DNA of 32,000 bases, from NCBI RefSeq assembly GCF_900167395.1, contig NZ_FUWK01000031.1, positions 3,594 to 35,593 of the forward strand. Reading direction: 5' to 3'. Of this stretch, positions 1-32,000 are shown one piece after another. The notes below the pieces were generated by a model. The model was not told the DNA's origin. It ran no database searches and saw only the letters and a program-made list of their open reading frames with translations. This stretch comes from Nitrosomonas europaea (GTDB lineage: Bacteria; Pseudomonadota; Gammaproteobacteria; Burkholderiales; Nitrosomonadaceae). Each line of letters begins with the position of its first letter. Positions within the stretch are counted from its first letter, which is position 1. Both the position numbers and the translations under genes were made by a program.

Positions 1-493
1 GGCGTACATCTTCCGGGGAAGCATCCAGAATGACGATACGCTTCAGTTGCTGAAGTCCGGTCATGGCCTCGTTCATGGCTTCCCATCGCGTCATGTTTTC
101 CAGCAGCAGTAGCGCGGTGCCTGCATTATCCAGACACCAGGCCGCATTTTCTGCCCGATCTTCGGTATAAAGCGGGACGACCACCAGCCCCAATCCCAGT
201 GCAGCCTGTTCAAACATCACCCACTGCGGGCAGTTGCGCGCCATGACTGCTACCCGGTCACCAGGAGAGAGATTTTCCTGTGAAAGTGCCATTTGCCAGC
301 GTTTGACGGCATTCGCCATGTCGTCCCACGTGTAATCCCGCCAGATTTCCTCGCTGACATCGTAGTCGCGGTAGGCTGTAGCATGGGGAGAACGTCTGAC
401 ACGTTCTCTGAACAGGCCGTCGAGTGTTCGGGCCGTTTCGACCGAAATCATGTCCAGGTTGTGAGTGGGCAGGGTGTGGGTCGTCGGGTTCAT
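1..493 (-). CDS. AMP-dependent acyl-CoA synthetase/ligase (FadD/FAA1-like), N-terminal part; the gene runs off the left edge of the window
   Basis: Not in the supplied ORF track because it is open at the window edge. My minus-strand translation from the ATG at 493..491 gives MNPTTHTLPTHNLDMISVETARTLDGLFRERVRRSPHATAYRDYD...LSPGDRVAVMARNCPQWVMFEQAALGLGLVVVPLYTEDRAENAAWCL..., a typical acyl-CoA ligase N-terminus. Its ATG overlaps the fadE stop (ATGA at 490-493), which suggests translational coupling. Confidence 0.8.
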   Translation of the reverse strand, partial: MNPTTHTLPTHNLDMISVETARTLDGLFRERVRRSPHATAYRDYDVSEEIWRDYTWDDMANAVKRWQMALSQENLSPGDRVAVMARNCPQWVMFEQAALGLGLVVVPLYTEDRAENAAWCLDNAGTALLLLENMTRWEAMNEAMTGLQQLKRIVILDASPEDVR

Positions 494-2823
494 AGCGGGG
501 TTTCTCCGTGTGAATTGCCTGTCTGGCGGAGATCAGCAGGAAAATCATCCACCATGATGACCCGGCGTCGCAGGGTTTTCATCTGTTCAAGCGAGGCAGC
601 TTCTTTACTGGTAATGATCCCTTGTGCCAGCGCCTGGTTGATCTGCTCATGTTCGTGGGGGGTGATCGCTTTATCTTTGACGGCTTGCCGCAATCTGGCC
701 TCGATGGGTTCGCAGTCGATGGTACAGGCCAGGGCTTTTTTGAGCAGGGCCAGTGGTTCATTATCCTGTTCGGGCAGGTAGATGCCTGCTGTCAGGCGAT
801 CACGTACTTCTCCGGGGGCCAGAATGAGCCGTGCGACTTCATGAGAGAGTGAGTCGGCAGGGGGCAGGCAACGCATACCCCGCGGAAAAATGATGAACCG
901 CAGCAATCCTCGCGTGATTCTGCTCACAGGGAAATTGAGCAGAAACTCATGGAACGACTGCTGGGTACGATAAAGCGCATCCTGTACCGACCAGTGCAAC
1001 AGAGGCAGATCTGCCGCAGGGCGGCCATCATCCTCAAAACGCTTGAGGGTGGCCGAGCACAGATACATCATGCTGAGAATGTCACCCAGGCGTGCAGAAA
1101 GACGTTCACGCCGTTTGAGTGCACCGCCCAGCTTCAGCATGGCGATATCGGTCAACAGTGCGAATGCTGCGGAGAAGCGTGTCAGTTGCCGATAGTAATT
1201 CACTGTTTCGTGCGTTACGTTTTGCGGTATGTCTTTGACCAGCCGCGTGCTGAATCCATAGATCAGACTGTGGAACGCATTCCTGAAGGTGAAGACGATA
1301 TGCCCGGTCAGCGCCTCGTCAAATGCCCGTAATCCACGTTTTTTGTCCTGATCCCAGGCAGCATCGATTTCTCGCAGTGTGAAAGGATGGGCACGGATGG
1401 CGCCTTGCCCGAAGATGATCATATTGCGTGTCAGGATGTTCGCGCCTTCCACCGTGATGCCTACGGGTGTCTGCTGATAGGTTCTCGCCAGATAATTGGA
1501 GGGGCCCAGGCAGATGCCCTTGCCACCGTGAATATCCATGGCGTCATTGATGATCTGCCGGCTGCGTTCGGTCAGATGATATTTGACGATTGCGGAAATG
1601 ACGGAAGGTTTCTCGCCCAGATCGACCGCGCCGGCAGTCATGATACGTGCTGCATCCATCATGTAGGTGTTGCCGGCGATACGCGCAAGCGCTTCTTCTA
1701 CACCTTCGAAATAGCCGATCGGTAATTTGAACTGTACACGTACCCGGCCATAGGCCCCGCTGCTCCAGGCCGACAGCTTGGCTGCACCGACACTGGTGGC
1801 CGGCAGCGAAATCGACCGGCCGACGGAGAGGCTGTTCATCAGCATGCGCCAGCCTTGTCCTACTTTGTCCTGCCCGCCGATGACCCAGTCCATGGGAATG
1901 AAGACATCCTTGCCGGAATTGGGCCCGTTCTGGAAAACTCCGTTCAGGGGATAATGCCTGCGGCCGATCTGGATACCCAATGTGCTGGTTGGGATCAGCG
2001 CGAGCGTGATGCCGATTTCTTTTTCGTTTCCGAGTAATCCATCCGGGTCGTACAGTCTGAAAGCAAGCCCCAGTAGTGTGGCAACCGGTCCCAGCGTGAT
2101 GTAGCGTTTCTCCCAGTTGATGCGAATACCCAGTACATCGGGCTGGCCATCGAATACCCCCCGGCACACGATACCGGTGTCAGGAATCGACCCTGCATCT
2201 GAACCGGCGTCCGGCCCGGTCAGCGCAAAACAGGGAATCTCGCTGCCATTCGCCAGCCGTGGCAGATAGTGATCTTTTTGTTCTTCCGTTCCGTAATGCA
2301 ATAGCAGTTCGGCTGGGCCGAGTGAATTGGGCACCATTACAGTCACTGCCGCCGTATTGCTGCGCGAACTGATTTTCATGACTACTTCCGAATGCGCCAG
2401 TGCAGAAAAACCAAGTCCGCCGTATTCCTTGGGGATGATCAGCGAGAAAAAGCGGTTTTCCCGGATGAACTGCCAGACATGGGGAGGCAGGTCATGGCGT
2501 TCATGGGTGATGTGCCATTCATCGAGCATGGCGCATAACTGTTCAACCGGCCCGTTGAGAAAGGCTTTTTCTTCCGGGGTCAGCTCCGGTTTGGGGTAGG
2601 CAAGCAGCTGATTCCAGTCGGGTTTGCCGCTGAACAGCGCCCCTTCCCACCATACCGTGCCGGCATCGAGTGCTTCCTGCTCGGTTTGCGAGATTTGAGG
2701 CAACAGCTTGCGAAAGATTCTTAAAACAAGGCTGGAAACAATATTGATACGCAGGAACGGCACTGCGAACAGTGCCACACCCGCCACGATCAACAGGATA
2801 AGTACAACAAGAAATTCAAGCAT
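490..2823 (-). CDS. fadE: Large FadE-type acyl-CoA dehydrogenase (about 777 aa)
   Basis: Similar along its full length to my recollection of E. coli FadE (TVWWEGALFSGKPDW, IPCFALTGPDAGSDAGSIPDTGIV, WEKRYITLGPVAT, GQGWRMLMNSLSVGRSISLP, VEGANILTRNMIIFGQGAIR, LKRRERLSARLGDILS). I place the start at the internal ATG 2823 (MLEFLVVLILL..., hydrophobic N-terminus as in FadE), which follows GGGGAGGAATC. The 22 codons upstream in the ORF track are probably not translated. Confidence 0.95.
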   Translation of the reverse strand: MLEFLVVLILLIVAGVALFAVPFLRINIVSSLVLRIFRKLLPQISQTEQEALDAGTVWWEGALFSGKPDWNQLLAYPKPELTPEEKAFLNGPVEQLCAMLDEWHITHERHDLPPHVWQFIRENRFFSLIIPKEYGGLGFSALAHSEVVMKISSRSNTAAVTVMVPNSLGPAELLLHYGTEEQKDHYLPRLANGSEIPCFALTGPDAGSDAGSIPDTGIVCRGVFDGQPDVLGIRINWEKRYITLGPVATLLGLAFRLYDPDGLLGNEKEIGITLALIPTSTLGIQIGRRHYPLNGVFQNGPNSGKDVFIPMDWVIGGQDKVGQGWRMLMNSLSVGRSISLPATSVGAAKLSAWSSGAYGRVRVQFKLPIGYFEGVEEALARIAGNTYMMDAARIMTAGAVDLGEKPSVISAIVKYHLTERSRQIINDAMDIHGGKGICLGPSNYLARTYQQTPVGITVEGANILTRNMIIFGQGAIRAHPFTLREIDAAWDQDKKRGLRAFDEALTGHIVFTFRNAFHSLIYGFSTRLVKDIPQNVTHETVNYYRQLTRFSAAFALLTDIAMLKLGGALKRRERLSARLGDILSMMYLCSATLKRFEDDGRPAADLPLLHWSVQDALYRTQQSFHEFLLNFPVSRITRGLLRFIIFPRGMRCLPPADSLSHEVARLILAPGEVRDRLTAGIYLPEQDNEPLALLKKALACTIDCEPIEARLRQAVKDKAITPHEHEQINQALAQGIITSKEAASLEQMKTLRRRVIMVDDFPADLRQTGNSHGETPL

Positions 2824-2854
2824 GATTCCTCCCCGAGTTTTTGAGTGGTTGTTC

Positions 2855-3126
2855 AGGAATCTCTGATCAGATCCCACATGGCCGCACACTGTATTTTGCG
2901 GATGGAACGCAAGGTGAGTGAGGCAGTGAATGGTTGGCCTTCACAACGAGCTCAATGCTGCAGTCCGTCTGCAAAACCAGCACCCTGAAGGGTTGTGGCA
3001 AAATCATGCGCTCACTGTGTCGCACTCCTCGGCATCGTAGCTATGCTACGACCTTCGTCGTGCTTCTTGCGATCATCACGATTTTGCCTGCAATGCGGTT
3101 CATGGAGGATTTAATCAGAGATTCCT
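2855..3126. repeat. MITE-like non-coding element (about 272 bp) with 20-bp terminal inverted repeats
   Basis: Left end AGGAATCTCTGATCAGATCC (2855-2874). Right end GGATTTAATCAGAGATTCCT (3107-3126), whose reverse complement is AGGAATCTCTGATTAAATCC, matching 18 of 20 positions. The terminal core GGAAYCTCTGA is shared with the repeats at 19692 and 31510. The 83-aa ORF 2934..3185 lies inside the element and looks spurious. Confidence 0.6.
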
Positions 3127-3212
3127 TTGTCGTTACACTACCGGAGAATGAACGGCTGTCAAGCTTTGCTTTGTTTACATCCTGAATGACAAGCAATCAT
3201 CCGTTCGTGGAA

Positions 3213-3236
3213 AACCCGGTTGCATGCAACCGGGTT
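3213..3236 (-). terminator. Rho-independent terminator downstream of doxX
   Basis: Perfect palindrome AACCCGGTTGCATGCAACCGGGTT. On the minus strand it is followed by TTTT. It lies 30 bp after the doxX stop. Confidence 0.7.
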
Positions 3237-3265
3237 AATGATCGCCACGAATAATCCGGATTTCA

Positions 3266-3646
3266 TCAAGGCCGGGCGCGGCGGCTATCCAGGCTGTAGC
3301 CGCCCGCCCCATGCACGGCCAGCAGCATGAAACCACCCGCAATGGCAATATTTTTCATGAACATGATCATTTGTGTCTGATCGGCAAGATTGTTGTGAAA
3401 AATGGCCGCAGCTGCCAGCGTAAATACTGCCAGCGCGATGGACGTCAGCCGGGTTTGCCAGCCAGCGATGATCGCCAGACCGCCGCCGATCTCAAGTGCT
3501 ATCACCAGTGGCAATAGCGTGCCCGGTACGCCCATCGCGTCCATATAGCCCTGCGTGCCAGCGTAGCTGCTGATTTTGGAAATGCCTGCGAGCAGGAATA
3601 TTTGCCCCAGAAAGAGCCGTGCCACGAATTGACTGATTTTTTCCAT
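3266..3646 (-). CDS. DoxX family inner-membrane protein
   Basis: MEKISQFVARLFLGQIFLLAGISKI...GVPGTLLPLVIALEIGGGLAIIAGWQTR... shows four hydrophobic segments with a DoxX-like pattern. Start is the ATG at 3646 after AAGGAGA. It lies immediately downstream of the pirin gene. Confidence 0.85.
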   Translation of the reverse strand: MEKISQFVARLFLGQIFLLAGISKISSYAGTQGYMDAMGVPGTLLPLVIALEIGGGLAIIAGWQTRLTSIALAVFTLAAAAIFHNNLADQTQMIMFMKNIAIAGGFMLLAVHGAGGYSLDSRRARP

Positions 3647-3675
3647 TTTTGTCTCCTTGAAATGAATGATCGTTT

Positions 3676-4542
3676 TTATTGATTCCGTTTGACCCACGCC
3701 CGGTCACGCACAAACTGACTGGATTGAAAATCTTTCAGTGCCTGATCGATCTGTTCGCGGGTATTCATGACAAAAGGGCCATGTTGCACGACCGATTCAT
3801 GCAGTGGTTTACCGCTGACCACGATAAAACGTGCGCCTTTTTTTCCTGCGACAAAGTCGAAAGTGCCGCCATCAGTGCCAGCTGCAATCAGGGAATGAAG
3901 CCCGATATCCTGGCCGTTAAACTGTCCGTTTCCTTCGAATAGATAGATGAAACTTGTGTTTTGCGCTGGCAGCCGGTGTTGAAAATGCCGCCCGGGCTGT
4001 AACTGCACATCGAAATAAGTCACTTGCGTCAGATCATCCCGAATCGGTGCAACGGTATCGCCGAAACGGCCGATCAATACTTTCAGCCGGTAATCCGCAG
4101 TTTCGACTACCGGGAAAGCGGCCGCGGGAAATTCCTGATATTCCGGGTGATCCATTTTGTTGATTGCCGGCAGGTTGATCCATAATTGAAATCCACGCAG
4201 TAAACCATTTTCCTGTTTCGGCATTTCCGAATGAATCACGCCGCTGGCTGCTTTCATCCATTGCGCCGAGCCCGGCCCGAGATCACCGGTATTGCCCATG
4301 CTGTCCTGATGCTGCATATGACCATCCAGCATATAAGTGAAAGTGATGAACCCGCGGTGCGGATGCGGCGGAAAACCAGCGATGTAATCATCCGGATTAT
4401 CGCTGCCGATGTGATCCAGCAACAGGAAAGGATCGTAATTGCGCAGCACCGGTGTGCCAATCGTACGATGTACGATCACGCCGGCACCTTCGGGTACCGC
4501 CATTGCGGGAATGATTCGTACAGTATTCATTGATGTATTCAT
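3676..4542 (-). CDS. Pirin family bicupin protein (YhhW/quercetinase-like)
   Basis: Carries the pirin signature GFPPHPHRGFITFTYMLDGHMQHQDSMGN...GSAQWMKAASGVIHSE and a C-terminal cupin (QHGPFVMNTREQIDQALKDF). Start is the ATG at 4542 after AAAGGAGAAAACG. Confidence 0.92.
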   Translation of the reverse strand: MNTSMNTVRIIPAMAVPEGAGVIVHRTIGTPVLRNYDPFLLLDHIGSDNPDDYIAGFPPHPHRGFITFTYMLDGHMQHQDSMGNTGDLGPGSAQWMKAASGVIHSEMPKQENGLLRGFQLWINLPAINKMDHPEYQEFPAAAFPVVETADYRLKVLIGRFGDTVAPIRDDLTQVTYFDVQLQPGRHFQHRLPAQNTSFIYLFEGNGQFNGQDIGLHSLIAAGTDGGTFDFVAGKKGARFIVVSGKPLHESVVQHGPFVMNTREQIDQALKDFQSSQFVRDRAWVKRNQ

Positions 4543-4638
4543 CGTTTTCTCCTTTTCTGTGATGCATTGACAGATTCTGCTTACTGGAAGCATTATCATC
4601 GTTGCTTTAACAGGAATAAATATCGTTTTATGGAAATA

Positions 4639-4661
4639 ATTGTTCCTGTATTGGCAACAAT
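4639..4661. promoter_or_regulatory. Putative LysR-type T-N11-A operator in the divergent pirin/LysR intergenic region
   Basis: ATTGTT-N11-AACAAT is a perfect 6-bp dyad with an 11-bp spacer, lying 12 bp upstream of the LysR start. The intergenic region 4543-4672 separates the divergent genes. Confidence 0.5.
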
Positions 4662-4672
4662 TAGGAGGCGTT

Positions 4673-5590
4673 ATGGATCGATTCGAAAATATGAATGCGT
4701 TTGTGCGTGTTGTGGAAACAGGTAGCATCAGTGCGGCTGCCGATCGCATGGATATAGCCAAATCCGTTGTCAGCCGGCGTTTGAAGGAGCTTGAGGAACA
4801 TCTGGGGGTGGAATTGTTTCACCGCACCACGCGGCAAATGAATCTCACCGATAGCGGGCGCGCCTTTTATCAGCAATCCGTGCGCATCCTCGCTGATGTT
4901 CTCGAAGCCGAGCACGCCACGTCGCAGTTTCACGGCAGGTTGAAAGGTCATTTGAAAGTGGCGGTTCCGCTCAGTTTTGGCTTGATGCATCTGGGGGCCG
5001 CCATCTCCACCTTTCTGCAAACTCATCCGGATATCGAATTTGATCTGGATTTCAATGACCGGCAGGTCGATTTGCTGGCGGAAGGTTTTGATCTTGCCAT
5101 CCGCATCGCAAACCTGCCCGATTCCAGCTTGATCGCACGTCGCCTTGCACCTATTCAGGCTGTCATGTGTGCCAGCCCGGCATACCTTGAGCGCATGGGC
5201 ACGCCGCAAGCGCCGGAAGAACTCATCCGGCATCGCTGCCTGGTTTATAACCTGGTCAGTCACAGCGATAACTGGAATGTTTATGGCACCACGGGAGAGT
5301 TGATCAAAACCCGGATCATTCCCTATCTCAAGGCCAGTAACGGGGAATTTCTCCGTGATGCTGCCGTCGATGGTCTGGGTATCGTATTGCTGCCAACTTT
5401 TATCGTTTACCGGGAAATCCAGCGCGGTGCATTGATCCCGATATTGACCGGATACCACTACGCCCAGCTGGCTGCTTATGCCATTTACCCGCAAACCCGC
5501 CACCTCTCGCAGCGGGTTCGGGCATTTGTCGATTTTCTAAGCCAGCGGTTTGAAGGGATGCCTTACTGGGATGCGTGTCTGAATCAATAA
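4673..5590 (+). CDS. LysR family transcriptional regulator
   Basis: N-terminal helix-turn-helix MDRFENMNAFVRVVETGSISAAADRMDIAKSVVSRRLKELEEHLGVELFHRTTRQMNLTDSG plus a LysR substrate-binding domain. Start is the ATG at 4673 after TTAGGAGG. It is divergent from the pirin-doxX pair. Confidence 0.93.
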   Translation: MDRFENMNAFVRVVETGSISAAADRMDIAKSVVSRRLKELEEHLGVELFHRTTRQMNLTDSGRAFYQQSVRILADVLEAEHATSQFHGRLKGHLKVAVPLSFGLMHLGAAISTFLQTHPDIEFDLDFNDRQVDLLAEGFDLAIRIANLPDSSLIARRLAPIQAVMCASPAYLERMGTPQAPEELIRHRCLVYNLVSHSDNWNVYGTTGELIKTRIIPYLKASNGEFLRDAAVDGLGIVLLPTFIVYREIQRGALIPILTGYHYAQLAAYAIYPQTRHLSQRVRAFVDFLSQRFEGMPYWDACLNQ

Positions 5591-5599
5591 GGATTTTTG

Positions 5600-6595
5600 C
5601 TACTTCACCAGCCAGCGGGTCGCCATACCTGCGATCATGTGATCGTTGACATGGCAATGAAACAGCCAGTTGCCCGGTGAGCGGGGAACCATGTCGACGG
5701 AAGTCATGCTGGCCGGCATGATTTCGACGACATCGGTTCTGCGGCCATGATCGAGCACGGTTTGCCCGTGCCAGTGTACGGTATGGTTGTCCACTTCATT
5801 GCCCAGTGCGACCAGATGCCAGCGGACACGCTGTCCGCGTCTGGTTTCAAAACCGGACAGATTGCCGAAAATCCGGCCGTTGATCGCATGTTTCAGGCCG
5901 CTTTCCTCATCGTTTTCCTCGTTGAAGATCATGTACAGCGCGATGAATTCCTGATCGACATCGCGCGGAGCCGGATTCTTGTCTGAATACGCCTTGCCGG
6001 CAGCTGTGATGATGAGGGTTCCGATCAGTCCCAGATTGACTTCTTCCTCTGCCATCACGTGCGAGTGATACAGCCAGACGATGGATGAAGGATCACCCGG
6101 GCCGGGGCCGGCATCCTGGTCGACGATCCAGGTATAAGTGTAGCGCTCACCCGGTGGAATACTGCCACCCTTGCCGCCATCTGCACCCTCGTTGTCCTTA
6201 TCGTACATCACGCCGTGAGGGTGCATGGAAAGTGGCATATCGGTCTTGTTCAGAAAATGGATTTTGATGGTATCACCTACCGCAGCACGGATCGTGGGGC
6301 CCAGAATCCCCATCCACTCCGGCTGGGGCAGGGGGTGAGAGTAACTGCCATCGGTATAACCGATATAACGATATTTGGTGTAAGTCAGGGTTTTACCCCA
6401 GACTCCCAGATCACTTGCGAGATCGATCTGGTTTGCACCGGTCGGTGCGTAATTCCAGTCTGTTTTTTCCGCTGCAATCCAGTATTCCCGTACTTTCCCG
6501 GCTTGCGCCAGAGAGGATGACAGAGACAGGAAAATCAGGATAAACAGGGTCAGGCAGGAATACAAAAACGGGTTATTGTTTCTTCTGGTGTGCAT
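5600..6595 (-). CDS. Secreted two-domain multicopper oxidase (ceruloplasmin-like cupredoxin domains)
   Basis: Signal peptide MHTRRNNNPFLYSCLTLFILIFLSLSSSLAQA. REYWIAAEKTDWNYAP resembles the start of ceruloplasmin/factor VIII domains. Copper ligand motifs are present: HPHG, WLYHSHV, HTVHWHG and HCHVNDHMIAGM. At about 331 aa it has two cupredoxin domains, not three. Confidence 0.9.
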   Translation of the reverse strand: MHTRRNNNPFLYSCLTLFILIFLSLSSSLAQAGKVREYWIAAEKTDWNYAPTGANQIDLASDLGVWGKTLTYTKYRYIGYTDGSYSHPLPQPEWMGILGPTIRAAVGDTIKIHFLNKTDMPLSMHPHGVMYDKDNEGADGGKGGSIPPGERYTYTWIVDQDAGPGPGDPSSIVWLYHSHVMAEEEVNLGLIGTLIITAAGKAYSDKNPAPRDVDQEFIALYMIFNEENDEESGLKHAINGRIFGNLSGFETRRGQRVRWHLVALGNEVDNHTVHWHGQTVLDHGRRTDVVEIMPASMTSVDMVPRSPGNWLFHCHVNDHMIAGMATRWLVK

Positions 6596-6696
6596 GGATA
6601 GGTTCTTTAAAACAAATTTTTGATAACCATGATCGAAATACCAACGATTCAATCATGACTAAAGAATCTGCTGAAGGCGGAGACAGCCTGCGGTGA

Positions 6697-7440
6697 TCAG
6701 GCCGCAGACCGATTGAGAAAGTCAGTTTCGGAGTTGTGGCAATCACCCCGGGCAAGGGTTTCCACTGCCTTGCCGAAAGTGACCAGATCAGAACGCTCCA
6801 GCATGACGCAGTTTTTGCCGGTACGCTGACAATAGCGTCTGACGGTGAAAAAATCCTCATGATTGATACAGTCAACCGGGCAAATGATGCTGTCTACACG
6901 AGCGAGCAGGGCAAGCAGGCATTCACTGTTATCCTGTGCACCGCCACGAAACACCATGAAATGTCCCCCGGCAGCTTCAATCAACTGATGGTAATTCGGA
7001 TAGAGTGCAGCACGCCCACCGATACACAGGACAGACTGGCCCGCCAGATGATGACTGCTTTTCAGACGATCAATGGCCAGATAAGCATGATATTGATGCG
7101 GCAGGCCTGTTCTGATCCAGCGTAAATCCTCGTCATCAGATACTTGGGGGAGATGTGTGTCAGTACGGCTGTCGATCTGAACTTCAGTGTGAATAGAGTT
7201 TGCAGGTGAACGCCGGGTTGTATTCGCGGAAACAGTACCAGGCAAGGCCATACGGACCAGGTGATAAAGGTGCTTCAGCCGTGATTCCAGCTCTCGCCCC
7301 AGTTTCAGTGTGCGTTGTTTGTAGTGATGGAAAAGCGAATTGCAGAGGATTTCATTCTGATAGATTCCGGACAGTTTACCGGGATGGAGTTGCGCACCCT
7401 GATATGCCGGCTCCAGTACTGTTCTTTGGAAGAATTTCAT
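6697..7440 (-). CDS. DUF2325 domain protein (uncharacterised)
   Basis: The C-terminal about 95 aa (VLCIGGRAALYPNYHQLIEAAGGHFMVFRGG...VDSIICPVDCINHEDFFTVRRYCQRTGKNCVMLERSDLVTFGKAV) matches my memory of the DUF2325 pattern and is paralogous to the C-terminus of 11937..13256. The start is uncertain: ATG 7440 (MKFFQ) or GTG 7503. Confidence 0.7.
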   Translation of the reverse strand: MKFFQRTVLEPAYQGAQLHPGKLSGIYQNEILCNSLFHHYKQRTLKLGRELESRLKHLYHLVRMALPGTVSANTTRRSPANSIHTEVQIDSRTDTHLPQVSDDEDLRWIRTGLPHQYHAYLAIDRLKSSHHLAGQSVLCIGGRAALYPNYHQLIEAAGGHFMVFRGGAQDNSECLLALLARVDSIICPVDCINHEDFFTVRRYCQRTGKNCVMLERSDLVTFGKAVETLARGDCHNSETDFLNRSAA

Positions 7441-7592
7441 GATCGATTCCGTATCAGAAAAAAGGCTGGCTTGCCCGGGAGGAGGGGGCTGGCTTGCCGT
7501 CACAAATCACTGGAAGAGGAGAGAGAACTGCCAGTGATTACCAGGAAAGTTGATGTTTGTCAGCGTGAGAGTACATCATGCAGGTTTACGGA

Positions 7593-7790
7593 TTACTTCG
7601 TCAGTATCAGTTTGTCATTACGCGTCAGACGTAAATGATACTGTTCTCCTCGATGCTGAATGAGTACTTCTTTGCCTGTTCCAAACAGGTTTTCACTGCT
7701 GATCAGTTTGATGGGGAACTGTGCAAATGGCGAAACCAGCTCATTGTTTAGCCCGGGATCTGCGTGGTATTTGACATCGACCGAGTTCAT
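7593..7790 (-). CDS. hemP: HemP/HmuP family hemin-uptake small protein
   Basis: 65 aa. The C-terminus SSENLFGTGKEVLIQHRGEQYHLRLTRNDKLILTK is the characteristic HemP motif. A Fur box lies directly upstream. Confidence 0.9.
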   Translation of the reverse strand: MNSVDVKYHADPGLNNELVSPFAQFPIKLISSENLFGTGKEVLIQHRGEQYHLRLTRNDKLILTK

Positions 7791-7816
7791 ATTTCACTCC
7801 ATCTGAATTTATGAAT

Positions 7817-7835
7817 GAGAATGATTATCATTATA
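7817..7835. promoter_or_regulatory. Fur box upstream of hemP
   Basis: GAGAATGATTATCATTATA matches the classical consensus GATAATGATAATCATTATC at 16 of 19 positions. It lies 27 bp upstream of the hemP start in an AT-rich spacer. Confidence 0.75.
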
Positions 7836-7909
7836 GTGATAAAAATAATTTATGCAAGCTTTTTTCTGAAAATATTTTTGAGAAATATTCCATAGCAATA
7901 GGTTCCGGA

Positions 7910-10003
7910 TCAGAACTGGTATGAAACGGCCAGTTTGTAGTTGCGTCCCGGATCTCTTAGCACGTTAAGGTGGCGCCGGTAATCTTTATCGGTCAGATTG
8001 TCGATTCCGAAATCCAGCCGTACACCTTTTAATGAGCCATTCTGCGGCAGCCAGGTCAGTGTCAGGTCATGCAATGTATAGCCAGGTGTAGGCGTTCCAC
8101 CGGTTGGCACACGATTCTGTGCTTCGATGATGCTGCTGCGCCAGCCGAGGGAAAGGTCGTAGGTCGGCCAGTTCAGACCGGCCATTACAATCCATCTATC
8201 CGGCTGGACATTGGACAATACTCCTCCATCCGTCCGGTTGTAGCCGCGCGTCTGGGAATAGGAGAAGCCGGTATAGCCGTATTTGGCTGCATAGTTTGCC
8301 TCTATTTCGAATCCTTCCAGTACGGCATCACGCACATTGTCACTGGTCGTGACGCCTCCTCTGCCAGGGTTACCGGGGACCGGGAAGAACACGAAGTCGA
8401 CCATCAGGTCGACGAAATCTTTGACCTTGTTATGAAAATAGGCTCCCCGGATAGCCAGGCGATCATCCTCATACAGCAGATCAGATTTCTGTATGCGTGC
8501 TCCCACCTCTTTGTTGAATGCTGTTTCCGGTTTGAGATTGGGGTTGGGTACGAACAGATTGGCACAGCCCGGGCCGCAGGTGAAATGGGTCCCGGTGGTA
8601 AACAGTTCACCCAGTGTCGGAGCACGGAATGCTTCACTGTAATTGCCGATGAGTGAAAACCATTCGGTAACCTTGAACAATCCGCCGATTTTGAAGTTGA
8701 CGCGGTCATTTTTATTGGCGCTGGTAGCCATGCCTTCGGCTTCACTGCGGAAATAGTCCCAGCGTACACCGGGAATCAGCGACAACCGATCCCACAACGT
8801 AATTTCATCCTGCAGGAACACACCTACTACATCTGCGTTACCCCGGGGGAATTCCGGTCGTATGGCACCGTTACGTTTTCCTTTGGCTTCATTGTGAAAA
8901 TAATCGACCCCGTAGGTAATCAATTGGGTGGCGAAGCTGCTCAGATCGAGACGTGAGCTGTTACGCGCATTGATACCCGTGGTGGAAAAATCGGTCTCGT
9001 CACGTCTCCGGTCAAGCAGTCGTTTCTCAAGGCTGTGAGTCGTGTTGTGATAAACCAGCACTTCCGGGTTCAACCAGGTATTGTCAGGATTCTCGTAGCG
9101 ATAGCGCAATGTGTAATTGCGTTGTTCGGTGTCCCGATCTACCAGGGTATCCGGGGTGGAAGCCGTTTGTGAATTGGCAGGGACTTTGCCAGTCTGATCA
9201 AAGGTCTGCGTGGAAAATGTGAAGCGATGATCGCCCGGTGTCCAGTTGAATTTGGCCAGACCGGCATAGGATTGAAACTGAGAGTTTTGCAGTTTGGAAC
9301 CATCACCATGGCGGATATCATCGGCCGCATTGCGGTAAGAGAAATCCAGCAGATAGTCGAACTCTTCTCCAACCAGACCGTAAATGCTGGTTCCGGGGAT
9401 ATATTGCTCATTCATACTCTGGAATCCTCCCCTGACCTTGATCCCGGAGCGTTCACCCGGGCGCAGAAGATCGGTTGCATCCAGCGTGGTGAAGGAAATG
9501 ACACCACCGAGGGCACCACTTCCCCAGATTGCAGAAGCCGGGCCGCGCATGACATCTACTCGCTTGAGCAGGCTCGGGTCAGTGAAAATACGGGCATTAT
9601 GCCCCCGGTTGAAATCCTGTCTGGCTCCATCCAGCAGGAACAGAATGCGATCATCGGCCATGCCGCGTATCGTCGGGCTGATGCCCAGGTTGCGTGGCCC
9701 TCCGCCCAGATCGATATTGGGCAGATAACGCAGCACATCACCGATATCGGCTGCCTGTCGGGTTCGTATCTGTTCGGTATCGACTACACTGACTGATTCC
9801 GGTATTTCACTGACCTTCCGGCTGGTACGGGTAGCGGTAACGGTGACTTCCTGCAGATTGGTAGCGGTAATGAGTTTGCCGGCAGGCTCAGTATCGGCCG
9901 ATGCAGTTTCTGCATGAGCAGGATGGATAAACAGCGAAAAAGTAACGGTGGTGGCAAGATAAACCTTCCAGCCAGCCGAACGACATTTGAACCTTGAAAA
10001 CAT
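7910..10003 (-). CDS. TonB-dependent outer-membrane receptor, heme/hemoglobin receptor type
   Basis: Signal peptide ending in AHA, TonB-box-like EVTVTATR, a plug domain and a C-terminal YKLAVSYQF. The FRAP and NPNL boxes diagnostic of heme receptors are present with an intervening His (AFRAPTLGELFTTGTHFTCGPGCANLFVPNPNLKPE, roughly 8526-8634). Confidence 0.9.
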   Translation of the reverse strand: MFSRFKCRSAGWKVYLATTVTFSLFIHPAHAETASADTEPAGKLITATNLQEVTVTATRTSRKVSEIPESVSVVDTEQIRTRQAADIGDVLRYLPNIDLGGGPRNLGISPTIRGMADDRILFLLDGARQDFNRGHNARIFTDPSLLKRVDVMRGPASAIWGSGALGGVISFTTLDATDLLRPGERSGIKVRGGFQSMNEQYIPGTSIYGLVGEEFDYLLDFSYRNAADDIRHGDGSKLQNSQFQSYAGLAKFNWTPGDHRFTFSTQTFDQTGKVPANSQTASTPDTLVDRDTEQRNYTLRYRYENPDNTWLNPEVLVYHNTTHSLEKRLLDRRRDETDFSTTGINARNSSRLDLSSFATQLITYGVDYFHNEAKGKRNGAIRPEFPRGNADVVGVFLQDEITLWDRLSLIPGVRWDYFRSEAEGMATSANKNDRVNFKIGGLFKVTEWFSLIGNYSEAFRAPTLGELFTTGTHFTCGPGCANLFVPNPNLKPETAFNKEVGARIQKSDLLYEDDRLAIRGAYFHNKVKDFVDLMVDFVFFPVPGNPGRGGVTTSDNVRDAVLEGFEIEANYAAKYGYTGFSYSQTRGYNRTDGGVLSNVQPDRWIVMAGLNWPTYDLSLGWRSSIIEAQNRVPTGGTPTPGYTLHDLTLTWLPQNGSLKGVRLDFGIDNLTDKDYRRHLNVLRDPGRNYKLAVSYQF

Positions 10004-10135
10004 AACATTCCCCCAGAAAATAAATTATTTCCGGCTGACTGGCTCAATGCTGGCTGGCTGGTTAGAACAGGTCTTCAAATCAACCTGAATTTTTATTAGA
10101 TTCGGGTAATGGCAACAAGCAGCCATTACAGATAC

Positions 10136-11857
10136 TTAACGACCAAGTGCCTCTTTGTGCAGATTGATCCCCTGACGAATTTGTTCATCTACCCATTGAG
10201 TAAATAAGGGGTGGGGGGCAAAACCCTCACCCAGTTCGAATTCCAGTCCGGCAAGGAACCGCTTTTCCGGCCCGACGGAAGTGGTACGGGTAGGGATGAC
10301 GATCACCCTGTCACCTTGCTTGCTGGCTTCGGTGACCATGGCTCTTACTTTTTTGACCCAGGGTGCCCGTTTGTCCGGCCAATCCTCACGCCAGGTGGCA
10401 ACTTTGAATGCCTTGAATTTCTGGCCTCCCTGATCATGCATCTGGCTGGCAATGCTGTTGAGTTTCTCCAGCCATTCATCATTTTTCCGATCATCCTGAG
10501 TGCCGTGTGCGGTCAGAATCACTGTTTCTCTGGCCGGATCTTTGGAGAGTGCCAGTACGCGATCGAACAATGCACTGGCAAACAGGGGGTTGTCTTCGTA
10601 GCCGCCTGTCCAGATAACCGGCAGAGACGTCAGGATTCTGGGAACCGGTGTGCTGGATTTTGCATGTCCCCCATGCCCTCCATGGCTGCCGTGTCCACTG
10701 TTGTTGTCATGTATGTGGTCGTCCTGATTTTCGATATCCAGACCGGCCAGATAACCGATTTCATTGCGATAGGAGCTGCGGCTGGCAAAGGCGCTGACAA
10801 CAATGGCTGCTTTTGCGCCGCGCTGTTCCAGTTTGTGCAGGGCACGTTCGATCGTGTATGGATCCGCCATGGAAAAGGCAAATTCGATTTTGTAGCGTTT
10901 CATCAATGGCTCTACCGCTACGCGCAGATTTTCATTCCAGTGAAAGTCGGAGCCATGAGCAAACAGGATGACACCGGTATCTTCTTCGGCCAGAGGCAGA
11001 TTGCGGCTGGCTTCGCGCTCCATCCACATGGCCAGATGCTGTGGTTCGATCTCGAAGTGATTGAGTGCTGCGTTTTCAGGCAACAGCCGTTCCAGCCGTG
11101 ATTCGAGTGACATCATGCTGTCGTATTTGGGGCCGAGGGCGAATGCAATCACCTGATTTTTATTGTTTTTGGTAGCCGTGCCCAAAGATGACAATGCAGT
11201 GGCAAGCTGCTGTTTTGTCTTGTTGCCATAACTTTCCGGTTCTTCGTCTTTTTGTGCTTCCAGAAGAATCAGAGAGTTGATCGAACGAAAACTGACTCCC
11301 TGTGATGCCTGTTTGACAATGCGCATCCAGTCGTCATACATCGCCCGTCGGTGAGTATCGTTCTGTGCCCCGTAACCCACTACCAGCAGATGTTGCTGAG
11401 CGGTATGCTGCATGCCGCGCAAGCGGGTGGCGAGTGCCTCGACAGCGAAATAGCTTTCTCCGTAAGGTTTCGTGAAAGTCACAGGGATCGTCTGGTTTTC
11501 TTCCGTGACCAGTGTGCGGATGAGCTGATAGCGCGGTTCTGCAGCAGAAATGAATAGTGGCAGTACGACGATACGGCCTATATTCTGCTGGTGCAGGCTG
11601 GCGAGACCGGATTGCAGCGTTTGCCGGGTGCGCTCGTCAGTAACAAAGACCAGTGCAGCCGGGTGATTGGCTGAGAACGATGCAAAAGCATCACGGATTT
11701 CTTCATTACCGACAAATCCCCGGTCAGCTGCAACTATCAGGAAACCGGTCTGATCGGCCGGTTTCAGTTCGGCCGCGTGCGCCGATCCTGCAAGCAGAGC
11801 GAACATCAATAAATAAAACCATGCAGCGGTTTGGATTGTTTTAATCCAGAAAAGCAT
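10136..11857 (-). CDS. Secreted protein with four CbiX/SirB-like (class II chelatase fold) modules and a His-rich linker
   Basis: Start is the ATG at 11857 after GGAGGA. Signal peptide MLFWIKTIQTAAWFYLLMFALLAGSAHA. The two C-terminal modules keep the chelatase HG(S/T) motif (VILFAHGSDFHW; VILTAHGTQDDR) and a CbiX-like tail (GEGFAPHPLFTQWVDEQI). The two N-terminal modules are degenerate (IVAADRGF; LVVGYGAQND). The linker is DDHIHDNNSGHGSHGGHGGH (10664-10717). Confidence 0.75.
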   Translation of the reverse strand: MLFWIKTIQTAAWFYLLMFALLAGSAHAAELKPADQTGFLIVAADRGFVGNEEIRDAFASFSANHPAALVFVTDERTRQTLQSGLASLHQQNIGRIVVLPLFISAAEPRYQLIRTLVTEENQTIPVTFTKPYGESYFAVEALATRLRGMQHTAQQHLLVVGYGAQNDTHRRAMYDDWMRIVKQASQGVSFRSINSLILLEAQKDEEPESYGNKTKQQLATALSSLGTATKNNKNQVIAFALGPKYDSMMSLESRLERLLPENAALNHFEIEPQHLAMWMEREASRNLPLAEEDTGVILFAHGSDFHWNENLRVAVEPLMKRYKIEFAFSMADPYTIERALHKLEQRGAKAAIVVSAFASRSSYRNEIGYLAGLDIENQDDHIHDNNSGHGSHGGHGGHAKSSTPVPRILTSLPVIWTGGYEDNPLFASALFDRVLALSKDPARETVILTAHGTQDDRKNDEWLEKLNSIASQMHDQGGQKFKAFKVATWREDWPDKRAPWVKKVRAMVTEASKQGDRVIVIPTRTTSVGPEKRFLAGLEFELGEGFAPHPLFTQWVDEQIRQGINLHKEALGR

Positions 11858-11936
11858 ATTTCCTCCGGGTTGTGAATCGTAAAATGTATTGATGGATAAG
11901 GGTTCGTCTGTCATGCAGGCAGACTGCGCCGTAGTG

Positions 11937-13256
11937 TTATGTCGTGGTTTCAACTGTATCGACGGGAGAACTGTTGATACTGGCCTGGCCTGATGTGATT
12001 TTTGTCAGTGCTGCTGCAAAGCTGGAAACACCGGTACCCTTGAACAGCAGGCAGGGTTTATGCCCCAGCCGGCAAAGCCTTTTGACCTGATAGTAAGCGG
12101 CGTGACTGACGTAATCAGTCGGGCAGATCACTGCTGCAGCGCCATAGATCATTTCCGGCAAGCGCGAAAGTGCATCTTCCTGGCCGCCATCATGGTGTGA
12201 TAATTTGAGGCCAAGCTGTCTGGCAAGTGTGCGGTATTGCGGCAGCAGCGTGGACCGGCCGCCTACGCACAGAATGCACTCGTAAGCAGCCATTTTCGTT
12301 TCGGTTGTATCCGCTGTTTCTGTATCTGTGGTGCTGCCAGAATTGAGGGTCAGCAGCAGATTTTCCAGTGTATCCCGCTCGACGCGAAGGGTATCGCGTT
12401 CGTGATAGAGCTCGGTCAGGTTGTGGCAGGCATTTTTGAGTGATTGCTTGAGATCATCGGCCTGTGCTGCTTTGATCTGCAGCTGCTCGTTTTCCACCGT
12501 TAGTTGCATCAGGCGCTGACCCATTCGCAGTATGGCCTGGCCTGATTCCAGTGTTTCCAGCCGTTGGCGGGTGGTCTCGCTTTCTCGCCGGGATTGCTGC
12601 AACTGCTTGATTTCAGCCGCGGCCTGTTGCAGTTGCTGGCGCAGGCGCGATTCGGTCTGTACGTGCTTCTCTCTGATCTGTTCCAGTTGCCCGGCCAGTT
12701 CCTTCAGCATTTGTTCTGCCTGGTTGAGCCGGTGCTGCGTGGCTGACAGCTCGGCAACCGCTTCATGCATGTGCATGTGAACCCTGTCATGGATCTGCTC
12801 TCTGCCTTCGGAGCTGATCCGTTTGTGGGTGAGTGCTGCCCATAATGGACCGGCTATTCTTTCGTTGGTAAAACAGGTTTCCCAAAGCGCCAGCACCTCG
12901 CTGTCGGTTTTGGCGGCGTCGAACTGTTTAATGTGGCTTTCGTACAATCTGTCCAGATATTTATGAATCGTTTCCGATACGACGTTTCTGGAGGTTACGC
13001 GGCAGACTGCTTCAACGTGCAGATCGTGCGCATTGTTTATCGAAGCTTTGAAATGAAAGCGTTTGGCAAAACGCTCGAGATCCGAGGCGGGCAGACAAAG
13101 GCCGATGACAGGACAGTGATAGGTTCTGCTCAGTTCCCAGATTTTTGAACGCTTCACCGGGGGAGAAGGGGAATCGGTTACCATAATCTCGGGCGATCCA
13201 TCTCCTGCTAATAAAGCATCGATTCCCGACTGTCGCAGAATGGCAGGTGCATGCAT
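11937..13256 (-). CDS. DUF2325 domain protein with a long central coiled coil (uncharacterised)
   Basis: Start is the ATG at 13256 after GAGGAGA. The Gln/Leu/Glu-rich region of roughly 160 aa (from about LSATQHRLNQAEQMLKELAGQLEQIREKH... to ...ERDTLENLLLTL) looks like heptad repeats. The C-terminus ILCVGGRSTLLPQYRTLARQLGLKLSHHDGG...AVICPTDYVSHAAYYQVKRLCRLGHKPCLLFKGTGVSSF is a DUF2325-like domain. Confidence 0.75.
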   Translation of the reverse strand: MHAPAILRQSGIDALLAGDGSPEIMVTDSPSPPVKRSKIWELSRTYHCPVIGLCLPASDLERFAKRFHFKASINNAHDLHVEAVCRVTSRNVVSETIHKYLDRLYESHIKQFDAAKTDSEVLALWETCFTNERIAGPLWAALTHKRISSEGREQIHDRVHMHMHEAVAELSATQHRLNQAEQMLKELAGQLEQIREKHVQTESRLRQQLQQAAAEIKQLQQSRRESETTRQRLETLESGQAILRMGQRLMQLTVENEQLQIKAAQADDLKQSLKNACHNLTELYHERDTLRVERDTLENLLLTLNSGSTTDTETADTTETKMAAYECILCVGGRSTLLPQYRTLARQLGLKLSHHDGGQEDALSRLPEMIYGAAAVICPTDYVSHAAYYQVKRLCRLGHKPCLLFKGTGVSSFAAALTKITSGQASINSSPVDTVETTT

Positions 13257-13322
13257 ACGGTATCTCCTCGTGGTGAAAATATCAGTCTGGATCAGACAGA
13301 ATGGATTGCATTTAATACTAAT

Positions 13323-13341
13323 AATAACAATTATCATTAAC
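13323..13341. promoter_or_regulatory. Candidate Fur box upstream of the DUF2325/CbiX-like/heme-receptor gene string
   Basis: AATAACAATTATCATTAAC matches the Fur consensus at 14 of 19 positions. It lies 67 bp upstream of the 13256 start in an AT-rich stretch. Confidence 0.5.
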
Positions 13342-13411
13342 GTAATCAATTGTGTTGTGTATTGCAGCCGATTCTGCATGAATCATGTGGAGCTTCATTT
13401 GTACGGCGAGG

Positions 13412-13457
13412 TGCGACAATTTGTCGCATTTCCATCCTTTTTGGAATCGGTTATTCT
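13412..13457 (+). promoter_or_regulatory. 17-bp palindromic operator plus predicted sigma70 promoter (site A)
   Basis: TGCGACAATTTGTCGCA (13412-13428) is a perfect palindrome. It is followed directly by TTTCCA (-35-like), a 17-nt spacer and TATTCT (-10-like, 13452-13457). The downstream gene starts at 13477. Confidence 0.6.
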
Positions 13458-13476
13458 CCGAATTTTTGCGTGAACC

Positions 13477-14718
13477 ATGAAGAAGTCGACCTATTCTTTC
13501 CCCACGCTGGCCGGATTCTTTCTCACACTCGCTTCTGTGGTTGCAATCGCAGCCGGGCCAGGTACCGGCGACCCAACTCAGCAACCGTCTGTCATGCAAG
13601 CCTCAAAGTCCCCAAAGACCGCACTTGCGGTGGGAGTAACACTGGATCAGGAAGGGCAGTTGTGGCTGGCAAAAGTGATTGATCAGCGCTTGCTGGTTTC
13701 CAGATCAGAAGACGATGGCAAGCATTTTTCCGAATCAGTGACGGTTACTCCTGTGCCGGAAAACATAGGCAATGATGGCGAAAATCGTCCCAAGATCCAG
13801 GTGGCACGTGATGGCACCGTGCTGGTCACCTGGACGGAGCTGCTGGCGGAAAAATATGCCGGAAATATAAAGTTCTCGCGTTCGACCGATTCAGGTCGGA
13901 CGTTCTCAGAGCCAATCGTTCTGAACGATGATGGCCGTGTGACCAGTCACCGCTTCGATTCCCTGGCAATCGACGGAAAAGGAAGGGTGGTGGTGGCCTG
14001 GCTGGATGCCAGAGATCGTGATGCAGCGAGGGAAAAAGGGGAGGAGTTCAAGGGGGTCTCACTCTACAGCAGTCAGTCGTTCGACAATGGCGCGCACTTT
14101 GAGCCAAACCGGCAAATTCATCAGCATACCTGCGAATGCTGCCGGACTGCGCTTACCTGGACCAGCGAGGGGCCGGTCGTGCTGCTGCGAAATATTTTCG
14201 GCACCAATACCCGTGATTTTGCCGTGGCCAGCCTGGATAAAGTGGAAGAAGGTGTCAGAAGAGTCACCCGCGATGAGTGGCAGATCGACGCCTGCCCGCA
14301 CAACGGTGGCAGTCTTGCGACAGATGGCAGGGGGCAATTGCATCTGACCTGGTTCACCAGCGGCACCGCTGCACAGGGGCAGTTCTATAAACGGATCAGC
14401 GGCAACCAGGAATCGGAACCCATGGCGCTGGGTGATATGGATGCGCAGCCCAACCATGCTGCAGTGGTGGCGCATGGTGAAACCGTCATCCTCACCTGGC
14501 GCGAATTTGACGGAAACGTGTATTCCGCAAAGATGATGTTTTCGAATGACGGTGGCGAAACCTGGAGTGAGCCATGGCGCCTGATGTTGTCTGCCGGCGC
14601 AAACGATTACCCGGTACCACTCATCAGTGACAGTAAAGCTCTGGTTGTATGGAATACCGAAAATGAGGGTTTGCGGGTTTTGTCCGTTGAAAGAGTCATC
14701 AACCGATCCGACGGCTGA
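13477..14718 (+). CDS. Secreted BNR/Asp-box repeat beta-propeller protein (sialidase-fold-like) with a conserved Cys cluster
   Basis: N-terminal signal peptide. Four Asp-box-like repeats: SRSEDDGKHFS, SRSTDSGRTFS, SQSFDNGAHFE and SNDGGETWS. Motifs HTCECCR (14131-14142) and ACPHNGG (14293-14301). Paralogous to 24553..25791. Confidence 0.8.
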   Translation: MKKSTYSFPTLAGFFLTLASVVAIAAGPGTGDPTQQPSVMQASKSPKTALAVGVTLDQEGQLWLAKVIDQRLLVSRSEDDGKHFSESVTVTPVPENIGNDGENRPKIQVARDGTVLVTWTELLAEKYAGNIKFSRSTDSGRTFSEPIVLNDDGRVTSHRFDSLAIDGKGRVVVAWLDARDRDAAREKGEEFKGVSLYSSQSFDNGAHFEPNRQIHQHTCECCRTALTWTSEGPVVLLRNIFGTNTRDFAVASLDKVEEGVRRVTRDEWQIDACPHNGGSLATDGRGQLHLTWFTSGTAAQGQFYKRISGNQESEPMALGDMDAQPNHAAVVAHGETVILTWREFDGNVYSAKMMFSNDGGETWSEPWRLMLSAGANDYPVPLISDSKALVVWNTENEGLRVLSVERVINRSDG

Positions 14719-14826
14719 GAATCTTTAAAACAATAATAAGCAGCAGGCGGCTTATGACATGGATCGCAATGGCATCAGGCGCTGCTGCAAATACTAATTA
14801 CCAATAAAAATCGAAAGGATCAGACC

Positions 14827-17379
14827 ATGAAGCAGTTCCCTCTGGCACTGATTGGCCTGCTTTGCGCCTCATCAGCCTGGGCAGCTCAAGATGTCGAACA
14901 ACAGAAACAGTTTTCCCGCAAAAATCTTTCAACACAGGCAGACAACAGTTCAGACGGAATCCGGGTATCAGGCGCAAACGGGGAGCACGCAGGGGAGCAG
15001 TTGGCGCAAGCGGCGGACGAACAGGTGCAAACCGGTAAATCGAGCAATAGTGACAACCTGAATGAACAGAAAGAGAAGGATAGTGGTGAGCCGGCTGGCC
15101 AGAATGAAACTGTTTTCAGGGAAATGGTAATTACAGGTGAAATAGAGCGGGATTCGCACTTTACTTCGCCTTCGATGCGCGTAACCCGGGCGCAGGTCGA
15201 ACAGCAGAATGCGCAAACTACCGAAGAAGTGCTCAAATACATGCCCAGCCTGCAAATACGTCAGCGCTACGTGGGCGATCCGAATGGTGTGTTGGGGATT
15301 CGCGGAGCCGATATGTTTTCAACTGCGCGCAGCATGGTTTATGCCGATGGTCTGCCGTTGCACAACTTTCTGCAGGCTTCTTTCAATGGTGCGCCGCGCT
15401 GGTCGCTGGTCGGTCCTAACGAAATCGACTCGGTTGATGTCGTTTATGGCCCTTTCTCGGCCGAGTACAGCGGCAACTCGATAGGGGGCGTTGCCAATAT
15501 CAGAACGCGCATGCCGCACAAGCAGGAATTTTACTTTGAAGGCAGCCTGTTCATTCAGCCCTACAAGAATTACGGGGAGGATAAAGGAACATTCATTGGT
15601 GACCGGCAGTATTTTTCCTACGGCAACAGGATTCAGGACAAGTTTACGGTGTTCCTGGCTTACAACCGGCTGGAGGCTCAGGGTCAGCCAATGTCTTATT
15701 TTATTGATAATACCGGGTTGTCCAACGTGCCTGGAGGAACACCGGTGACGGGGGGTATCAGGACACCGGATACGCGCGGTACACCCAGTATCATTTATGG
15801 TGATACCGGTCCCGAAAAAGTGAATACTCACTTGTTCAAGGGTAAATTCGGGTACGACATCACTTCCGATCTGCAGGCGTTGTTTACCGTGGCGTATGAA
15901 GAGCGTACCCGCAACCAGAACCATCCGAGCAACTACCTGTATACGGCGAACGGGGATTATTTCTGGGGAGGGAATGCGCCTACCTGTAATTCGGTTGCCA
16001 CCTGTTCGACTCCGGGTAATGCTTCTCTGGATGGCACACGCTTCGATGTGGTGCGCAGTGGTTTCGGTGAAAGTCGTGACAAGCGTGAGACGCTGAATCT
16101 GGGTTTGTCGCTGCGCGGTGCGCTGACGCCCGACTGGGATGTCGATACCACATTCAGCTATTTCGATGTGTTGAAGGATATTCGTGCGACGGCGTTTTTC
16201 AATCATGCCGATCCGGGCAATACCGGTGCCGGGCAATTGCAGGATTTCCGCAAATTCAACTGGTGGAATTACGATCTCAAGCTGAGTACGCCCATGCTGC
16301 TGGGTTACGACAAACTGTCGTTTCTGGCCGGATACCATTTTGACCAGTACAACCTCAGTTTCCGGCAATATAGCCTGACCAGTTATGAAGATCTGACCCG
16401 GGGTGCATTGCAGGCCAACCGCAATAATGATGGCCGCACATCGACTCATGCGATCTTTGCCCAATCCATGTTCCGCTTCATGCCGGACTGGGATATTACC
16501 GCCGGTGTGCGTCAGGAATGGTGGGAAGCAAGCAAGGGAGTCGCCTCCAATGTGGCCGTGCCCGATCGCACCGAAACAGCCACTTCTCCGAAGGTTTCAC
16601 TGGGGTATGAGCCTGGACAGTGGAAATTCCGCTATTCCTTCGGGCGTGCGCACCGTTTCCCGGTGATTGCAGAGCTTTTTCAGTCACTTGGTACACCTAC
16701 CAGTATTCTGGTTGCGAATGCGACGCTCAAACCTGAAAATGGCGTGCATCATAATTTTATGATGGAGTACGGGTTACCGAAGGGTTATGTTCGTGTCAAC
16801 GTATTTCGGGATGACATCAAGGACGCCATCCGCCAGATCACTTCCGCCTCGGGAGCACTTACAACCAGCGCTTTCCAGAATATCGGTGAAGTTGGTACAA
16901 CCGGTGTGGAGCTGATCTTCGAACAGCGAAATATTCTGGGCTCACGGTTCGATTTTATGTTCAACGGTACCTGGATGAACTCAAAAGTGGAAGACGGGCC
17001 GGTCGTGAGATTTACCGAATCAACCGGCGTGCCTGCCAACTACAGTCTGACCGGGAAACAGGTCATTCGTCTGCCACACTGGCGAGTCAATGTTTTCGGT
17101 ACTTACCATGTGACGGATGCCTGGGATGTTTCCCTGTCCGGCCGCTATACCAGCGATTCCTATAATGATCCTGATAACAGGGACTATAAGAACAACGTAT
17201 TCGGTGCCCAGAGCGATTTCTTCTTCATGGATTTCAAGACCAGCTACCGGTATCGGTTCAACAACGGGCTGAAAAGCCGATTCTCATTCGGTATCAGCAA
17301 CCTCAACAACGACAAGGCCTGGGTATTTCATCCCTATCCGCAGCGTACCTATCTGCTCGAAGCTGCGTTCAGTTATTGA
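14827..17379 (+). CDS. TonB-dependent outer-membrane receptor with a long low-complexity N-terminal extension
   Basis: Signal peptide MKQFPLALIGLLCASSAWA, about 85 aa of Gln/Glu/Asp/Asn/Ser-rich sequence, then TonB-box-like ETVFREMVITG, a plug (LGIRGADMFSTARSMVYADGLPL) and a C-terminal strand LLEAAFSY. Confidence 0.9.
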   Translation: MKQFPLALIGLLCASSAWAAQDVEQQKQFSRKNLSTQADNSSDGIRVSGANGEHAGEQLAQAADEQVQTGKSSNSDNLNEQKEKDSGEPAGQNETVFREMVITGEIERDSHFTSPSMRVTRAQVEQQNAQTTEEVLKYMPSLQIRQRYVGDPNGVLGIRGADMFSTARSMVYADGLPLHNFLQASFNGAPRWSLVGPNEIDSVDVVYGPFSAEYSGNSIGGVANIRTRMPHKQEFYFEGSLFIQPYKNYGEDKGTFIGDRQYFSYGNRIQDKFTVFLAYNRLEAQGQPMSYFIDNTGLSNVPGGTPVTGGIRTPDTRGTPSIIYGDTGPEKVNTHLFKGKFGYDITSDLQALFTVAYEERTRNQNHPSNYLYTANGDYFWGGNAPTCNSVATCSTPGNASLDGTRFDVVRSGFGESRDKRETLNLGLSLRGALTPDWDVDTTFSYFDVLKDIRATAFFNHADPGNTGAGQLQDFRKFNWWNYDLKLSTPMLLGYDKLSFLAGYHFDQYNLSFRQYSLTSYEDLTRGALQANRNNDGRTSTHAIFAQSMFRFMPDWDITAGVRQEWWEASKGVASNVAVPDRTETATSPKVSLGYEPGQWKFRYSFGRAHRFPVIAELFQSLGTPTSILVANATLKPENGVHHNFMMEYGLPKGYVRVNVFRDDIKDAIRQITSASGALTTSAFQNIGEVGTTGVELIFEQRNILGSRFDFMFNGTWMNSKVEDGPVVRFTESTGVPANYSLTGKQVIRLPHWRVNVFGTYHVTDAWDVSLSGRYTSDSYNDPDNRDYKNNVFGAQSDFFFMDFKTSYRYRFNNGLKSRFSFGISNLNNDKAWVFHPYPQRTYLLEAAFSY

Positions 17380-17591
17380 AGTACAGGTGTTTTTCTGCCC
17401 GATTATGTGATCTGAAACATCAGTAAAAATATCTGCAGAGTGTGCTTACGTAATTGAAGCTACCGAGCTGTTAATGTGGGTTCGGTAGGATGAGGTTAAA
17501 GTATTGTGTTCGTGATGCTATGATGAGCCGACCCGATGCCGAAGAAAACCCCCGAGGTGGCGTCGGGTCTGCTGGTTTCAGGAGGAAACAC

Positions 17592-17870
17592 ATGAATCGC
17601 GATCGGGTTTTGGCAGTATTGCGCCATAGTAAACCTATGTTGGCCAGTCGGTACGGTGTTCGTCGTTTGGCTTTGTTCGGCTCCACAGCACGTGATGACA
17701 GTGATGTTGATGTGCTGATGGTATTCGATGGTGTGGCAAGTGCAGCGCGTTATTTTGGCGTTCAGTTCCACCTGGAAGATGCATTGGGTTGCTCGGTAGA
17801 TTTGGTATCCGAGAAGGCGCTGCGGCCGGAGCTGCGTCCTTTCATCGAAAAAGAAGCGGTTTATGTTTGA
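17592..17870 (+). CDS. Nucleotidyltransferase (MNT) domain protein, antitoxin of a type VII-like HEPN/MNT pair
   Basis: MNRDRVLAVLRHSKPMLASRYGVRRLALFGSTARDDSDVDVLMVF contains the GSxxR...D.D minimal nucleotidyltransferase motif. Start is the ATG at 17592 after CAGGAGGAAACAC. It overlaps the downstream HEPN reading frame by 8 nt. Confidence 0.88.
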   Translation: MNRDRVLAVLRHSKPMLASRYGVRRLALFGSTARDDSDVDVLMVFDGVASAARYFGVQFHLEDALGCSVDLVSEKALRPELRPFIEKEAVYV

Positions 17871-18201
17871 GTTGGCCCGCGAGTGGCGTTTTTACCTGAC
17901 TGACATGATCAGTTTCGCCGAGAAGGTGCAGATTACTCGACCAGATACGCTTTGAAGCCAGTGGCCTGAATTACGACACTACGCTGCGCAATCTCGAATT
18001 GATCGGCGAGGCAGCGACCCATATTCCGGATGATATCCGGTCGGTACTCCCGATATTCCTTGGCGTATGATTATTGCTACGCGCAATCGGCTGATACACG
18101 GTTATCTCGGTATCGATAACGATACGATCTGGAGCATCATTCAGGATGAGATTCCCAAACTCTTGCGACAATTGACTGCCATGCTGGAGTCAATCAGATA
18201 A
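17863..18201 (+). pseudogene. HEPN/DUF86 toxin gene disrupted by two frameshifts
   Basis: Three consecutive frames carry the pieces. Frame a: MFELAREWRFYLTDMISFAEKVQITRPDTL, stop at 17953-17955. Frame b: ...SGLNYDTTLRNLELIGEAATHIPDDIRSVLPIFLGV, then a stop. Frame c: IPWRMIIATRNRLIHGYLGIDNDTIWSIIQDEIPKLLRQLTAMLESIR, stop at 18199-18201. The HEPN RNase motif R-x4-H (RNRLIH) sits in the last piece. Confidence 0.8.
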
Positions 18202-18388
18202 TCCTCTCCACCATAAAATCAACAAATCGAAATAGATCTCCCGTTTTTGTACTTTGAAGTGGAGGCCGAGTTTCAGTAAGGCAGCCTGTTAAAATAGGTA
18301 TTAACAACCTCCTGAAACTGTATCCTGATTCGTCCGGTTTCAGGCAGGCGCCGGTTTTTGACGTAAATAACATTCAAAGATATCAATC

Positions 18389-19693
18389 ATGACAGCTCAG
18401 CGGTATGTACGAGATTTGCTGAATTTCATCGACCAGAGTCCCAGTCCGTGGCATGCGGTGGCTACAATCGAGGCAACGCTCAGGGAATTTCGGTTCATCC
18501 GGCTGGAAGAAACAGACAAGTGGGCGTTGCAGGCGGGTGGACGGTACTATGTAGTACGGGATGATTCCTCCATTGTTTTGTTTATCCTGGGGAGCAAGGC
18601 ACCTGCCGAATCGGGTTTCAGGATTGTCGGGGCGCATACCGACTCGCCCGGGTTGCGGATCAGGCCGAACGGGGTAAGCGCCAGCGATGGATTGGCCCGG
18701 CTCAAGGTCGAAATTTATGGCGGGCCGATTCTGGCGACGTTTACTGACCGGGATCTGAGCCTGGCCGGGCGCATCAGTTATACCGATGACGGTGGACAGG
18801 TTGCGCACAAACGGATTTGTTTTGATCAGCCTCTGCTGCGTTTGCCGAATCTGGCGATTCATATGAACCGGGGAGTCAATGAGGACGGGCTGAAGCTGCA
18901 TAAACAGAATGAGTTGCCGCTGTTGTTTGCACAACTGACCGACGATCAGTTGCCACAGCCTTATTTTCTGGCGTTGCTGGAACAGAAGGCCGGTATCCCC
19001 GCCACACAAATCCTGTCCTGGGATCTCGCGGTTTATGACACCCAGAAAGGGACACTCTGGGGAGCAAATCAGGAGTTTTACACCAACAGTCAGATCGATA
19101 ATCTGGCCAGTTGCCATGCCGGACTGCAGGCGGTACTGGACGATACCATTCTGGATCATGCCGAAAGTACGCTGGTATGCGCATTTTTCGATCATGAAGA
19201 AATCGGTAGTGAAAGTCATATTGGTGCCGGAGGCAGTTTCCTGTCCGATGTATTGCAACGCATCAATCTGGCGGTCTCACGAGATCCGGAGGATGGTGCG
19301 CGTGCGTTTGCCCGCAGTTTTCTGATCAGTGCAGATATGGCGCATGCCTATCATCCCAACTTTCCTTCATCCTACGATGCGGATCATAAAGTCTTCGTGA
19401 ACCGGGGTCCGGTCATCAAATTCAACGCCAACCGTCGCTATAGCTCCGAAAGTATTTCTGCTGCGCATTTCATGCGCTGGTGTGAAGCAGCCGGTGTACC
19501 TTACCAGCGTTATTCACACCGCTCCGATCTACCCTGCGGGAGTACCATCGGGCCGATTGCTTCGGCAAAGCTCGGCATACGCAGTATCGATATCGGCTGC
19601 CCGATGTGGGCGATGCACAGTATCCGGGAAAGCGCCGGTGTTCAGGACCATGAGTACATCATCAAGGCACTGAAGCAGTTTTTCAGTAGCTGA
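18389..19693 (+). CDS. apeB: M18 family aminopeptidase (aspartyl aminopeptidase-like)
   Basis: Resembles my recollection of Pseudomonas ApeB along its full length: LLNFIDQSPSPWHAV, GGRYYVVRDDSS, GAHTDSPGLRIRPN, DRDLSLAGR, IPNLAIHMNR, DNLASCHAGL, FDHEEIGS, GPVIKFNANRRY, CGSTIGPI and MHSIRE. Confidence 0.93.
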   Translation: MTAQRYVRDLLNFIDQSPSPWHAVATIEATLREFRFIRLEETDKWALQAGGRYYVVRDDSSIVLFILGSKAPAESGFRIVGAHTDSPGLRIRPNGVSASDGLARLKVEIYGGPILATFTDRDLSLAGRISYTDDGGQVAHKRICFDQPLLRLPNLAIHMNRGVNEDGLKLHKQNELPLLFAQLTDDQLPQPYFLALLEQKAGIPATQILSWDLAVYDTQKGTLWGANQEFYTNSQIDNLASCHAGLQAVLDDTILDHAESTLVCAFFDHEEIGSESHIGAGGSFLSDVLQRINLAVSRDPEDGARAFARSFLISADMAHAYHPNFPSSYDADHKVFVNRGPVIKFNANRRYSSESISAAHFMRWCEAAGVPYQRYSHRSDLPCGSTIGPIASAKLGIRSIDIGCPMWAMHSIRESAGVQDHEYIIKALKQFFSS

Positions 19694-19836
19694 GAAACTT
19701 CTGAAAAACTACCTGCGTTGCCATTTTTGCGTTAAAAATCGGTATCAAAATGCTCATTTATTATATATAAACTCCGCTTTTTCGCCGATTTTTGCCTTGA
19801 ACTGACTACCTCGCCGACGTTTTTCAGAGGTTCCCT
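19692..19836 (+). repeat. MITE-like palindromic repeat, copy 1 (about 145 bp)
   Basis: About 90% identical to the reverse complement of 31510..31655. Its ends are inverted repeats (left ...CTTCTGAAAAAC; right end reverse complement AGGGAACCTCTGAAAAAC). It begins at the apeB stop codon. A solo end-like sequence, AACCTCTGATTAAATC, follows at about 19839-19854. Confidence 0.75.
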
Positions 19837-19893
19837 GAAACCTCTGATTAAATCAATACTTCAAAATGCGTTTTATCCGCTGTTAGCCGGTGA

Positions 19894-19939
19894 TGCGACA
19901 ATTTGTCACATTGTTATGCCCTTTCTCCCGCTTTATGAT
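19894..19939 (+). promoter_or_regulatory. 17-bp palindromic operator plus predicted sigma70 promoter (site B)
   Basis: TGCGACAATTTGTCACA (19894-19910) differs from the perfect palindrome at one position. It is followed directly by TTGTTA (-35), a 17-nt spacer and TATGAT (-10, 19934-19939). Confidence 0.6.
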
Positions 19940-20054
19940 GGGTGCCCTGCAGTAACTGCAATCACTTTAAGGGTTTCATAACAGGGATAAAAACATGAAG
20001 GGAACAAAAAGGTTTGAGCAATCGCGACAACATCTGCTCAAGGCTGGGGATGCC

Positions 20055-22118
20055 ATGATCAGAAAACCGCTGGCGGTTGCGATGGTGGGTGTGCTGGCGG
20101 GCATGACATCGGTATGGGCGCAGGCAGAAAGTAAAAAGGAACCGGTGCAACTGGAAACAATCGAGGTCGTGGCATCCGGGCAGGGGTCGCTTACGGTTCC
20201 AACGCTGGTTGAGGCGCAGCATGAAATGCGCAAAATCCCGGGCGGAGCAAATATCATCGACAGCGAATCTTATGCCAATGGCCGGGGTTCGACACTGCAG
20301 GATGCGCTGGGGTATTCGCCGGGAGTGTTTGTTCAATCCCGTTTCGGTGCCGAGGAAGCGCGTCTGTCAATTCGCGGTTCCGGCATCCAGCGTTTCTTTC
20401 ACTTGCGCGGCATCAAGATTCTGCAGGATGGTTCGCGGGTGAATCTGGCTGATGGTGGCGCGGATTTTCAGGTGATCGAGCCACTGGCAGCACGCTATAT
20501 CGAAGTTTATCGGGGTGCCAATGCATTGCAGTATGGATCGACCACGCTGGGTGGTGCGATCAATTTCGTCACGCCCACCGGCTACGATGCTGAACGTTTC
20601 CGCGCACGTGGTGAGGCAGGCAGCTTTGGTTATAACCGCCTGATGCTTTCTTCCGGTGGTGTGCATGGTTCTCTGGATTATTTTGCCAGTGTTTCCCGCT
20701 ACAGTCAGGATGGTTTCCGTGACTGGTCGGAGCAGGAAAACTGGCGCATGTTCAGCAATGCCGGGTATCGAATCACGCCCGATCTGGAAACCCGTTTTTA
20801 CCTGACCTATACCAAAACCAATTCACAATTGCCAGGCGAGCTGACCAAAGCAGAACTGAAAGACAACCCGAAGCAGGCAAATTTCTTTAACAGCAATATA
20901 GCGCGGTACAAGCGGGATTTTGATTTGATCCGCGTGGCCAATCGTACTGTGATGAAATTGGGTGAGGCCCAGCAACTGGAATTTTCCGCATTCTATGCGC
21001 ATAAAAAAGTATGGCACCCGATTTATGTGGTGATGGAGCAGCCTTCGCATGATTACGGCCTTGGGTTGCGCTATATCAACGAAATGCCGATTGCCGGCTG
21101 GCGTAACCGGTTTGTGGCCGGTTTCGAGCCAAGCTGGGGCAAGGTGATGGATAACCAGTTCGTTAATATCAATGGTGAGGCTGGTCCGCGAATTCACAAA
21201 TATGATCAGGATGTCAGCAGTTATACGGTGTATGGAGAGAATCAGTTTTACCTGCTGCCGGAACTTGCACTGGTGGTGGGTGCCCAGTACACCAACATGA
21301 CACTCAAACAGAAAGATCTGCATACGGGTGATCCGCGGCAGAAGAAAAACTACGAACGCTTCACCCCCAAGGCAGGACTCATCTATGACCTGAATCCGGA
21401 AATTCAATTCTTCACCAACGTCAGTACCAGTTTCGAGCCACCCAGTTTTTCCGAGCTGGCCAGTTGGCAGGCGACACCGGTACTGGCCAGTGCCCAGCGC
21501 GCACTGACCTTCGAAGTGGGAAGCCGGGGCCGTTTTGGTATCGCCGAATGGGATGTTGCATTTTATCGCTCACATGTGCGCAATGAATTGCTTGCCCGCG
21601 TGGATCCAGTGTCCCGTTTCCCGATAGGAATGGTCAATGCGGATAAAACCGTGCATCAGGGAGTGGAATTGGGTCTGGATATGGAACTGGCAAAAATGCT
21701 TTACCTGCGCCAGATGTATACATTCAGCGATTTCAAGTTTGATGGCGACCCGCTTTTCGGAAACAACCAGCTGGCCGGTATTCCGCGCCATTTCTACAAG
21801 GCGGAGCTGCTCTATCGCCATCCTGCCGGCTATTATGCCGGTCCGAACGTGGAATGGTCACCCGAGAAGTATTATGTGGATCATGCCAATACGTTGTCTG
21901 TCGATACCTATGCGCTGCTTGGATTCAAGCTGGGTAAGCGCAACAAAACCGGCTTTTCCTGGTTTGTCGAGGGGCGTAACCTGACTAACCAGAAATATGC
22001 GGCGACGGTTTCCGTAACCGACATCGCGGGGGTTGGTGCCTTTGGTGGCGCAAACTCGGCCTTGTTCTTCCCGGGAGATGGCCGCTCCTTCTTTGCTGGT
22101 CTGGAGTATCGGATGTAG
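20055..22118 (+). CDS. TonB-dependent outer-membrane receptor (paralog B)
   Basis: Signal peptide MIRKPLAVAMVGVLAGMTSVWAQA, TonB-box-like LETIEVVA and a plug (ARLSIRGSGIQRFFHLRGIKILQDG). The ORF is open from ATG 19995, but the first 20 codons are not conserved with paralog C, so I prefer ATG 20055. It ends ...FFAGLEYRM. Confidence 0.88.
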   Translation: MIRKPLAVAMVGVLAGMTSVWAQAESKKEPVQLETIEVVASGQGSLTVPTLVEAQHEMRKIPGGANIIDSESYANGRGSTLQDALGYSPGVFVQSRFGAEEARLSIRGSGIQRFFHLRGIKILQDGSRVNLADGGADFQVIEPLAARYIEVYRGANALQYGSTTLGGAINFVTPTGYDAERFRARGEAGSFGYNRLMLSSGGVHGSLDYFASVSRYSQDGFRDWSEQENWRMFSNAGYRITPDLETRFYLTYTKTNSQLPGELTKAELKDNPKQANFFNSNIARYKRDFDLIRVANRTVMKLGEAQQLEFSAFYAHKKVWHPIYVVMEQPSHDYGLGLRYINEMPIAGWRNRFVAGFEPSWGKVMDNQFVNINGEAGPRIHKYDQDVSSYTVYGENQFYLLPELALVVGAQYTNMTLKQKDLHTGDPRQKKNYERFTPKAGLIYDLNPEIQFFTNVSTSFEPPSFSELASWQATPVLASAQRALTFEVGSRGRFGIAEWDVAFYRSHVRNELLARVDPVSRFPIGMVNADKTVHQGVELGLDMELAKMLYLRQMYTFSDFKFDGDPLFGNNQLAGIPRHFYKAELLYRHPAGYYAGPNVEWSPEKYYVDHANTLSVDTYALLGFKLGKRNKTGFSWFVEGRNLTNQKYAATVSVTDIAGVGAFGGANSALFFPGDGRSFFAGLEYRM

Positions 22119-22138
22119 GCGCATAAAATAGATCAAGG

Positions 22139-22166
22139 CGGCATACCCCGGTAATGAGGTATGCCG
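22139..22166 (+). terminator. Stem-loop after receptor B (possible weak terminator or processing site)
   Basis: CGGCATACC-N10-GGTATGCCG lies 20 bp after the stop. No clear U-tract follows, so its function is uncertain. Confidence 0.35.
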
Positions 22167-22254
22167 GGAAACCGAATAAAATGGTATTCCCTAGCTTTTT
22201 TTGCTGATCCGAATTTCGAATTAACCCGTTAATCCGTTTGTTTTTTCTTCAAGG

Positions 22255-22300
22255 TGCGACAATTTGTCGCATTGTGATGTCATTCTGCCAGGCTTAAGAT
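22255..22300 (+). promoter_or_regulatory. 17-bp palindromic operator plus predicted sigma70 promoter (site C)
   Basis: TGCGACAATTTGTCGCA (22255-22271) is a perfect palindrome identical to site A. It is followed directly by TTGTGA (-35), a 17-nt spacer and TAAGAT (-10, 22295-22300). Confidence 0.6.
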
Positions 22301-22405
22301 TGGCAGCGTGCAGTAATTGCCAATACTAATAATTCCAGAGGGAAGAAAATGAAGGAAAAGAAGGTTAAACAAGCTGGGCTTTATGAGTCATCGGGTGGAG
22401 AAATC

Positions 22406-24475
22406 ATGGCCCGGAAGCCGCTTGTCATTGTGCTGGCAGGTGTATTGGCAGCTATGGCAGCGCCATTGGCGCAAGCTCATGAGGTTGACGAGCCAGTACA
22501 GCTTGAAACAATAAAAGTGACTACATCTAAGGATGATTTACCTCTTACTGTGCCAAGTCTGCCGGAAGTGCAACAGAAAATGCGTCAGATTCCAGGGGGC
22601 GCGAATGTGATTGACAGCGAATCTTATGCTACCGGCCGTGCCTCGACGTTGCAGGATGCATTGGGTTATTCACCGGGTGTGTTTGTTCAACCTCGTTTTG
22701 GTGCTGAAGAAGCACGCCTGTCAATTCGTGGTTCCGGTATTCAGCGTACTTTCCATATGCGCGGTATCAAACTGTTGCAGGATGGCTCCCGGCTGAATCT
22801 GGCCGATGGCGGAGGGGATTTTCAGGCAATCGAGCCGCTGGCCGCACGCTATATCGAGGTATACCGGGGAGGTAATGCGCTGCAGTTTGGATCGACCACA
22901 CTGGGTGGTGCGATCAATTTCGTTACCCCTACCGGTTATGATGCCGAACGTTTCCGTGCGCGTGGTGAGGCAGGCAGTTTTGGTTATAACCGTCTGATGC
23001 TCTCTTCCGGCGGTGTGCATGGCTCGCTGGATTATTTTGCCAGCGTTTCCCGCTACAGCCAGGATGGTTTCCGTGACTGGTCAGAGCAGGAAAACTGGCG
23101 CATGTTCAGTAATGTGGGTTATCGCGTCAACTCCGATCTGGAAACCCGTTTTTATCTCACTTATACCAAAACTGATTCACAATTGCCGGGTAACCTGACC
23201 AAGGCACAGTTGAGAGCCAATCCCAAACAAGCGAATGCGGTTAGTCTGGCTGGTCGGCAGAAGCGGGATTTTGATCTGATCCGGGTGGCCAATCGCACTG
23301 TGCTTAAGCTGGGAAATAGCCAGCAACTGGAATTCTCCGCATTCTATTCACACAAGAAGTTGTGGCATCCGATCTTTCAGGTGCTGGATCAGCCATCGCA
23401 TGATTATGGCCTGGGGTTGCGCTATATAAATGAGATGCCGATTGCTGGCTGGCGCAACCGTTTTGTAGTTGGTTTCGAGCCGAGCTGGGGCACTGTTATG
23501 GATAATCGCTTCTTCAATAATGGTGGTAGAGCGGGTGCACGTACAGCCAAGTTTGATCAGAGTGCCAGCACTTATGACGTTTATGCGGAAGATCAGCTGT
23601 ACGTATTGCCAGAACTGTCACTGGTTGTGGGTGCGCAGTACAGTTATACGACACGTAAACAAAAGGATCTGTTTGGAGCAGGCGCCCAGGATAGAAGCAA
23701 GAACTACCAGCGCTTCACTCCCAAAGCAGGATTGATTTATGAGCTGAATCCGCATATTCAGTTTTTCAGTAACGTCAGTACCAGTTTTGAGCCTCCCAGT
23801 TTTTCCGAACTGACTGCCGGGCCGGTGGTTGCTCCGGTATTTGCAAAAGCTCAACGTGCGATCACATTTGAAGTTGGTAGCCGAGGTCATTTCGGTATAG
23901 CCGAATGGGATGTGGCGCTGTATCGGGCGCATGTACGTAATGAGTTGCTTGCCCGAGTGGATCCTATTACCAGTTCTTCACTGGGTACGGTCAATGCGGA
24001 TAAAACAGTGCATCAGGGGGTTGAACTGGGCCTTGATATCGAGCTGGTGAAAATGTTCTATTTGCGCCAGATGTACCTGTTCAATGATTTCAAATTCGAT
24101 GGGGATGCTTCTTTCGGTAATAATCAGTTAGCCGGCATCCCACGTCATTTCTACAAAGCGGAACTGACTTACCGTCATGCTGATGGATACTACGCCGGTC
24201 CGAATGTAGAATGGTCACCTCAGAAATACTATGTGGACCATGCCAATACGGTATATGCCAATTCCTATGCGCTGCTGGGTTTCAAAATCGGTAAACGGAG
24301 TAAGAGTGGATTTTCCTGGTTTGCAGAGGCACGTAACCTGACTGATCAGAAATACGCAGCTACTACAGGCGTAACAGATGTGGTTAAGTACAATAATGCG
24401 GGTGTTCTTCAGGATCAATTTTTCCTTCCAGGAGATGGACGCTCTTTCTTCGCGGGTCTCGAATATCGGATGTAG
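22406..24475 (+). CDS. TonB-dependent outer-membrane receptor (paralog C)
   Basis: Signal peptide MARKPLVIVLAGVLAAMAAPLAQA and TonB-box-like LETIKVTT. By eye it is highly similar to receptor B over the full length. The ORF is open from ATG 22349, but ATG 22406 (after GGTGGAGAAATC) is preferred by comparison with the paralog. It ends ...FFAGLEYRM. Confidence 0.88.
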   Translation: MARKPLVIVLAGVLAAMAAPLAQAHEVDEPVQLETIKVTTSKDDLPLTVPSLPEVQQKMRQIPGGANVIDSESYATGRASTLQDALGYSPGVFVQPRFGAEEARLSIRGSGIQRTFHMRGIKLLQDGSRLNLADGGGDFQAIEPLAARYIEVYRGGNALQFGSTTLGGAINFVTPTGYDAERFRARGEAGSFGYNRLMLSSGGVHGSLDYFASVSRYSQDGFRDWSEQENWRMFSNVGYRVNSDLETRFYLTYTKTDSQLPGNLTKAQLRANPKQANAVSLAGRQKRDFDLIRVANRTVLKLGNSQQLEFSAFYSHKKLWHPIFQVLDQPSHDYGLGLRYINEMPIAGWRNRFVVGFEPSWGTVMDNRFFNNGGRAGARTAKFDQSASTYDVYAEDQLYVLPELSLVVGAQYSYTTRKQKDLFGAGAQDRSKNYQRFTPKAGLIYELNPHIQFFSNVSTSFEPPSFSELTAGPVVAPVFAKAQRAITFEVGSRGHFGIAEWDVALYRAHVRNELLARVDPITSSSLGTVNADKTVHQGVELGLDIELVKMFYLRQMYLFNDFKFDGDASFGNNQLAGIPRHFYKAELTYRHADGYYAGPNVEWSPQKYYVDHANTVYANSYALLGFKIGKRSKSGFSWFAEARNLTDQKYAATTGVTDVVKYNNAGVLQDQFFLPGDGRSFFAGLEYRM

Positions 24476-24552
24476 AAATAATGATGGGAGTGGTGAGCTC
24501 ATAAACAAGCCATCTTCAGGTTTGATTGGCGATTAATTTCAAGGGATCGACG

Positions 24553-25791
24553 ATGTCAGTAAAACATTTCATTACAGCCGTTTCACTTGCTATGGTTTCC
24601 ACAGTAATTCCCCTGACCGTGACTGCTGAACAACATGCGCATGATGCTAAATCAGCAAAGCCCGGCCATGATATGAATAAAATGTGGGCGGAAATGCGCA
24701 CAAGAGCAGTCGGCATGGCTGTTTCCGTAGCGGCTGATGAAAAAGGGAAATTGTGGCTGGTTCGTATGCAGGATGGCCATATCCGGGTAAGTCATTCGGA
24801 AGATGGCGGCAAGCATTTTTCTGAAGGTGTAACGGTAAACCCGCAACCTGAAGCGATTCTTGCAGAAAACCAGAACCGGCCGAAGATCGCGGTGCGTAAC
24901 GGGGTGATCGCAGTAACCTGGGTACAGGCGCTGCCGAAGGTGTTTGCCGGGAATATCCGCTTTGCCCGTTCTGTCGATGGTGGTCGTACTTTTTCCGAGC
25001 CGGTAACTGTGAACGATGATCAGGGCGAAATCAGCCATGGTTTCAGTGCCTTGACACTGGGTGACAATGGCCGTGTGACATTGACCTGGTTCGACGGGCG
25101 TGAACGTGATGCAGCTGATAAGGGTGGGCAGAAGTATGTTGGCACCACGGTTTACTATGCAACGTCGGAAGACGGCGGAGCGAGTTTTTCTGCGAATCGC
25201 AAGTTGGCTGACCATGCCTGCGAATGCTGCAGAATCGGCATGACGCTCGATTCTGATGGGGTACCGGTTGTGTTCTGGCGGCATGTGTTCGAGGGCAGCA
25301 TGCGTGATTTCGCGCTGGCACGGCTGGATTCGCAACCCAAGGTGTTGCGGGCCAGTGAGGATGGTTGGGAAATCAATGCCTGTCCTCATCATGGCGGCGA
25401 CATTGCAGTGGATGAAGCCGGTAGCCGCCATCTGGCGTGGTTTACCGGGAATCCGCAGAATCCCGGATTGTTTTACCGGCGTGCTGACGGTGAGAATATG
25501 ACCGCACCGCACGCATTTGGTGACCTTGATTTTCAGCCGGGTTACCCAGCTGTATTTGCGTATGGAAAGAAGGTTTATCTGGTCTGGCGCGAATTTGATG
25601 GCAATAATTATCAATTGATGGCCTCCGTTTCGGCTGATCGTGGCGATACCTGGTCAGCAGCTCGTGCTGTGGCAACGACCGGTGGTGCAGCCGACCTGCC
25701 AGTATTTGTAGTCGGTGCACAGAAACCACTCGTCGTGTGGAACAGTGCCAGAGATGGAGTGCGCTTCTTTAATGCAGAGGGGGATTTATGA
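24553..25791 (+). CDS. Secreted BNR/Asp-box repeat beta-propeller protein with a conserved Cys cluster (paralog of 13477..14718)
   Basis: Start is the ATG at 24553 after AAGGGA. It has a signal peptide. Asp-boxes are SHSEDGGKHFS, ARSVDGGRTFS, TSEDGGASFS and SADRGDTWS. Motifs are HACECCR (25218-25229) and ACPHHGG (25381-25389). Roughly half its residues match the 13477 protein by eye. Confidence 0.8.
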   Translation: MSVKHFITAVSLAMVSTVIPLTVTAEQHAHDAKSAKPGHDMNKMWAEMRTRAVGMAVSVAADEKGKLWLVRMQDGHIRVSHSEDGGKHFSEGVTVNPQPEAILAENQNRPKIAVRNGVIAVTWVQALPKVFAGNIRFARSVDGGRTFSEPVTVNDDQGEISHGFSALTLGDNGRVTLTWFDGRERDAADKGGQKYVGTTVYYATSEDGGASFSANRKLADHACECCRIGMTLDSDGVPVVFWRHVFEGSMRDFALARLDSQPKVLRASEDGWEINACPHHGGDIAVDEAGSRHLAWFTGNPQNPGLFYRRADGENMTAPHAFGDLDFQPGYPAVFAYGKKVYLVWREFDGNNYQLMASVSADRGDTWSAARAVATTGGAADLPVFVVGAQKPLVVWNSARDGVRFFNAEGDL

Positions 25792-26285
25792 TGCGTCGTT
25801 TACTGTTTATCTGGCTGTTGACGATAGCCGGGGTTGCATCGGCGACCGAGGGTGTACGTCCGTTTGTACTCGGAAGTATGACGCAGATTCAGGAAGAGCA
25901 TGCAGGCAAACCTTTCGTACTGTTTCTCTGGTCGCTGACATGTACTTACTGTCCAACTGAACTGAAAATGCTTGGTGAATTCAAGCAGCAGCATCCTGAT
26001 CTGAATCTGGTGCTGATTGCGGCGGATACGCCGGATGATGAGCCGGAGATCGTTTCTCATCTTGCTGATTACGGGTTGAACAAGGTCGAGCGGTGGGTGT
26101 TTGCCGAGGATATGCCGGAACGCCTGCGTTTTGAGATCGACCGGCGCTGGTATGGCGAGGTGCCGCGCACCTATTTTTATGATCAGAGCCATCAGCGTGA
26201 AGCCAAGACCGGGCTGGTCGGCCAGGAATATGTCAAGAGTTGGCTGGCGCGTGTCGGTATGGATGCTTCGTCCGCAAGCAAGTGA
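25788..26285 (+). CDS. Periplasmic thioredoxin-fold protein (TlpA/ResA/DsbE-like thiol:disulfide oxidoreductase)
   Basis: Signal peptide MMRRLLFIWLLTIAGVASA. CxxC active site in a typical context (PFVLFLWSLTCTYCPTELKML). The start overlaps the BNR gene stop (ATGA at 25788-25791), which suggests translational coupling. Confidence 0.8.
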   Translation: MMRRLLFIWLLTIAGVASATEGVRPFVLGSMTQIQEEHAGKPFVLFLWSLTCTYCPTELKMLGEFKQQHPDLNLVLIAADTPDDEPEIVSHLADYGLNKVERWVFAEDMPERLRFEIDRRWYGEVPRTYFYDQSHQREAKTGLVGQEYVKSWLARVGMDASSASK

Positions 26286-26369
26286 CCTTCCAGATTTCCT
26301 CTGAAAATAATACGTTTCCACACTTTTTCAGGCAGATCGAACACTCGTTCAGGCTGATCTGCCTTCACT

Positions 26370-26411
26370 CAGCCGGTGGATAAAGAGTATCTCCGGCTGA
26401 TTTATCTTTTT
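26370..26411 (+). terminator. Rho-independent terminator after the receptor C / BNR / thioredoxin operon
   Basis: CAGCCGG-N16-CCGGCTG is followed by ATTTATCTTTTT. A second hairpin (GGCAGATC...GATCTGCC, about 26330-26362) lies just upstream. Confidence 0.6.
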
Positions 26412-26612
26412 CCACCAGGCAAATCGTATCTGTTTGCTACTGCACAGGAACATGTGAGCAACCCGTGAGGCATGGTCGAGCCGCATGATCAGTTCCGGTA
26501 GTAACAGCTTGCTCTTTGGGGTTCATGCTTGTAATCTTTTTAACAGGATTGATCCTGCTCTTGTTGTGAGCAGGTAGTATTTGCCCTGAAATCTGATCAC
26601 GCAGGAGGTATC

Positions 26613-29123
26613 TTGAGCAATCCATTCATCGTAAGAAAGGCTGCAGTACTGGGAGCGGGGGTCATGGGTGCGCAAATTGCCGCACATCTGGTCAATGCCG
26701 GCATAGAGACTTTACTGTTCGAACTGCCGGCCGAATCTGGAAATCCCGATGCCAATGTACTGAAAGCGATCGAGAAACTGAAGAAACAGGAACCAGCACC
26801 TTTGTCGGTGATCGACCGGGCAAACTGTATCGAACCGGCCACTTACGATCAGCATCTGGAAAAATTGAGGGACTGTGATCTTGTGATCGAAGCGATTGCC
26901 GAACGGCTGGAGCTGAAATCGGAACTATACGAGAAAATTGCTACTTATCTGCATGACCAGGCTGTTTTAGCCAGCAATACTTCCGGCCTTTCCATCAATC
27001 AGCTGGCCGCGGTTATTCCTGAGGCCTTGCAACCACGTTTCTGCGGTATCCATTTTTTCAATCCACCCCGTTACATGTATCTGGTGGAGTTGATCCCGAG
27101 CGCGCAAAGCGATGCAGCGGTACTCGATGCGCTGGAGAGCTTTCTGGTGACCAGTCTGGGTAAAGGGATCATTCGTGCCAAGGATACTCCCAACTTCATT
27201 GCCAACCGGATCGGGGTTTTTTCCATGTTGGCGACCATGCATCATGCCCGGCAGTTTGGCCTGGCGTTCGATCTGGTAGATAAACTTACCGGTGTGCTGA
27301 TCGGCCGGCCGAAAAGTGCCACATTCCGTACTGCTGATCTGGTCGGGCTGGATGTGTTGGCGCATGTCGTGCAAACCATGCAGAACGGCCTTGCGGAGGA
27401 TCCCTGGCATATTTACTACATTATTCCCGACTGGTTGCAGAAACTGGTCGATCATGGTGCGCTCGGGCAGAAGAGTGGCAAAGGGGTGTATCAGAAACAG
27501 GGTAAGGACATCCATGTATTGAATCCGGCCACAGATACGTATGAGCCGGCACAGAACGAAGTGGACGACGAAATCGAGGCACTGCTGAAGCAGAAAGATC
27601 CTGTGGCCCGATTTACTGCGCTGCATGATCATTCGCACCCACAGGCCCAATTTTTATGGGCGATTCACCGGGATCTGTTCCACTACTGTGCGATACATCT
27701 CGCGGCGATCGCCGATAATGCGCGTGATCTCGACCTGGCGATACGCTGGGGATTCGGCTGGGAACGAGGTCCTTTCGAGATATGGCAGGCAGCAGGGTGG
27801 AATACGGTTGCCGGCTGGATAGAGGCGGATATTGCTGCCGGCAAGGCCATGGCTGAAATACCCTTGCCAGCCTGGGTGCAGACAGTCGGGCAGAGTACTA
27901 TCCAGGGAGTACATACGCAGGAAGGTTCTTATGCTCCGATAACGGAAAGCTGGCAACCACGTTCGCAGTTGCCAGTGTACCGGCGTCAGCTTTTTCCCGA
28001 CAGGCTAGTGGGCGAGGAAATCGTTTATGGTGAAACGGTTTTTGAAACGGATGCATTACGTATGTGGCATACCGGGGACCAGGTTGCCATCGTCAGTTTC
28101 AAGACCAAAAAACATACGATTGACAATCTGGTACTGCAAGGAATGCAGCAGGCCATTACCGAGGCTGAACATCATTTTCGTGCACTGGTGATCTGGCAGA
28201 CCGAACCGCCGTTTTCACTGGGTGCCAACCTGAAAAAGGCAACCGAGCGGCCCAAAACTGAAGCACCACCCGCACCACCAGCTCCTCCTTCAGCATTCGA
28301 GAAATTCATCAAACAGATCAGGGGCGCTACCCAGTCGGCTATCTTGCAGGCAGCTCGCAGTCTGGATGTGGCTGATATGCTGATGGCCGGGAAGCTGGCT
28401 GAAGTGGAGGTGATGATTGCGCATTTCCAGCAGGTTTCACAGCATCTCCGTTACAGTCTGATACCGACTGTTGCAGCCGTCGATGGATTGGCGCTGGGGG
28501 GCGGGTGTGAGTTTGTCATGCACAGTGATCGTGCAGTGACGACGATGGAAAGTTATATCGGCCTGGTCGAGGCAGGGGTGGGATTGCTGCCGGCCGGGGG
28601 AGGATGCAAGGAGTTTGCTTTGCGTGCTGCGCGTAATGCGGTCGATGGTGATCCTTTTCCTTATCTGAAACATTATTTCCAGACGGTGGCAATGGCGCAA
28701 CTGGCGAAGAGTGCGGAACAGGCAAAGGAAATGTACTATCTGAAACCTGCCGACGTGATCATTATGAATCGTCTCGAATTGCTGTATGTTGCCAAGGCAC
28801 AGGCGCTTGCACTGGCCGAGGCAGGTTACCGTCCCCCGTTGCGTCCGCGTGAAATCGTGGTGGCAGGTGCGACGGGAATCGCGACAATCAAAAGTACCCT
28901 GGTCAACATGCTGGAAGGCGGGTTTATTTCCGAACATGATTATCTGATTGGCAGCAAGATTGCGCATGTCATGTGTGGTGGCGATATTGTTGCTGGGAGC
29001 CGGGTGGATGAGGAATGGTTGCTGAAACTGGAGCGGACCGCCTTCATTGAATTACTGGCAACTGAGAAAACCCAGGATCGTATTGCGTATACCCTGAAAA
29101 CCGGCAAACCGTTGCGAAACTGA
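26613..29123 (+). CDS. Bifunctional 3-hydroxyacyl-CoA dehydrogenase / enoyl-CoA hydratase (FadN/FadB-prime domain order: dehydrogenase N-terminal, hydratase C-terminal)
   Basis: N-terminal Rossmann motif AAVLGAGVMGAQIAAHL and a 3HCDH domain. C-terminal crotonase signature AAVDGLALGGGCEFVMHSD...GLVEAGVGLLPAGGGC. TTG start at 26613 lies 5 nt after a strong AGGAGG. Confidence 0.92.
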   Translation: MSNPFIVRKAAVLGAGVMGAQIAAHLVNAGIETLLFELPAESGNPDANVLKAIEKLKKQEPAPLSVIDRANCIEPATYDQHLEKLRDCDLVIEAIAERLELKSELYEKIATYLHDQAVLASNTSGLSINQLAAVIPEALQPRFCGIHFFNPPRYMYLVELIPSAQSDAAVLDALESFLVTSLGKGIIRAKDTPNFIANRIGVFSMLATMHHARQFGLAFDLVDKLTGVLIGRPKSATFRTADLVGLDVLAHVVQTMQNGLAEDPWHIYYIIPDWLQKLVDHGALGQKSGKGVYQKQGKDIHVLNPATDTYEPAQNEVDDEIEALLKQKDPVARFTALHDHSHPQAQFLWAIHRDLFHYCAIHLAAIADNARDLDLAIRWGFGWERGPFEIWQAAGWNTVAGWIEADIAAGKAMAEIPLPAWVQTVGQSTIQGVHTQEGSYAPITESWQPRSQLPVYRRQLFPDRLVGEEIVYGETVFETDALRMWHTGDQVAIVSFKTKKHTIDNLVLQGMQQAITEAEHHFRALVIWQTEPPFSLGANLKKATERPKTEAPPAPPAPPSAFEKFIKQIRGATQSAILQAARSLDVADMLMAGKLAEVEVMIAHFQQVSQHLRYSLIPTVAAVDGLALGGGCEFVMHSDRAVTTMESYIGLVEAGVGLLPAGGGCKEFALRAARNAVDGDPFPYLKHYFQTVAMAQLAKSAEQAKEMYYLKPADVIIMNRLELLYVAKAQALALAEAGYRPPLRPREIVVAGATGIATIKSTLVNMLEGGFISEHDYLIGSKIAHVMCGGDIVAGSRVDEEWLLKLERTAFIELLATEKTQDRIAYTLKTGKPLRN

Positions 29124-29192
29124 GTAGAGTGATTTCAAATTGCAGAAGATGGGCGCAATGAAACAAAAATTCAAGGATGGAAGGAGAAGCTC

Positions 29193-30395
29193 ATGACCAG
29201 ACAGGTGCAGGATGCTTATATCGTAGCCGCTACACGTTCACCAGTAGGCAAAGCGCCACGAGGTATGTTCAAGAATGTGCGGCCGGATGATTTGCTGGTG
29301 CATGTGCTGCAGGCAGTGTTGAAACAGTGTGAGGGACTCGATCCCGCGGCAATCGAGGATGTGATCGTCGGTTGTGCCATGCCGGAAGCGGAGCAGGGGA
29401 TCAATGTTGCTCGCGTGGCGTTGCTGCTGGCTGGTCTGCCGGTCAGTGTGCCGGGTGTGACGATCAACCGGTTTTGTGCTTCTGGTCTGCAGGCAGTTGC
29501 GATGGCGGCCGACCGGATCCGGCTGGGAGAAGCGGATGTCATTATTGCCGGCGGGACCGAAAGCATGAGTATGGTGCCGATGATGGGTAACAAGGTCGCG
29601 ATGAATCCGGCGCTGTTCAAACCAGGCAGTGAGCAGGTAGCCATTGCCTACGGCATGGGCATTACTGCGGAGAAAGTGGCGGAACAGTGGAAAGTCAGCC
29701 GGGAGGAACAGGATGCATTTGCCCTGGAAAGCCATCACCGCGCGATTCGCGCCATCGAGCAAGGTGAATTCAGAGACGAGATTTCACCTTATCCTGTTCA
29801 GGAAAACCGGCCGGATCTGAATACGCATGAAATCCAAAATACAGCTATTGTCCGGGATACCGACGAGGGCCCGCGGGCAGATACCAGTGCGGAAGCGCTT
29901 GCTCGATTACGCCCGGTATTTGCCGCCCAGGGATCTGTAACCGCCGGTAACAGCTCACAGATGTCGGATGGAGCTGGTGCAGTGATGGTGGTGAGCGAGG
30001 CAGCATTGCAGCGCTTCAATCTGACGCCGATCGGGCGATTCATTGGTTATACAGTGGCGGGTGTGCCGCCGGAAATCATGGGAGTAGGTCCTGTCAAGGC
30101 GATTCCCAAAGTGCTGGAACAGACCGGGATCCAACAGGATGCACTCGACTGGATCGAATTGAACGAGGCGTTTGCTGCCCAAAGTCTCGCAGTAATCAAC
30201 GATCTCGGATTGGATCGGGCGAAAGTCAATCCGCTGGGAGGGGCGATCGCACTGGGGCATCCGCTGGGCGCAACCGGTGCCATTCGGGTGGCCACTCTGC
30301 TTAGTGGTTTACGACGTCACAAACTCAAATATGGCATGGTCACCATGTGCATCGGCGGCGGGATGGGAGCTGCCGGTGTGTTTGAAGCCCTGTAA
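29193..30395 (+). CDS. fadA: Acetyl-CoA C-acyltransferase (3-ketoacyl-CoA thiolase)
   Basis: Thiolase signatures: [11 protein letters not shown] (active Cys), [16 protein letters not shown] and [13 protein letters not shown]. Start follows GGAAGGAGAAGCTC. Confidence 0.95.
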
Positions 30396-30408
30396 TATAC
30401 TTCCTTAA

Positions 30409-30428
30409 AACCGGGTATTCGCCCGGTT
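30409..30428 (-). terminator. Hairpin between the convergent fadA and mliC-like genes
   Basis: AACCGGG-TATTCG-CCCGGTT. On the minus strand it is followed by TTTTAAGG, so it fits best as the terminator of the minus-strand lipoprotein gene. Confidence 0.55.
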
Positions 30429-30434
30429 ACTCCT

Positions 30435-30773
30435 TCAATTAGCAGGCTGGCGCTGCAGTCTGCCCGTGAACACCCGCTCATCATTGACAGAATAGGTGGC
30501 TTCTCCCTGATGCTCCCACCATTCATTCATTCCTGCAACATAACGTGCACCTGATGCAGAAACCGCAAGATTGAGCATCTCTATTCTGTTGTTCGGGAAG
30601 GTAAGCGTAACCGTGTCATCATCCCGGTAAATCGCTCGTACCACCTGTCCGGAATCTGAAACGAAAACGACTGAATTGATGACTGAAGCCTTGGGGTTGG
30701 AGGTTGATAGCGGTGTGCAGGATATGATGGCAGTGAGAAGTATGAAGAAGAATGAGTTGAGAAATAATTTCAT
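30435..30773 (-). CDS. mliC: MliC-like lipoprotein (membrane-bound lysozyme inhibitor family)
   Basis: Lipobox LLTAIISC. The core VSASGARYVAGMNEWWEHQGEATY resembles E. coli MliC ISASGARYTDG..FWSKGDEATVY. The two Cys residues of E. coli MliC are absent. Confidence 0.7.
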   Translation of the reverse strand: MKLFLNSFFFILLTAIISCTPLSTSNPKASVINSVVFVSDSGQVVRAIYRDDDTVTLTFPNNRIEMLNLAVSASGARYVAGMNEWWEHQGEATYSVNDERVFTGRLQRQPAN

Positions 30774-30918
30774 GCTGTAATTTGATTGGTTTGGCTGATG
30801 ACAGTGAGATAGTTTATTTTATTTCTCCAATGAAAATCTTGCCTTCAGCCCGAGAGTGTCTGAGGGGAATTAACGTACCGGCAAAGCCGACAAAGTTAGT
30901 TTTGATTTAGAAATGGAA

Positions 30919-31205
30919 TTACAGATGCCTGAGAACATCTTGCCGATAGTGCAGAATACGGATGATGGCCACACCGAAAGGCTCTATTCGGTAGTAATAT
31001 GGCGTTCAACGTGGCGACGGCGATAGCCTGGTCGAATATAGCTGCAGTCCTGTCCCTGGGATGATGTCTCGACTAACTCGGTACAGGCGGCTTCCAATAT
31101 ATCGATATAGCGTACGGCCTGAGCTGCGCCCCATTGTTGAAAGGTGTAGTTAAAAATTCCATCAAGATCACGCTGCGCTGCCGGGCTGAGACGGTATTCA
31201 GCCAT
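30919..31205 (-). pseudogene. parE: ParE-family toxin gene interrupted by a frameshift
   Basis: The ORF 31205..30984 gives MAEYRLSPAAQRDLDGIFNYTFQQWGAAQAVRYIDILEAACTELVE...RRRHVERHITTE, then a stop. The expected ParE C-terminus (YYYRIEPFGVAIIRILHYRQDVLRHL, stop at 30919-30921) continues in a different frame. This implies an apparent 1-nt loss near 30990-31000. Confidence 0.75.
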
Positions 31206-31208
31206 GTA

Positions 31209-31460
31209 TTAACCTGGTTTGTGCTGCGCCAGCTTGTGTCTTTTGAACTGATCAAAATCGAACGGCTGCGGTTCCCCACTTTGCTCGCCATCGATGAGTG
31301 CGGCCCGGATATTATCAATTTCGGCCATTCGTTCCTGCTCGCGCCGGATGAGGTCACGAATTAACTCGCTATCGTTTGTGAATCGTCCAGCTTCGACCTG
31401 TGCGGTAATCCAGGCATCTTGCTGGTTGGTTAGTGAGATGGTCTTACGCACGGTCGCCAT
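31209..31460 (-). CDS. parD: ParD-family (ribbon-helix-helix) antitoxin
   Basis: MATVRKTISLTNQQDAWITAQVEAGRFTNDSELIRDLIRREQER... is the ParD/CopG-type pattern. Start is the ATG at 31460 (or 31466), preceded by GGAG. The stop lies 3 nt before the parE start. The upstream part of the 124-aa ORF lies in the repeat element and is rejected. Confidence 0.85.
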   Translation of the reverse strand: MATVRKTISLTNQQDAWITAQVEAGRFTNDSELIRDLIRREQERMAEIDNIRAALIDGEQSGEPQPFDFDQFKRHKLAQHKPG

Positions 31461-31509
31461 GGTCATATCTCCATAGCGATAATCTGCTGTAAAACATGAA
31501 ATCGATGCT

Positions 31510-31655
31510 AAGGAACCTCTGAAAAACGTTAGCGAGGCAGTCAGTTCAAGGCAAAAATCGGCGAAAAAGCGGAGTTTATACATAATAAATGAGCATTTTG
31601 ATGCCGATTTTTAACGCAGAAATGGCAATGCAGGTAGTTTTTCATAGATTCCCTA
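31510..31655 (-). repeat. MITE-like palindromic repeat, copy 2 (inverted relative to copy 1)
   Basis: The reverse complement aligns to 19692..19836 along its full length, with roughly 10 to 15 substitutions. Its ends are AAGGAACCTCTGAAAAAC and (reverse complement) GGGAATCTATGAAAAAC. Confidence 0.75.
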
Positions 31656-31678
31656 AGGCCATTATGTGTAGTAGTTGA

Positions 31679-32000
31679 GATCTGATCTGACAGTTACCCG
31701 ATTTGACGAGTGCCTGTTAGATCAGATTCAGTTATTCAATTCGGTAATTTTATCGTCCCATATCTCCTTAGCGTCAATTAAAGTTTGCATCGGGGTGCGT
31801 CCACAGCACATTTTTCCCTGGTGAGTCCGCACACTGTTGTAGTACGCCATCCAATCATCCAGATCGTGTTGTAACTCTTCAATGGACTGGTAAATCTTGC
31901 GCCGGAATGTCACCTGGTAGAACTCCTGCAAGATGGTTTTGTGAAAGCGTTCGCAAATACCGTTGGTCTGCGGATGATTGGCTTTCGTTTTGGAATGTTC
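31679..32000 (-). mobile_element. Partial insertion sequence (end region plus the transposase 3' part)
   Basis: The transposase fragment is accompanied by an imperfect inverted repeat, GATCTGATCTGACAG ... CTGTTAGATCAGATT (31679-31727), just beyond the transposase stop. This is a plausible IS terminus. The exact boundary cannot be set without the other end. Confidence 0.55.
31728..32000 (-). CDS. DDE transposase, integrase-core (rve) domain, C-terminal part (IS481-like); the gene continues beyond the window
   Basis: Minus-strand translation gives ...EHSKTKANHPQTNGICERFHKTILQEFYQVTFRRKIYQSIEELQHDLDDWMAYYNSVRTHQGKMCCGRTPMQTL... This contains the rve catalytic Glu region (TNG.ERFH) and the typical YN..R.H tail. 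Confidence 0.85.
   Translation of the reverse strand, partial: EHSKTKANHPQTNGICERFHKTILQEFYQVTFRRKIYQSIEELQHDLDDWMAYYNSVRTHQGKMCCGRTPMQTLIDAKEIWDDKITELNN

What the first reader, a model, noticed from the sequence alone, without database searches (positions are those of the whole stretch)
10136..11857. Secreted four-module CbiX-like chelatase-fold protein with a His-rich linker, encoded directly upstream of a heme-type receptor
Class II chelatases (CbiX, SirB, CbiK, HemH) are normally cytoplasmic enzymes that insert metal into tetrapyrroles. This 573-aa protein has a clear Sec signal peptide and four tandem CbiX-like half-domains. The first two are degenerate at the HGS motif, and the last two keep AHGS/AHGT. 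A DDHIHDNNSGHGSHGGHGGH linker lies between modules 3 and 4.

The gene lies between a DUF2325 gene and an FRAP/NPNL heme-type TBDR, in a string preceded by a Fur-like box. The window has no hmuSTUV-type heme ABC transporter and no heme oxygenase.

One reading is a periplasmic tetrapyrrole-binding or dechelating protein that takes iron from heme, or hands over the tetrapyrrole, after outer-membrane import. A periplasmic CbiK variant that binds heme is known from Desulfovibrio vulgaris, so a periplasmic member of this fold has precedent. I am not aware of a description of a four-module His-linker architecture next to a heme receptor.
Basis: partly seen in the sequence, partly recalled or inferred. 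Interest (0 to 1): 0.75.

Follow-up and report, generated by a model that had tools for sequence, protein, structure and literature searches.

The report
Periplasmic double chelatase-like protein for heme iron
Nitrosomonas europaea NE1539 is an exported protein made of two back-to-back copies of the enzyme fold that normally puts metals into heme-like rings; across many bacterial phyla its relatives sit beside heme-import genes, so it most likely handles imported heme or its iron in the periplasm, a role nobody has tested.

Summary
The gene is on the minus strand (10136-11857) and is NE1539 of N. europaea. It has a good Shine-Dalgarno site and a Sec-type signal peptide. It encodes four beta-alpha half-domains that form two class II chelatase units created by tandem duplication.

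The His-rich stretch is not an inter-module linker. It is a flexible loop inside module 3, at the same position as the His-rich region of M. jannaschii CfbA.

The canonical His/Glu/His metal triad is missing. Instead H301, M330, H451, D492 and nearly always R490, E491, W493, H549 are conserved across about 90 distant cluster representatives. These include a stand-alone ~300-aa version of the C-terminal unit.

Relatives in at least ten phyla lie next to heme-type TonB receptors, HemP, HmuY hemophores and FTR1 iron permeases. No heme ABC transporter or heme oxygenase lies nearby.

Best reading (confidence about 0.4): periplasmic extraction of iron from imported heme. Rivals are a heme shuttle, a Cu/Fe-handling partner of FTR1 or the multicopper oxidase, and a forward periplasmic chelatase. 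I rate it a new variant of a known kind, interest 0.65.

The parts
13317..13349 (-). Fur-like box (13317-13341, 4-5 mismatches to the 19-bp consensus) overlapping a promoter-like TTGATT-17-TATTAT. This is the likely iron-repressed promoter of NE1538-NE1540.
11937..13379 (-). NE1538: a cytoplasmic coiled-coil protein with a C-terminal DUF2325 domain. The true start is probably the Met near 13256, downstream of the promoter.
   Evidence: NE numbering from PMC10781756
10136..11857 (-). NE1539: a 573-aa exported protein with two tandem class II chelatase-fold units (four half-domains). This is the subject of the finding.
11774..11857 (-). Sec-type signal peptide, residues 1-28, with predicted cleavage AHA|A.
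   Evidence: family-wide check
10994..11758 (-). N-terminal chelatase-like unit (modules 1+2, residues 34-288). It has no His at the HGS positions (DRG and YGA instead) but has its own near-invariant set: D45 R46 G47 N51 P100 M249 W278.
10139..10993 (-). C-terminal chelatase-like unit (modules 3+4, residues 289-573). This is the conserved core. H301, G302, M330, H451, G452 and D492 are invariant; R490, E491, W493, R524 and H549 are nearly invariant. The unit also exists as a stand-alone exported ~300-aa protein in other bacteria.
10664..10723 (-). His-rich flexible loop inside module 3 (residues 379-398, six His). It lies at the same position as the His-rich region of M. jannaschii CfbA. The (GGH)n copy number varies between near-identical strains.
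   Evidence: PMC8179277
7910..10003 (-). NE1540: a ShuA-type TonB-dependent heme/hemoglobin receptor with FRAP...His...NPNL.
7817..7835 (.). Near-consensus Fur box GAGAATGATTATCATTATA (2 mismatches), between NE1540 and hemP.
7593..7790 (-). HemP, the hemin uptake protein (65 aa). It is probably NE1541.
6697..7503 (-). Second DUF2325 protein (268 aa; probably NE1542).
5600..6652 (-). NE1543: a small multicopper oxidase and a candidate periplasmic ferroxidase. It is linked to this gene family only within Nitrosomonadaceae.

Best explanation
NE1539 is exported by Sec into the periplasm. There it works downstream of the Fur-regulated heme receptor NE1540.

**Structure (shown).** It is not a biosynthetic sirohydrochlorin chelatase. 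It is a duplicated class II chelatase-fold protein whose C-terminal unit (modules 3+4) is the working core.

**Proposed steps (inferred).**
1. Heme brought in by the receptor binds in the cleft between modules 3 and 4.
2. That cleft is lined on one wall by H301 and M330. On the other wall it is lined by H451 and the R490-E491-D492-W493 motif, with H549 nearby.
3. After reduction of the iron, Fe(II) is pulled out of the ring towards the His/carboxylate side. This is ferrochelatase chemistry run backwards.
4. The flexible His-rich loop captures the iron.
5. The iron is handed to an inner-membrane iron route. In many relatives this would be an FTR1 permease. In N. europaea it possibly involves the co-transcribed multicopper oxidase NE1543 acting as a ferroxidase.
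6. The porphyrin is left behind.

**N-terminal unit.** It has lost the His residues but keeps its own invariant cleft residues. It probably holds the porphyrin or docks a partner.

**What is shown:** fold, export signal, conserved residues, iron and heme gene context. **What is inferred:** heme binding, dechelation, iron hand-off.
For: **Fold.** Full-length and C-unit AF2 models (pLDDT about 85, pTM 0.83) match only class II chelatases at the top of Foldseek/PDB. These include the periplasmic CbiKP 2xvx (E 5e-7), SirB (TM 0.67-0.72), HemH and FetB.

**Export.** Sec signal and SD site. 48 of 51 distant full-length relatives have hydrophobic N-termini and 7 have a lipobox. Among the 36 stand-alone C-unit relatives, 27 have hydrophobic N-termini and 12 have a lipobox. 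A Tat-like motif occurs in 1 of 51 full-length relatives and in none of the 36 stand-alone relatives.

**Heme and iron context in the window.**
- NE1540 scores 551 bits on TonB-hemin, and ShuA is its closest solved structure at E 4e-93.
- HemP is present at E 4.5e-18.
- There are two Fur boxes.
- NE1538, NE1539 and NE1540 are co-regulated in a published transcriptome (PMC10781756).

**Context across phyla.**
- A TBDR lies within two ORFs in 40 of 78 loci.
- Outside Nitrosomonadaceae, 26 of 39 loci of at least 9 kb carry a TBDR, HemP or HmuY.
- 22 of 29 nearest receptors hit TonB-hemin at E<=1e-80, and no other family passes. The six weakest matches are the receptors that sit next to an HmuY hemophore.
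- TBDR-HmuY-this gene are tightly colinear in Sericytochromatia, Bacteroidota and Ignavibacteria. This gene follows the receptor/hemophore pair as the dechelatase HmuS does in hmu operons (there ordered hmuY-hmuR-hmuS), and no HmuS-sized ORF is present (PMC12583661).
- FTR1 iron permeases are present in 9-10 loci, and ExbBD in 7.
- In a census of 140 same-strand neighbours, FTR1 and DUF2325 rank first. No heme oxygenase, HemS, Peripla_BP_2 or FecCD family appears among the 25 commonest of the 108 families matched; the rest of the list was not shown.
- Stand-alone C-units lie in hemP-TBDR-X, TBDR-X and DtxR-X-OMP-FTR1 arrangements.

**Residues.** H301, M330, H451 and D492 are invariant in 87 representatives clustered at 50% identity or less. 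They sit at the strand-end positions that line the cleft in all class II chelatases. H301 aligns with the first catalytic His of CbiX. M330 aligns with Glu42 of CfbA.

**Precedent for chelatase-family dechelation.** HmuS releases Fe(II), which then enters via an Fe(II) importer (PMC12583661, PMC6460266).
Against: - No biochemical data exist for any member of this family.
- The canonical His/Glu/His triad is incomplete in every module.
- FetB, the best-studied exported class II homologue, inserted Mn and Co into porphyrin but showed no reverse activity with hemin in vitro (PMC13065792).
- E. coli YfeX, once proposed as a dechelatase, was refuted (PMC3215433).
- No periplasmic reductant or proton source is identified. 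HmuS needs NADH.
- N. europaea has no FTR1 gene in the window, and I could not search the rest of its genome for one, or for hemO, hemS or hmuTUV.
- In several Nitrosospira genomes the gene is solitary.
- One stand-alone locus (L086) has FTR1 and a DtxR-type repressor but no heme marker.
- A 3-His + Met + carboxylate set also resembles Cu/Fe sites of FTR1 partners such as P19 (my recollection, not tested).
Confidence: 0.4

Rival explanations
1. It is a periplasmic heme-binding shuttle or buffer with no catalysis. The C-unit cleft binds intact heme, for example with His/Met axial ligation by H451 or H301 and M330. It then passes the heme on: to an unidentified inner-membrane importer, directly to periplasmic heme consumers such as cytochrome c maturation, or it simply detoxifies incoming heme.
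For: - The heme context is the same as for the main explanation.
- An invariant Met plus invariant His residues at cleft positions resemble the Met/His heme ligation seen at the chelatase-like head/neck interface of HmuS (PMC12583661).
- D. vulgaris CbiKP, the top structural match of the C-unit, is a periplasmic heme-binding protein (PMC13065792 text).
- The incomplete catalytic triad favours binding over catalysis.
- N. europaea has an exceptional periplasmic demand for heme c (PMC3050691).
Against: - No FecCD/Peripla_BP_2-type heme ABC transporter was seen next to the gene: none is among the 25 commonest families in a census of 140 same-strand neighbours from the related loci.
- The commonest non-receptor transporter neighbour is an iron permease (FTR1), not a heme permease.
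- The conserved carboxylates R-E-D-W and the His-rich loop look like features for handling free metal.
Confidence: 0.2
2. It is a periplasmic metal-handling protein with no tetrapyrrole involved. The His/Met/carboxylate cleft and the His-rich loop bind Fe, possibly with a Cu cofactor. The protein receives metal that has crossed the outer membrane and feeds it to FTR1-type permeases or the multicopper oxidase. This would be analogous to P19/FtrA, EfeO or FetP.
For: - FTR1 is adjacent in 9-10 loci. These include a stand-alone C-unit locus with a DtxR-type repressor, an outer-membrane barrel and FTR1 but no heme marker.
- A multicopper oxidase is in the N. europaea operon.
- SCO1/SenC neighbours occur in three Thiotrichales loci.
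- His-rich loops are present in 27 of 51 full-length and 23 of 36 stand-alone relatives. CfbA's equivalent His-rich region lies in a metal-inserting enzyme (PMC8179277).
- Invariant Met and Met-Met motifs (M330, M248-M249) are typical of Cu(I) sites (general knowledge).
Against: - The dominant neighbours are heme-specific: ShuA-type receptors, HemP and HmuY hemophores.
- The receptor scores far below the cutoffs of the copper, zinc-piracy and B12 receptor models: 74 vs 472, 38 vs 950, and 87-91 vs 600-836 bits.
- Regulation looks Fur-type.
- The fold is a tetrapyrrole-binding one.
Confidence: 0.2
3. It is a forward chelatase working outside the cytoplasm. Like P. gingivalis FetB, it inserts a metal (Fe, Mn, Co or Ni, collected by the His-rich loop) into scavenged metal-free porphyrins, or it swaps metals in imported metalloporphyrins.
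For: - FetB has the same fold and is exported, and it catalyses Mn/Co insertion into porphyrin (PMC13065792).
- The first catalytic His is retained in modules 3 and 4.
- The His-rich loop is at the same position as in the Ni-chelatase CfbA (PMC8179277).
Against: - Fur-repressed expression together with a heme receptor and HemP implies an iron-acquisition role, not heme synthesis.
- FTR1 neighbours imply that free iron is a product.
- The second His of the triad is missing.
Confidence: 0.1
4. The database annotation is right: it is a cytoplasmic sirohydrochlorin or cobalt chelatase (CbiX/SirB) of siroheme or B12 biosynthesis.
For: Pfam CbiX hit above cutoff on module 1. Sources name it 'sirohydrochlorin chelatase' or 'cobalamin biosynthesis protein CbiX'.
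Against: - It has a signal peptide.
- It falls far below the NCBIfam equivalog cutoffs (about 31 vs 120 bits).
- The triad is absent.
- No tetrapyrrole-biosynthesis neighbours occur in the window, and none rank among the 25 commonest neighbour families in the ~65 related loci censused.
- N. europaea was classed as a B12-uptake organism rather than a B12 producer in a comparative-genomics survey (PMC2667541).
Confidence: 0.02

Closest known systems
P. gingivalis IhtB/FetB (exported CbiK-like lipoprotein of the ihtABCDE locus; PDB 9B86)
   Same: - Class II chelatase fold outside the cytoplasm.
- Encoded next to a TonB-dependent receptor in an iron/heme locus.
- Long proposed to be a reverse ferrochelatase (PMC12094164).
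- Structural match to the C-unit: Foldseek E 2.6e-4, TM about 0.55-0.59.
   Different: - FetB is a single two-domain unit of the CbiK lineage (37% identical to Salmonella CbiK). NE1539 is a duplicated unit of the CbiX/SirB lineage, about 15% identical to FetB in the structural alignment.
- NE1539 has a different invariant residue set (His/Met/His/Asp).
- FetB's locus has an ABC transporter, whereas relatives of NE1539 pair with FTR1.
- FetB showed forward Mn/Co chelation and no dechelation in vitro (PMC13065792).
Desulfovibrio vulgaris periplasmic CbiK (CbiKP; PDB 2XVX)
   Same: - Periplasmic class II chelatase homologue that binds heme.
- Best Foldseek hit of the C-unit (E 5e-7).
   Different: - It is CbiK-type and a single unit.
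- It retains chelatase activity.
- I know of no link to a heme TonB receptor, HemP or HmuY.
- Sequence identity is 14%.
HmuS of Bacteroidota hmuYRSTUV operons (class I, CobN-like heme dechelatase)
   Same: - Chelatase-family protein acting on imported heme outside the cytoplasm.
- It yields PPIX + Fe(II), which enters through a separate iron transporter (PMC12583661, PMC6460266).
- Relatives of NE1539 likewise follow the heme receptor/hemophore pair, in the order TBDR-HmuY-X (hmu operons run hmuY-hmuR-hmuS).
- HmuS binds a heme with Met/His ligation at a class II chelatase-like domain interface.
   Different: - HmuS is unrelated in sequence and size: a membrane-bound CobN homologue that is NADH-dependent.
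- NE1539 is a soluble 60-kDa class II protein with no evident reductant.
- The relationship is functional analogy (possible non-orthologous displacement), not family membership.
CfbA / CbiXS / SirB (cytoplasmic class II chelatases; PDB 6M25, 5ZT7, 6JV6)
   Same: - Closest by sequence profile (E about 1e-6 to 3e-8).
- Same half-domain topology.
- The first catalytic His is conserved.
- The His-rich flexible insert is at the identical position to that of type I CfbA (PMC8179277).
   Different: - Those enzymes are cytoplasmic and biosynthetic.
- They have the complete His9/Glu42/His75 triad. In NE1539 module 3 these positions are His301/Met330/Tyr363 (Phe in most relatives).
- NE1539 is exported, duplicated and iron-regulated.
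Periplasmic partners of FTR1-type iron permeases (EfeUOB with the disputed deferrochelatase EfeB; P19-cFtr1; FtrABCD)
   Same: - A periplasmic protein encoded next to an FTR1 permease in iron-regulated loci. FTR1 occurs in 9-10 related loci, some fused to cytochrome c.
- EfeB was proposed to strip iron from heme in the periplasm (cited in PMC12094164).
   Different: - The folds differ (DyP peroxidase, cupredoxin-like or P19 vs chelatase fold).
- No Pfam hit to those families.
- No FTR1 gene lies in the N. europaea window.

Membership tests
Class II chelatase superfamily (CbiX/SirB/CbiK/HemH fold) | Two Rossmann-like beta-alpha-beta-alpha-beta-alpha-beta-alpha domains enclosing a cleft | tested here: met
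   The AF2 secondary structure shows four such domains, that is two units. The top Foldseek hits are exclusively class II chelatases.
Class II chelatase superfamily (CbiX/SirB/CbiK/HemH fold) | Sequence-profile match to a curated chelatase family above its cutoff | tested here: met
   Pfam CbiX PF01903 scores 42.2 bits against a cutoff of 22, on module 1. The Ferrochelatase model scores 28.4 against 27, on module 3. 13 of 15 C-unit relatives hit CbiX.
Functional sirohydrochlorin/cobalt/nickel chelatase (SirB, CbiX, CfbA equivalogs) | His-Glu-His metal-binding triad (CfbA His9/Glu42/His75) | tested here: not met
   Only the first His is kept (H301, H451). The Glu42 position is an invariant Met330. 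The His75 position is Tyr363 (Phe in most relatives). Modules 1 and 2 have no His at all (PMC8179277).
Functional sirohydrochlorin/cobalt/nickel chelatase (SirB, CbiX, CfbA equivalogs) | Score above the NCBIfam equivalog cutoff; cytoplasmic location; biosynthetic gene neighbourhood | tested here: not met
   The protein scores 31.7 and 30.3 bits against a cutoff of 120. It has a Sec signal peptide. Its neighbours are iron and heme uptake genes.
Extracytoplasmic CbiK-type heme-binding chelatases (CbiKP, IhtB/FetB) | Export signal and genetic link to outer-membrane or iron transport genes | tested here: met
Extracytoplasmic CbiK-type heme-binding chelatases (CbiKP, IhtB/FetB) | CbiK-lineage sequence, single two-domain unit | tested here: not met
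   There is no CbiK Pfam hit. The best profile matches are SirB and CfbA. Identity to 2xvx and 9b86 is 14-16% in structural alignments. The protein is a duplicated unit.
Extracytoplasmic CbiK-type heme-binding chelatases (CbiKP, IhtB/FetB) | Binds heme or porphyrin | not testable with these tools
   This needs purified protein and spectroscopy.
HmuS-type heme dechelatase | CobN/ChlH (class I) homology, about 1400 aa, membrane-bound | tested here: not met
   The protein is 573 aa and has the class II fold.
HmuS-type heme dechelatase | Encoded with HmuY hemophore and HmuR-type receptor | tested here: met
   This is met in relatives, not in the window. TBDR-HmuY-X is colinear in L048, L053, L058, L071 and L074. 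HmuY is present in 8 loci.
HmuS-type heme dechelatase | Converts heme to PPIX + Fe(II) | not testable with these tools
   An enzyme assay is required.
Fur-regulated proteobacterial hemin-uptake locus (hemP-hemR type) | ShuA/HemR-type TonB receptor, HemP and a Fur box | tested here: met
   TIGR01785 scores 551 bits. ShuA 3fhh matches at E 4e-93. HemP PF10636 matches at E 4.5e-18. The Fur box matches 17 of 19 positions.
Fur-regulated proteobacterial hemin-uptake locus (hemP-hemR type) | HemS/heme oxygenase and HemTUV periplasmic binding protein/ABC permease | tested here: not met
   These are absent from the ORFs of the 32-kb window that were scanned. They are also absent from the 25 commonest families in the neighbour census of related loci. 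The rest of the N. europaea genome could not be searched.

The most novel reading that the evidence does not exclude
This family would be a cofactor-independent, soluble periplasmic 'reverse ferrochelatase' of the class II lineage. Together with a heme TonB receptor (plus or minus an HmuY hemophore) and an FTR1-type permease or multicopper ferroxidase, it would form a complete heme-iron piracy route in which heme never enters the cytoplasm and no heme oxygenase is needed. The route would be widespread in aerobic environmental bacteria, including ammonia oxidisers. It would be the class II counterpart and non-orthologous replacement of HmuS.
Probability: 0.3. Interest if true: 0.8.

Novelty: new variant of a known kind. 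Interest (0 to 1): 0.65.

Why it matters
Three points make this worth pursuing.

1. **A large family appears to be misannotated.** In the 50%-identity representative library, 255 clusters match at E<1e-30. Members occur in at least ten phyla. Public databases label them 'sirohydrochlorin chelatase' or 'cobalamin biosynthesis CbiX', although they are exported and sit in heme and iron uptake loci. That label distorts B12 and siroheme pathway reconstructions.

2. **An old question becomes testable in a soluble protein.** Whether a class II chelatase can run backwards to take iron out of heme has been open since IhtB was described in 2000. The only proven chelatase-family dechelatase, HmuS, is a large membrane-bound class I enzyme. 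This family has a clear invariant residue set (H301, M330, H451, E491/D492, H549) ready for mutagenesis.

3. **It bears on nitrifier iron supply.** N. europaea makes no siderophores yet needs very large amounts of iron and heme c. A heme-scavenging route would change how iron supply to nitrifiers in soil and wastewater is understood.

Tried and rejected
- **Biosynthetic CbiX/SirB.** Rejected: signal peptide, missing triad, sub-cutoff equivalog scores, non-biosynthetic context.
- **Zinc, copper or B12 receptor system.** Rejected for NE1540. ZnuD scores 38 bits against a cutoff of 950, TonB-copper 74 against 472, and BtuB 87-91 against 600-836. TonB-hemin scores 551 against 317.
- **'Four equal tandem CbiX repeats'.** Replaced by 'duplicated two-domain unit'. 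BLASTP of the two halves as single sequences is only marginal (E 0.022); the homology needs profiles.
- **A split form of the protein.** I asked whether the 347-aa gene after a stand-alone C-unit (L083) is a detached N-unit. There is no similarity.
- **A TBDR-chelatase fusion.** The apparent 1294-aa ORF in L033 is a wrong-frame artefact of my crude ORF caller in high-GC DNA. Neighbour counts are therefore lower bounds.
- **Window ORF 4661-5503(-).** It has no family hit. The real gene there is a LysR regulator on the + strand.
- **Literature.** Ten full-text searches found no description of this four-module family or of NE1539. The only mention is as a 'hypothetical protein' in a transcriptome study. 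The N. europaea genome paper and the iron-starvation stimulon paper are not held.
- **Model coordinates.** I could not read coordinates of the AF2 models, so no distances between H301, M330, H451, E491 and H549 were measured.
- **DUF2325.** It has no solved relative.
- **L071 and L074.** An upstream phosphonate-type ABC system is present, but its meaning is unclear.

Full report
**Observation.**

The ORF exists as described, but on the minus strand: 10136-11857, 573 aa. Its ATG is preceded by GGAGG at a 4-nt spacing. The protein is 100% identical to Nitrosomonas europaea CAD85450/Q82UF1. This is NE1539 in the published numbering, where it is called a hypothetical protein of a predicted operon NE1538-NE1543 (PMC10781756).

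The N-terminus MLFWIKTIQTAAWFYLLMFALLAGSAHA|AELK has the n/h/c layout of a Sec signal peptide with an AXA site. It has no lipobox and no twin-arginine motif. The protein contains no cysteine.

**Anatomy.**

An AlphaFold2 model built on 27 family members is confident: pLDDT 84.8, pTM 0.83. Confidence is low only in the signal-peptide junction and in residues 380-401. The model contains four beta-alpha-beta-alpha-beta-alpha-beta-alpha modules.

Foldseek against the PDB puts only class II chelatases at the top: B. subtilis HemH, SirB, CbiK, FetB and CbiKP. A separate model of the C-terminal half (pLDDT 84.6) hits D. vulgaris periplasmic CbiK best (E 5e-7) and SirB with TM 0.67-0.72.

Profile-profile comparison shows that the N-terminal pair and the C-terminal pair are homologous as units: 96% probability, E 3e-9. 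M1~M3 gives 82% and M2~M4 gives 84%. M1 vs M2 is not detectable. The protein is therefore a tandem duplication of a two-domain chelatase unit, not four equal repeats.

The His-rich stretch (residues 379-398, six His) is misplaced in the finding. Strand beta4 and helix alpha4 of module 3 follow it. HMM alignments place it exactly on the His-rich region of M. jannaschii CfbA. That region is known to be intrinsically flexible (PMC8179277).

**Catalytic residues.**

The class II metal site is His9/Glu42/His75 in CfbA numbering (PMC8179277). H301 aligns with the first His (alignment to 3lyh). The Glu42 position is Met330, and the His75 position is Tyr363, which is Phe in most relatives. Modules 1 and 2 have none of these residues. 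The canonical triad is therefore not met.

What is conserved instead is striking. I examined 51 full-length and 36 stand-alone representatives from a 50%-identity library.
- H301, G302, M330, H451, G452 and D492 are invariant.
- N308, R490, E491, W493, R524, G529, P548 and H549 are nearly invariant.
- The N-unit keeps D45, R46, G47, N51, P100, M249 and W278.

Both units are thus under selection, with different chemistry.

**Family.**

- The close relatives found by the word-indexed search are all Nitrosomonadaceae or unnamed Betaproteobacteria.
- An exhaustive profile search finds 1086 clusters at E<1e-3 and 255 at E<1e-30.
- Genome scanning finds full-length four-module members in many lineages: Beta- and Gammaproteobacteria, Myxococcota, Sericytochromatia, Nitrospirota, Acidobacteriota, Bacteroidota, Ignavibacteria, Verrucomicrobiota, Latescibacterota and KSB1.
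- A ~300-aa stand-alone form equals the C-terminal unit. It carries Sec or lipoprotein signals and the same invariant residues. 13 of 15 scanned members hit Pfam CbiX.
- No solved structure belongs to the family. The best PDB sequence hits are SirB and CfbA at E about 1e-6 to 3e-8.

**Context in the window.**

On the minus strand the order is as follows.

| Feature | Coordinates | Evidence |
|---|---|---|
| Promoter-like element overlapping a Fur-like box | 13317-13349 | |
| NE1538 (coiled coil + DUF2325) | 11937-13379 | |
| NE1539 | 10136-11857 | |
| NE1540 receptor | 7910-10003 | |
| Near-consensus Fur box GAGAATGATTATCATTATA (2 mismatches) | 7817-7835 | |
| Second DUF2325 protein | 6697-7503 | |
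| Multicopper oxidase NE1543 | 5600-6652 | |

NE1540 is a ShuA-type heme receptor. TIGR01785 scores 551 bits against a cutoff of 317. ShuA 3fhh matches at E 4e-93 over the full length. FRAP-His-NPNL is present.

NE1538, NE1539 and NE1540 were reported as co-downregulated in simulated microgravity (PMC10781756). No heme ABC transporter, HemS or heme oxygenase is encoded among the larger ORFs of the window that I scanned with Pfam, which are most of its ORFs of 110 aa or more.

**Context elsewhere.**

I compared 80 genomic loci using a simple ORF caller and all-against-all clustering.
- A TonB receptor lies within two ORFs of the gene in 40 of 78 loci. It is usually on the same strand, immediately upstream or downstream.
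- Outside Nitrosomonadaceae, 26 of 39 loci of at least 9 kb contain a TBDR, HemP or HmuY.
- Of the 29 nearest receptors outside the N. europaea group, 22 hit the TonB-hemin model at E<=1e-80. No other NCBIfam family passes that threshold.
- The six weakest matches are the receptors that sit beside an HmuY hemophore.
- In three Sericytochromatia, one Bacteroidota and one Ignavibacterium contig the order is TBDR-HmuY-this gene, tightly packed on one strand. There is no HmuS-sized ORF. In the Bacteroidota contig an FTR1 permease follows.
- HemP occurs in 14 loci, FTR1 (sometimes fused to cytochrome c) in 9-10, ExbB/ExbD in 7 and DUF2325 in 21. The multicopper oxidase occurs only within Nitrosomonadaceae.
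- A Pfam census of 140 same-strand neighbours puts FTR1 and DUF2325 first. It shows no heme oxygenase, HemS, Peripla_BP_2 or FecCD family among the 25 commonest of the 108 families matched.
- Stand-alone C-units are found in hemP-TBDR-X, TBDR-X and DtxR-like-X-barrel-FTR1 arrangements. One lies after a two-component system.
- The link is not universal. Several Nitrosospira genomes have the gene alone.

**Mechanism.**

Shown: an exported, duplicated chelatase-fold protein whose genes travel with heme receptors, hemophores, HemP and iron permeases under iron-type regulation.

Inferred: heme delivered to the periplasm binds in the module 3/4 cleft. H301 and M330 occupy the positions of CfbA His9 and Glu42 on one wall. 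H451 and E491/D492 occupy the equivalent strand-end positions on the other wall. This gives a pseudo-symmetric pair of sites like the two sites of the CfbA homodimer.

I consider iron extraction (reverse ferrochelatase chemistry) the single most likely function, at about 0.4. The His-rich loop would act as the exit or collection arm, and FTR1 would be the iron sink. In N. europaea the sink would be the multicopper oxidase plus an unknown permease. My reasons are these.
- The recurrent transporter partner is an iron permease, not a heme permease.
- The gene follows the receptor/hemophore pair as HmuS does in hmu operons. HmuS is a proven chelatase-family dechelatase whose Fe(II) product enters through a separate iron importer (PMC12583661, PMC6460266).

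Against this reading:
- there is no biochemical evidence;
- the triad is incomplete;
- the reductant is unknown;
- FetB showed no dechelation in vitro (PMC13065792);
- the earlier YfeX dechelatase claim failed (PMC3215433).

**Rivals.**

- **(i) Non-catalytic heme shuttle or buffer with His/Met ligation (0.2).** This fits the invariant Met and the CbiKP precedent. It does not explain the FTR1 partnership or the lack of heme permeases.
- **(ii) Tetrapyrrole-independent Fe/Cu-handling partner of FTR1 or the multicopper oxidase (0.2).** This fits the L086 locus, the Met/His/carboxylate set, the SCO1 neighbours and the His-rich loop. It does not explain the heme-specific neighbours.
- **(iii) Forward periplasmic chelatase like FetB (0.1).**
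- **(iv) The database annotation as biosynthetic CbiX (0.02).** This is effectively excluded.

**Comparison and novelty.**

Exported class II chelatase homologues linked to heme and iron uptake are known (IhtB/FetB, CbiKP). So is dechelation by a chelatase-family protein (HmuS). The kind is therefore not new.

What is new:
- a separate CbiX/SirB-derived lineage;
- the duplicated four-half-domain architecture and its stand-alone core;
- a distinctive invariant His/Met/His/Asp set replacing the classical triad;
- a CfbA-like His-rich loop in an exported protein;
- a broad cross-phylum association with ShuA-type receptors, HemP, HmuY and FTR1.

Ten full-text searches found no description of it.

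**Limits.**

- SignalP was not available.
- Model coordinates could not be inspected.
- The rest of the N. europaea genome could not be searched.
- Neighbour counts rest on crude ORF calls that fail in high-GC contigs.
- The HMM-based residue equivalences to CfbA come from low-scoring alignments (29-37 bits).

Noticed in passing
window 10664-10690 (minus strand; residues 389-398 of NE1539): The Gly-Gly-His part of the His-rich loop is a copy-number polymorphism. Proteins at least 99% identical from other N. europaea strains or assemblies carry one, two or three GGH units, giving total lengths of 570, 573 or 576 aa. The DNA is an imperfect 9-bp repeat, CATGGAGGG CATGGGGGA CAT. This suggests slippage and tolerance, or tuning, of loop length.
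   Followed up: partly
window 11937-13379 (-) and 6697-7503 (-): Two DUF2325 paralogues. NE1538 is the first gene after the upstream Fur-like box. The other (probably NE1542) is the second gene after the near-consensus Fur box, following hemP. Neither has a signal peptide, and the longer one has an SMC-like coiled coil. DUF2325 co-occurs with the chelatase-like gene in 21 related loci, 8 of them outside Nitrosomonadaceae, often together with HemP. It has no solved homologue. It may be an unrecognised cytoplasmic component or regulator of this uptake system.
   Followed up: partly
window 13477-17379 (+) and 19995-25791 (+): This is an iron-uptake island. It holds three more TonB-dependent receptors (14827-17379, 19995-22118, 22349-24475; the last two are tandem paralogues). 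It also holds two BNR/sialidase-like beta-propeller proteins (13477-14718, 24526-25791), each adjacent to a receptor, and a thioredoxin-fold AhpC/TSA-like gene (25788-26285). The receptor+BNR pair is conserved next to the NE1538 operon in other Nitrosomonas (clusters c6 and c7). The role of the BNR proteins is unknown.
   Followed up: no
L033 12930-14825, L037 3008-4987, L073 3306-5330: These are FTR1 iron permeases fused to an N-terminal mono-heme cytochrome c domain (about 630-675 aa). They lie near the chelatase-like gene in unrelated Proteobacteria and in an unclassified MAG. This suggests a built-in redox step at the permease.
   Followed up: partly
L061 4607-6397 and 7860-9593 (Nitrospirota MAG): Two full-length four-module paralogues lie in tandem on one strand, separated by two small genes.
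   Followed up: no
L071 1302-3794 and L074 2255-4750: In the Bacteroidota and Ignavibacterium loci, the TBDR-HmuY-chelatase-like cluster is preceded by another TBDR. It is also preceded by a phosphonate-type substrate-binding protein with an ABC ATPase and a BPD_transp_1 permease. The substrate is unknown.
   Followed up: no
window 5600-6652 (-): The multicopper oxidase NE1543 is a small form of about 320-350 aa. It has Cu-oxidase_3 and Cu-oxidase_2 domains only. A TRR-containing N-terminal region precedes a hydrophobic stretch, which may be a Tat signal. The annotated TTG start is probably too far upstream.
   Followed up: no
window 490-2889 (-), 26613-30395 (+): Fatty-acid beta-oxidation-type genes flank the iron island in this chemolithoautotroph: a large acyl-CoA dehydrogenase, a FadB-like 3-hydroxyacyl-CoA dehydrogenase/enoyl-CoA hydratase, and a thiolase. 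A nucleotidyltransferase (17490-17870) and a ParD-type antitoxin (31209-31583) are also present.
   Followed up: no

Follow-up and report, generated by a model that had tools for sequence, protein, structure and literature searches.

[quoted passage not shown] The hallmarks of RegB are a quinone motif and a conserved cysteine (PMC8191878). The motifs of alphaproteobacterial RegA-family regulators are degenerate, and searching A. ferrooxidans with them failed; in that bacterium, RegA binds 5′ of the −35 hexamer (PMC5506826). A strong RegA motif could not be derived in a ChIP-seq study of an alphaproteobacterium (PMC4263372). The related RoxS/RoxR system of Pseudomonas and Burkholderia reacts to the condition of the respiratory chain and is a positive regulator of the cyd and cio oxidases; in Burkholderia, cyd and cio-1 are under positive RoxSR control (PMC11742914). 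In the literature that we found, no RoxS/RoxR operator is defined, and reproducible RoxR sites were not obtained by DAP-seq (PMC8599809). In Methylomonas, a TonB-dependent receptor (TBDR), tonB-exbBD, and feo fall to 3 to 23% of wild-type expression when regA is deleted; by ChIP, RegA was detected at feo alone and at neither the TBDR nor the tonB promoter (PMC13274454).

Here, we examined a 32,000-nucleotide stretch of Nitrosomonas europaea DNA (the window), in which copies of one 17-bp palindrome of odd length (8-1-8 layout) precede three transcription units. The window's proteins are identical to those of N. europaea ATCC 19718 (NE1529-NE1540). The relevant features are as follows.

13412..13428, + strand: box 1, TGCGACAATTTGTCGCA, perfect 17-bp palindrome (0 mismatches), candidate RegA-type operator
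13429..13457, + strand: predicted sigma-70 promoter of NE1537-NE1536, read from sequence; −35 TTTCCA (13429-13434), 17-nt spacer, −10 TATTCT (13452-13457)
13477..14718, + strand: NE1537 (CAD85448.1), BNR/sialidase-like beta-propeller; orthologues lie 3′ of the box in loci L008, L010, L113, and L117
14827..17379, + strand: NE1536 (CAD85447.1), TBDR, 850 aa
19894..19910, + strand: box 2, TGCGACAATTTGTCACA, 1 mismatch (TCACA), candidate RegA-type operator
19911..19939, + strand: predicted promoter of NE1532; TTGTTA (19911-19916), 17-nt spacer, TATGAT (19934-19939)
19995..22118, + strand: NE1532 (CAD85443.1), TBDR, 707 aa, 75.6% identical to NE1531
22255..22271, + strand: box 3, TGCGACAATTTGTCGCA, perfect palindrome (0 mismatches), candidate RegA-type operator
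22272..22300, + strand: predicted promoter of NE1531-NE1529; TTGTGA (22272-22277), 17-nt spacer, TAAGAT (22295-22300)
22349..24475, + strand: NE1531 (CAD85442.1), TBDR, 708 aa
24553..25791, + strand: NE1530 (CAD85441.1), BNR/sialidase-like beta-propeller, 46% identical to NE1537
25788..26285, + strand: NE1529 (CAD85440.1), TlpA-like thiol:disulfide oxidoreductase, thioredoxin fold, CTYC motif

A mismatch search recovered the copies reported in a preliminary description of this DNA, two perfect (13412 and 22255) and one with a single mismatch (19894), with dyad centers at 13420, 19902, and 22263. At up to 3 mismatches, TGCGACAANTTGTCGCA matches the window exactly three times, always on the + strand, while dinucleotide-preserving shuffles of the window (n = 100) gave a mean of 0.24 matches and none of the 100 reached three. 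Relaxing the core to 3 mismatches yielded no additional sites above chance in the whole window. Direct reading bore out that each box abuts a −35-like hexamer, followed by an exact 17-nt spacer and a −10-like hexamer, and the units have the described gene content: a BNR propeller and a TBDR (NE1537-NE1536), a TBDR alone (NE1532), and a TBDR, a BNR propeller, and a TlpA-like protein (NE1531-NE1529). The NE1532 promoter was also picked by a generic promoter scan. Assuming that transcription starts about 7 nt past the −10 hexamer, the dyad centers would lie near −44 at all three predicted promoters. Site 2 does not count as independent of site 3, because their TBDRs are tandem paralogues and the 60 nt 3′ of their boxes are identical at 38 positions; the 60 nt 5′ of the boxes share just 16 bases. 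Site 1 has in common with the other two the box and the hexamer positions, and nothing more. Judged by its sequence context, the palindrome is a real, functional-looking, promoter-linked cis element.

The exact 17-mer was found at no fewer than 120 loci (8-kb stretches) in public genomes, mostly of beta- and gammaproteobacteria, and 125 sites (109 proteobacterial and 16 non-proteobacterial) were profiled. Counting from the box, the −10 hexamer of site 1 occupies positions 41-46, in agreement with the profile. Among the matches listed, TANNNT stands exactly at these positions in 54 of the 109 proteobacterial sites and no more than 1 nt from the window's position in 70 (background rate, 0.018 per position), versus 4 exact and 10 within 1 nt in the mirror orientation; none of the 16 non-proteobacterial sites listed has it at the exact position. 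In the listed proteobacterial sites, the box has a fixed orientation, its central T lying on the strand that runs in the direction of transcription, and the TCACA variant of box 2 recurs in 48 of 109. The −35 hexamers in the profile are weak (TTnnCA). A check of orthologous promoters showed that conservation holds in Nitrosomonas, Nitrosospira, and Nitrotoga: box 1 and the accompanying TTATTCT are invariant in Nitrosospira (alignment A1), box 3 is invariant in N. eutropha, Nitrosomonas sp., and Nitrotoga (alignment A2), and both alignments show diverging flanks around an unchanging box and −10 hexamer. The genes 3′ of the box at the loci listed are mostly those for TBDRs, outer-membrane proteins, BNR propellers, and copper chaperones; copper-handling genes (Sco1, PCuAC, and MbnP/MbnH-like) are frequent targets, and in L051 the box precedes an ExbB gene. 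The strongest candidate RegA boxes of beta- and gammaproteobacteria concentrate on uptake and copper-handling genes. In many of these bacteria, the box precedes functionally coherent envelope and uptake genes with equal geometry. It is not a REP-like repeat, an option that the preliminary description had raised against its own reading.

That description ascribed the element to a regulator it could not name. However, the 15-bp core GCGACAATTTGTCGC agrees with three alphaproteobacterial, degenerate motifs (PMC5506826): at 15 of 15 positions with the R. capsulatus RegA motif SSGNVRDNHYSNCSS, at 11 of 12 with PrrA YSCGGC(N5)GWCRMA in the same 17-bp frame, and at 10 of 11 with RegR GNGRCRTTNNGNCGC. 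Among the ChIP-seq sites listed, that of cydA, a RegA-activated gene, comes nearest (GTGACAATTTGTCCC; 13/15; PMC5359404). At the 120 listed loci, a RegB-like kinase and a REC+HTH_8 regulator are the commonest recurring non-receptor genes; regA and/or regB lie inside the box's own 8-kb stretch at 15 or more loci, and a RegA with MHRR[ST]LQR[KI]L is encoded at 13. In many cases, these regBA genes are oriented divergently from the box or follow it immediately, the latter as in the Nitrosomonas locus L019. The L019 regulator has ActR/PrrA/RegA as its best NCBIfam match (196.9 bits, below the equivalog cut-off of 250) and matches PDB entries 3rqi (E = 1e−50) and 1umq, the PrrA effector domain; its kinase best matches ActS/PrrB/RegB (272 bits, below the cut-off of 350). 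At the 120 listed loci, members of other regulator families do not recur around the box. The window holds no regulator gene; its divergent DUF2325 gene is found again at just 1 of the 120.

N. europaea itself encodes the pair as regB (NE1314) and regA (NE1313) (CAD85224.1; L128 in AL954747.1), seen in ATCC 19718, which is protein-identical to the window, and in other N. europaea assemblies; the window's own source assembly is CM135170.1. If the source chromosome is colinear with that of ATCC 19718, regBA lies about 200 kb from the window. The recognition helix of this RegA (LNMHRRTLQR) is identical to that of PrrA, and RegB carries the quinone motif GGSTNPF, the H-box His221, and the redox Cys261 exactly 40 residues on. 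No box at up to 3 mismatches was found within 6 kb of N. europaea regBA. Box-motif identity, box-regBA linkage, the conserved promoter geometry, and a RegB/RegA pair with its defining residues were all computed here. Hence, of the preliminary reading, the conserved promoter-linked cis element stands, while the nameless regulator and the dedicated uptake or metal regulon do not: the box looks like an idealized RegA/PrrA/RegR operator, most likely bound by the RegA of the RegB/RegA system, which is a global redox system.

We consider it quite probable that the palindrome is a high-affinity RegA operator from which RegA, at about −44, most likely activates the three uptake units. A RegA dimer on the box would cover roughly −52 to −36, right against the weak −35 hexamer of the three predicted sigma-70 promoters, and RegA~P would most likely act as a class-II-like activator of NE1537-NE1536, NE1532, and NE1531-NE1529. 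Faltering electron flow in the copper- and haem-dependent respiratory chain may, via RegA~P, raise TonB-dependent uptake and periplasmic cofactor handling. Activation is plausible because of the regA dependence in Methylomonas, the placement of RegA in A. ferrooxidans, and the positive control by RoxSR in Burkholderia. At the three units, we only infer that RegA binds, whether it activates or represses, which signal induces them, and what the receptors take up. Between NH3-limited and O2-limited N. europaea chemostats, NE1531, NE1532, and NE1536 are unchanged; of the genes compared, only NE1537 rises, from 12.9 to 33.0 TPM (P = 0.02) (PMC6967387 Data Set S1). The O2-limitation transcriptome of the three units is at odds with a simple low-O2 RegB switch.

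RegA could instead repress or anti-activate from the same operator, blocking the UP-element and −35 region for as long as it is neither dephosphorylated nor modified. RegA represses many R. capsulatus targets, such as ccoN with GCGACCGTTCGTCGC (PMC5359404), and the three units show low to moderate expression that barely responds to O2 limitation (PMC6967387). Copper promotes covalent RegA dimers that keep DNA binding (PMC9147068), and a copper-replete repressor form is therefore conceivable. We nevertheless regard repression as unlikely, since the box stops just short of the −35 hexamer and leaves −35 and −10 uncovered, weak −35 hexamers (TTnnCA) are typical for activator-dependent promoters, and rigid spacing and orientation are what activator-polymerase contacts need. 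Moreover, the expression of TBDR, tonB, and feo is RegA-activated in Methylomonas (PMC13274454), and the closest of the listed ChIP sites belongs to cydA, which RegA activates (PMC5359404). Somewhat less probable still is that another transcription factor, for instance a metal-sensing repressor, reads the palindrome, with the likeness to RegA motifs and the proximity of regBA being coincidental or due to co-regulation. The degeneracy of the published motifs (a random 15-mer fits SSGNVRDNHYSNCSS with an estimated probability of ~2e−4) would allow for this, as would the frequency of Sco1, PCuAC, and MbnP/MbnH-like targets among the loci listed and locus L043, where an OmpR-type regulator and a kinase lie 3′ of a DUF1775 gene. 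P. aeruginosa RoxR yielded no DAP-seq sites (PMC8599809), and a gammaproteobacterial reference motif is therefore lacking. Yet at the 120 listed loci no other regulator family recurs (DUF2325 is at one), regA and/or regB lie at no fewer than 15 of 120, whereas we estimate that any one two-gene operon would be caught in ~0.2% of 8-kb pieces drawn at random from a genome of 3-4 Mb, and the RegA recognition helix is identical to those of the proteins from which the GCG-inverted-repeat motif was derived.

It is highly improbable that the palindrome serves as a nucleic-acid hairpin (a terminator, REP-like element, or 5′ RNA structure) and no protein operator. A simple scan did flag site 1 as terminator-like, and the perfect copies fold, when single-stranded, at about −7 to −8 kcal/mol; however, the boxes lie 5′ of the predicted −35 hexamers and therefore outside transcripts from these promoters, the fold of site 2 is no more stable than that of shuffled sequence (z = −0.7), and Rfam gave no matches. 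For a constant left arm, the base at the pairing position is G in 61 and A in 48 of the proteobacterial sites listed, so pairing is not under selection; box orientation and −10 spacing are conserved, and non-proteobacterial chance matches lack the geometry. We give as little credence to a functionless remnant of local promoter duplication in the gene cluster. NE1531 and NE1532 are tandem paralogues with similar leaders (38/60), but the 5′ flanks of boxes 2 and 3 are just 16/60 alike while the boxes differ by one base, the flanks of site 1 are unrelated to the other two, and the 17-mer occurs in equal geometry across two proteobacterial classes and in orthologous promoters.

Like the RegA, PrrA, and RegR operators of Rhodobacter capsulatus, R. 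sphaeroides, and Bradyrhizobium japonicum, the box is a GCG-type inverted repeat with a 5-nt central spacer; its core fits their three published patterns, the cognate recognition helix is identical, and alphaproteobacterial RegB-type kinases have the quinone motif and His-Cys spacing of N. europaea RegB. In contrast, alphaproteobacterial sites are degenerate and variable in spacing and placement, and their targets are photosynthesis, CO2 fixation, and N2 fixation genes, whereas here a near-invariant 17-mer keeps a constant distance to the −10 hexamer of outer-membrane uptake genes. Class II activator sites include those of CRP/FNR (centered at −41.5) and LuxR-type boxes. They resemble the proposed RegA site in that a dimer on a palindrome abuts or overlaps a weak −35 with strict −10 spacing; CRP/FNR-type sites belong to another protein family, and the box is of odd length, fixed in orientation, and centered ~2.5 bp further upstream. 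The Fur-like boxes at 7817 and 13323 are metal-uptake operators of this gene cluster, but they are unrelated AT-rich sequences confined to neighboring minus-strand operons (haem receptor, DUF2325, and multicopper oxidase); the three box promoters are free of them, and the box is, as previously argued, not a Fur box. RoxS/RoxR is of the same protein family and occurs in gamma- and betaproteobacteria, but its known targets are terminal oxidases, with receptor and copper-chaperone targets not described. The study of Methylomonas sp. DH-1 defined no motif, took what happened to the TBDR and tonB to be indirect, and saw iron as the theme; still, its RegA-dependent TBDR, tonB-exbBD, and feo are gammaproteobacterial counterparts to the TBDRs that the box precedes here (PMC13274454).

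We found that TGCGACAANTTGTCGCA, searched with up to three mismatches, has exactly three matches in the window: two are perfect (13412 and 22255), and the third, at 19894, carries one mismatch (TCACA). Across 100 shuffled sequences, the mean was 0.24 matches and 0/100 reached three; no additional boxes above chance were detected within the window. The 17-bp palindrome that the preliminary description reported in three copies is thereby recovered, and the promoter layout reported with it also holds on reading the sequence. At each site, a −35-like hexamer abuts the box and is followed by a 17-nt spacer and a −10-like hexamer. Assuming that transcription starts ~7 nt past the −10 hexamer, the dyad centers would lie near −44.

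Boxes, promoters read from the sequence, and transcription units in the window
13412-13428, plus strand: box 1; −35-like TTTCCA, 17-nt spacer, −10-like TATTCT; unit of NE1537 (BNR propeller) and NE1536 (TonB-dependent receptor, TBDR)
19894-19910, plus strand: box 2; −35-like TTGTTA, 17-nt spacer, −10-like TATGAT (a generic promoter scan agrees); unit of NE1532 (TBDR)
22255-22271, plus strand: box 3; −35-like TTGTGA, 17-nt spacer, −10-like TAAGAT; unit of NE1531 (TBDR), NE1530 (BNR propeller), and NE1529 (TlpA-like protein with a CTYC motif)

Protein for protein, the window is the same as CAD85440-CAD85451 from Nitrosomonas europaea ATCC 19718, and NE locus tags were assigned by following the order of genes in an expression table from the literature (PMC6967387 Data Set S1). 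The TBDRs of sites 2 and 3 are tandem paralogues (75.6% identical), and boxes 2 and 3 are much better kept than their upstream flank, where 16/60 bases agree. All NCBIfam scores of the receptors fall under the cut-offs, so this typing assigns no substrate. In PDB sequence searches, the BNR propeller had no match and the TlpA-like protein had only weak thioredoxin-fold matches. A literature search on NE1531, NE1532, NE1536, and NE1537 returned no relevant account.

Several other features of the cluster were observed. Two stretches, 17490-17870 of the window and 5597-5853 of L001, show that the surroundings of the gene cluster are rich in mobile elements: a nucleotidyltransferase/HepT-like toxin-antitoxin pair separates the first box unit from the second, and the window end is closely followed by ParDE, IS elements, and a resolvase. 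In the box 1 promoter (13435-13457), the spacer/−10 stretch CCTTTnnGnAATCGnTTATTCT is kept between Nitrosomonas and Nitrosospira outside the box, in the alignment of Nitrosospira orthologous promoters; a second operator may lie over the −10 hexamer of this BNR-propeller promoter. The NE1532 leader carries a 6-1-6 palindrome, TGCAGTAACTGCA (19948-19960), with a degenerate copy in the NE1531 leader (22309-22321); neither the N. eutropha nor the other Nitrosomonas orthologues retain this palindrome. In the third unit, NE1530 and NE1529 reach ~160-210 TPM versus ~50-60 TPM for NE1531 (PMC6967387 Data Set S1), which suggests an internal promoter in the NE1531/NE1530 gap (24476-24552) or differential mRNA stability.

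To follow the box beyond the window, one genome per species was scanned with TGCGACAATTTGTCRCA, giving at least 120 loci of 8 kb, with the N. europaea genome itself outside the listed loci. Because ~140 chance matches are expected in the whole collection by our own arithmetic, the raw locus count is uninformative, and it is the content of the loci that tells. About 104 of the 120 listed loci are proteobacterial, mainly from Nitrosomonas, Nitrosospira, Gallionella, Sideroxydans, Methylotenera, and Rhodocyclales and from Methylococcales, Cellvibrionales/Porticoccaceae, Kangiella, Pseudoalteromonas, and Cycloclasticus. The position profile of the 125 listed sites has T at position 18 in 93 and at position 19 in 74, and its TAnnnT hexamer occupies positions 41-46, exactly as in the window. 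Among the 109 listed proteobacterial sites, TANNNT occurs at exactly 41-46 in 54 and within 1 nt in 70, versus 4 and 10, respectively, in mirror orientation (background rate, 0.018 per position); at the exact position, the hexamer is absent from all 16 listed non-proteobacterial sites. Perfect palindromes among the listed sites are also oriented by their central T (28 versus 4).

Comparison of orthologous promoters gave the same picture. The box and the −10 hexamer are invariant while the flanks have diverged, both between the NE1537 promoter and four Nitrosospira genomes and between the NE1531 and NE1532 promoters and those of N. eutropha, another Nitrosomonas, and Nitrotoga. Random spread, which the preliminary description named as evidence against a regulatory site, is not what the listed genomes display, and the box is kept in Nitrosospira, Nitrosomonas, and Nitrotoga orthologues instead of being absent from them.

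When all open reading frames (ORFs) of the listed loci were clustered, the top recurrent non-receptor families were a ~430-aa kinase and a ~180-aa regulator with REC and a Fis-type HTH. This pair has the domain layout of the redox two-component system RegB/RegA (PrrB/PrrA, ActS/ActR, RoxS/RoxR), and its best NCBIfam and PDB matches are the RegA and RegB families. In a Nitrosomonas locus (L019), the pair scores 196.9 bits where the NCBIfam equivalog cut-off is 250, and 272 bits where it is 350, although the best matches are the right families; JGI and UniRef label the Nitrosomonas proteins RegA. At least 15 of the 120 listed loci have regA and/or regB within the same 8 kb as the box, often divergent from the box promoter or, as in L019, directly behind the box, and a RegA with the helix MHRR[ST]LQR[KI]L is found in 13 of the listed loci. 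The box core itself agrees with the Rhodobacter capsulatus RegA pattern SSGNVRDNHYSNCSS, which is alphaproteobacterial, at 15/15 positions, with the PrrA pattern YSCGGC(N5)GWCRMA, whose 17-bp frame is the same, at 11/12, and with the RegR pattern GNGRCRTTNNGNCGC at 10/11. The nearest listed ChIP-seq site to the core is the RegA-activated cydA site GTGACAATTTGTCCC (PMC5359404).

A RegA protein is present in N. europaea ATCC 19718 (CAD85224.1, NE1313; 177 aa, REC + HTH_8; genome AL954747.1) next to a 6TM kinase, and in other N. europaea assemblies; the window is tied to ATCC 19718 through its identical proteins. When LNMHRRTLQRKL of this RegA is set against LNMHRRTLQRIL of PrrA 1umq (E=3.6e-12), the recognition helix is identical to that of PrrA, and this stretch is also identical to that of 3rqi. 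The kinase (RegB, NE1314) has the GGXXNPF quinone motif as GGSTNPF at residue 98, an H-box AAHELGTPL with His221, and Cys261 40 residues on; a quinone motif and a conserved cysteine are RegB hallmarks (PMC8191878). The regB-regA genes lie directly behind the di-heme cytochrome c peroxidase gene ccp (NE1315-NE1313; 3457-6534 of L128, the ATCC 19718 regBA locus). MbnH-like di-heme peroxidases were also observed in box-controlled operons of L006, L037, L049, and L057. No box with up to three mismatches occurs inside 6 kb of the N. europaea regBA genes, so autoregulation finds no support there, unlike in L019, where the box precedes regB. We propose, from sequence comparison, that the 17-bp box is most likely an operator of the RegA/PrrA/ActR/RoxR family.

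Other regulators were weighed against this proposal. The Fur consensus is AT-rich and 19 bp long. When the window was scored against the E. coli form, the two stretches listed here matched best, and no Fur-like match falls at any of the three boxes or their promoters, which upholds the earlier statement that the motif is not a Fur box.

Fur-like boxes in the window and the operons behind them
7817-7835 (17/19 matches): minus-strand operon of NE1541 (DUF2325) and a multicopper oxidase
13323-13341 (15/19 matches): minus-strand operon of NE1538 (DUF2325), a CbiX-like protein, and heme receptor NE1540

A Fur-family paralogue was dropped as the regulator given the linkage to regBA and the location of the Fur-like boxes elsewhere. 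Since these boxes sit on minus-strand operons and RegA-type boxes on the others, one receptor cluster is split between two promoter classes. The DUF2325 paralogues NE1541 (6697-7503) and NE1538 (11937-13256) are each first in a Fur-box operon; DUF2325, the divergent neighbor of site 1, was rejected as the regulator, being found in 1 of the 120 listed box loci. The CusR/CopR copper box is an inverted repeat with the consensus TGACAA-NN-TTGTCA. Its half-site is similar to that of the window box, but the window sites, GACAA-T-TTGTC, have a single base at the center where the copper box has two, and this 1-bp difference in spacing led us to reject it; among the listed loci, an OmpR-type regulator lies near the box in a single case, L043.

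A sigma-54 promoter, PhoB-type direct repeats, and a CRP-type 5-N6-5 site were set aside on reading the sequence, in which the spacing does not fit them and the symmetry has an odd length. An intrinsic terminator or REP hairpin would be expected at gene 3′ ends with a T-run, whereas the position of the box is fixed upstream of promoters. An RNA element likewise found no support in an Rfam search; the site 2 fold has z=−0.7, and an uncompensated C-A mismatch in 48 of the 109 listed proteobacterial sites counts against selected base pairing.

We examined the first gene behind 71 promoter-type sites among the listed loci.

First gene downstream of the box
TonB-dependent receptor: 24 sites
Outer-membrane protein (Phenol_MetA_deg/DUF3570 type): 7 sites
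BNR propeller: 4 sites
MbnP: 3 sites
PepSY_TM: 3 sites
Sco1/SenC: 2 sites
Amidohydrolase: 2 sites
DUF1775/YcnI, ExbB, RegB kinase, others: 1 site each

Nine of the listed loci hold genuine copper-handling genes of the periplasm (PCuAC, Sco1, MbnP, MbnH-like peroxidase), and 15 hold receptors whose best NCBIfam match, below cut-off, is the copper receptor family. A module that unites an outer-membrane channel with a TlpA-like protein and a BNR propeller recurs in the listed loci and echoes the NE1531-NE1529 operon. A box-controlled module of this kind (outer-membrane protein of the Phenol_MetA_deg/DUF3570 type, TlpA-like redoxin, BNR propeller), often beside regBA, was seen in L009, L024, L091, and L071 and in L044, L052, and L062; the Nitrosomonas version adds two uncharacterized proteins of ~250 and ~155 aa. 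In an N. eutropha MAG (L107:498), the gene behind the box encodes an ECF sigma factor, and a TonB-dependent receptor follows at a greater distance; RegA may therefore top a sigma-factor cascade there. In four lake-metagenome proteobacteria (L014:3527, L058:6998, L060:1826, L073:1009), a box promoter, divergent from regBA wherever regBA is present in the locus, leads into conserved sequence that contains no clear ORF, …caacttttgaaatttcttcactattttttt…; this stretch could be a small RNA or leader.

The most likely mechanism is binding of a RegB-phosphorylated RegA dimer at −52 to −36, where it would aid RNA polymerase at weak −35 hexamers. We favor activation because the box abuts the promoter instead of covering it and because its spacing and orientation are rigid. 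Precedents favor it as well: expression of a TBDR, tonB, and feo is RegA-dependent in Methylomonas, although ChIP there gave no RegA signal at the receptor promoter (PMC13274454); Acidithiobacillus ferrooxidans, in which motif searches failed, has its RegA bound on the upstream side of the −35 hexamer (PMC5506826); and RoxSR exerts positive control in Burkholderia (PMC11742914). RegB-type kinases track the quinone pool and respiratory flux (PMC8191878, PMC11742914), and RegA binds copper in vitro (PMC9147068). One hypothesis is that the signal is a cofactor shortage in the respiratory chain, which would call up uptake and cofactor-insertion functions, because copper-handling genes sit behind the box in other genomes. 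In O2-limited versus NH3-limited chemostats, NE1537 was up (2.6-fold), but NE1531, NE1532, and NE1536 were unchanged (PMC6967387 Data Set S1). As a test of function, this O2-limitation transcriptome is mostly negative or of little information. In the same data set, the Fur-box gene NE1541 was 17.7-fold higher under O2 limitation (43 to 759 TPM).

The presence of Sco1, PCuAC, MbnP/MbnH-like, and OprC-like receptor genes behind the box elsewhere suggests that respiratory-chain status is linked to copper supply, a link that would matter for copper-dependent ammonia and methane oxidation. A bolder conjecture, which we regard as rather unlikely, is that RegB/RegA of beta- and gammaproteobacteria, ammonia and methane oxidizers among them, is the regulator long sought as the driver of copper acquisition under starvation, and perhaps of the acquisition of respiratory iron/heme as well. 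It would act through one rigid architecture with the 17-bp box at ~−44, sense starvation either indirectly (a stalled copper-dependent respiratory chain) or directly (RegA-bound copper), and switch on TBDRs, BNR-propeller/TlpA modules, Sco1, PCuAC, and MbnP/MbnH-type genes.

RegB/RegA is a well-studied global redox system whose operator has been elusive, being degenerate in Rhodobacter and missed in A. ferrooxidans. DAP-seq of Pseudomonas RoxR gave no sites (PMC8599809), and ChIP-seq of PrrA gave no strong motif (PMC4263372). Our literature searches returned only primer noise for the half-site strings and no printed occurrence of the full operator string. From these reports, the failed A. ferrooxidans searches, and an operator string that our literature searches did not find in print, we judge that the kind of element is already known and that the apparent novelty lies in the sharpness of the 17-bp element, in a promoter architecture that stays fixed across two proteobacterial classes, and in the N. 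europaea targets. The box offers the first testable candidate RegB/RegA targets in this model ammonia oxidizer, in which the system is unstudied as far as the searched literature shows, and tells apart, in one cluster, receptors behind Fur boxes from those behind predicted RegA boxes. Compared with the degenerate Rhodobacter sites, the 17-mer with its fixed −10 spacing is a high-information candidate operator for the beta-/gammaproteobacterial branch, and it could allow regulons to be predicted for one genome after another.

Follow-up and report, generated by a model that had tools for sequence, protein, structure and literature searches.

The interval 13412–17379 of the window (the whole stretch of 32,000 nucleotides of Nitrosomonas europaea DNA that was analysed) is one copy of a widespread and so far uncharacterised uptake module. 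It carries two open reading frames on the + strand, a predicted secreted BNR/Asp-box beta-propeller (propeller A, 13477–14718, 413 aa) followed by a TonB-dependent receptor (TBDR A, 14827–17379, 850 aa), which form a putative two-gene operon. The best overall explanation, to which a probability of about one half can be given, is that this is a receptor-propeller operon controlled by a RegA-type regulator and serving the uptake of copper or of another thiophilic, redox-active metal or metal complex. That receptor and propeller belong to a functional module under a shared regulator is, taken by itself, very likely.

Both the reading frames and the domains reported in a preliminary description of this DNA were confirmed, and the two peptides quoted there are present. 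Propeller A matches Pfam BNR_2 (33.4 bits) and also BNR, and TBDR A, which consists of an N-terminal low-complexity extension, a plug and a barrel (Pfam Plug and TonB_dep_Rec_b-barrel) and belongs to receptor lineage T0, stays below every curated NCBIfam cut-off. The gap between the two genes (14719–14826, + strand, 108 nt) contains a stem-loop with an unremarkable fold z-score (−1.43), and neither a T-tract terminator on the + strand nor a second palindrome; its counterpart at locus L001 is shorter and lacks part of the stem. Two further receptors lie downstream on the same strand, TBDR B (19995–22118) and TBDR C (22349–24475), tandem paralogues of lineage T2 with 76% identity, the closest solved relatives of TBDR B being YncD and PqqU. 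TBDR C opens a complete copy of the module, as it is followed by propeller C (24526–25791, + strand, with the ATG at 24553 as its likely start) and by a gene for a predicted secreted thioredoxin-like protein (25788–26285, + strand), the start of which overlaps the propeller's stop codon. Propellers A and C are 46% identical over 363 aa (E 7e-120). BLASTP gives no significant match between TBDR A and TBDR C (best E 0.06), which bears out the earlier statement that it is unlike receptors B and C.

The propeller occurs at no fewer than 597 genomic loci, and in the 80 that were examined it nearly always adjoins a TBDR and usually also a periplasmic CxxC thioredoxin-like protein. Four receptor lineages and three gene orders are found among these loci, with the architectures receptor–propeller–thioredoxin (32 loci), propeller–receptor (25) and propeller–thioredoxin–receptor (11), and TonB-ExbB-ExbD genes come next in 26 of them. 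Of 150 family representatives, 21 even carry the thioredoxin-like domain as a C-terminal fusion to the propeller (E down to 1e-38). The hosts are beta- and gammaproteobacterial chemolithotrophs, together with one Nitrospiria genome, and the propeller tree reveals receptor replacements within propeller clades. TBDR A clusters with 38 module-linked receptors and is 72% identical to the one beside the Nitrosospira briensis propeller; the A-type pair and its palindrome are kept in Nitrosomonas, Nitrosospira and Nitrosovibrio, in differing genomic contexts, and the adjacency is therefore not peculiar to one genome. The notion of a functional partnership between propeller and receptor, rather than a chance neighbourhood, is upheld by this linkage. 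No thioredoxin-like gene adjoins copy A, as had been noted, and it may share the one at 25788, as was suggested along with this, but need not do so, since the Nitrosospira loci have no such gene within 10 kb of their A-type pairs (no Nitrosospira C-type locus is among the 80 kept).

The palindrome TGCGACAATTTGTCGCA stands ahead of all three units in the window, in each case 48–85 nt upstream of a start codon and on the + strand. Site A (13412–13428), in which the half-sites TGCGACA and TGTCGCA flank ATT, is exact and is a candidate RegA/PrrA/RegR-type binding site; site B (19894–19910), upstream of TBDR B, has one mismatch, and site C (22255–22271), upstream of TBDR C, has none. The number of palindromes in the window is not unusual when three mismatches are allowed (4 found vs 1.9 expected), and three near-perfect intergenic palindromes, together with their conservation elsewhere, are far beyond chance. 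In 1.26 Mb there are 112 sites vs 1.85 in shuffles, only 8 of 127 metagenome sites fall within long open reading frames, and the palindrome is conserved across families, occurring upstream of the orthologous A-type operon in L001, L004, L006 and many other loci. The putative promoter of copy A (13429–13457, + strand) comprises a weak −35-like TTTCCA (13429–13434) and a −10-like TATTCT (13452–13457), and −10-like hexamers (TATGAT and TAAGAT) lie 23 nt downstream of sites B and C. A TANNNT hexamer is found exactly 23 nt past the palindrome in 63 of 75 module-upstream sites, where TTCCC-like bases directly follow the palindrome. This fixed distance suggests an activator-like site, and the geometry looks like that of a dimeric activator centred near −44 and abutting the −35 position. 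The single shared operator of the preliminary description thus stands as far as the common palindrome is concerned, but its arrangement is activator-like and not that of a repressor operator.

It is moderately likely that the regulator of the module belongs to the RegA family. The best candidate would be a RegA/PrrA/ActR-type response regulator whose partner is RegB, a kinase that senses quinones and redox state, and we infer the same for Nitrosomonas. When the palindrome is compared with published motifs (quoted in PMC5506826), it has no mismatch to that of RegA and one each to those of PrrA and RegR, and its 17-bp TGCGNC-N5-GNCGCA geometry is identical to that of the PrrA motif. Genes resembling regB and regA flank the palindrome in eight independent contigs: they adjoin the module in L042, L058, L062, L077 and L082, and they are also present in L132, L176 and L179, which were chosen by the 17-mer alone. 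The best NCBIfam matches of the proteins from module loci are ActR_PrrA and ActS_PrrB, with scores below the curated cut-offs, and the kinase that was examined (L077) carries GGxxNPF and the cysteine. The response regulators near the palindrome have their helix-turn-helix in common with what we take to be the RegA sequence, the recognition helix being virtually identical. RegB/RegA and its relatives (PrrBA, ActSR, RegSR, RoxSR) are global redox two-component systems, and control of uptake genes by one of them is on record: in Methylomonas sp. DH-1 the expression of TBDR, tonB-exbBD and feo genes reportedly depends on RegBA, with RegA acting on the iron genes and affecting the TBDR only indirectly (PMC13274454). 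The sites described for Rhodobacter are degenerate, whereas the palindrome of the module is near-perfect and keeps a constant place in the promoter; the genes behind it are uptake genes rather than photosynthesis or oxidase genes.

It has also been considered that the linkage is real and the palindrome is bound by a different protein, either some metal sensor or a further response regulator with a Fis-type helix-turn-helix, for example NtrX, in which case the likeness to the RegA motif and the adjacency of regBA would reflect coincidence or co-regulation. The motifs of the RegA family are degenerate, and an Acidithiobacillus study was unable to find real sites with them; regB and regA were not found in the Nitrosomonadaceae loci examined, and no Nitrosomonas protein is among the best 120 matches listed in the regulator homology searches; in Thiobacillus loci, a kinase and a response regulator of the sigma-54 type lie upstream instead. 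This alternative is unlikely in view of the eight contigs in which regBA directly adjoins the palindrome, three of them picked without regard to the module, of the geometry shared with the PrrA motif and of the presumed match in the recognition helix.

Copper is put forward tentatively as the substrate, on the basis of neighbouring genes and motifs. PCuAC adjoins the module in 7–8 loci, that is, in about a tenth of them. The palindrome is found directly upstream of PCuAC-MbnP (L146), PepSY_TM-PCuAC (L132), nosZ (L077) and a gene for a weakly CorA-like protein (L201); in Thiobacillus SodC lies upstream of the propeller, and DsbD_2 and polyferredoxin occur near the module in 5–6 loci. With PCuAC, MbnP, nosZ and PepSY_TM around it or behind the same palindrome, the module resembles copper-starvation loci. 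However, its receptors, of all four lineages, fall outside the OprC/NosA family of copper receptors and do not resemble its members (TIGR01778, 26 bits vs a cut-off of 472), and they have no conserved Cys, no CxxxM-HxM motif and no conserved Cys/Met/His site. The OprC/NosA and Mbn loci, in turn, have nothing equivalent to the propeller with its Cys motif or to the thioredoxin dedicated to it.

A redox-regulated uptake of iron or haem is quite unlikely. In this reading a ferric or haem compound would enter through the receptor, iron would be released or reduced in the periplasm by the propeller together with the thioredoxin-like protein, and the role of RegBA would be to boost the iron supply under limited respiration. 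The Methylomonas regulon described above fits such a role, lineages T0 and T3 score best, below cut-off, against models of haem/haemoglobin and siderophore receptors, and in Nitrosomonas operon A is divergent from an operon (DUF2325, CbiX-like, haem-type TBDR) that bears a Fur box. This Fur-box-like site (13329–13347, − strand, 15/19 match) is located over the divergent operon's promoter (a promoter-like site on the − strand at 13349–13321), with better matches at the corresponding position in L001 (2 mismatches) and in L009 and L051 (3 mismatches); it lies outside the module, but in the same intergenic region. The module's own promoter has no Fur box, genes for an iron ABC transporter, for Feo or for a haem oxygenase or degradase do not recur beside the module, its recurrent accessory genes are copper-related (PCuAC, MbnP, nosZ, SodC), and the adjacency to the haem operon is restricted to Nitrosomonas.

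The propeller itself is distinguished by the hallmark H-x-C219-E-C221-C222-R … C273-P-H275, which propeller C shares and whose Cys and His columns (CxCC and CPH) are invariant across the family. CxCC, together with methionines, binds a tetranuclear copper cluster in the periplasmic protein CopG (PMC7558416). The likeness is one of motif, with no homology: CopG is a small thioredoxin-like fold involved in copper resistance, whereas the module's CxCC sits, with CPH, on a hairpin of a propeller of roughly 370 residues. Of 107 family representatives, 52 carry His/Met-rich stretches behind the signal peptide; in propeller C, E-Q-H-A-H comes after the predicted one. As a counterpoint to the copper reading, propeller A has neither a thioredoxin partner nor an N-terminal His motif. 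In the thioredoxin-like protein, the WSxxCxxC motif (C52 and C55 in the window's copy) and the cis-Pro loop are conserved and no His is, so that it resembles a TlpA/ResA-like reductase, unlike Sco; among solved proteins its nearest matches, all of them weak, are YkuV, DsbF, ResA and TlpA, which are extracytoplasmic thiol-disulfide oxidoreductases. The AF2 model of propeller A (pLDDT 84.8) matches only generic propellers, at a TM of about 0.5. It is very improbable that the propeller is a true sialidase-type glycoside hydrolase in a carbohydrate-utilisation locus that combines receptor and hydrolase like those of Xanthomonas or Bacteroidota, in spite of database labels ('sialidase family protein', 'exo-alpha-sialidase'), of the BNR_2 match, fold and Asp-box repeats in common with GH33 sialidases and other BNR propellers, of best fold matches to sialidases, other glycoside hydrolases and lyases, and of several conserved arginines and acidic residues in the family. 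Against this reading, solved sialidases are only marginally similar in sequence, and only in the Asp-box region (E 0.012 with a single sequence, 7.5e-4 with a profile), the fold matches rise no higher than stated, most hosts are chemolithoautotrophs, and genes for sugar transport or catabolism do not recur in the neighbourhood. Nor do sialidase loci offer a parallel for the cluster of invariant cysteines, for a thiol-disulfide oxidoreductase that is dedicated to the propeller or fused with it, for neighbouring copper chaperones or for the RegA-type site.

Under the RegA- and metal-based explanation, operon A would be a thioredoxin-less derivative of a three-part envelope module in which a TonB-dependent receptor of the outer membrane is joined by a secreted BNR propeller with the Cys motif and by a thioredoxin-like CxxC reductase of the periplasm; elsewhere this module often extends into TonB-ExbB-ExbD and sometimes into the copper chaperone PCuAC. 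Transcription would start from a promoter of fixed architecture, with the palindrome next to a weak −35 and the −10 hexamer at its constant distance, and RegA~P would activate the module under impaired respiratory electron flow, for instance while haem-copper enzymes are starved of metal. The receptor would then import copper, or one of the thiophilic alternatives named at the outset, and the propeller would take it up at a putative Cys4/His site, while the thioredoxin-like partner, fed where present by a CcdA/DsbD_2-type membrane protein, may keep the propeller's cysteines or the metal reduced. This proposal recalls the TlpA-ScoI-PCuAC system, by which copper is inserted into cytochrome oxidase: a periplasmic CxxC reductase of thioredoxin fold would likewise keep a partner's metal-binding cysteines reduced, and PCuAC is a recurrent neighbour of the module; the partner here is, however, a beta-propeller and not Sco or CoxB, TlpA and ResA are only distantly related to the module's thioredoxin-like protein (E 0.2–8e-4), and the latter is fused to its partner in some genomes. 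The metal would finally be handed to chaperones such as PCuAC, and the module may thus supply cuproenzymes through a TonB-dependent receptor and periplasmic accessory proteins, as OprC/NosA and MbnT with MbnE and MbnPH do.

The stretch 13412-17379 is a pared-down form of a module that occurs widely and consists of a TonB-dependent receptor (TBDR), a BNR propeller with a cysteine motif and a thioredoxin-like protein. The parts of this module are distributed in the window over three units, all on the plus strand: propeller A (13477-14718), a BNR/Asp-box propeller of 413 residues, is the first gene of the A unit and is followed by TBDR A (14827-17379), a receptor of 850 residues; TBDR B (19995-22118) is a unit of its own; and the third unit contains, in this order, TBDR C (22349-24475), propeller C (24526-25791) and the thioredoxin-like gene (25788-26285). 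The preliminary description regarded the two propellers as paralogues and TBDR A as unlike receptors B and C, and both views agree with the present comparisons, given that the propellers are 46% identical and that the pairwise similarity between TBDRs A and C is not significant. TBDRs B and C are tandem duplicates with 76% identity. TBDR B is reduced in Nitrosomonas sp. HPC101 (locus L001, 10376-10480, against 19894-20010 of the window) to its palindrome, its promoter and a few opening codons, after which comes a stop, which means that the B/C duplication is either recent or was lost in HPC101. Two inverted, MITE-like copies of approximately 133 nt (19702-19834 and 31512-31644; 95% identical, with 14-nt terminal inverted repeats) flank an 11.7-kb stretch in which the TBDR B unit, the whole third unit and fatty-acid oxidation genes are located.

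The search for propeller-family loci, made with one genome per species, returned at least 597 loci, of which the 80 best were examined, their neighbours being annotated by BLAST against the window proteins. The best genomic match came from N. eutropha, and the hosts of these 80 loci include Nitrosomonas, Nitrosospira, Nitrosovibrio, Thiobacillus and other Hydrogenophilales, Sulfuricella, Gallionellaceae, Nitrotoga, Azospira, Azonexus, Chromatiales, Thiohalomonas, Acidiferrobacterales, Muproteobacteria and one Nitrospiria genome. An adjacency unique to this genome would have spoken against a partnership between propeller and receptor; the A-type pair and its palindrome recur in Nitrosomonas sp. 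HPC101, with the same synteny as in the window, and in Nitrosospira briensis and other Nitrosospira, in a wholly different neighbourhood and with a receptor 72% identical to TBDR A. Three gene orders were recognized among the 80 loci: TBDR, propeller, thioredoxin (32 loci); propeller, TBDR, which is the Nitrosomonadaceae type (25 loci); and propeller, thioredoxin, TBDR, which is found in Thiobacillus and other Hydrogenophilales (11 loci). The loci outside these orders are mostly truncated contigs. A second, divergent propeller paralogue (approximately 36% identical to propeller C) lies upstream of propeller A in loci L019, L020 and L026.

The receptors that adjoin the propeller fall into four clusters, namely T0, which includes TBDR A (38 loci), T1 (26 loci), T2, which includes TBDRs B and C and comes from Nitrosomonas and one Pseudomonadales genome, and T3 (2 loci). 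The repeated association that the preliminary description proposed to test is reflected in the neighbour-joining tree of the propellers, within whose clades the receptor type switches several times: T1 gives way to T0 at least four times, T0 gives way to T1 inside the Thiobacillus clade, and T3 turns up twice. The A-type propellers of the Nitrosomonadaceae nest within the clade that has the order propeller, thioredoxin, T0, and the A type is thus a derivative that has lost the thioredoxin gene. Copy A may, as the preliminary description proposed, share the thioredoxin-like gene at 25788, and no thioredoxin gene stands beside the A-type pair in the Nitrosospira loci examined. Natural fusions between propeller and thioredoxin occur in 21 of the 150 best family representatives, where the C-terminal domain is homologous to the thioredoxin-like protein of the window (E down to 1e-38). 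TonB-ExbB-ExbD follows the module in 26 loci, and in five to six its neighbours include a polyferredoxin and a DsbD_2/CcdA-like membrane protein. Taken together, the linkage, the receptor swaps, the fusions and these neighbours establish a functional module, in which the propeller and the thioredoxin-like protein are the constant parts and the receptor is exchangeable. The partnership proposed in the preliminary description is accordingly supported by recurrent linkage, by several receptor lineages and gene orders, and by fusions. No relevant description of the module was found in the literature searched.

Nearest to the propeller in sequence are Nitrosomonas and Nitrosospira proteins annotated as “sialidase family protein”, within a family that counts 8049 representatives at E<1e-3, of which 240 remain at E<1e-30. 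GH33 sialidases have an active-site pocket made of a catalytic arginine triad, a Tyr/Glu nucleophile pair and an acid/base Asp. The propellers share with them the fold and the Asp-box repeats (S-x-D-x-G-x-T-W), with BNR repeats present and a Pfam BNR_2 score of 33.4 bits for propeller A (cut-off 31.4), but no sequence relationship extends across the catalytic domain, similarity being confined to the Asp-boxes. A phmmer search of the PDB aligned the propeller with sialidases over approximately 80 residues only (best E 0.012), and the family profile matched solved sialidases only at positions 66-160 (best E 7.5e-4). Arg, Asp, Glu and Tyr columns are conserved in the family alignment. The AlphaFold model (AF2) is confident and all-beta (pLDDT 84.8), and Foldseek against the PDB retrieved generic propellers only, with sialidases and other propellers as the best (TM approximately 0.45-0.55, identity 10-16%). 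NCBIfam assigns neither window propeller to a family.

The hallmark of the family is an invariant H-x-C-E-C-C-R … A-C-P-H-H-G, which corresponds to C219, C221, C222, C273 and H275 in propeller A. A stretch rich in His or in His and Met (for example HEH, HGHEH or HMHMGH) directly follows the signal peptide in 52 of 107 representatives; it reads EQHAH in propeller C and is missing from propeller A. The CxCC element, invariant in the propeller family, is also present in CopG, which binds a copper cluster through it (PMC7558416). The likeness is one of motif only: in CopG the CxCC is part of a small thioredoxin-like domain with adjacent methionines, whereas here it belongs to a propeller fold with no adjacent conserved Met.

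The product of 25788-26285 is a secreted protein with a signal peptide and a CTYC motif. Across 58 homologues, W48, S49, C52, C55 and a G-E-L-P-R loop are fully or almost fully conserved, giving W-S-x-x-C-x-x-C and a cis-Pro loop, and the protein shows the traits of a thiol-disulfide oxidoreductase of the TlpA/ResA/DsbE type (secreted thioredoxin fold, W-x-x-x-C-x-x-C, cis-Pro loop). Its nearest solved relatives are the extracytoplasmic reductases YkuV, DsbF, ResA and TlpA, together with MPT53; Pfam AhpC-TSA scores 26.4 bits (cut-off 26), and NCBIfam assigns no family. A Sco1/SenC copper chaperone was considered and discarded, since the protein has CxxC instead of CxxxC, has no family-conserved His and has no SCO1-SenC Pfam match.

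No receptor lineage reaches a curated NCBIfam cut-off, and none resembles the copper receptors OprC/NosA. TBDR A scores 26 bits against TIGR01778 (TonB-copper), whose cut-off is 472, and was rejected as a receptor of that type; TonB-copper was likewise absent from the matches at E <=1e-25 for seven module receptors from other genomes. A search of the module receptors for conserved Cys/Met/His metal sites found none; for the CxxxM-HxM site, T0, T1 and T2 have no Cys column conserved at 85% or more and a few His columns only. The closest solved relatives of TBDRs B and C are YncD and PqqU (E 5e-39), and their scores against the YncD/PqqU model NF041535 (154-155 bits) fall below its cut-off of 1200.

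One palindrome, TGCGACAATTTGTCGCA, precedes all three units of the window, as had been described, with 0, 1 and 0 mismatches. In most loci, and independently of the taxon, a variant of the form TGCGRCA-N3-TGYCGCA stands before the first gene of the module; the 1.26 Mb scanned contain 112 sites, compared with 1.85 in shuffles that preserve composition. Of 75 module sites, 63 have a TANNNT hexamer at a distance of exactly 23 nt downstream of the palindrome, a spacing obeyed by all three window palindromes, and TTCCC-like bases directly follow the palindrome. A dimer site set against a weak -35 at constant spacing characterizes promoters that depend on an activator, and not repressor operators. 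The idea of “one operator” therefore holds as regards the shared site but not as regards its geometry, and the palindrome, judged from its sequence context, is probably an activator site for the module.

Further palindromes in the same loci precede other TBDRs, tonB, a redoxin, RIO-type kinases and nosZ. The sites before bacterial RIO1-type kinase genes in Nitrosospira (L016 9040-9885, L020 2109-2951, L028 5758-6726), before an RTX calcium-binding protein (L020 3383-4237) and before a redoxin in Thiobacillus (L034 16241-16966) indicate that the regulon extends beyond the uptake module. In four loci (L019 2981-3012, L020 8037-8068, L026 3838-3869 and L074 795-826) two palindromes overlap, at an offset of 15 nt. 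A metagenome scan for the exact 17-mer, made blind to genes, gave 127 occurrences in 119 contigs, and 119 of the 127 are intergenic. Some marine matches (L118 4715-6178, L097, L120 and L147) are in phage-like contigs with terminase and shared unknown ORF families, and these, probably unrelated to the regulon, were set aside.

Control of the module by Fur was rejected, because the intergenic region shared with the divergent operon has a single Fur-like box, which lies across that operon's promoter, and because Fur boxes are missing from the module promoters of other loci. That operon (7910-13379, minus strand), upstream of the A unit and conserved in Nitrosomonas, encodes a DUF2325 protein (480 residues), a CbiX/ferrochelatase-like protein (605 residues) and a haem-type TBDR; Fur-like boxes are located at 13329-13347, over its promoter, and at 7817-7835, and a second DUF2325 gene (6697-7503) stands behind a good Fur box (2 mismatches). 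The chelatase-like protein beside the haem receptor could constitute a haem or tetrapyrrole dechelatase system. The window also carries a two-domain multicopper oxidase gene (5600-6652, minus strand), for a cuproenzyme to which the palindrome is not linked, and a LysR regulator gene with a pirin-DoxX pair divergent from it (3266-5590). Between TBDR A and an M18 aminopeptidase there is a small ORF with a nucleotidyltransferase domain (17490-17870; NTP_transf_2/Polbeta, 126 residues), a candidate for the antitoxin-like partner in an MNT/HEPN pair. The Rfam scan of the window gave no matches, hence no riboswitch accounts for the leaders, and the stem-loop in the gap 14719-14826 is not taken as a terminator or regulator, since its z-score (-1.43) falls short of significance and the HPC101 locus does not conserve it.

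The identity of the regulator was approached through the recognition motifs of RegA, PrrA and RegR, in the form in which they are quoted in PMC5506826. The palindrome has 0 mismatches to the RegA motif, 1 to that of PrrA and 1 to that of RegR, and the 17-bp geometry of the PrrA motif; compared by hand, GCGACAATTTGTCGC has 0 mismatches to SSGNVRDNHYSNCSS and 1 to GNGRCRTTNNGNCGC, and TGCGACAATTTGTCGCA has 1 to YSCGGC-N5-GWCRMA. A search of the loci with a RegA query sequence located regA-like genes, each with a regB-like kinase next to it, beside the module in five genomes that are not related to one another; in L042, L058, L077 and L082 they diverge from it across the palindrome, and in L062 they follow it directly. 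They are also present in 3 of the 119 metagenome contigs that contain the 17-mer, directly beside the site in L132 and L176 and nearby in L179. Their best NCBIfam matches by a wide margin, although below cut-off, are ActR_PrrA_rreg (194-211 bits, cut-off 250) and ActS_PrrB_HisK (233-293 bits, cut-off 350). The kinase of L077 has a Cys in the expected region and the GGxxNPF motif of the quinone site, and the helix-turn-helix of the adjacent regulators is nearly identical to that of RegA. The 32-kb window and the Nitrosomonadaceae loci examined contain no RegA-family gene, and no Nitrosomonas appears among the best 120 homologues in either search. On motif and gene context, the palindrome is probably a RegA-type activator site; for Nitrosomonas we infer this, and it is the weakest link of the argument.

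For ammonia oxidisers and other chemolithotrophs, which rely strongly on enzymes with copper or iron, the passage of copper across the outer membrane is, to our knowledge, little described. PCuAC is encoded beside the module in seven to eight loci, SodC lies upstream of the propeller in Thiobacillus, and the palindrome is directly upstream of PCuAC-MbnP (L146), PepSY_TM-PCuAC (L132), a weak CorA/MopE-like protein (L201) and nosZ (L077). During oxidase assembly, the cysteines that bind copper are reduced by thioredoxins of the TlpA type (PMC7558416). The role of the module is most likely the uptake of a redox-active metal, probably copper, to which the gene context points. Iron remains the rival substrate: RegBA controls iron-uptake genes in Methylomonas, where the regulated TBDR and tonB genes are classic iron/haem loci and not the propeller module (PMC13274454), but no iron-specific partner recurs with the module.

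With copper as the preferred substrate, it is possible, with a probability of about 0.3, that many chemolithoautotrophs and their relatives (among them oxidisers of ammonia, nitrite, sulfur and iron) share an undescribed copper-acquisition pathway under RegB/RegA, which would operate through an interchangeable TBDR, a Cys4/His propeller, a thioredoxin and PCuAC-type chaperones. The pathway would be switched on by the respiratory redox sensor RegB/RegA rather than by a direct copper sensor; the TBDR would pass copper on to periplasmic beta-propeller metalloproteins of a new Cys4/His family, whose site would be kept reduced by the dedicated, sometimes fused, thioredoxin; and the propeller would feed PCuAC-type chaperones and, through them, the dependent enzymes, for example haem-copper oxidases, NosZ and ammonia monooxygenase. 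The conserved palindrome offers a handle for mapping the regulon in any genome, and cultivable hosts (Nitrosomonas, Nitrosospira and Thiobacillus) allow these readings to be tested directly. If they are true, a family annotated as “sialidase” in hundreds of genomes would be mis-named, a new uptake module of receptor, propeller and thioredoxin would be defined, and an unusually clean and predictable promoter would link metal acquisition to RegBA, the sensor of respiratory redox state.

Follow-up and report, generated by a model that had tools for sequence, protein, structure and literature searches.

The window, i.e. the whole analysed stretch of 32,000 nucleotides from Nitrosomonas europaea, encodes two paralogous BNR propeller proteins, each of which is accompanied by a TonB-dependent receptor (Table 1). 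Paralog A belongs to the A-type, with a receptor gene downstream and no adjacent reductase; a gene for a CbiX-like secreted protein adjoins it. Paralog B represents the ancestral arrangement, an operon of TonB-dependent receptor, propeller, reductase and TonB-ExbBD. The ATG at 24553, which is preceded by an AAGGGA Shine-Dalgarno sequence, is the likely start codon of paralog B (the ORF list gives TTG 24526), and its signal peptide is followed by a His-rich tail (EQHAHD...GHD).

The two propellers are 46% identical over 363 residues (BLASTP, E = 7e-120) and contain four cysteines each, all of which are located in a CECC and a CPH motif. The respective contexts are H217-T-C219-E-C221-C222-R223 and D271-A-C273-P274-H275-N-G-G in paralog A, and H-A-C-E-C-C-R and N-A-C-P-H-H-G-G in paralog B. 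In paralog A, C222 and C273 are 51 residues apart, and C219 and C222 also form a CxxC arrangement in which a vicinal pair is embedded. An earlier note, which was based on the sequence alone, had pointed out these motifs; indeed, both are present in both paralogs, exactly at the coordinates given there for paralog A and for the CPH motif of paralog B, whereas the position of the second CECC motif (25218-25229) was off by one base.

Table 1 Features of the two propeller loci, with positions in the window, strand and basis of assignment.
Feature	Position	Strand	Basis
Operator TGCGACAATTTGTCGCA, palindromic, 49 nt upstream of the paralog A start codon	13412..13428	.	
Paralog A, Sec-exported BNR/Asp-box beta-propeller, 413 aa, A-type	13477..14718	+	ORF, translation
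C219-E-C221-C222 motif, paralog A	14131..14142	+	sequence, family alignment
C273-P274-H275 motif, paralog A	14293..14301	+	sequence, family alignment
TonB-dependent receptor, partner of paralog A	14827..17379	+	Pfam Plug + TonB_dep_Rec_b-barrel
Second operator copy TGCGACAATTTGTCACA, upstream of receptor 19995-22118	19894..19910	.	
TonB-dependent receptor, same regulon, paralog of the 22349..24475 receptor	19995..22118	+	Pfam, operator upstream
Third operator copy, perfect, upstream of the receptor/propeller B/reductase operon	22255..22271	.	
TonB-dependent receptor, first gene of the B operon	22349..24475	+	Pfam and NCBIfam
Paralog B, Sec-exported BNR propeller, 412 aa, B-type (ancestral arrangement)	24553..25791	+	
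C-E-C-C motif, paralog B	25219..25230	+	codons tgc gaa tgc tgc
C-P-H motif, paralog B	25381..25389	+	sequence
TlpA/ResA/CcmG-like thiol:disulfide oxidoreductase, periplasmic, 165 aa, signal peptide	25788..26285	+	
C52-T-Y-C55 active-site motif of the reductase	25941..25952	+	sequence

Conservation of the cysteine motif and the propeller fold

Short motifs shared by two proteins of 46% identity are weak proof of conservation, and the wider family is therefore the real test. None of the 241 relatives with 46% identity or more deviates at the four cysteines or at H275. Among 118 distant representatives (50%-identity clusters, median identity to paralog A 33%), the four cysteine columns are conserved to 100, 99, 100 and 100%, in an alignment where just 17 core columns attain 95% and where the top residue of a column has a mean frequency of 0.47. 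P274 is conserved to 98% in these representatives. The four motif cysteines are the sole cysteines in 253 of 320 non-fused members. The position of H275 is occupied by His in 105 of 122 sequences (about 86%), by Glu in nine and by Asp in two, and the middle residue of CECC is Glu in 103 of the 122. The conservation scoring in aligned homologs, which the earlier note had suggested as a check, thus supports the four cysteines (99-100%) and, with Glu or Asp as replacements, the histidine of CPH. The leading His of the H-(T/A)-CECC-R motif proposed there did not stand up in the same way: H217 is His in only 47 of 122 sequences and therefore lies outside the conserved site.

The family was found in at least 595 species genomes and comprises about 240 clusters at 50% identity (E <= 1e-30). 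Its hosts include the nitrifiers Nitrosomonas, Nitrosospira and Nitrotoga, the iron/sulfur oxidisers Gallionella, Sideroxydans and Sulfuricella, and denitrifying Rhodocyclales; most are chemolithoautotrophs, and many are Fe(II) oxidisers of iron-rich settings. As judged from these alignments, the four cysteines define a large, uncharacterised family of putative periplasmic propeller proteins; our literature search returned nothing relevant on the family or on a TonB-propeller-thioredoxin/TlpA system.

The AF2 model of paralog A (pLDDT 90.5, pTM 0.86) is all-beta with six to seven blades, probably seven rather than six. The CECC loop is located between strands 212-218 and 225-229, and the CPH loop precedes strand 279-282 in a block with a pLDDT of 83, the lowest in the folded core. 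Both motifs would accordingly sit in loops entering the first strand of two successive blades and, judging from strand topology alone, may meet in space. R104/P105, D177/R179, R238, R246/D247, W268 and D377 are predicted to occupy equivalent "top-face" positions, with the Asp-boxes on the opposite side.

Relatives of the propellers are annotated in the source databases as "sialidase family protein", "exo-alpha-sialidase" or "glycoside hydrolase", and the possibility that these proteins are ordinary sialidases or other glycoside hydrolases with incidental cysteines draws on the fold. Paralog A has four Asp-boxes (residues 77-84, 136-143, 201-208 and 356-363) of the form S-x-D-x-G-x-x-W/F in a beta-propeller, which it shares with GH33 sialidases, its Pfam BNR_2 match of 33.4 bits is barely over the cut-off, and 55-61 of 61 members show weak BNR/BNR_2 matches (best E 2e-12). 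However, profile-to-PDB matches to sialidases (E >= 7.5e-4) are confined to the Asp-box turns, and PDB sequence, profile and Foldseek searches for solved relatives returned generic propeller and Asp-box matches and nothing closer. Sialidases reach Foldseek TM-scores of 0.38-0.52 at 11-16% identity, and 7-bladed lectins and lyases match the propeller as well or better. Moreover, GH33 sialidases lack the Cys cluster, no sugar-utilisation genes are found among the conserved neighbours, the genomic context being receptor, reductase and TonB instead of carbohydrate genes, and the mostly chemolithoautotrophic hosts do not suggest such an activity either. We consider a sialidase function extremely improbable and the annotation of the family almost certainly misleading, in agreement with the earlier view that the cysteine motif is not a canonical sialidase feature.

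With respect to localization, the N-termini of 341 members comprise 289 with a plain hydrophobic Sec-type h-region and 13 with an RR-like pattern. The proteins, which had been described as secreted in the earlier note, are instead periplasmic, as indicated by the Sec signal peptide and by the operon shared with TonB machinery. Three cofactors were considered and rejected. An Fe-S cluster, for which CxCC...CP resembles some 4Fe-4S ligand sets, was dismissed because export of the family is Sec-type. The motif of a c-type haem would read CxxCH and not C-E-C-C-R. PQQ, which a PqqU-like receptor and a vicinal cysteine pair as in methanol dehydrogenase might have suggested, found no counterpart: there was no PQQ family in the Pfam matches of 61 members and no quinoprotein among the best 50 Foldseek matches, the receptor scored 155 bits against the PqqU model (cut-off 1200), and the existence of multiple receptor subfamilies also counted against it.

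The thiol reductase and the TonB-dependent operon

The stop codon of paralog B overlaps the start codon of the reductase gene (ATGA at 25788-25791) with GAGGGGG upstream, and the translational coupling of the CxxC protein that had been postulated before is therefore confirmed. The reductase matches Pfam AhpC-TSA with 26.4 bits, and its AF2 model has a pLDDT of 86. The top 30 Foldseek matches of this model are DsbE and DsbF of Mtb, ResA and CcmG, while TlpA ranks at positions 35-47, including the TlpA-ScoI and TlpA-CoxB complexes (4txo, 4txv); relatives are listed under the database name "TlpA family protein disulfide reductase". C52, C55, the cis-Pro P126, D80, D118 and W121 are invariant in a set of 70 sequences made up of orthologues and fusion domains.

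The reductase gene directly follows the propeller gene in 54 of 57 B-type (ancestral-type) loci, and in 21 of about 120 family clusters (17%) the reductase is fused to the propeller C-terminus. Each of these fusions contains exactly one CxxC, which occurs as CPPC, CAPC, CGPC, CVYC, CTYC or CPHC. In Nitrosospira, the reductase is split from the propeller and is still located beside TonB-ExbBD. Synteny, fusions and the ResA/CcmG/TlpA-like fold bear out the connection between cysteine motif and CxxC protein made in the earlier note, and from these results we conclude that there is a strong functional link between propeller and reductase. A hint at the electron supply of the reductase comes from a DsbD_2 membrane protein, which is encoded together with a NapH/CcoG-like Fe-S protein directly upstream of the operon in locus L050; DsbD_2 also adjoins the operon in L082 and the NapH/CcoG-like protein occurs in L029, so that a DsbD-type protein may provide the electrons.

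Two readings of the cysteines that involve no metal have to be weighed here. The first holds that they pair up in two structural disulfides, which may be non-consecutive or vicinal, and that the Trx-like protein is a dedicated folding isomerase or oxidase. Sec export into an oxidising compartment fits this, as does the even cysteine count (4, 6 or 8) of 298 of 320 members, a common trait of exported proteins with disulfide bonds. The Mtb oxidases DsbE and DsbF are also among the partner's closest fold matches in the PDB. However, it is hard to explain why a folding helper should be joined to its client by gene fusion in 21 independent clusters, and why it should stay next to TonB-ExbBD where the two are separated, as in Nitrosospira. 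In addition, the loops that carry the motifs are of the active-site type, with further invariant polar residues next to them, and the low model confidence of the CPH loop is often seen in ligand-dependent loops. We regard structural disulfides as distinctly unlikely.

The second is a purely catalytic thiol/disulfide relay without a stable metal, in which the propeller would be a Trx-recycled periplasmic reductase that reduces or cleaves an imported substrate, for example by reductive release of metal from an anionic chelator. The observed fusion rate is typical of enzymes that are re-reduced in every turnover, C219-x-x-C222 is itself a CxxC, and C273-P-H corresponds to the first three residues of the DsbA active-site motif, CPHC. 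The invariant Arg and Asp residues located on the same face point to a substrate that is anionic, and DsbD_2 and Fe-S membrane proteins adjoin some operons. On the other hand, no candidate substrate can be named, and ResA, CcmG and TlpA prepare cysteines for cofactor or metal binding and do not serve in enzyme recycling. This unlikely alternative would, moreover, overlap with copper handling if the substrate were Cu(II).

The receptor gene is found downstream of the propeller gene in 19 of 20 A-type loci and upstream of it in 42 of 54 B-type loci. The conserved neighbours are restricted to the TonB-dependent receptor, the Trx-like reductase, TonB, ExbB and ExbD; no inner-membrane transporter is conserved among them, as one would expect of a cargo with a use in the periplasm. 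The partner receptors fall into three or more subfamilies with little relation to one another (21-61% identity) and reach the cut-off of no NCBIfam model, and the NCBIfam TonB-copper model has no receptor match among the matches listed (E 1e-20). The receptor starting at 22349 contains no cysteine at all.

Operator, copper-associated genes and proposed function

A conserved palindrome, TGCGACA-N3-TGTCGCA, precedes the operon in 66 of 83 related loci and differs from the Fur box. Fur-like boxes do occur in the window (7817-7835, 17/19; 13317-13347, up to 15/19) but are separate from the palindrome, and no Fur homologue is encoded in any related locus; canonical Fur control was rejected, and the operator-linked regulon is not a canonical Fur regulon. 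One copy was flagged as a possible RNA hairpin or terminator, which is unlikely since the half-sites decay independently without compensatory change (TGCGACA...TGCCACA) and since the other copies lack a T-tract. No riboswitches were found in the window, and a literature string search with the half-sites returned primer noise alone.

A metagenome scan for the operator yielded about 119 loci, which is near a rough chance estimate, and most of these matches probably arose by chance; only families recurring downstream were used and the rest was left aside. On five metagenome contigs, the exact operator precedes secreted proteins in which the signal peptide is followed by an N-terminal His. One of these proteins reaches Pfam DUF1775/YcnI (37 bits, cut-off 25), a copper-binding monohistidine-brace domain (PMC8424229). 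Other operator-linked ORFs (RIO kinase, RTX-like, histidine kinase, DUF3305, PepSY_TM) gave no clear metal signal. Within the related loci, Csp1-family copper-storage genes are contiguous with the operon on the same strand in five of 83 (L049, L067, L083, L048 and L055); for the gene in L049, the score with TIGR04401 is 152 bits (cut-off 100) and the E-value with the PDB Csp1 is 1.5e-20. The N-terminal tails of the family contain 6.2% His compared to 3.0-3.5% overall. The earlier note had left the metal open between Cu, Zn and Fe, of which copper gains independent support from genes that share the operons or the regulon, namely those for Csp1 and DUF1775/YcnI proteins. By gene association, copper appears to be the best-supported cargo, and the family most likely handles imported copper rather than cutting sugars.

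Our tentative reading, to which we give slightly less than an even chance, is that the propeller carries a thiol-based, reductase-serviced copper-handling site in the periplasm, for cupric reduction and/or Cu(I) binding. The four cysteines and the His (or Glu/Asp) after the fourth would form the functional centre, and the propeller would be the soluble partner of a TonB-dependent importer. The receptor would carry copper, as ion or chelate, into the periplasm, where the propeller would bind it on its ligand-binding face; the thiols could reduce Cu(II) and/or hold Cu(I), like the CxCC of CopG, before the copper is handed to periplasmic acceptors such as Csp1 and cuproenzymes. Since the periplasm oxidises thiols and copper reduction oxidises them as well, the cluster would need re-reduction by the co-translated TlpA/ResA-like CxxC protein, with electrons from a DsbD-type membrane protein. 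A regulator binding TGCGACA-N3-TGTCGCA would switch the module. That copper is the ligand, and that electrons and metal flow in these directions, we infer.

Several observations fit a copper centre less well. Glu or Asp in place of His275, as found in about 9% of clusters, goes better with harder metals (Zn, Fe(II)) or with an acid/base role than with Cu(I). The site could consist of two disulfides, and the many invariant Arg residues nearby are not what is usually seen at a simple Cu(I) site and may point to an anionic chelator or substrate. The receptors belong to several subfamilies without a TonB-copper match among those listed, Csp1 is limited to five of the 83 loci, the metagenome operator matches are mostly probable chance, and paralog A is located beside a Fur-box-like sequence and iron-type genes.

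Another metal (Zn, Fe(II), Ni or Co) at the same redox-serviced Cys4/His centre would make the propeller a periplasmic metallochaperone with a role like that of AztD, a beta-propeller zinc chaperone of the periplasm. The Glu/Asp replacements at position 275, the His-rich N-terminal tails, the TonB-ExbBD and receptor context, and the Fur-box-like sequence and CbiX-like secreted protein beside paralog A are consistent with this. Furthermore, N. europaea has a Zur-like protein and a third Fur-family protein of unknown target (PMC3050691), either of which could bind the operator. However, those neighbours and co-regulated genes that have an identifiable metal link encode copper proteins (Csp1, DUF1775-like). 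No ZnuABC-type family recurs among the conserved neighbours or the 25 commonest Pfam families of 91 flanking ORFs, and no Feo or Nik relative is among the families listed; two of the 91 ORFs match Ferritin-like, an iron-storage family. In addition, many hosts are Fe(II) oxidisers in iron-rich settings, and the operator is not a Fur box. We consider a metal other than copper unlikely.

In its widest form, the copper reading would describe a new periplasmic leg of copper acquisition. Directly behind a TonB-dependent importer, a Cys4-His(Glu) propeller would reduce Cu(II) by means of its thiols, chaperone Cu(I) and feed Csp1 and cuproenzymes (ammonia monooxygenase, NosZ). A dedicated, at times fused, TlpA-like reductase would regenerate its centre, and a copper-responsive TGCGACA-N3-TGTCGCA regulator would control the module across Beta- and Gammaproteobacteria. 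This full scheme is possible but rather doubtful.

Comparison with known systems

The passage of copper through the periplasm after TonB-dependent import, and the loading of stores such as Csp1, is not settled (PMC7558416), and AMO, NirK, NosZ and the haem-copper oxidases of the hosts need periplasmic copper. If our proposal is true, it would give the copper supply of organisms that govern nitrification and N2O a component amenable to testing and a regulatory motif. It would also show the BNR propeller fold in a new metal-binding role and provide a 17-bp bait with which to find the regulator. The minimal claim, a reductase-serviced Cys centre combined with a TonB system, would by itself represent a new accessory type for TonB-dependent transport.

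Csp1, which is encoded inside five propeller operons, likewise is a periplasmic Cys-thiolate Cu(I) protein, but it is a Tat-exported four-helix bundle and thus a neighbour and candidate acceptor, not a homologue; Csp loading is not completely known (PMC7558416). NosA and OprC resemble the system in performing TonB-dependent outer-membrane copper import for periplasmic cuproenzymes, and OprC has been proposed to reduce Cu(II) by way of thiols (PMC7558416). The receptors described here differ in lacking CxxxM-HxM-type cysteines. To our knowledge, no soluble propeller or reductase partner has been described for NosA or OprC.

A soluble periplasmic propeller beside a TonB-dependent receptor is known from E. 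coli, where YncE is encoded next to YncD(PqqU) and is not required for PQQ uptake (bioRxiv 10.1101/2022.06.07.495086). YncE and AztD are absent from the sequence matches and the best 50 Foldseek matches of the propeller, and neither is known to have a Cys cluster or a Trx partner.

The periplasmic protein CopG (DUF411) shares the identical C-x-C-C motif, which is an analogy of the motif only, there being no Pfam match of DUF411 on the propeller family. In CopG, CxCC bridges a tetranuclear copper cluster, and the protein has been suggested to act in Cu(I)/Cu(II) redox chemistry (PMC7558416). The fold of CopG is small and Trx-like, two Met ligands adjoin the motif, and the protein is found in efflux/resistance loci, whereas the propeller has an additional fourth Cys and the His, no Met beside the motif (HTCECCRTALTW) and an uptake context.

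In Bradyrhizobium, TlpA reduces the copper-binding cysteines of ScoI and CoxB before metallation (PMC7558416). The propeller operon shares with this system a dedicated extracytoplasmic Trx-fold CxxC protein and a client that needs reduced cysteines (plus His). The client, however, is here a BNR propeller with CxCC...CPH instead of a Sco protein (CxxxC + His) or a cupredoxin CuA domain, and the pair is part of a TonB-dependent import operon, is often fused, and includes a soluble partner with a cleavable signal peptide.

Cysteine motifs and fold of the propeller family

The two BNR propellers of the window, paralogs A and B, are 46% identical across 363 residues (BLASTP), and each of them contains four cysteines, all located in the motifs CECC (C219-E-C221-C222 in A) and CPH (C273-P274-H275), which both proteins carry at a spacing of 51 residues. 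This C-x-C-C ... C-P-H pattern, from which an earlier note had proposed a metal site or a redox-active disulfide pair, could be read in both sequences; three of the four motif positions noted were exact, and that of CECC in B, which is at 25219-25230, was one base off. Since two paralogs at this identity are expected to have many short strings in common, we tested the wider family. In 241 relatives with 46-99% identity, retrieved by two word-indexed searches, the four cysteines, P274 and H275 were invariant. To reach distant relatives, 1.84 billion cluster representatives were searched exhaustively with HMMER, giving 240 proteins at E ≤ 1e-30. Among 118 full-length representatives (median identity to A 33%), the cysteine columns were conserved to 100, 99, 100 and 100%, in an alignment with just 17 core columns at ≥95% and a mean top-residue frequency of 0.47. 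The histidines are less well conserved than the cysteines in the wider family: residue 275 is His in 105 of 122 sequences and otherwise mostly Glu (9) or Asp (2), and the leading H217 is variable and, being His in just 47 of 122, lies outside the site. The His to Glu/Asp substitutions at 275, together with the iron-type neighbours of paralog A, would fit the same architecture serving a metal other than copper, which we consider rather unlikely.

A third paralog, 36% identical, with CECC retained and CPE, is found in Nitrosospira-like genomes. Exactly four cysteines are present in 253 of the 320 non-fused family members, and a subgroup has an extra N-terminal C-x(8-12)-C pair. Many distant members (P0243, P0246, P0248, P0251, P0252, P0255-P0258, P0263, P0264) show an additional C-x(8-12)-(H)C pair right before the propeller, and short His clusters after the signal peptide, e.g. 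HGHEH or HHGSHH, are common among distant members; across family N-termini, the His content of the tails after the signal peptide is twice that of the remaining protein.

Pfam gave only weak BNR_2 and Asp-box matches for the family, no NCBIfam model matched the propeller, and sialidase matches in PDB sequence and profile searches were confined to Asp-box turns (E ≥ 7.5e-4), which agrees with the earlier remark that the motif is foreign to canonical Asp-box sialidases. With a confident AlphaFold2 model (pLDDT 90.5, pTM 0.86; 61-sequence alignment), Foldseek returned generic propellers only (TM-score about 0.4-0.57), the matches to 7-bladed lectins and lyases being no worse than those to 6-bladed sialidases. 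The N-termini are of the Sec type, with an RR-like pattern in 13 and a lipobox-like pattern in 17 of 341. From these results we conclude that A and B belong to a structurally uncharacterised family of soluble periplasmic propellers, and that the basis of the "sialidase" names in source annotations is the Asp-boxes alone. A true sialidase is highly improbable.

According to DSSP, in blades 1, 2, 3 and 6 of the model an Asp-box comes after the third strand. The loop connecting strands 212-218 (last of blade 3) and 225-229 (first of blade 4) holds CECC; CPH is found in the loop ahead of the first strand of blade 5 (279-282), a block with the lowest confidence in the folded core (83). Judging from standard propeller topology, both loops would be neighbours around the central axis on the face called "top", with the Asp-boxes on the other side, and the near-invariant polar residues R104, D177, R179, R238, R246, D247, W268 and D377 would occupy equivalent top-face positions.

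The reductase partner and the operon

The earlier note had also described translational coupling of B with a CxxC protein, and indeed the B stop overlaps the partner start in ATGA, with GAGGGGG just before. The partner has 165 aa, a signal peptide, an invariant W-S-x-x-C-x-x-C, a cis-Pro and acidic residues; the partner alignment contains no conserved His or Met of the Sco-type metal-binder kind. The structures most similar to its model (pLDDT 86) are M. tuberculosis DsbE/DsbF, ResA, CcmG and TlpA, with TlpA-ScoI and TlpA-CoxB complexes among the matches, and source annotations of its relatives read "TlpA family protein disulfide reductase".

Synteny was compared in 80 genomic loci from 80 species, which were fetched by patterns derived from the two motifs and are uninformative on motif conservation. 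In the B-type arrangement, regarded as ancestral, the reductase is directly downstream of the propeller (54/57 loci), a TonB-dependent receptor directly upstream (42/54) and TonB downstream (23/47); the ExbB and ExbD families each occur downstream in 16 fetched loci. Moreover, in 21 of about 120 family representatives the propeller is naturally fused to a C-terminal domain with homology to the reductase (E as low as 3e-40), and every fusion has a single CxxC. Synteny and fusions together give good support to the functional coupling that had been suspected. The frequency of such fusions and the many invariant Arg would also suit a pure thiol/disulfide reductase acting on an imported, probably anionic substrate, an unlikely alternative in our estimate; structural disulfides with a private isomerase appear quite improbable. 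Much more secure than the tentative copper model given below is a more modest claim: the cysteine cluster is very probably a reductase-serviced functional centre in a TonB-coupled periplasmic protein, and not incidental.

The A-type arrangement is specific to Nitrosomonadaceae, has a receptor downstream of the propeller in 19/20 loci and has lost the adjacent reductase, which in Nitrosospira and Nitrosovibrio is the first gene of a separate reductase-TonB-ExbB-ExbD operon. In Nitrosospira multiformis ATCC 25196 (L084) and Nitrosovibrio Nv4 (L086), a FecR-like gene is located downstream of this operon and an ECF sigma gene is divergent. The receptors represent at least three weakly related subfamilies, none of which reached an NCBIfam model cut-off. 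No conserved inner-membrane transporter or binding protein was detected among the propeller neighbours in the fetched loci; the lack of such a transporter is in keeping with use of the metal in the periplasm.

A shared operator

The 17-bp palindrome TGCGACAATTTGTCGCA (7-3-7) is present in three promoters of the window, upstream of A, of receptor 19995 and of the receptor 22349/B/reductase operon; its observed count was reached by 0/100 shuffles. With up to 3 mismatches, it precedes the receptor/propeller/reductase/TonB operon in 66/83 related loci of Beta- and Gammaproteobacteria. Stricter matches (≤1 mismatch in 14 half-site positions), again from both classes, are mostly located 20-300 nt from a receptor or propeller gene start, and by our own estimate about 0.3 would be expected by chance in 1.04 Mb, versus about 66 observed. 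In Nitrosospira and Nitrosovibrio (including L084 and L086), the operator also stands in front of the split reductase-TonB operon, and extra receptors are preceded by it as well. The window also contains canonical Fur-box sequences, which differ from this palindrome, and no Fur homologue was found near the operons in the related loci. As the half-sites decay independently of each other, a protein operator is more likely than an RNA hairpin, though one copy was flagged terminator-like: at 13408-13432, the copy upstream of A is followed by CATCCTTTTT; the other two copies have no T-run.

One Fur-box-like sequence (17/19) lies upstream of DUF2325 and multicopper-oxidase genes, the other (up to 15/19) towards the DUF2325 gene within the divergent promoter that this gene shares with paralog A. 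The two DUF2325 genes, one encoding a long coiled-coil-like N-terminal part, flank an iron-type gene cluster. The multicopper oxidase (two domains, Cu-oxidase_3 and Cu-oxidase_2; signal peptide) is downstream of a DUF2325 gene and the stronger Fur-like box. A 605-aa exported protein with CbiX/ferrochelatase-like chelatase domains and a His-rich HGSHGGHGGH may be a periplasmic (de)chelatase; its gene is flanked by a DUF2325 gene and a TonB-dependent receptor gene.

Features of the window and of related genomic loci or metagenome contigs (L numbers)
Feature	Position	Strand
Propeller paralog A, ORF	13477-14718	+
Propeller paralog B, ORF	24553-25791	+
CxxC protein (reductase)	25788-26285	
Operator upstream of A	13412-13428	
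Operator upstream of receptor 19995	19894-19910	
Operator upstream of receptor 22349/B/reductase operon	22255-22271	
Fur-box-like sequences	7817-7835; 13317-13347	
Multicopper oxidase	5600-6652	-
DUF2325 genes	6697-7503; 11937-13379	-
TonB-dependent receptor	7910-10003	
CbiX-like gene	10136-11953	-
Split reductase operon	L084 7001-9458; L086 7001-9336	
Csp1-family genes (Cys-lined four-helix bundle), in or beside operon	L049 2340-2816; L067 4035-4508; L083 3987-4454; L048 8894-9187; L055 11822-12178	
Csp1-family genes, in or beside operon or next to operator	L134; L122; L198	
AH(T/A)...HGC genes	L125 7671-8471(-), 6746-7522(-); L169 12789-13538; L181 1061-1849; L185 12307-13050(-); L204 4241-5017(-)	
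NapH/CcoG-like Fe-S protein (Fer4_5) and DsbD_2 genes	L050 2578-4312; L029 2686-3741; L082 8259-8915(-)	
338-aa exported family	L014 464-1480; L015 4434-5450; L020 4288-5304; L112 998-2008; L120 904-1884	
Phenol_MetA_deg/OMP beta-barrel ORF	L063 3330-4325	

Copper-related genes and comparison with known systems

Receptor classification gave no family, and the evidence for copper was drawn from neighbours and co-regulated genes. In L049, the gene just upstream of the operon, which has its own operator variant, encodes a copper storage protein of the Csp1 family with a Tat signal (TIGR04401: 152 bits, cut-off 100; PDB Csp1: E = 1.5e-20). Csp1 homologues are contiguous with the operon on the same strand in four further loci, and in three metagenome contigs they adjoin the operator. 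Scanning metagenomes for exact copies of the operator gave about 119 contigs, many of which are presumably chance matches; the recurring downstream families included receptors and, in five contigs, secreted proteins of about 250 aa that are predicted to begin with His once the signal peptide is removed (AH-T/A...HGC) and have the exact operator in front. Only one of these reached the Pfam DUF1775/YcnI cut-off; DUF1775 binds Cu(II) via an N-terminal monohistidine brace (PMC8424229). In L125, the AH(T/A)...HGC genes are followed by a Redoxin/TlpA-like and a DUF3570 gene. The His-rich tails of the propellers were likewise counted in favour of copper. The hosts of the propeller family are nitrifiers, denitrifiers, and Fe and S oxidisers, which have a high periplasmic copper demand. 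DsbD_2 and NapH/CcoG-like Fe-S membrane proteins adjoin the propeller operon in a few genomes and are possible candidates for the electron supply of the reductase. A 338-aa exported family ("ADHGS(L/M)GFG...") behind the operator, which has no Pfam match of its own, might form an outer-membrane channel belonging to this regulon; the beta-barrel ORF in L063 is an unrelated neighbour.

The most economical reading, which we favour tentatively and at somewhat less than an even chance, is that imported copper would be handled by the propeller thiols, through reduction of Cu(II) and/or binding of Cu(I), and that the dedicated reductase would keep these thiols in, or return them to, the reduced state. 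This copper-thiol model would unite the metal site and the redox-active cysteines, which the earlier note had offered as alternatives. There are precedents for copper: CopG, a periplasmic protein, has its Cu4 cluster at a CxCC motif, and TlpA-type reductases reduce Cu-binding cysteines ahead of metallation (PMC7558416).

In database and literature searches, we met no description of the propeller family, operon or operator, whether as a Pfam or NCBIfam model, a solved structure or a paper. The propeller has the Asp-boxes of GH33 sialidases, yet did not pass the GH33-specific tests. The system has the CxCC motif in common with CopG and would work like TlpA-Sco/CoxB, a reductase combined with a Cys-based Cu site, but lies outside both families, since it differs from them in fold and in defining ligands. 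Metal handling in the periplasm by thiols that a dedicated reductase services is already known; if the tentative copper model holds, the system described here would be a further case, in which the fold used, the link to TonB-dependent import and the regulatory motif are new.

Follow-up and report, generated by a model that had tools for sequence, protein, structure and literature searches.

Copper delivery to CuA in Bradyrhizobium and relatives proceeds through TlpA, ScoI and PcuC (a PCuAC protein). The pcuABCDE genes of Bradyrhizobium japonicum form a copper-starvation operon, and OprC and NosA are copper receptors. AztD, a periplasmic β-propeller that binds zinc through His/Asp ligands, is a metallochaperone and the partner of an ABC transporter binding protein. 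Here we compare these systems with a set of three genes, encoding a TonB-dependent receptor (TBDR), a cysteine-containing propeller and a thioredoxin-fold protein, in a 32,000-nucleotide stretch of Nitrosomonas europaea DNA (contig NZ_FUWK01000031.1; hereafter the window). As in the TlpA–ScoI–PcuC pathway, a periplasmic TlpA-type CxxC reductase is proposed to keep the metal-binding cysteines of its partner reduced, and some genomes encode PCuAC, a Cu(I) chaperone, in the gene row itself. Unlike in that pathway, the thiol partner is a β-propeller with CxCC...CPHH rather than a thioredoxin-fold Sco protein with CxxxC...H, and the pair is tied to a TBDR and TonB–ExbBD and is often fused. The likeness to pcuABCDE and OprC/NosA lies in a TBDR encoded with PCuAC, putatively for copper supply to oxidases; the receptors here, however, fail the TonB-copper model and have no conserved Cys/Met/His site, and the propeller and thioredoxin are extra components. 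AztD offers a precedent for a periplasmic propeller as the hand-over protein of a metal uptake system, the role proposed here, but it belongs to another propeller family, uses His/Asp ligands and an ABC binding-protein partner, has no thioredoxin, and is absent from the top 50 fold matches of our propeller.

Receptor, propeller and thioredoxin form a real, widespread and conserved bacterial module. The triad seems undescribed: searches of the literature for the module, for its genes in Nitrosomonas and for how these respond to iron found nothing on it. The window contains the following features:

13413–13457, plus strand: box A (exact, 13413–13427) and promoter towards BNR2 (−35 TTTCCA at 13429–13434, −10 TATTCT at 13452–13457)
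13477–14718, plus strand: BNR2, another Cys4 propeller with 46% identity to BNR1, CECCR and ACPH retained
14827–17379, plus strand: TBDR4, of the receptor type found with this propeller family in most genomes, by receptor family counts
19895–19939, plus strand: box B (one mismatch, 19895–19909) and promoter before TBDR1 (−35 TTGTTA at 19911–19916, −10 TATGAT at 19934–19939)
20055–22118, plus strand: TBDR1, paralogous to and in tandem with TBDR2 (77% identity), preceded by a separate box and promoter
22256–22270, no strand: box C, the exact palindrome GCGAC-AATTT-GTCGC (GCGACAATTTGTCGC, a 15-mer), a likely RegA/PrrA-type site
22272–22300, plus strand: promoter of the TBDR2–propeller–thioredoxin operon (−35 TTGTGA at 22272–22277, 17-nt spacer, −10 TAAGAT at 22295–22300)
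22349, plus strand: alternative start of TBDR2, an in-frame ATG
22406–24475, plus strand: TBDR2, a TBDR of YncD/PqqU-like type (Pfam plug and barrel, PDB matches, identity to PqqU)
24553–25791, plus strand: BNR1, a periplasmic β-propeller with a Sec-type signal peptide (Pfam BNR_2, AF2 model)
25219–25230, plus strand: CECC cysteine motif of BNR1
25381–25392, plus strand: CPHH cysteine/histidine motif of BNR1
25788–26285, plus strand: periplasmic thiol:disulfide oxidoreductase resembling TlpA/ResA/CcmG (WSxxCxxC), coupled in translation to BNR1 via ATGA
25941–25952, plus strand: CTYC, the CxxC motif of the thioredoxin-fold gene
26370–26411, plus strand: terminator-like hairpin CAGCCGG...CCGGCUG with a U-rich tract (stem 26370–26399)

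All open reading frames lie where the original prediction placed them and fit its description of a three-gene operon: TBDR2 and BNR1 are 77 nt apart, the thioredoxin-fold ATG shares an ATGA with the TGA stop of BNR1, and the terminal hairpin region folds better than 200 of 200 shuffles (z = −4.4). Its statement that no ABC transporter, PepSY, FecIR or binding-protein gene accompanies the receptor likewise holds among window ORFs of at least 150 aa. The prediction had overlooked the paralogous receptor TBDR1 and its palindrome copy, the second propeller–receptor pair (BNR2 and TBDR4, 13.4–17.4 kb, downstream of box A), the linkage to TonB–ExbBD and the nature of the palindrome. The module adjoins a Fur-controlled heme-uptake island that encodes a heme/hemoglobin receptor (TIGR01785, 550 bits).

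Databases usually name the propeller a GH33 sialidase or exo-alpha-sialidase. BNR1 matches Pfam BNR_2 at 45 bits (cut-off 31.4) across residues 10–183 only, and its AF2 model is a propeller (pLDDT 87.6). We propose that it is seven-bladed-like and Sec-exported; a Tat-like RRxFL N-terminus occurs in just 3 of 120 family members. The translated protein has four Asp-boxes (SxDxGxTW), a feature common to many propellers that are not enzymes. Invariant residues of the family include S82, D84, G86, S140, D142 and G144 within the Asp-boxes, the cysteine-motif residues C223, C225, C226, C277, P278 and H279, and Y308, E347 and D270, candidates for the Tyr/Glu nucleophile pair and Asp acid/base of a sialidase pocket; several Arg, Asp and Glu are invariant. 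CxCC and CPH are retained by all 200 propellers examined, and the mature protein contains exactly four cysteines in 117 of 120. The strand topology of the model suggests that the two cysteine loops form one site, a putative pocket on the top face that would combine four cysteines (CxCC, CPHH) with His, Arg and Asp. In the family alignment no pocket position conserves Met, the residue that usually ligates periplasmic Cu(I). Assignment as a GH33 sialidase was not supported: the Asp-box repeats do fit, but the [FY]RIP motif, which carries the first arginine of the catalytic triad, is found in none of 120 members ([FYW]R[IV]P search), and full-length sequence or profile similarity is lacking. The best hit of a PDB profile search has an E-value of 2.3e-4 over ∼100 residues of Asp-box blades only, and no NCBIfam sialidase or glycosidase model matches above its cut-off. 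The original prediction, which staked its claim on a propeller outside the characterised glycosidase families with cysteines conserved family-wide, is refuted on neither count.

In 71 of 77 loci from 80 related genomes, the thioredoxin gene comes after the propeller gene. The two overlap or are immediately adjacent in 68 of these 71 loci, and a 4-nt start/stop overlap is present in 61 of the 71. Moreover, propeller and thioredoxin are naturally fused in 22 of the best 150 family representatives. In these propeller::thioredoxin proteins the thioredoxin part has no signal peptide of its own, retains CxxC and follows the exported propeller; one such fusion protein was found in two independent assemblies. 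These fusions strongly back the earlier suggestion that the propeller cysteines are redox-coupled to the thioredoxin. The WSxxCxxC motif is at least 90% conserved across the thioredoxin set (73 sequences; invariant in A2), and the hydrophobic N-terminus ends in ASA, as expected of an exported protein. The NCBI family name is TlpA family disulfide reductase, and the best structural neighbours by Foldseek are DsbF, MPT53, ResA, CcmG and TlpA (best matches 3ios, 1lu4, 2f9s and 1kng). PDB entry 4txv, the TlpA–CoxB mixed disulfide, is also among the fold matches. By fold, CxxC motif and export signal the protein is of TlpA/ResA/CcmG type; reducing activity fed by DsbD/CcdA is predicted, with circumstantial support from a DsbD_TM gene near the module in 8 of 80 loci. 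It shares its fold and WxxCxxC-type active site with CcmG, ResA, DsbE and DsbF, but is distant in sequence (best PDB E-value 8e-4; 26.4 bits on Pfam AhpC-TSA, cut-off 26), and its proposed client is the propeller rather than apocytochrome c. SCO1/SenC was rejected as an identity: the motif is CxxC, not CxxxC, and the SCO1 structure 4hde ranks only 21st among fold matches. Some propeller–receptor pairs, namely BNR2 here and Nitrosospira loci, have no adjacent thioredoxin.

A TBDR adjoins the propeller/thioredoxin pair in at least 50 of 54 loci, so that linkage of the propeller to both partners, proposed from this one locus, is very strong across genomes. Energising genes occur in the same row, with TonB in 42, ExbB in 32 and ExbD in 33 of 80 loci. 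TBDR1, TBDR2, TBDR3 and TBDR4 all contain the plug (PF07715) and barrel (PF00593) domains. Propeller-adjacent receptors span at least 2–3 TBDR families: 57 of 63 belong to the TBDR4 family and only 5 to the YncD/PqqU-like type of TBDR2, which makes the receptor of the operon an atypical partner for this propeller family. TBDR2 matches PDB 6v81 and 9c4o (E ∼1e-39) and is 25% identical to E. coli PqqU. Two identities were rejected for the receptors. TBDR1 and TBDR2 score 154–155 bits on the NCBIfam PqqU model (cut-off 1200) and so are not PqqU (YncD) proper; scores on the OprC/NosA copper-receptor model TIGR01778 are 26–33 bits (cut-off 472). Across 58 propeller-adjacent receptors, no Cys, His or Met is conserved at 70% or more. 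The receptors are weakly similar to siderophore and heme receptor families, and no surveyed locus has a linked inner-membrane transporter.

The palindrome upstream of the operon is part of a conserved promoter architecture. Within the window alone its 4 matches do not differ significantly from the ∼2 expected; across 81 sequences, 95 sites with at most two mismatches were found against ∼4 expected, and the module has such a box upstream in 46 of 77 loci (background 3%). In 47 aligned box-bearing promoters, GCGAC-N5-GTCGC abuts the −35 of a conserved −35/−10 pair, and a conserved TAnnaT sits at a fixed 24 nt past the box, which puts the box centre near −44. The RegA/PrrA consensus is YSCGGS-N(0–10)-GWCRM, a GCG inverted repeat (PMC5435760). 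TGCGAC-AATTT-GTCGC fits 10 of the 11 specified positions of this degenerate consensus, and GCGGC variants match all of them. RegB/RegA-like genes (a kinase and a REC+HTH_8 regulator) adjoin the module in 7 of 80 loci, three of four such kinases checked carry the GGxxNPF quinone motif, and the box lies between regulator and module in all four loci checked; this window contains no RegBA pair. Consensus fit and adjacency indicate that the palindrome is probably the site of a response regulator of RegA/PrrA/RoxR type. The arrangement resembles the redox-sensing RegB/RegA two-component systems (PrrB/PrrA, RoxS/RoxR, ActS/ActR) in its box, kinases and regulators, but its site is unusually well conserved and fixed against the −35, and TBDRs were not found described as members of those regulons. 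A Fur box (GATAATGATAATCATTATC) was rejected as its identity, the best match upstream of TBDR1/TBDR2 having 7–8 mismatches, and canonical Fur boxes upstream of the module follow the background distribution in 77 loci. In the neighbouring island, a HemP-like ORF lies behind a canonical Fur box and a Fur-like box stands in front of the heme operon. The module's box belongs to a different regulator from that of the adjacent heme genes.

Gene neighbours point to copper as the best-supported cargo. Of 80 loci, 8 have a PCuAC gene within 10 kb. In five of these its placement is that of a gene-row member (checked with called genes in L089), and in fusion contigs PCuAC genes directly precede the receptor. 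The H-X10-M-X21-H-X-M copper site is intact in 10 of 10 PCuAC sequences. SCO1 is present in 4 of 80 loci, NosZ is nearby in L090 and heme-copper oxidase subunit I in L091. PCuAC or SCO1 is close by in just ∼10–20% of loci and absent from this window. The original prediction had speculated on copper or zinc; the copper half has gained from these neighbours, no support was found for zinc, and the interpretation as a whole is partly supported.

Our preferred reading, drawn tentatively from genomic context, is a redox-regulated envelope module that acquires or hands over a redox-active metal, most likely copper destined for cuproenzymes. About half of genomes encode TonB–ExbB–ExbD in the same row, and these proteins would power cargo entry into the periplasm through the TBDR. 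In this compartment the Sec-exported propeller would offer its pocket of four invariant cysteines with His, Arg and Asp, and may accept, reduce or only bind the cargo. The dedicated TlpA/ResA/CcmG-type thioredoxin, co-translated or fused, would keep the propeller thiols reduced against the oxidising conditions of the periplasm or recycle them, with electrons presumably arriving via a DsbD/CcdA-type membrane protein. The reduced propeller may bind Cu(I), or may reduce Cu(II) and set free the resulting Cu(I), and in some genomes PCuAC from the same row would pass the metal onward. Transcription would start from a weak σ70 promoter whose −35 abuts GCGAC-N5-GTCGC; if a RegA/PrrA/RoxR-type regulator reads this box, as is probable, expression would be tied to the state of the respiratory chain. 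Counted against copper are the missing OprC-like site in the receptors and their spread over at least two or three TBDR families, the propeller pocket without a conserved Met, the rarity of PCuAC/SCO1, the heme island next door, the degenerate RegA consensus with no RegBA pair in the window, and the propeller–receptor pairs without an adjacent thioredoxin. It is tempting, though doubtful, to go further and see in propeller and thioredoxin a new periplasmic thiol-driven metal reductase and chaperone for TBDR cargo, which would draw cytoplasmic reducing power through a DsbD/CcdA-type conduit and be switched on by a RegBA-type sensor upon a respiratory-chain signal of too few working heme-copper oxidases. 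If true, this would be an unrecognised copper route for AMO, NirK, NosZ and terminal oxidases in nitrifiers, denitrifiers and iron/sulfur oxidisers.

Iron is the main rival cargo, if an unlikely one. The receptor would then import a ferric chelate, propeller dithiols recharged by the thioredoxin would reduce Fe(III), and Fe(II) would enter through a general inner-membrane carrier, which would account for the lack of encoded ABC transporters and binding proteins and is consistent with the absence of a linked inner-membrane transporter from every locus. The heme/iron island beside the module (the TIGR01785 receptor and the Fur-type boxes at the HemP-like ORF and heme operon) and the receptors' weak likeness to siderophore/heme families suit this explanation, and a variable receptor beside a constant propeller–thioredoxin pair suits a generic release step. 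The background-level occurrence of Fur boxes in 77 genomes would, however, be unusual for proteobacterial iron receptors, the box regulator differs from that of the heme genes, and the recurrent neighbours are the copper chaperones PCuAC and SCO1 rather than iron genes. The same two neighbours would be left unexplained if the pair instead served thiol-redox homeostasis or quality control of TonB-dependent transport generally (repair, receptor folding) with no metal cargo. This is quite improbable: the receptors have no conserved cysteines to repair, and the conserved Cys/His/Arg/Asp set, a putative pocket by loop topology, is a typical feature of ligand or active sites. In its favour, the thioredoxin of Nitrosospira multiformis travels with TonB–ExbB–ExbD without propeller or receptor, partner receptors come from several families, and the presumed regulator would sense redox state.

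TBDR-plus-sialidase loci exist in Bacteroidota and Xanthomonas, and a propeller that truly is a glycosidase, lyase or sialidase-like enzyme and works on an imported carbohydrate or other organic substrate would accord with the above-threshold BNR_2 match, the four Asp-boxes, the invariant Arg, Asp and Glu, and best fold matches that include GH33-like, GH145, PL25 and PL42 proteins. These folds match with TM-scores of just 0.45–0.59 at 10–15% identity, though, and only the Asp-box blades resemble solved sialidases in sequence (E-value 2e-4 or worse). With [FY]RIP absent and every NCBIfam glycosidase family failing, with a thioredoxin partner and four invariant cysteines that have no counterpart in those enzyme families, and with hosts among which many genera are known chemolithoautotrophs (Nitrosomonas, Gallionella, Thiobacillus and Nitrotoga), an enzyme of this kind is very improbable. 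The least probable reading is that the receptor takes up an organic redox cofactor, for instance PQQ, with the propeller as periplasmic apo-protein or carrier by analogy to E. coli pqqU (yncD)–yncE. There, too, a YncD-type TBDR is encoded beside a periplasmic propeller, and TBDR1 and TBDR2 are closest to YncD/PqqU. But the propeller here is not homologous to YncE (hhalign probability 0.1), the E. coli pair has no thioredoxin, most partner receptors here are of another type, and even the PqqU-like ones fall far below the family cut-off (155 bits against 1200).

One further gene group recurs beside the module. A set of DsbD_TM, Fer4_5, DUF4198 and TBDR genes lies within ±7 kb in 8 of 80 loci, and directly upstream in at least three (L015, L023 and L035).

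The TonB-dependent receptor TBDR2, the propeller BNR1 and the thioredoxin-fold protein encoded at 22406–26285 form a real gene module that appears to be undescribed so far; literature searches on the module, on the N. europaea locus tags NE1529–NE1543 and on DUF2325 returned nothing on the module itself. The best-supported mechanism for the triad is respiration-linked metal acquisition or hand-over, in which the receptor would import a cargo, the Cys4/His propeller would bind or reduce it, and the TlpA-like partner would maintain the propeller thiols in the reduced state. The relevant features are as follows.

13413–13427, box A, a third, exact palindrome copy that precedes BNR2 and TBDR4
13477–14718, BNR2, a second propeller, 46% identical to BNR1 and with the same cysteine motifs
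14827–17379, TBDR4, a fourth receptor, partner of BNR2
19895–19909, box B, the palindrome copy belonging to TBDR1
20055–22118, TBDR1, a paralogous receptor directly upstream of TBDR2, 77% identical to it
22256–22270, box C, the exact palindrome 15-mer GCGACAATTTGTCGC
22406–24475, plus strand, TBDR2, with an alternative in-frame ATG at 22349
24553–25791, plus strand, propeller BNR1 (412 aa, BNR/Asp-box repeats), after a 77-nt gap
25788–26285, plus strand, thioredoxin-fold protein (165 aa), its ATG overlapping the propeller TGA as ATGA
26370–26399, hairpin with a U-rich tail, downstream of the thioredoxin gene
13379 to 5600, minus strand, heme island, separate from the module

Re-examination of the window bore out the original prediction of the triad, including its coordinates, ATGA overlap, terminator and box C, and likewise its remark that no ABC transporter, PepSY, FecIR or binding-protein gene accompanies the receptor, as none was found among the window's ORFs of at least 150 aa. 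The prediction had passed over the TBDR1 paralog, the BNR2–TBDR4 pair and the heme island. The hairpin region at 26370–26399 folds better than 200 of 200 shuffles. Across 19995–24475 a YncD/PqqU-like receptor is duplicated in tandem, with box, −35 and −10 retained by each copy; the close relatives at loci L001 and L082 have a single copy. The nearest genomes are Nitrosomonas, at 77–82% identity, and an Rfam scan of the window found no riboswitches. A small ORF at 17490–17870, between TBDR4 and an M18 aminopeptidase gene, looks by eye like a nucleotidyltransferase (MNT-type antitoxin) and breaks the synteny otherwise seen in loci L001–L003.

When each species was scanned through a single representative genome, at least 576 of these genomes encoded the propeller. 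Neighbourhoods were counted in detail at 80 loci from Nitrosomonas, Nitrosospira, Gallionella, Sideroxydans, Ferrigenium, Thiobacillus, Sulfuricella, Nitrotoga, Dechloromonas, Azonexus, Azospira, Methylobacillus, Denitromonas, several gammaproteobacterial MAGs and one Nitrospiria. The expected linkage of propeller homologs to both partners was found: a thioredoxin gene lies 3′ of the propeller in 71 of the 77 loci with enough sequence, and at least 50 of 54 have a receptor next to the propeller; the other four are only seeming exceptions, with a receptor less than 4 kb away or an ORF-calling artefact. The 4-nt overlap of propeller stop and thioredoxin start recurs in 61 of these 71 loci, and the two genes overlap or abut in 68. 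TonB follows the thioredoxin gene in 42 of the 80 loci (ExbB in 32, ExbD in 33). Most adjacent receptors (57/63) belong to one broad family that includes TBDR4, whereas just five resemble TBDR1 and TBDR2 in being YncD/PqqU-like, so that the operon originally singled out is the less typical pairing. No conserved Cys, His or Met that might serve as metal ligands was found in the partner receptors, and none of ten other box-associated receptors passed an NCBIfam cut-off. In Nitrosospira multiformis ATCC 25196 (L093, 10001–12458) a thioredoxin homolog accompanies TonB-ExbB-ExbD, with neither propeller nor receptor beside it, and Nitrosospira MAG loci have a propeller-receptor pair without an adjacent thioredoxin gene; from these arrangements the parts of the module can apparently function in trans.

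Databases name the propeller ‘sialidase family protein’, ‘exo-alpha-sialidase’ or ‘hypothetical’. The AlphaFold model of BNR1 is confident (pLDDT 87.6, pTM 0.86), and in the PDB its fold is best matched by six- and seven-bladed propellers of a generic kind (lectins, GH145, PL25, GH33-like) at TM 0.45–0.59 and 10–15% identity. Against solved sialidases the family profile reaches E-values of 2e-4 or worse, confined to the Asp-box blades; the [FY]RIP motif is present in 0 of 120 family members, and no NCBIfam glycosidase model passes. We therefore do not file the propeller as a sialidase, and membership in a characterised glycosidase family, which would have told against an uptake role, was not found by profile, motif or NCBIfam. 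Homology to E. coli YncE was also considered and rejected, none being found. The propeller cysteines, whose conservation the original prediction had left to be checked, are strongly kept: all 200 propellers examined contain CxCC and CPH, mostly spaced 52–54 residues apart, and in 117 of 120 the part that follows the signal peptide holds exactly four cysteines, the N-termini being Sec-like and not Tat-like. Six elements are conserved (R109, H162, C223-E-C-C-R227, D270/W272/C277-P-H-H280, Q328 and D381), each in a loop that, in the strand order of the model, joins a blade's outer strand to the inner strand of the following blade. By this strand topology the six would lie about the axis on the top face, where the active site of a propeller is usually located.

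The thioredoxin-fold partner retains WSxxCxxC in at least 90% of 73 sequences. Its relatives carry the NCBI name ‘TlpA family protein disulfide reductase’, and it is not Sco-like because its motif is CxxC, not CxxxC. Its model (pLDDT 79.6) lies nearest to DsbF, MPT53, ResA, CcmG and TlpA, neighbours that would place it among the reducing, extracytoplasmic members of the fold. When 1.84 billion representatives were searched by profile, 25,948 proteins were returned at E ≤ 1e-3 and 1,097 at E ≤ 1e-30; among the best 150 representatives, 22 are propeller::thioredoxin fusions of 510–650 aa, in which the thioredoxin domain directly follows the propeller, lacks a signal peptide and has an intact CxxC. 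One fusion protein is identical in two independent assemblies, so the fusions are not frameshift artefacts. At the sequence level they are Rosetta-stone evidence that propeller and thioredoxin would act jointly in the periplasm.

The palindrome GCGAC-N5-GTCGC is likewise associated with the module. Allowing up to two mismatches, 95 sites occur in 1.27 Mb against ∼4 expected, and 46 of 77 loci have a copy 5′ of the module, compared with 3% of random segments. In 47 aligned sites the layout is fixed (box, 1 nt, −35-like TTsnCA, 17 nt, conserved TAnnaT), which puts the box centre near −44, abutting a weak −35; the box thus looks like an activator site and not an operator within the spacer. Two or three copies abut with a 15-bp period before some receptors in five loci (L009, 4686–4715; L013, 12042–12086; L024, 8038–8067; L035, 1794–1823; L042, 14473–14502), which suggests cooperative or multimeric binding. 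The box is compatible with the RegA/PrrA consensus YSCGGS-N(0-10)-GWCRM (PMC5435760), a site also described as a ‘degenerate GCG inverted repeat’ (PMC4263372). Next to the module, 7 of 80 loci encode a kinase together with a REC+HTH_8 regulator (...MHRRTLQRKL), and three of four kinases checked contain GGxxNPF, the RegB quinone motif (PMC8191878). The box was present in the intergenic region of all four regulator-adjacent loci checked. It is probably a site for a RegA-type regulator, although the consensus is loose and the window holds no RegBA pair. Other box-adjacent genes were uninformative in the search for a regulator (mostly helicase, Sel1, RTX and RIO kinase), leaving the RegB-like kinases as the sole lead. 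RegBA, PrrBA and RoxSR respond to the quinone pool and to electron flow through the cbb3 oxidase, and senC, a Sco homolog, sits in the Rhodobacter reg operon; such an activator before a copper-supply module would be physiologically sensible.

Copper is the most likely metal handled. In both fusion contigs that extend beyond the receptor on its 5′ side, the gene order is PCuAC – receptor – propeller::thioredoxin – ExbB – ExbD, the row in L085 additionally ending in TonB; a third contig, L088, ends within the receptor gene. Eight of the 80 loci have a PCuAC homolog no more than 10 kb away, with a placement consistent with the fusion row in five (L038, L056, L057, L058 and L062) that was checked with called genes for L062/L089. 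All ten PCuAC sequences contain H-X10-M-X21-H-X-M, the motif with which PCuAC binds Cu(I). SCO1/SenC is found at 4 of 80 loci. The Azospira module stands between nirS and a PCuAC-SCO1-nosZ group, and that of Ca. Nitricoxidireducens is flanked by an SCO1 cluster on one side and a heme-copper oxidase gene on the other. A second gene row, of receptor, DUF4198, NapH/CcoG-like Fer4_5 ferredoxin and DsbD_TM membrane protein, is present no more than 7 kb from the propeller module in eight of 80 loci (L007, L013, L015, L023, L027, L035, L047 and L070, the last opening with a DUF2946 gene). At least in L015, L023 and L035 it immediately precedes the module; it has a GCGAC-N5-GTCGC box just 5′ of its receptor in five of the eight, and could plausibly be an electron conduit for the module. 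Counting against copper, copper genes are near the module in a minority of loci and none is near it in the window; Met-rich or OprC-like features are absent from receptor and propeller. We hold copper acquisition or hand-over tentatively, at slightly less than an even chance. In a Burkholderiaceae MAG (L092, 2464–4999) a bufferin-type RiPP cluster, a type linked to copper binding, with BufA1 precursor, MbnB/DUF692, HvfC and DoxX, is found 2.5 kb away from the module; this was seen once and may be coincidental.

The module resembles TonB-dependent metal uptake and TlpA-Sco-PCuAC copper trafficking, and differs from both in having an uncharacterised protein family at its core. The passage of copper across the outer membrane and its delivery to periplasmic and membrane cuproenzymes are poorly understood in Gram-negatives; such a route matters most in nitrifiers, denitrifiers (N2O reduction) and iron or sulfur oxidisers. 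Current annotation as ‘sialidase’ and ‘TlpA family protein’ leaves the module invisible in functional surveys. If the proposal is true, it would add a new protein family with a Cys4/His site and a dedicated reductase partner, shown by the Rosetta-stone fusions, and would tie respiratory status by regulation to metal uptake. Cultured hosts include Nitrosomonas, Nitrosospira, Thiobacillus denitrificans and Dechloromonas.

Reductive release of iron by the module is an unlikely alternative that, were iron the cargo, would explain TonB-dependent uptake without a cognate ABC importer. Canonical Fur boxes upstream of the module are at background level in 77 loci, but Fur boxes do precede the heme genes of the same window:

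7817–7835, canonical Fur box with two mismatches, overlapping the TATAAT before the HemP-like ORF
13323–13341, weaker Fur-like array with four mismatches, ∼65 nt before the probable DUF2325 start near 13256

The heme island is thus under Fur-type regulation, unlike the neighbouring propeller modules. Control of the heme receptor operon through box A, in a shared iron/Fur regulon, was rejected because a separate Fur-like box (13323–13341) precedes that operon, because box A carries a plus-strand −35/−10 reading towards BNR2, and because at other loci the region 5′ of the module shows no enrichment in Fur boxes. General envelope redox maintenance is improbable. We give very little weight to processing of glycans or other organic substrates, and least to uptake of the cofactor PQQ, an idea that would draw on the minority YncD/PqqU-like receptors.

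The heme island is equivalent to N. europaea NE1538–NE1543, a described operon (PMC10781756), and has a two-domain multicopper oxidase, no inner-membrane heme transporter, and a heme/hemoglobin receptor (550 bits with TIGR01785, whose cut-off is 317). It further encodes:

6697–7503 and 11937–13379, two Cys- and His-rich DUF2325 proteins
7789 down to 7595, minus strand, HemP-like small ORF

A CbiX/ferrochelatase-like protein of the island has a signal peptide and the His-rich loop HIHDNNSGHGSHGGHGGH; its position beside the heme receptor hints that iron may be extracted from heme in the periplasm. The sole report on DUF2325 that we found concerns C. jejuni Cj1384c, a PerR-regulated, cysteine-rich protein encoded beside catalase and the heme-trafficking protein of that enzyme (PMC9426514), which by analogy suggests a possible heme or redox role. 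Elsewhere, at 3676–5590 and unrelated to the module, a pirin gene (minus strand) lies beside a LysR-like regulator ORF (4640–5590, plus strand) whose N-terminal sequence is a typical LysR helix-turn-helix.
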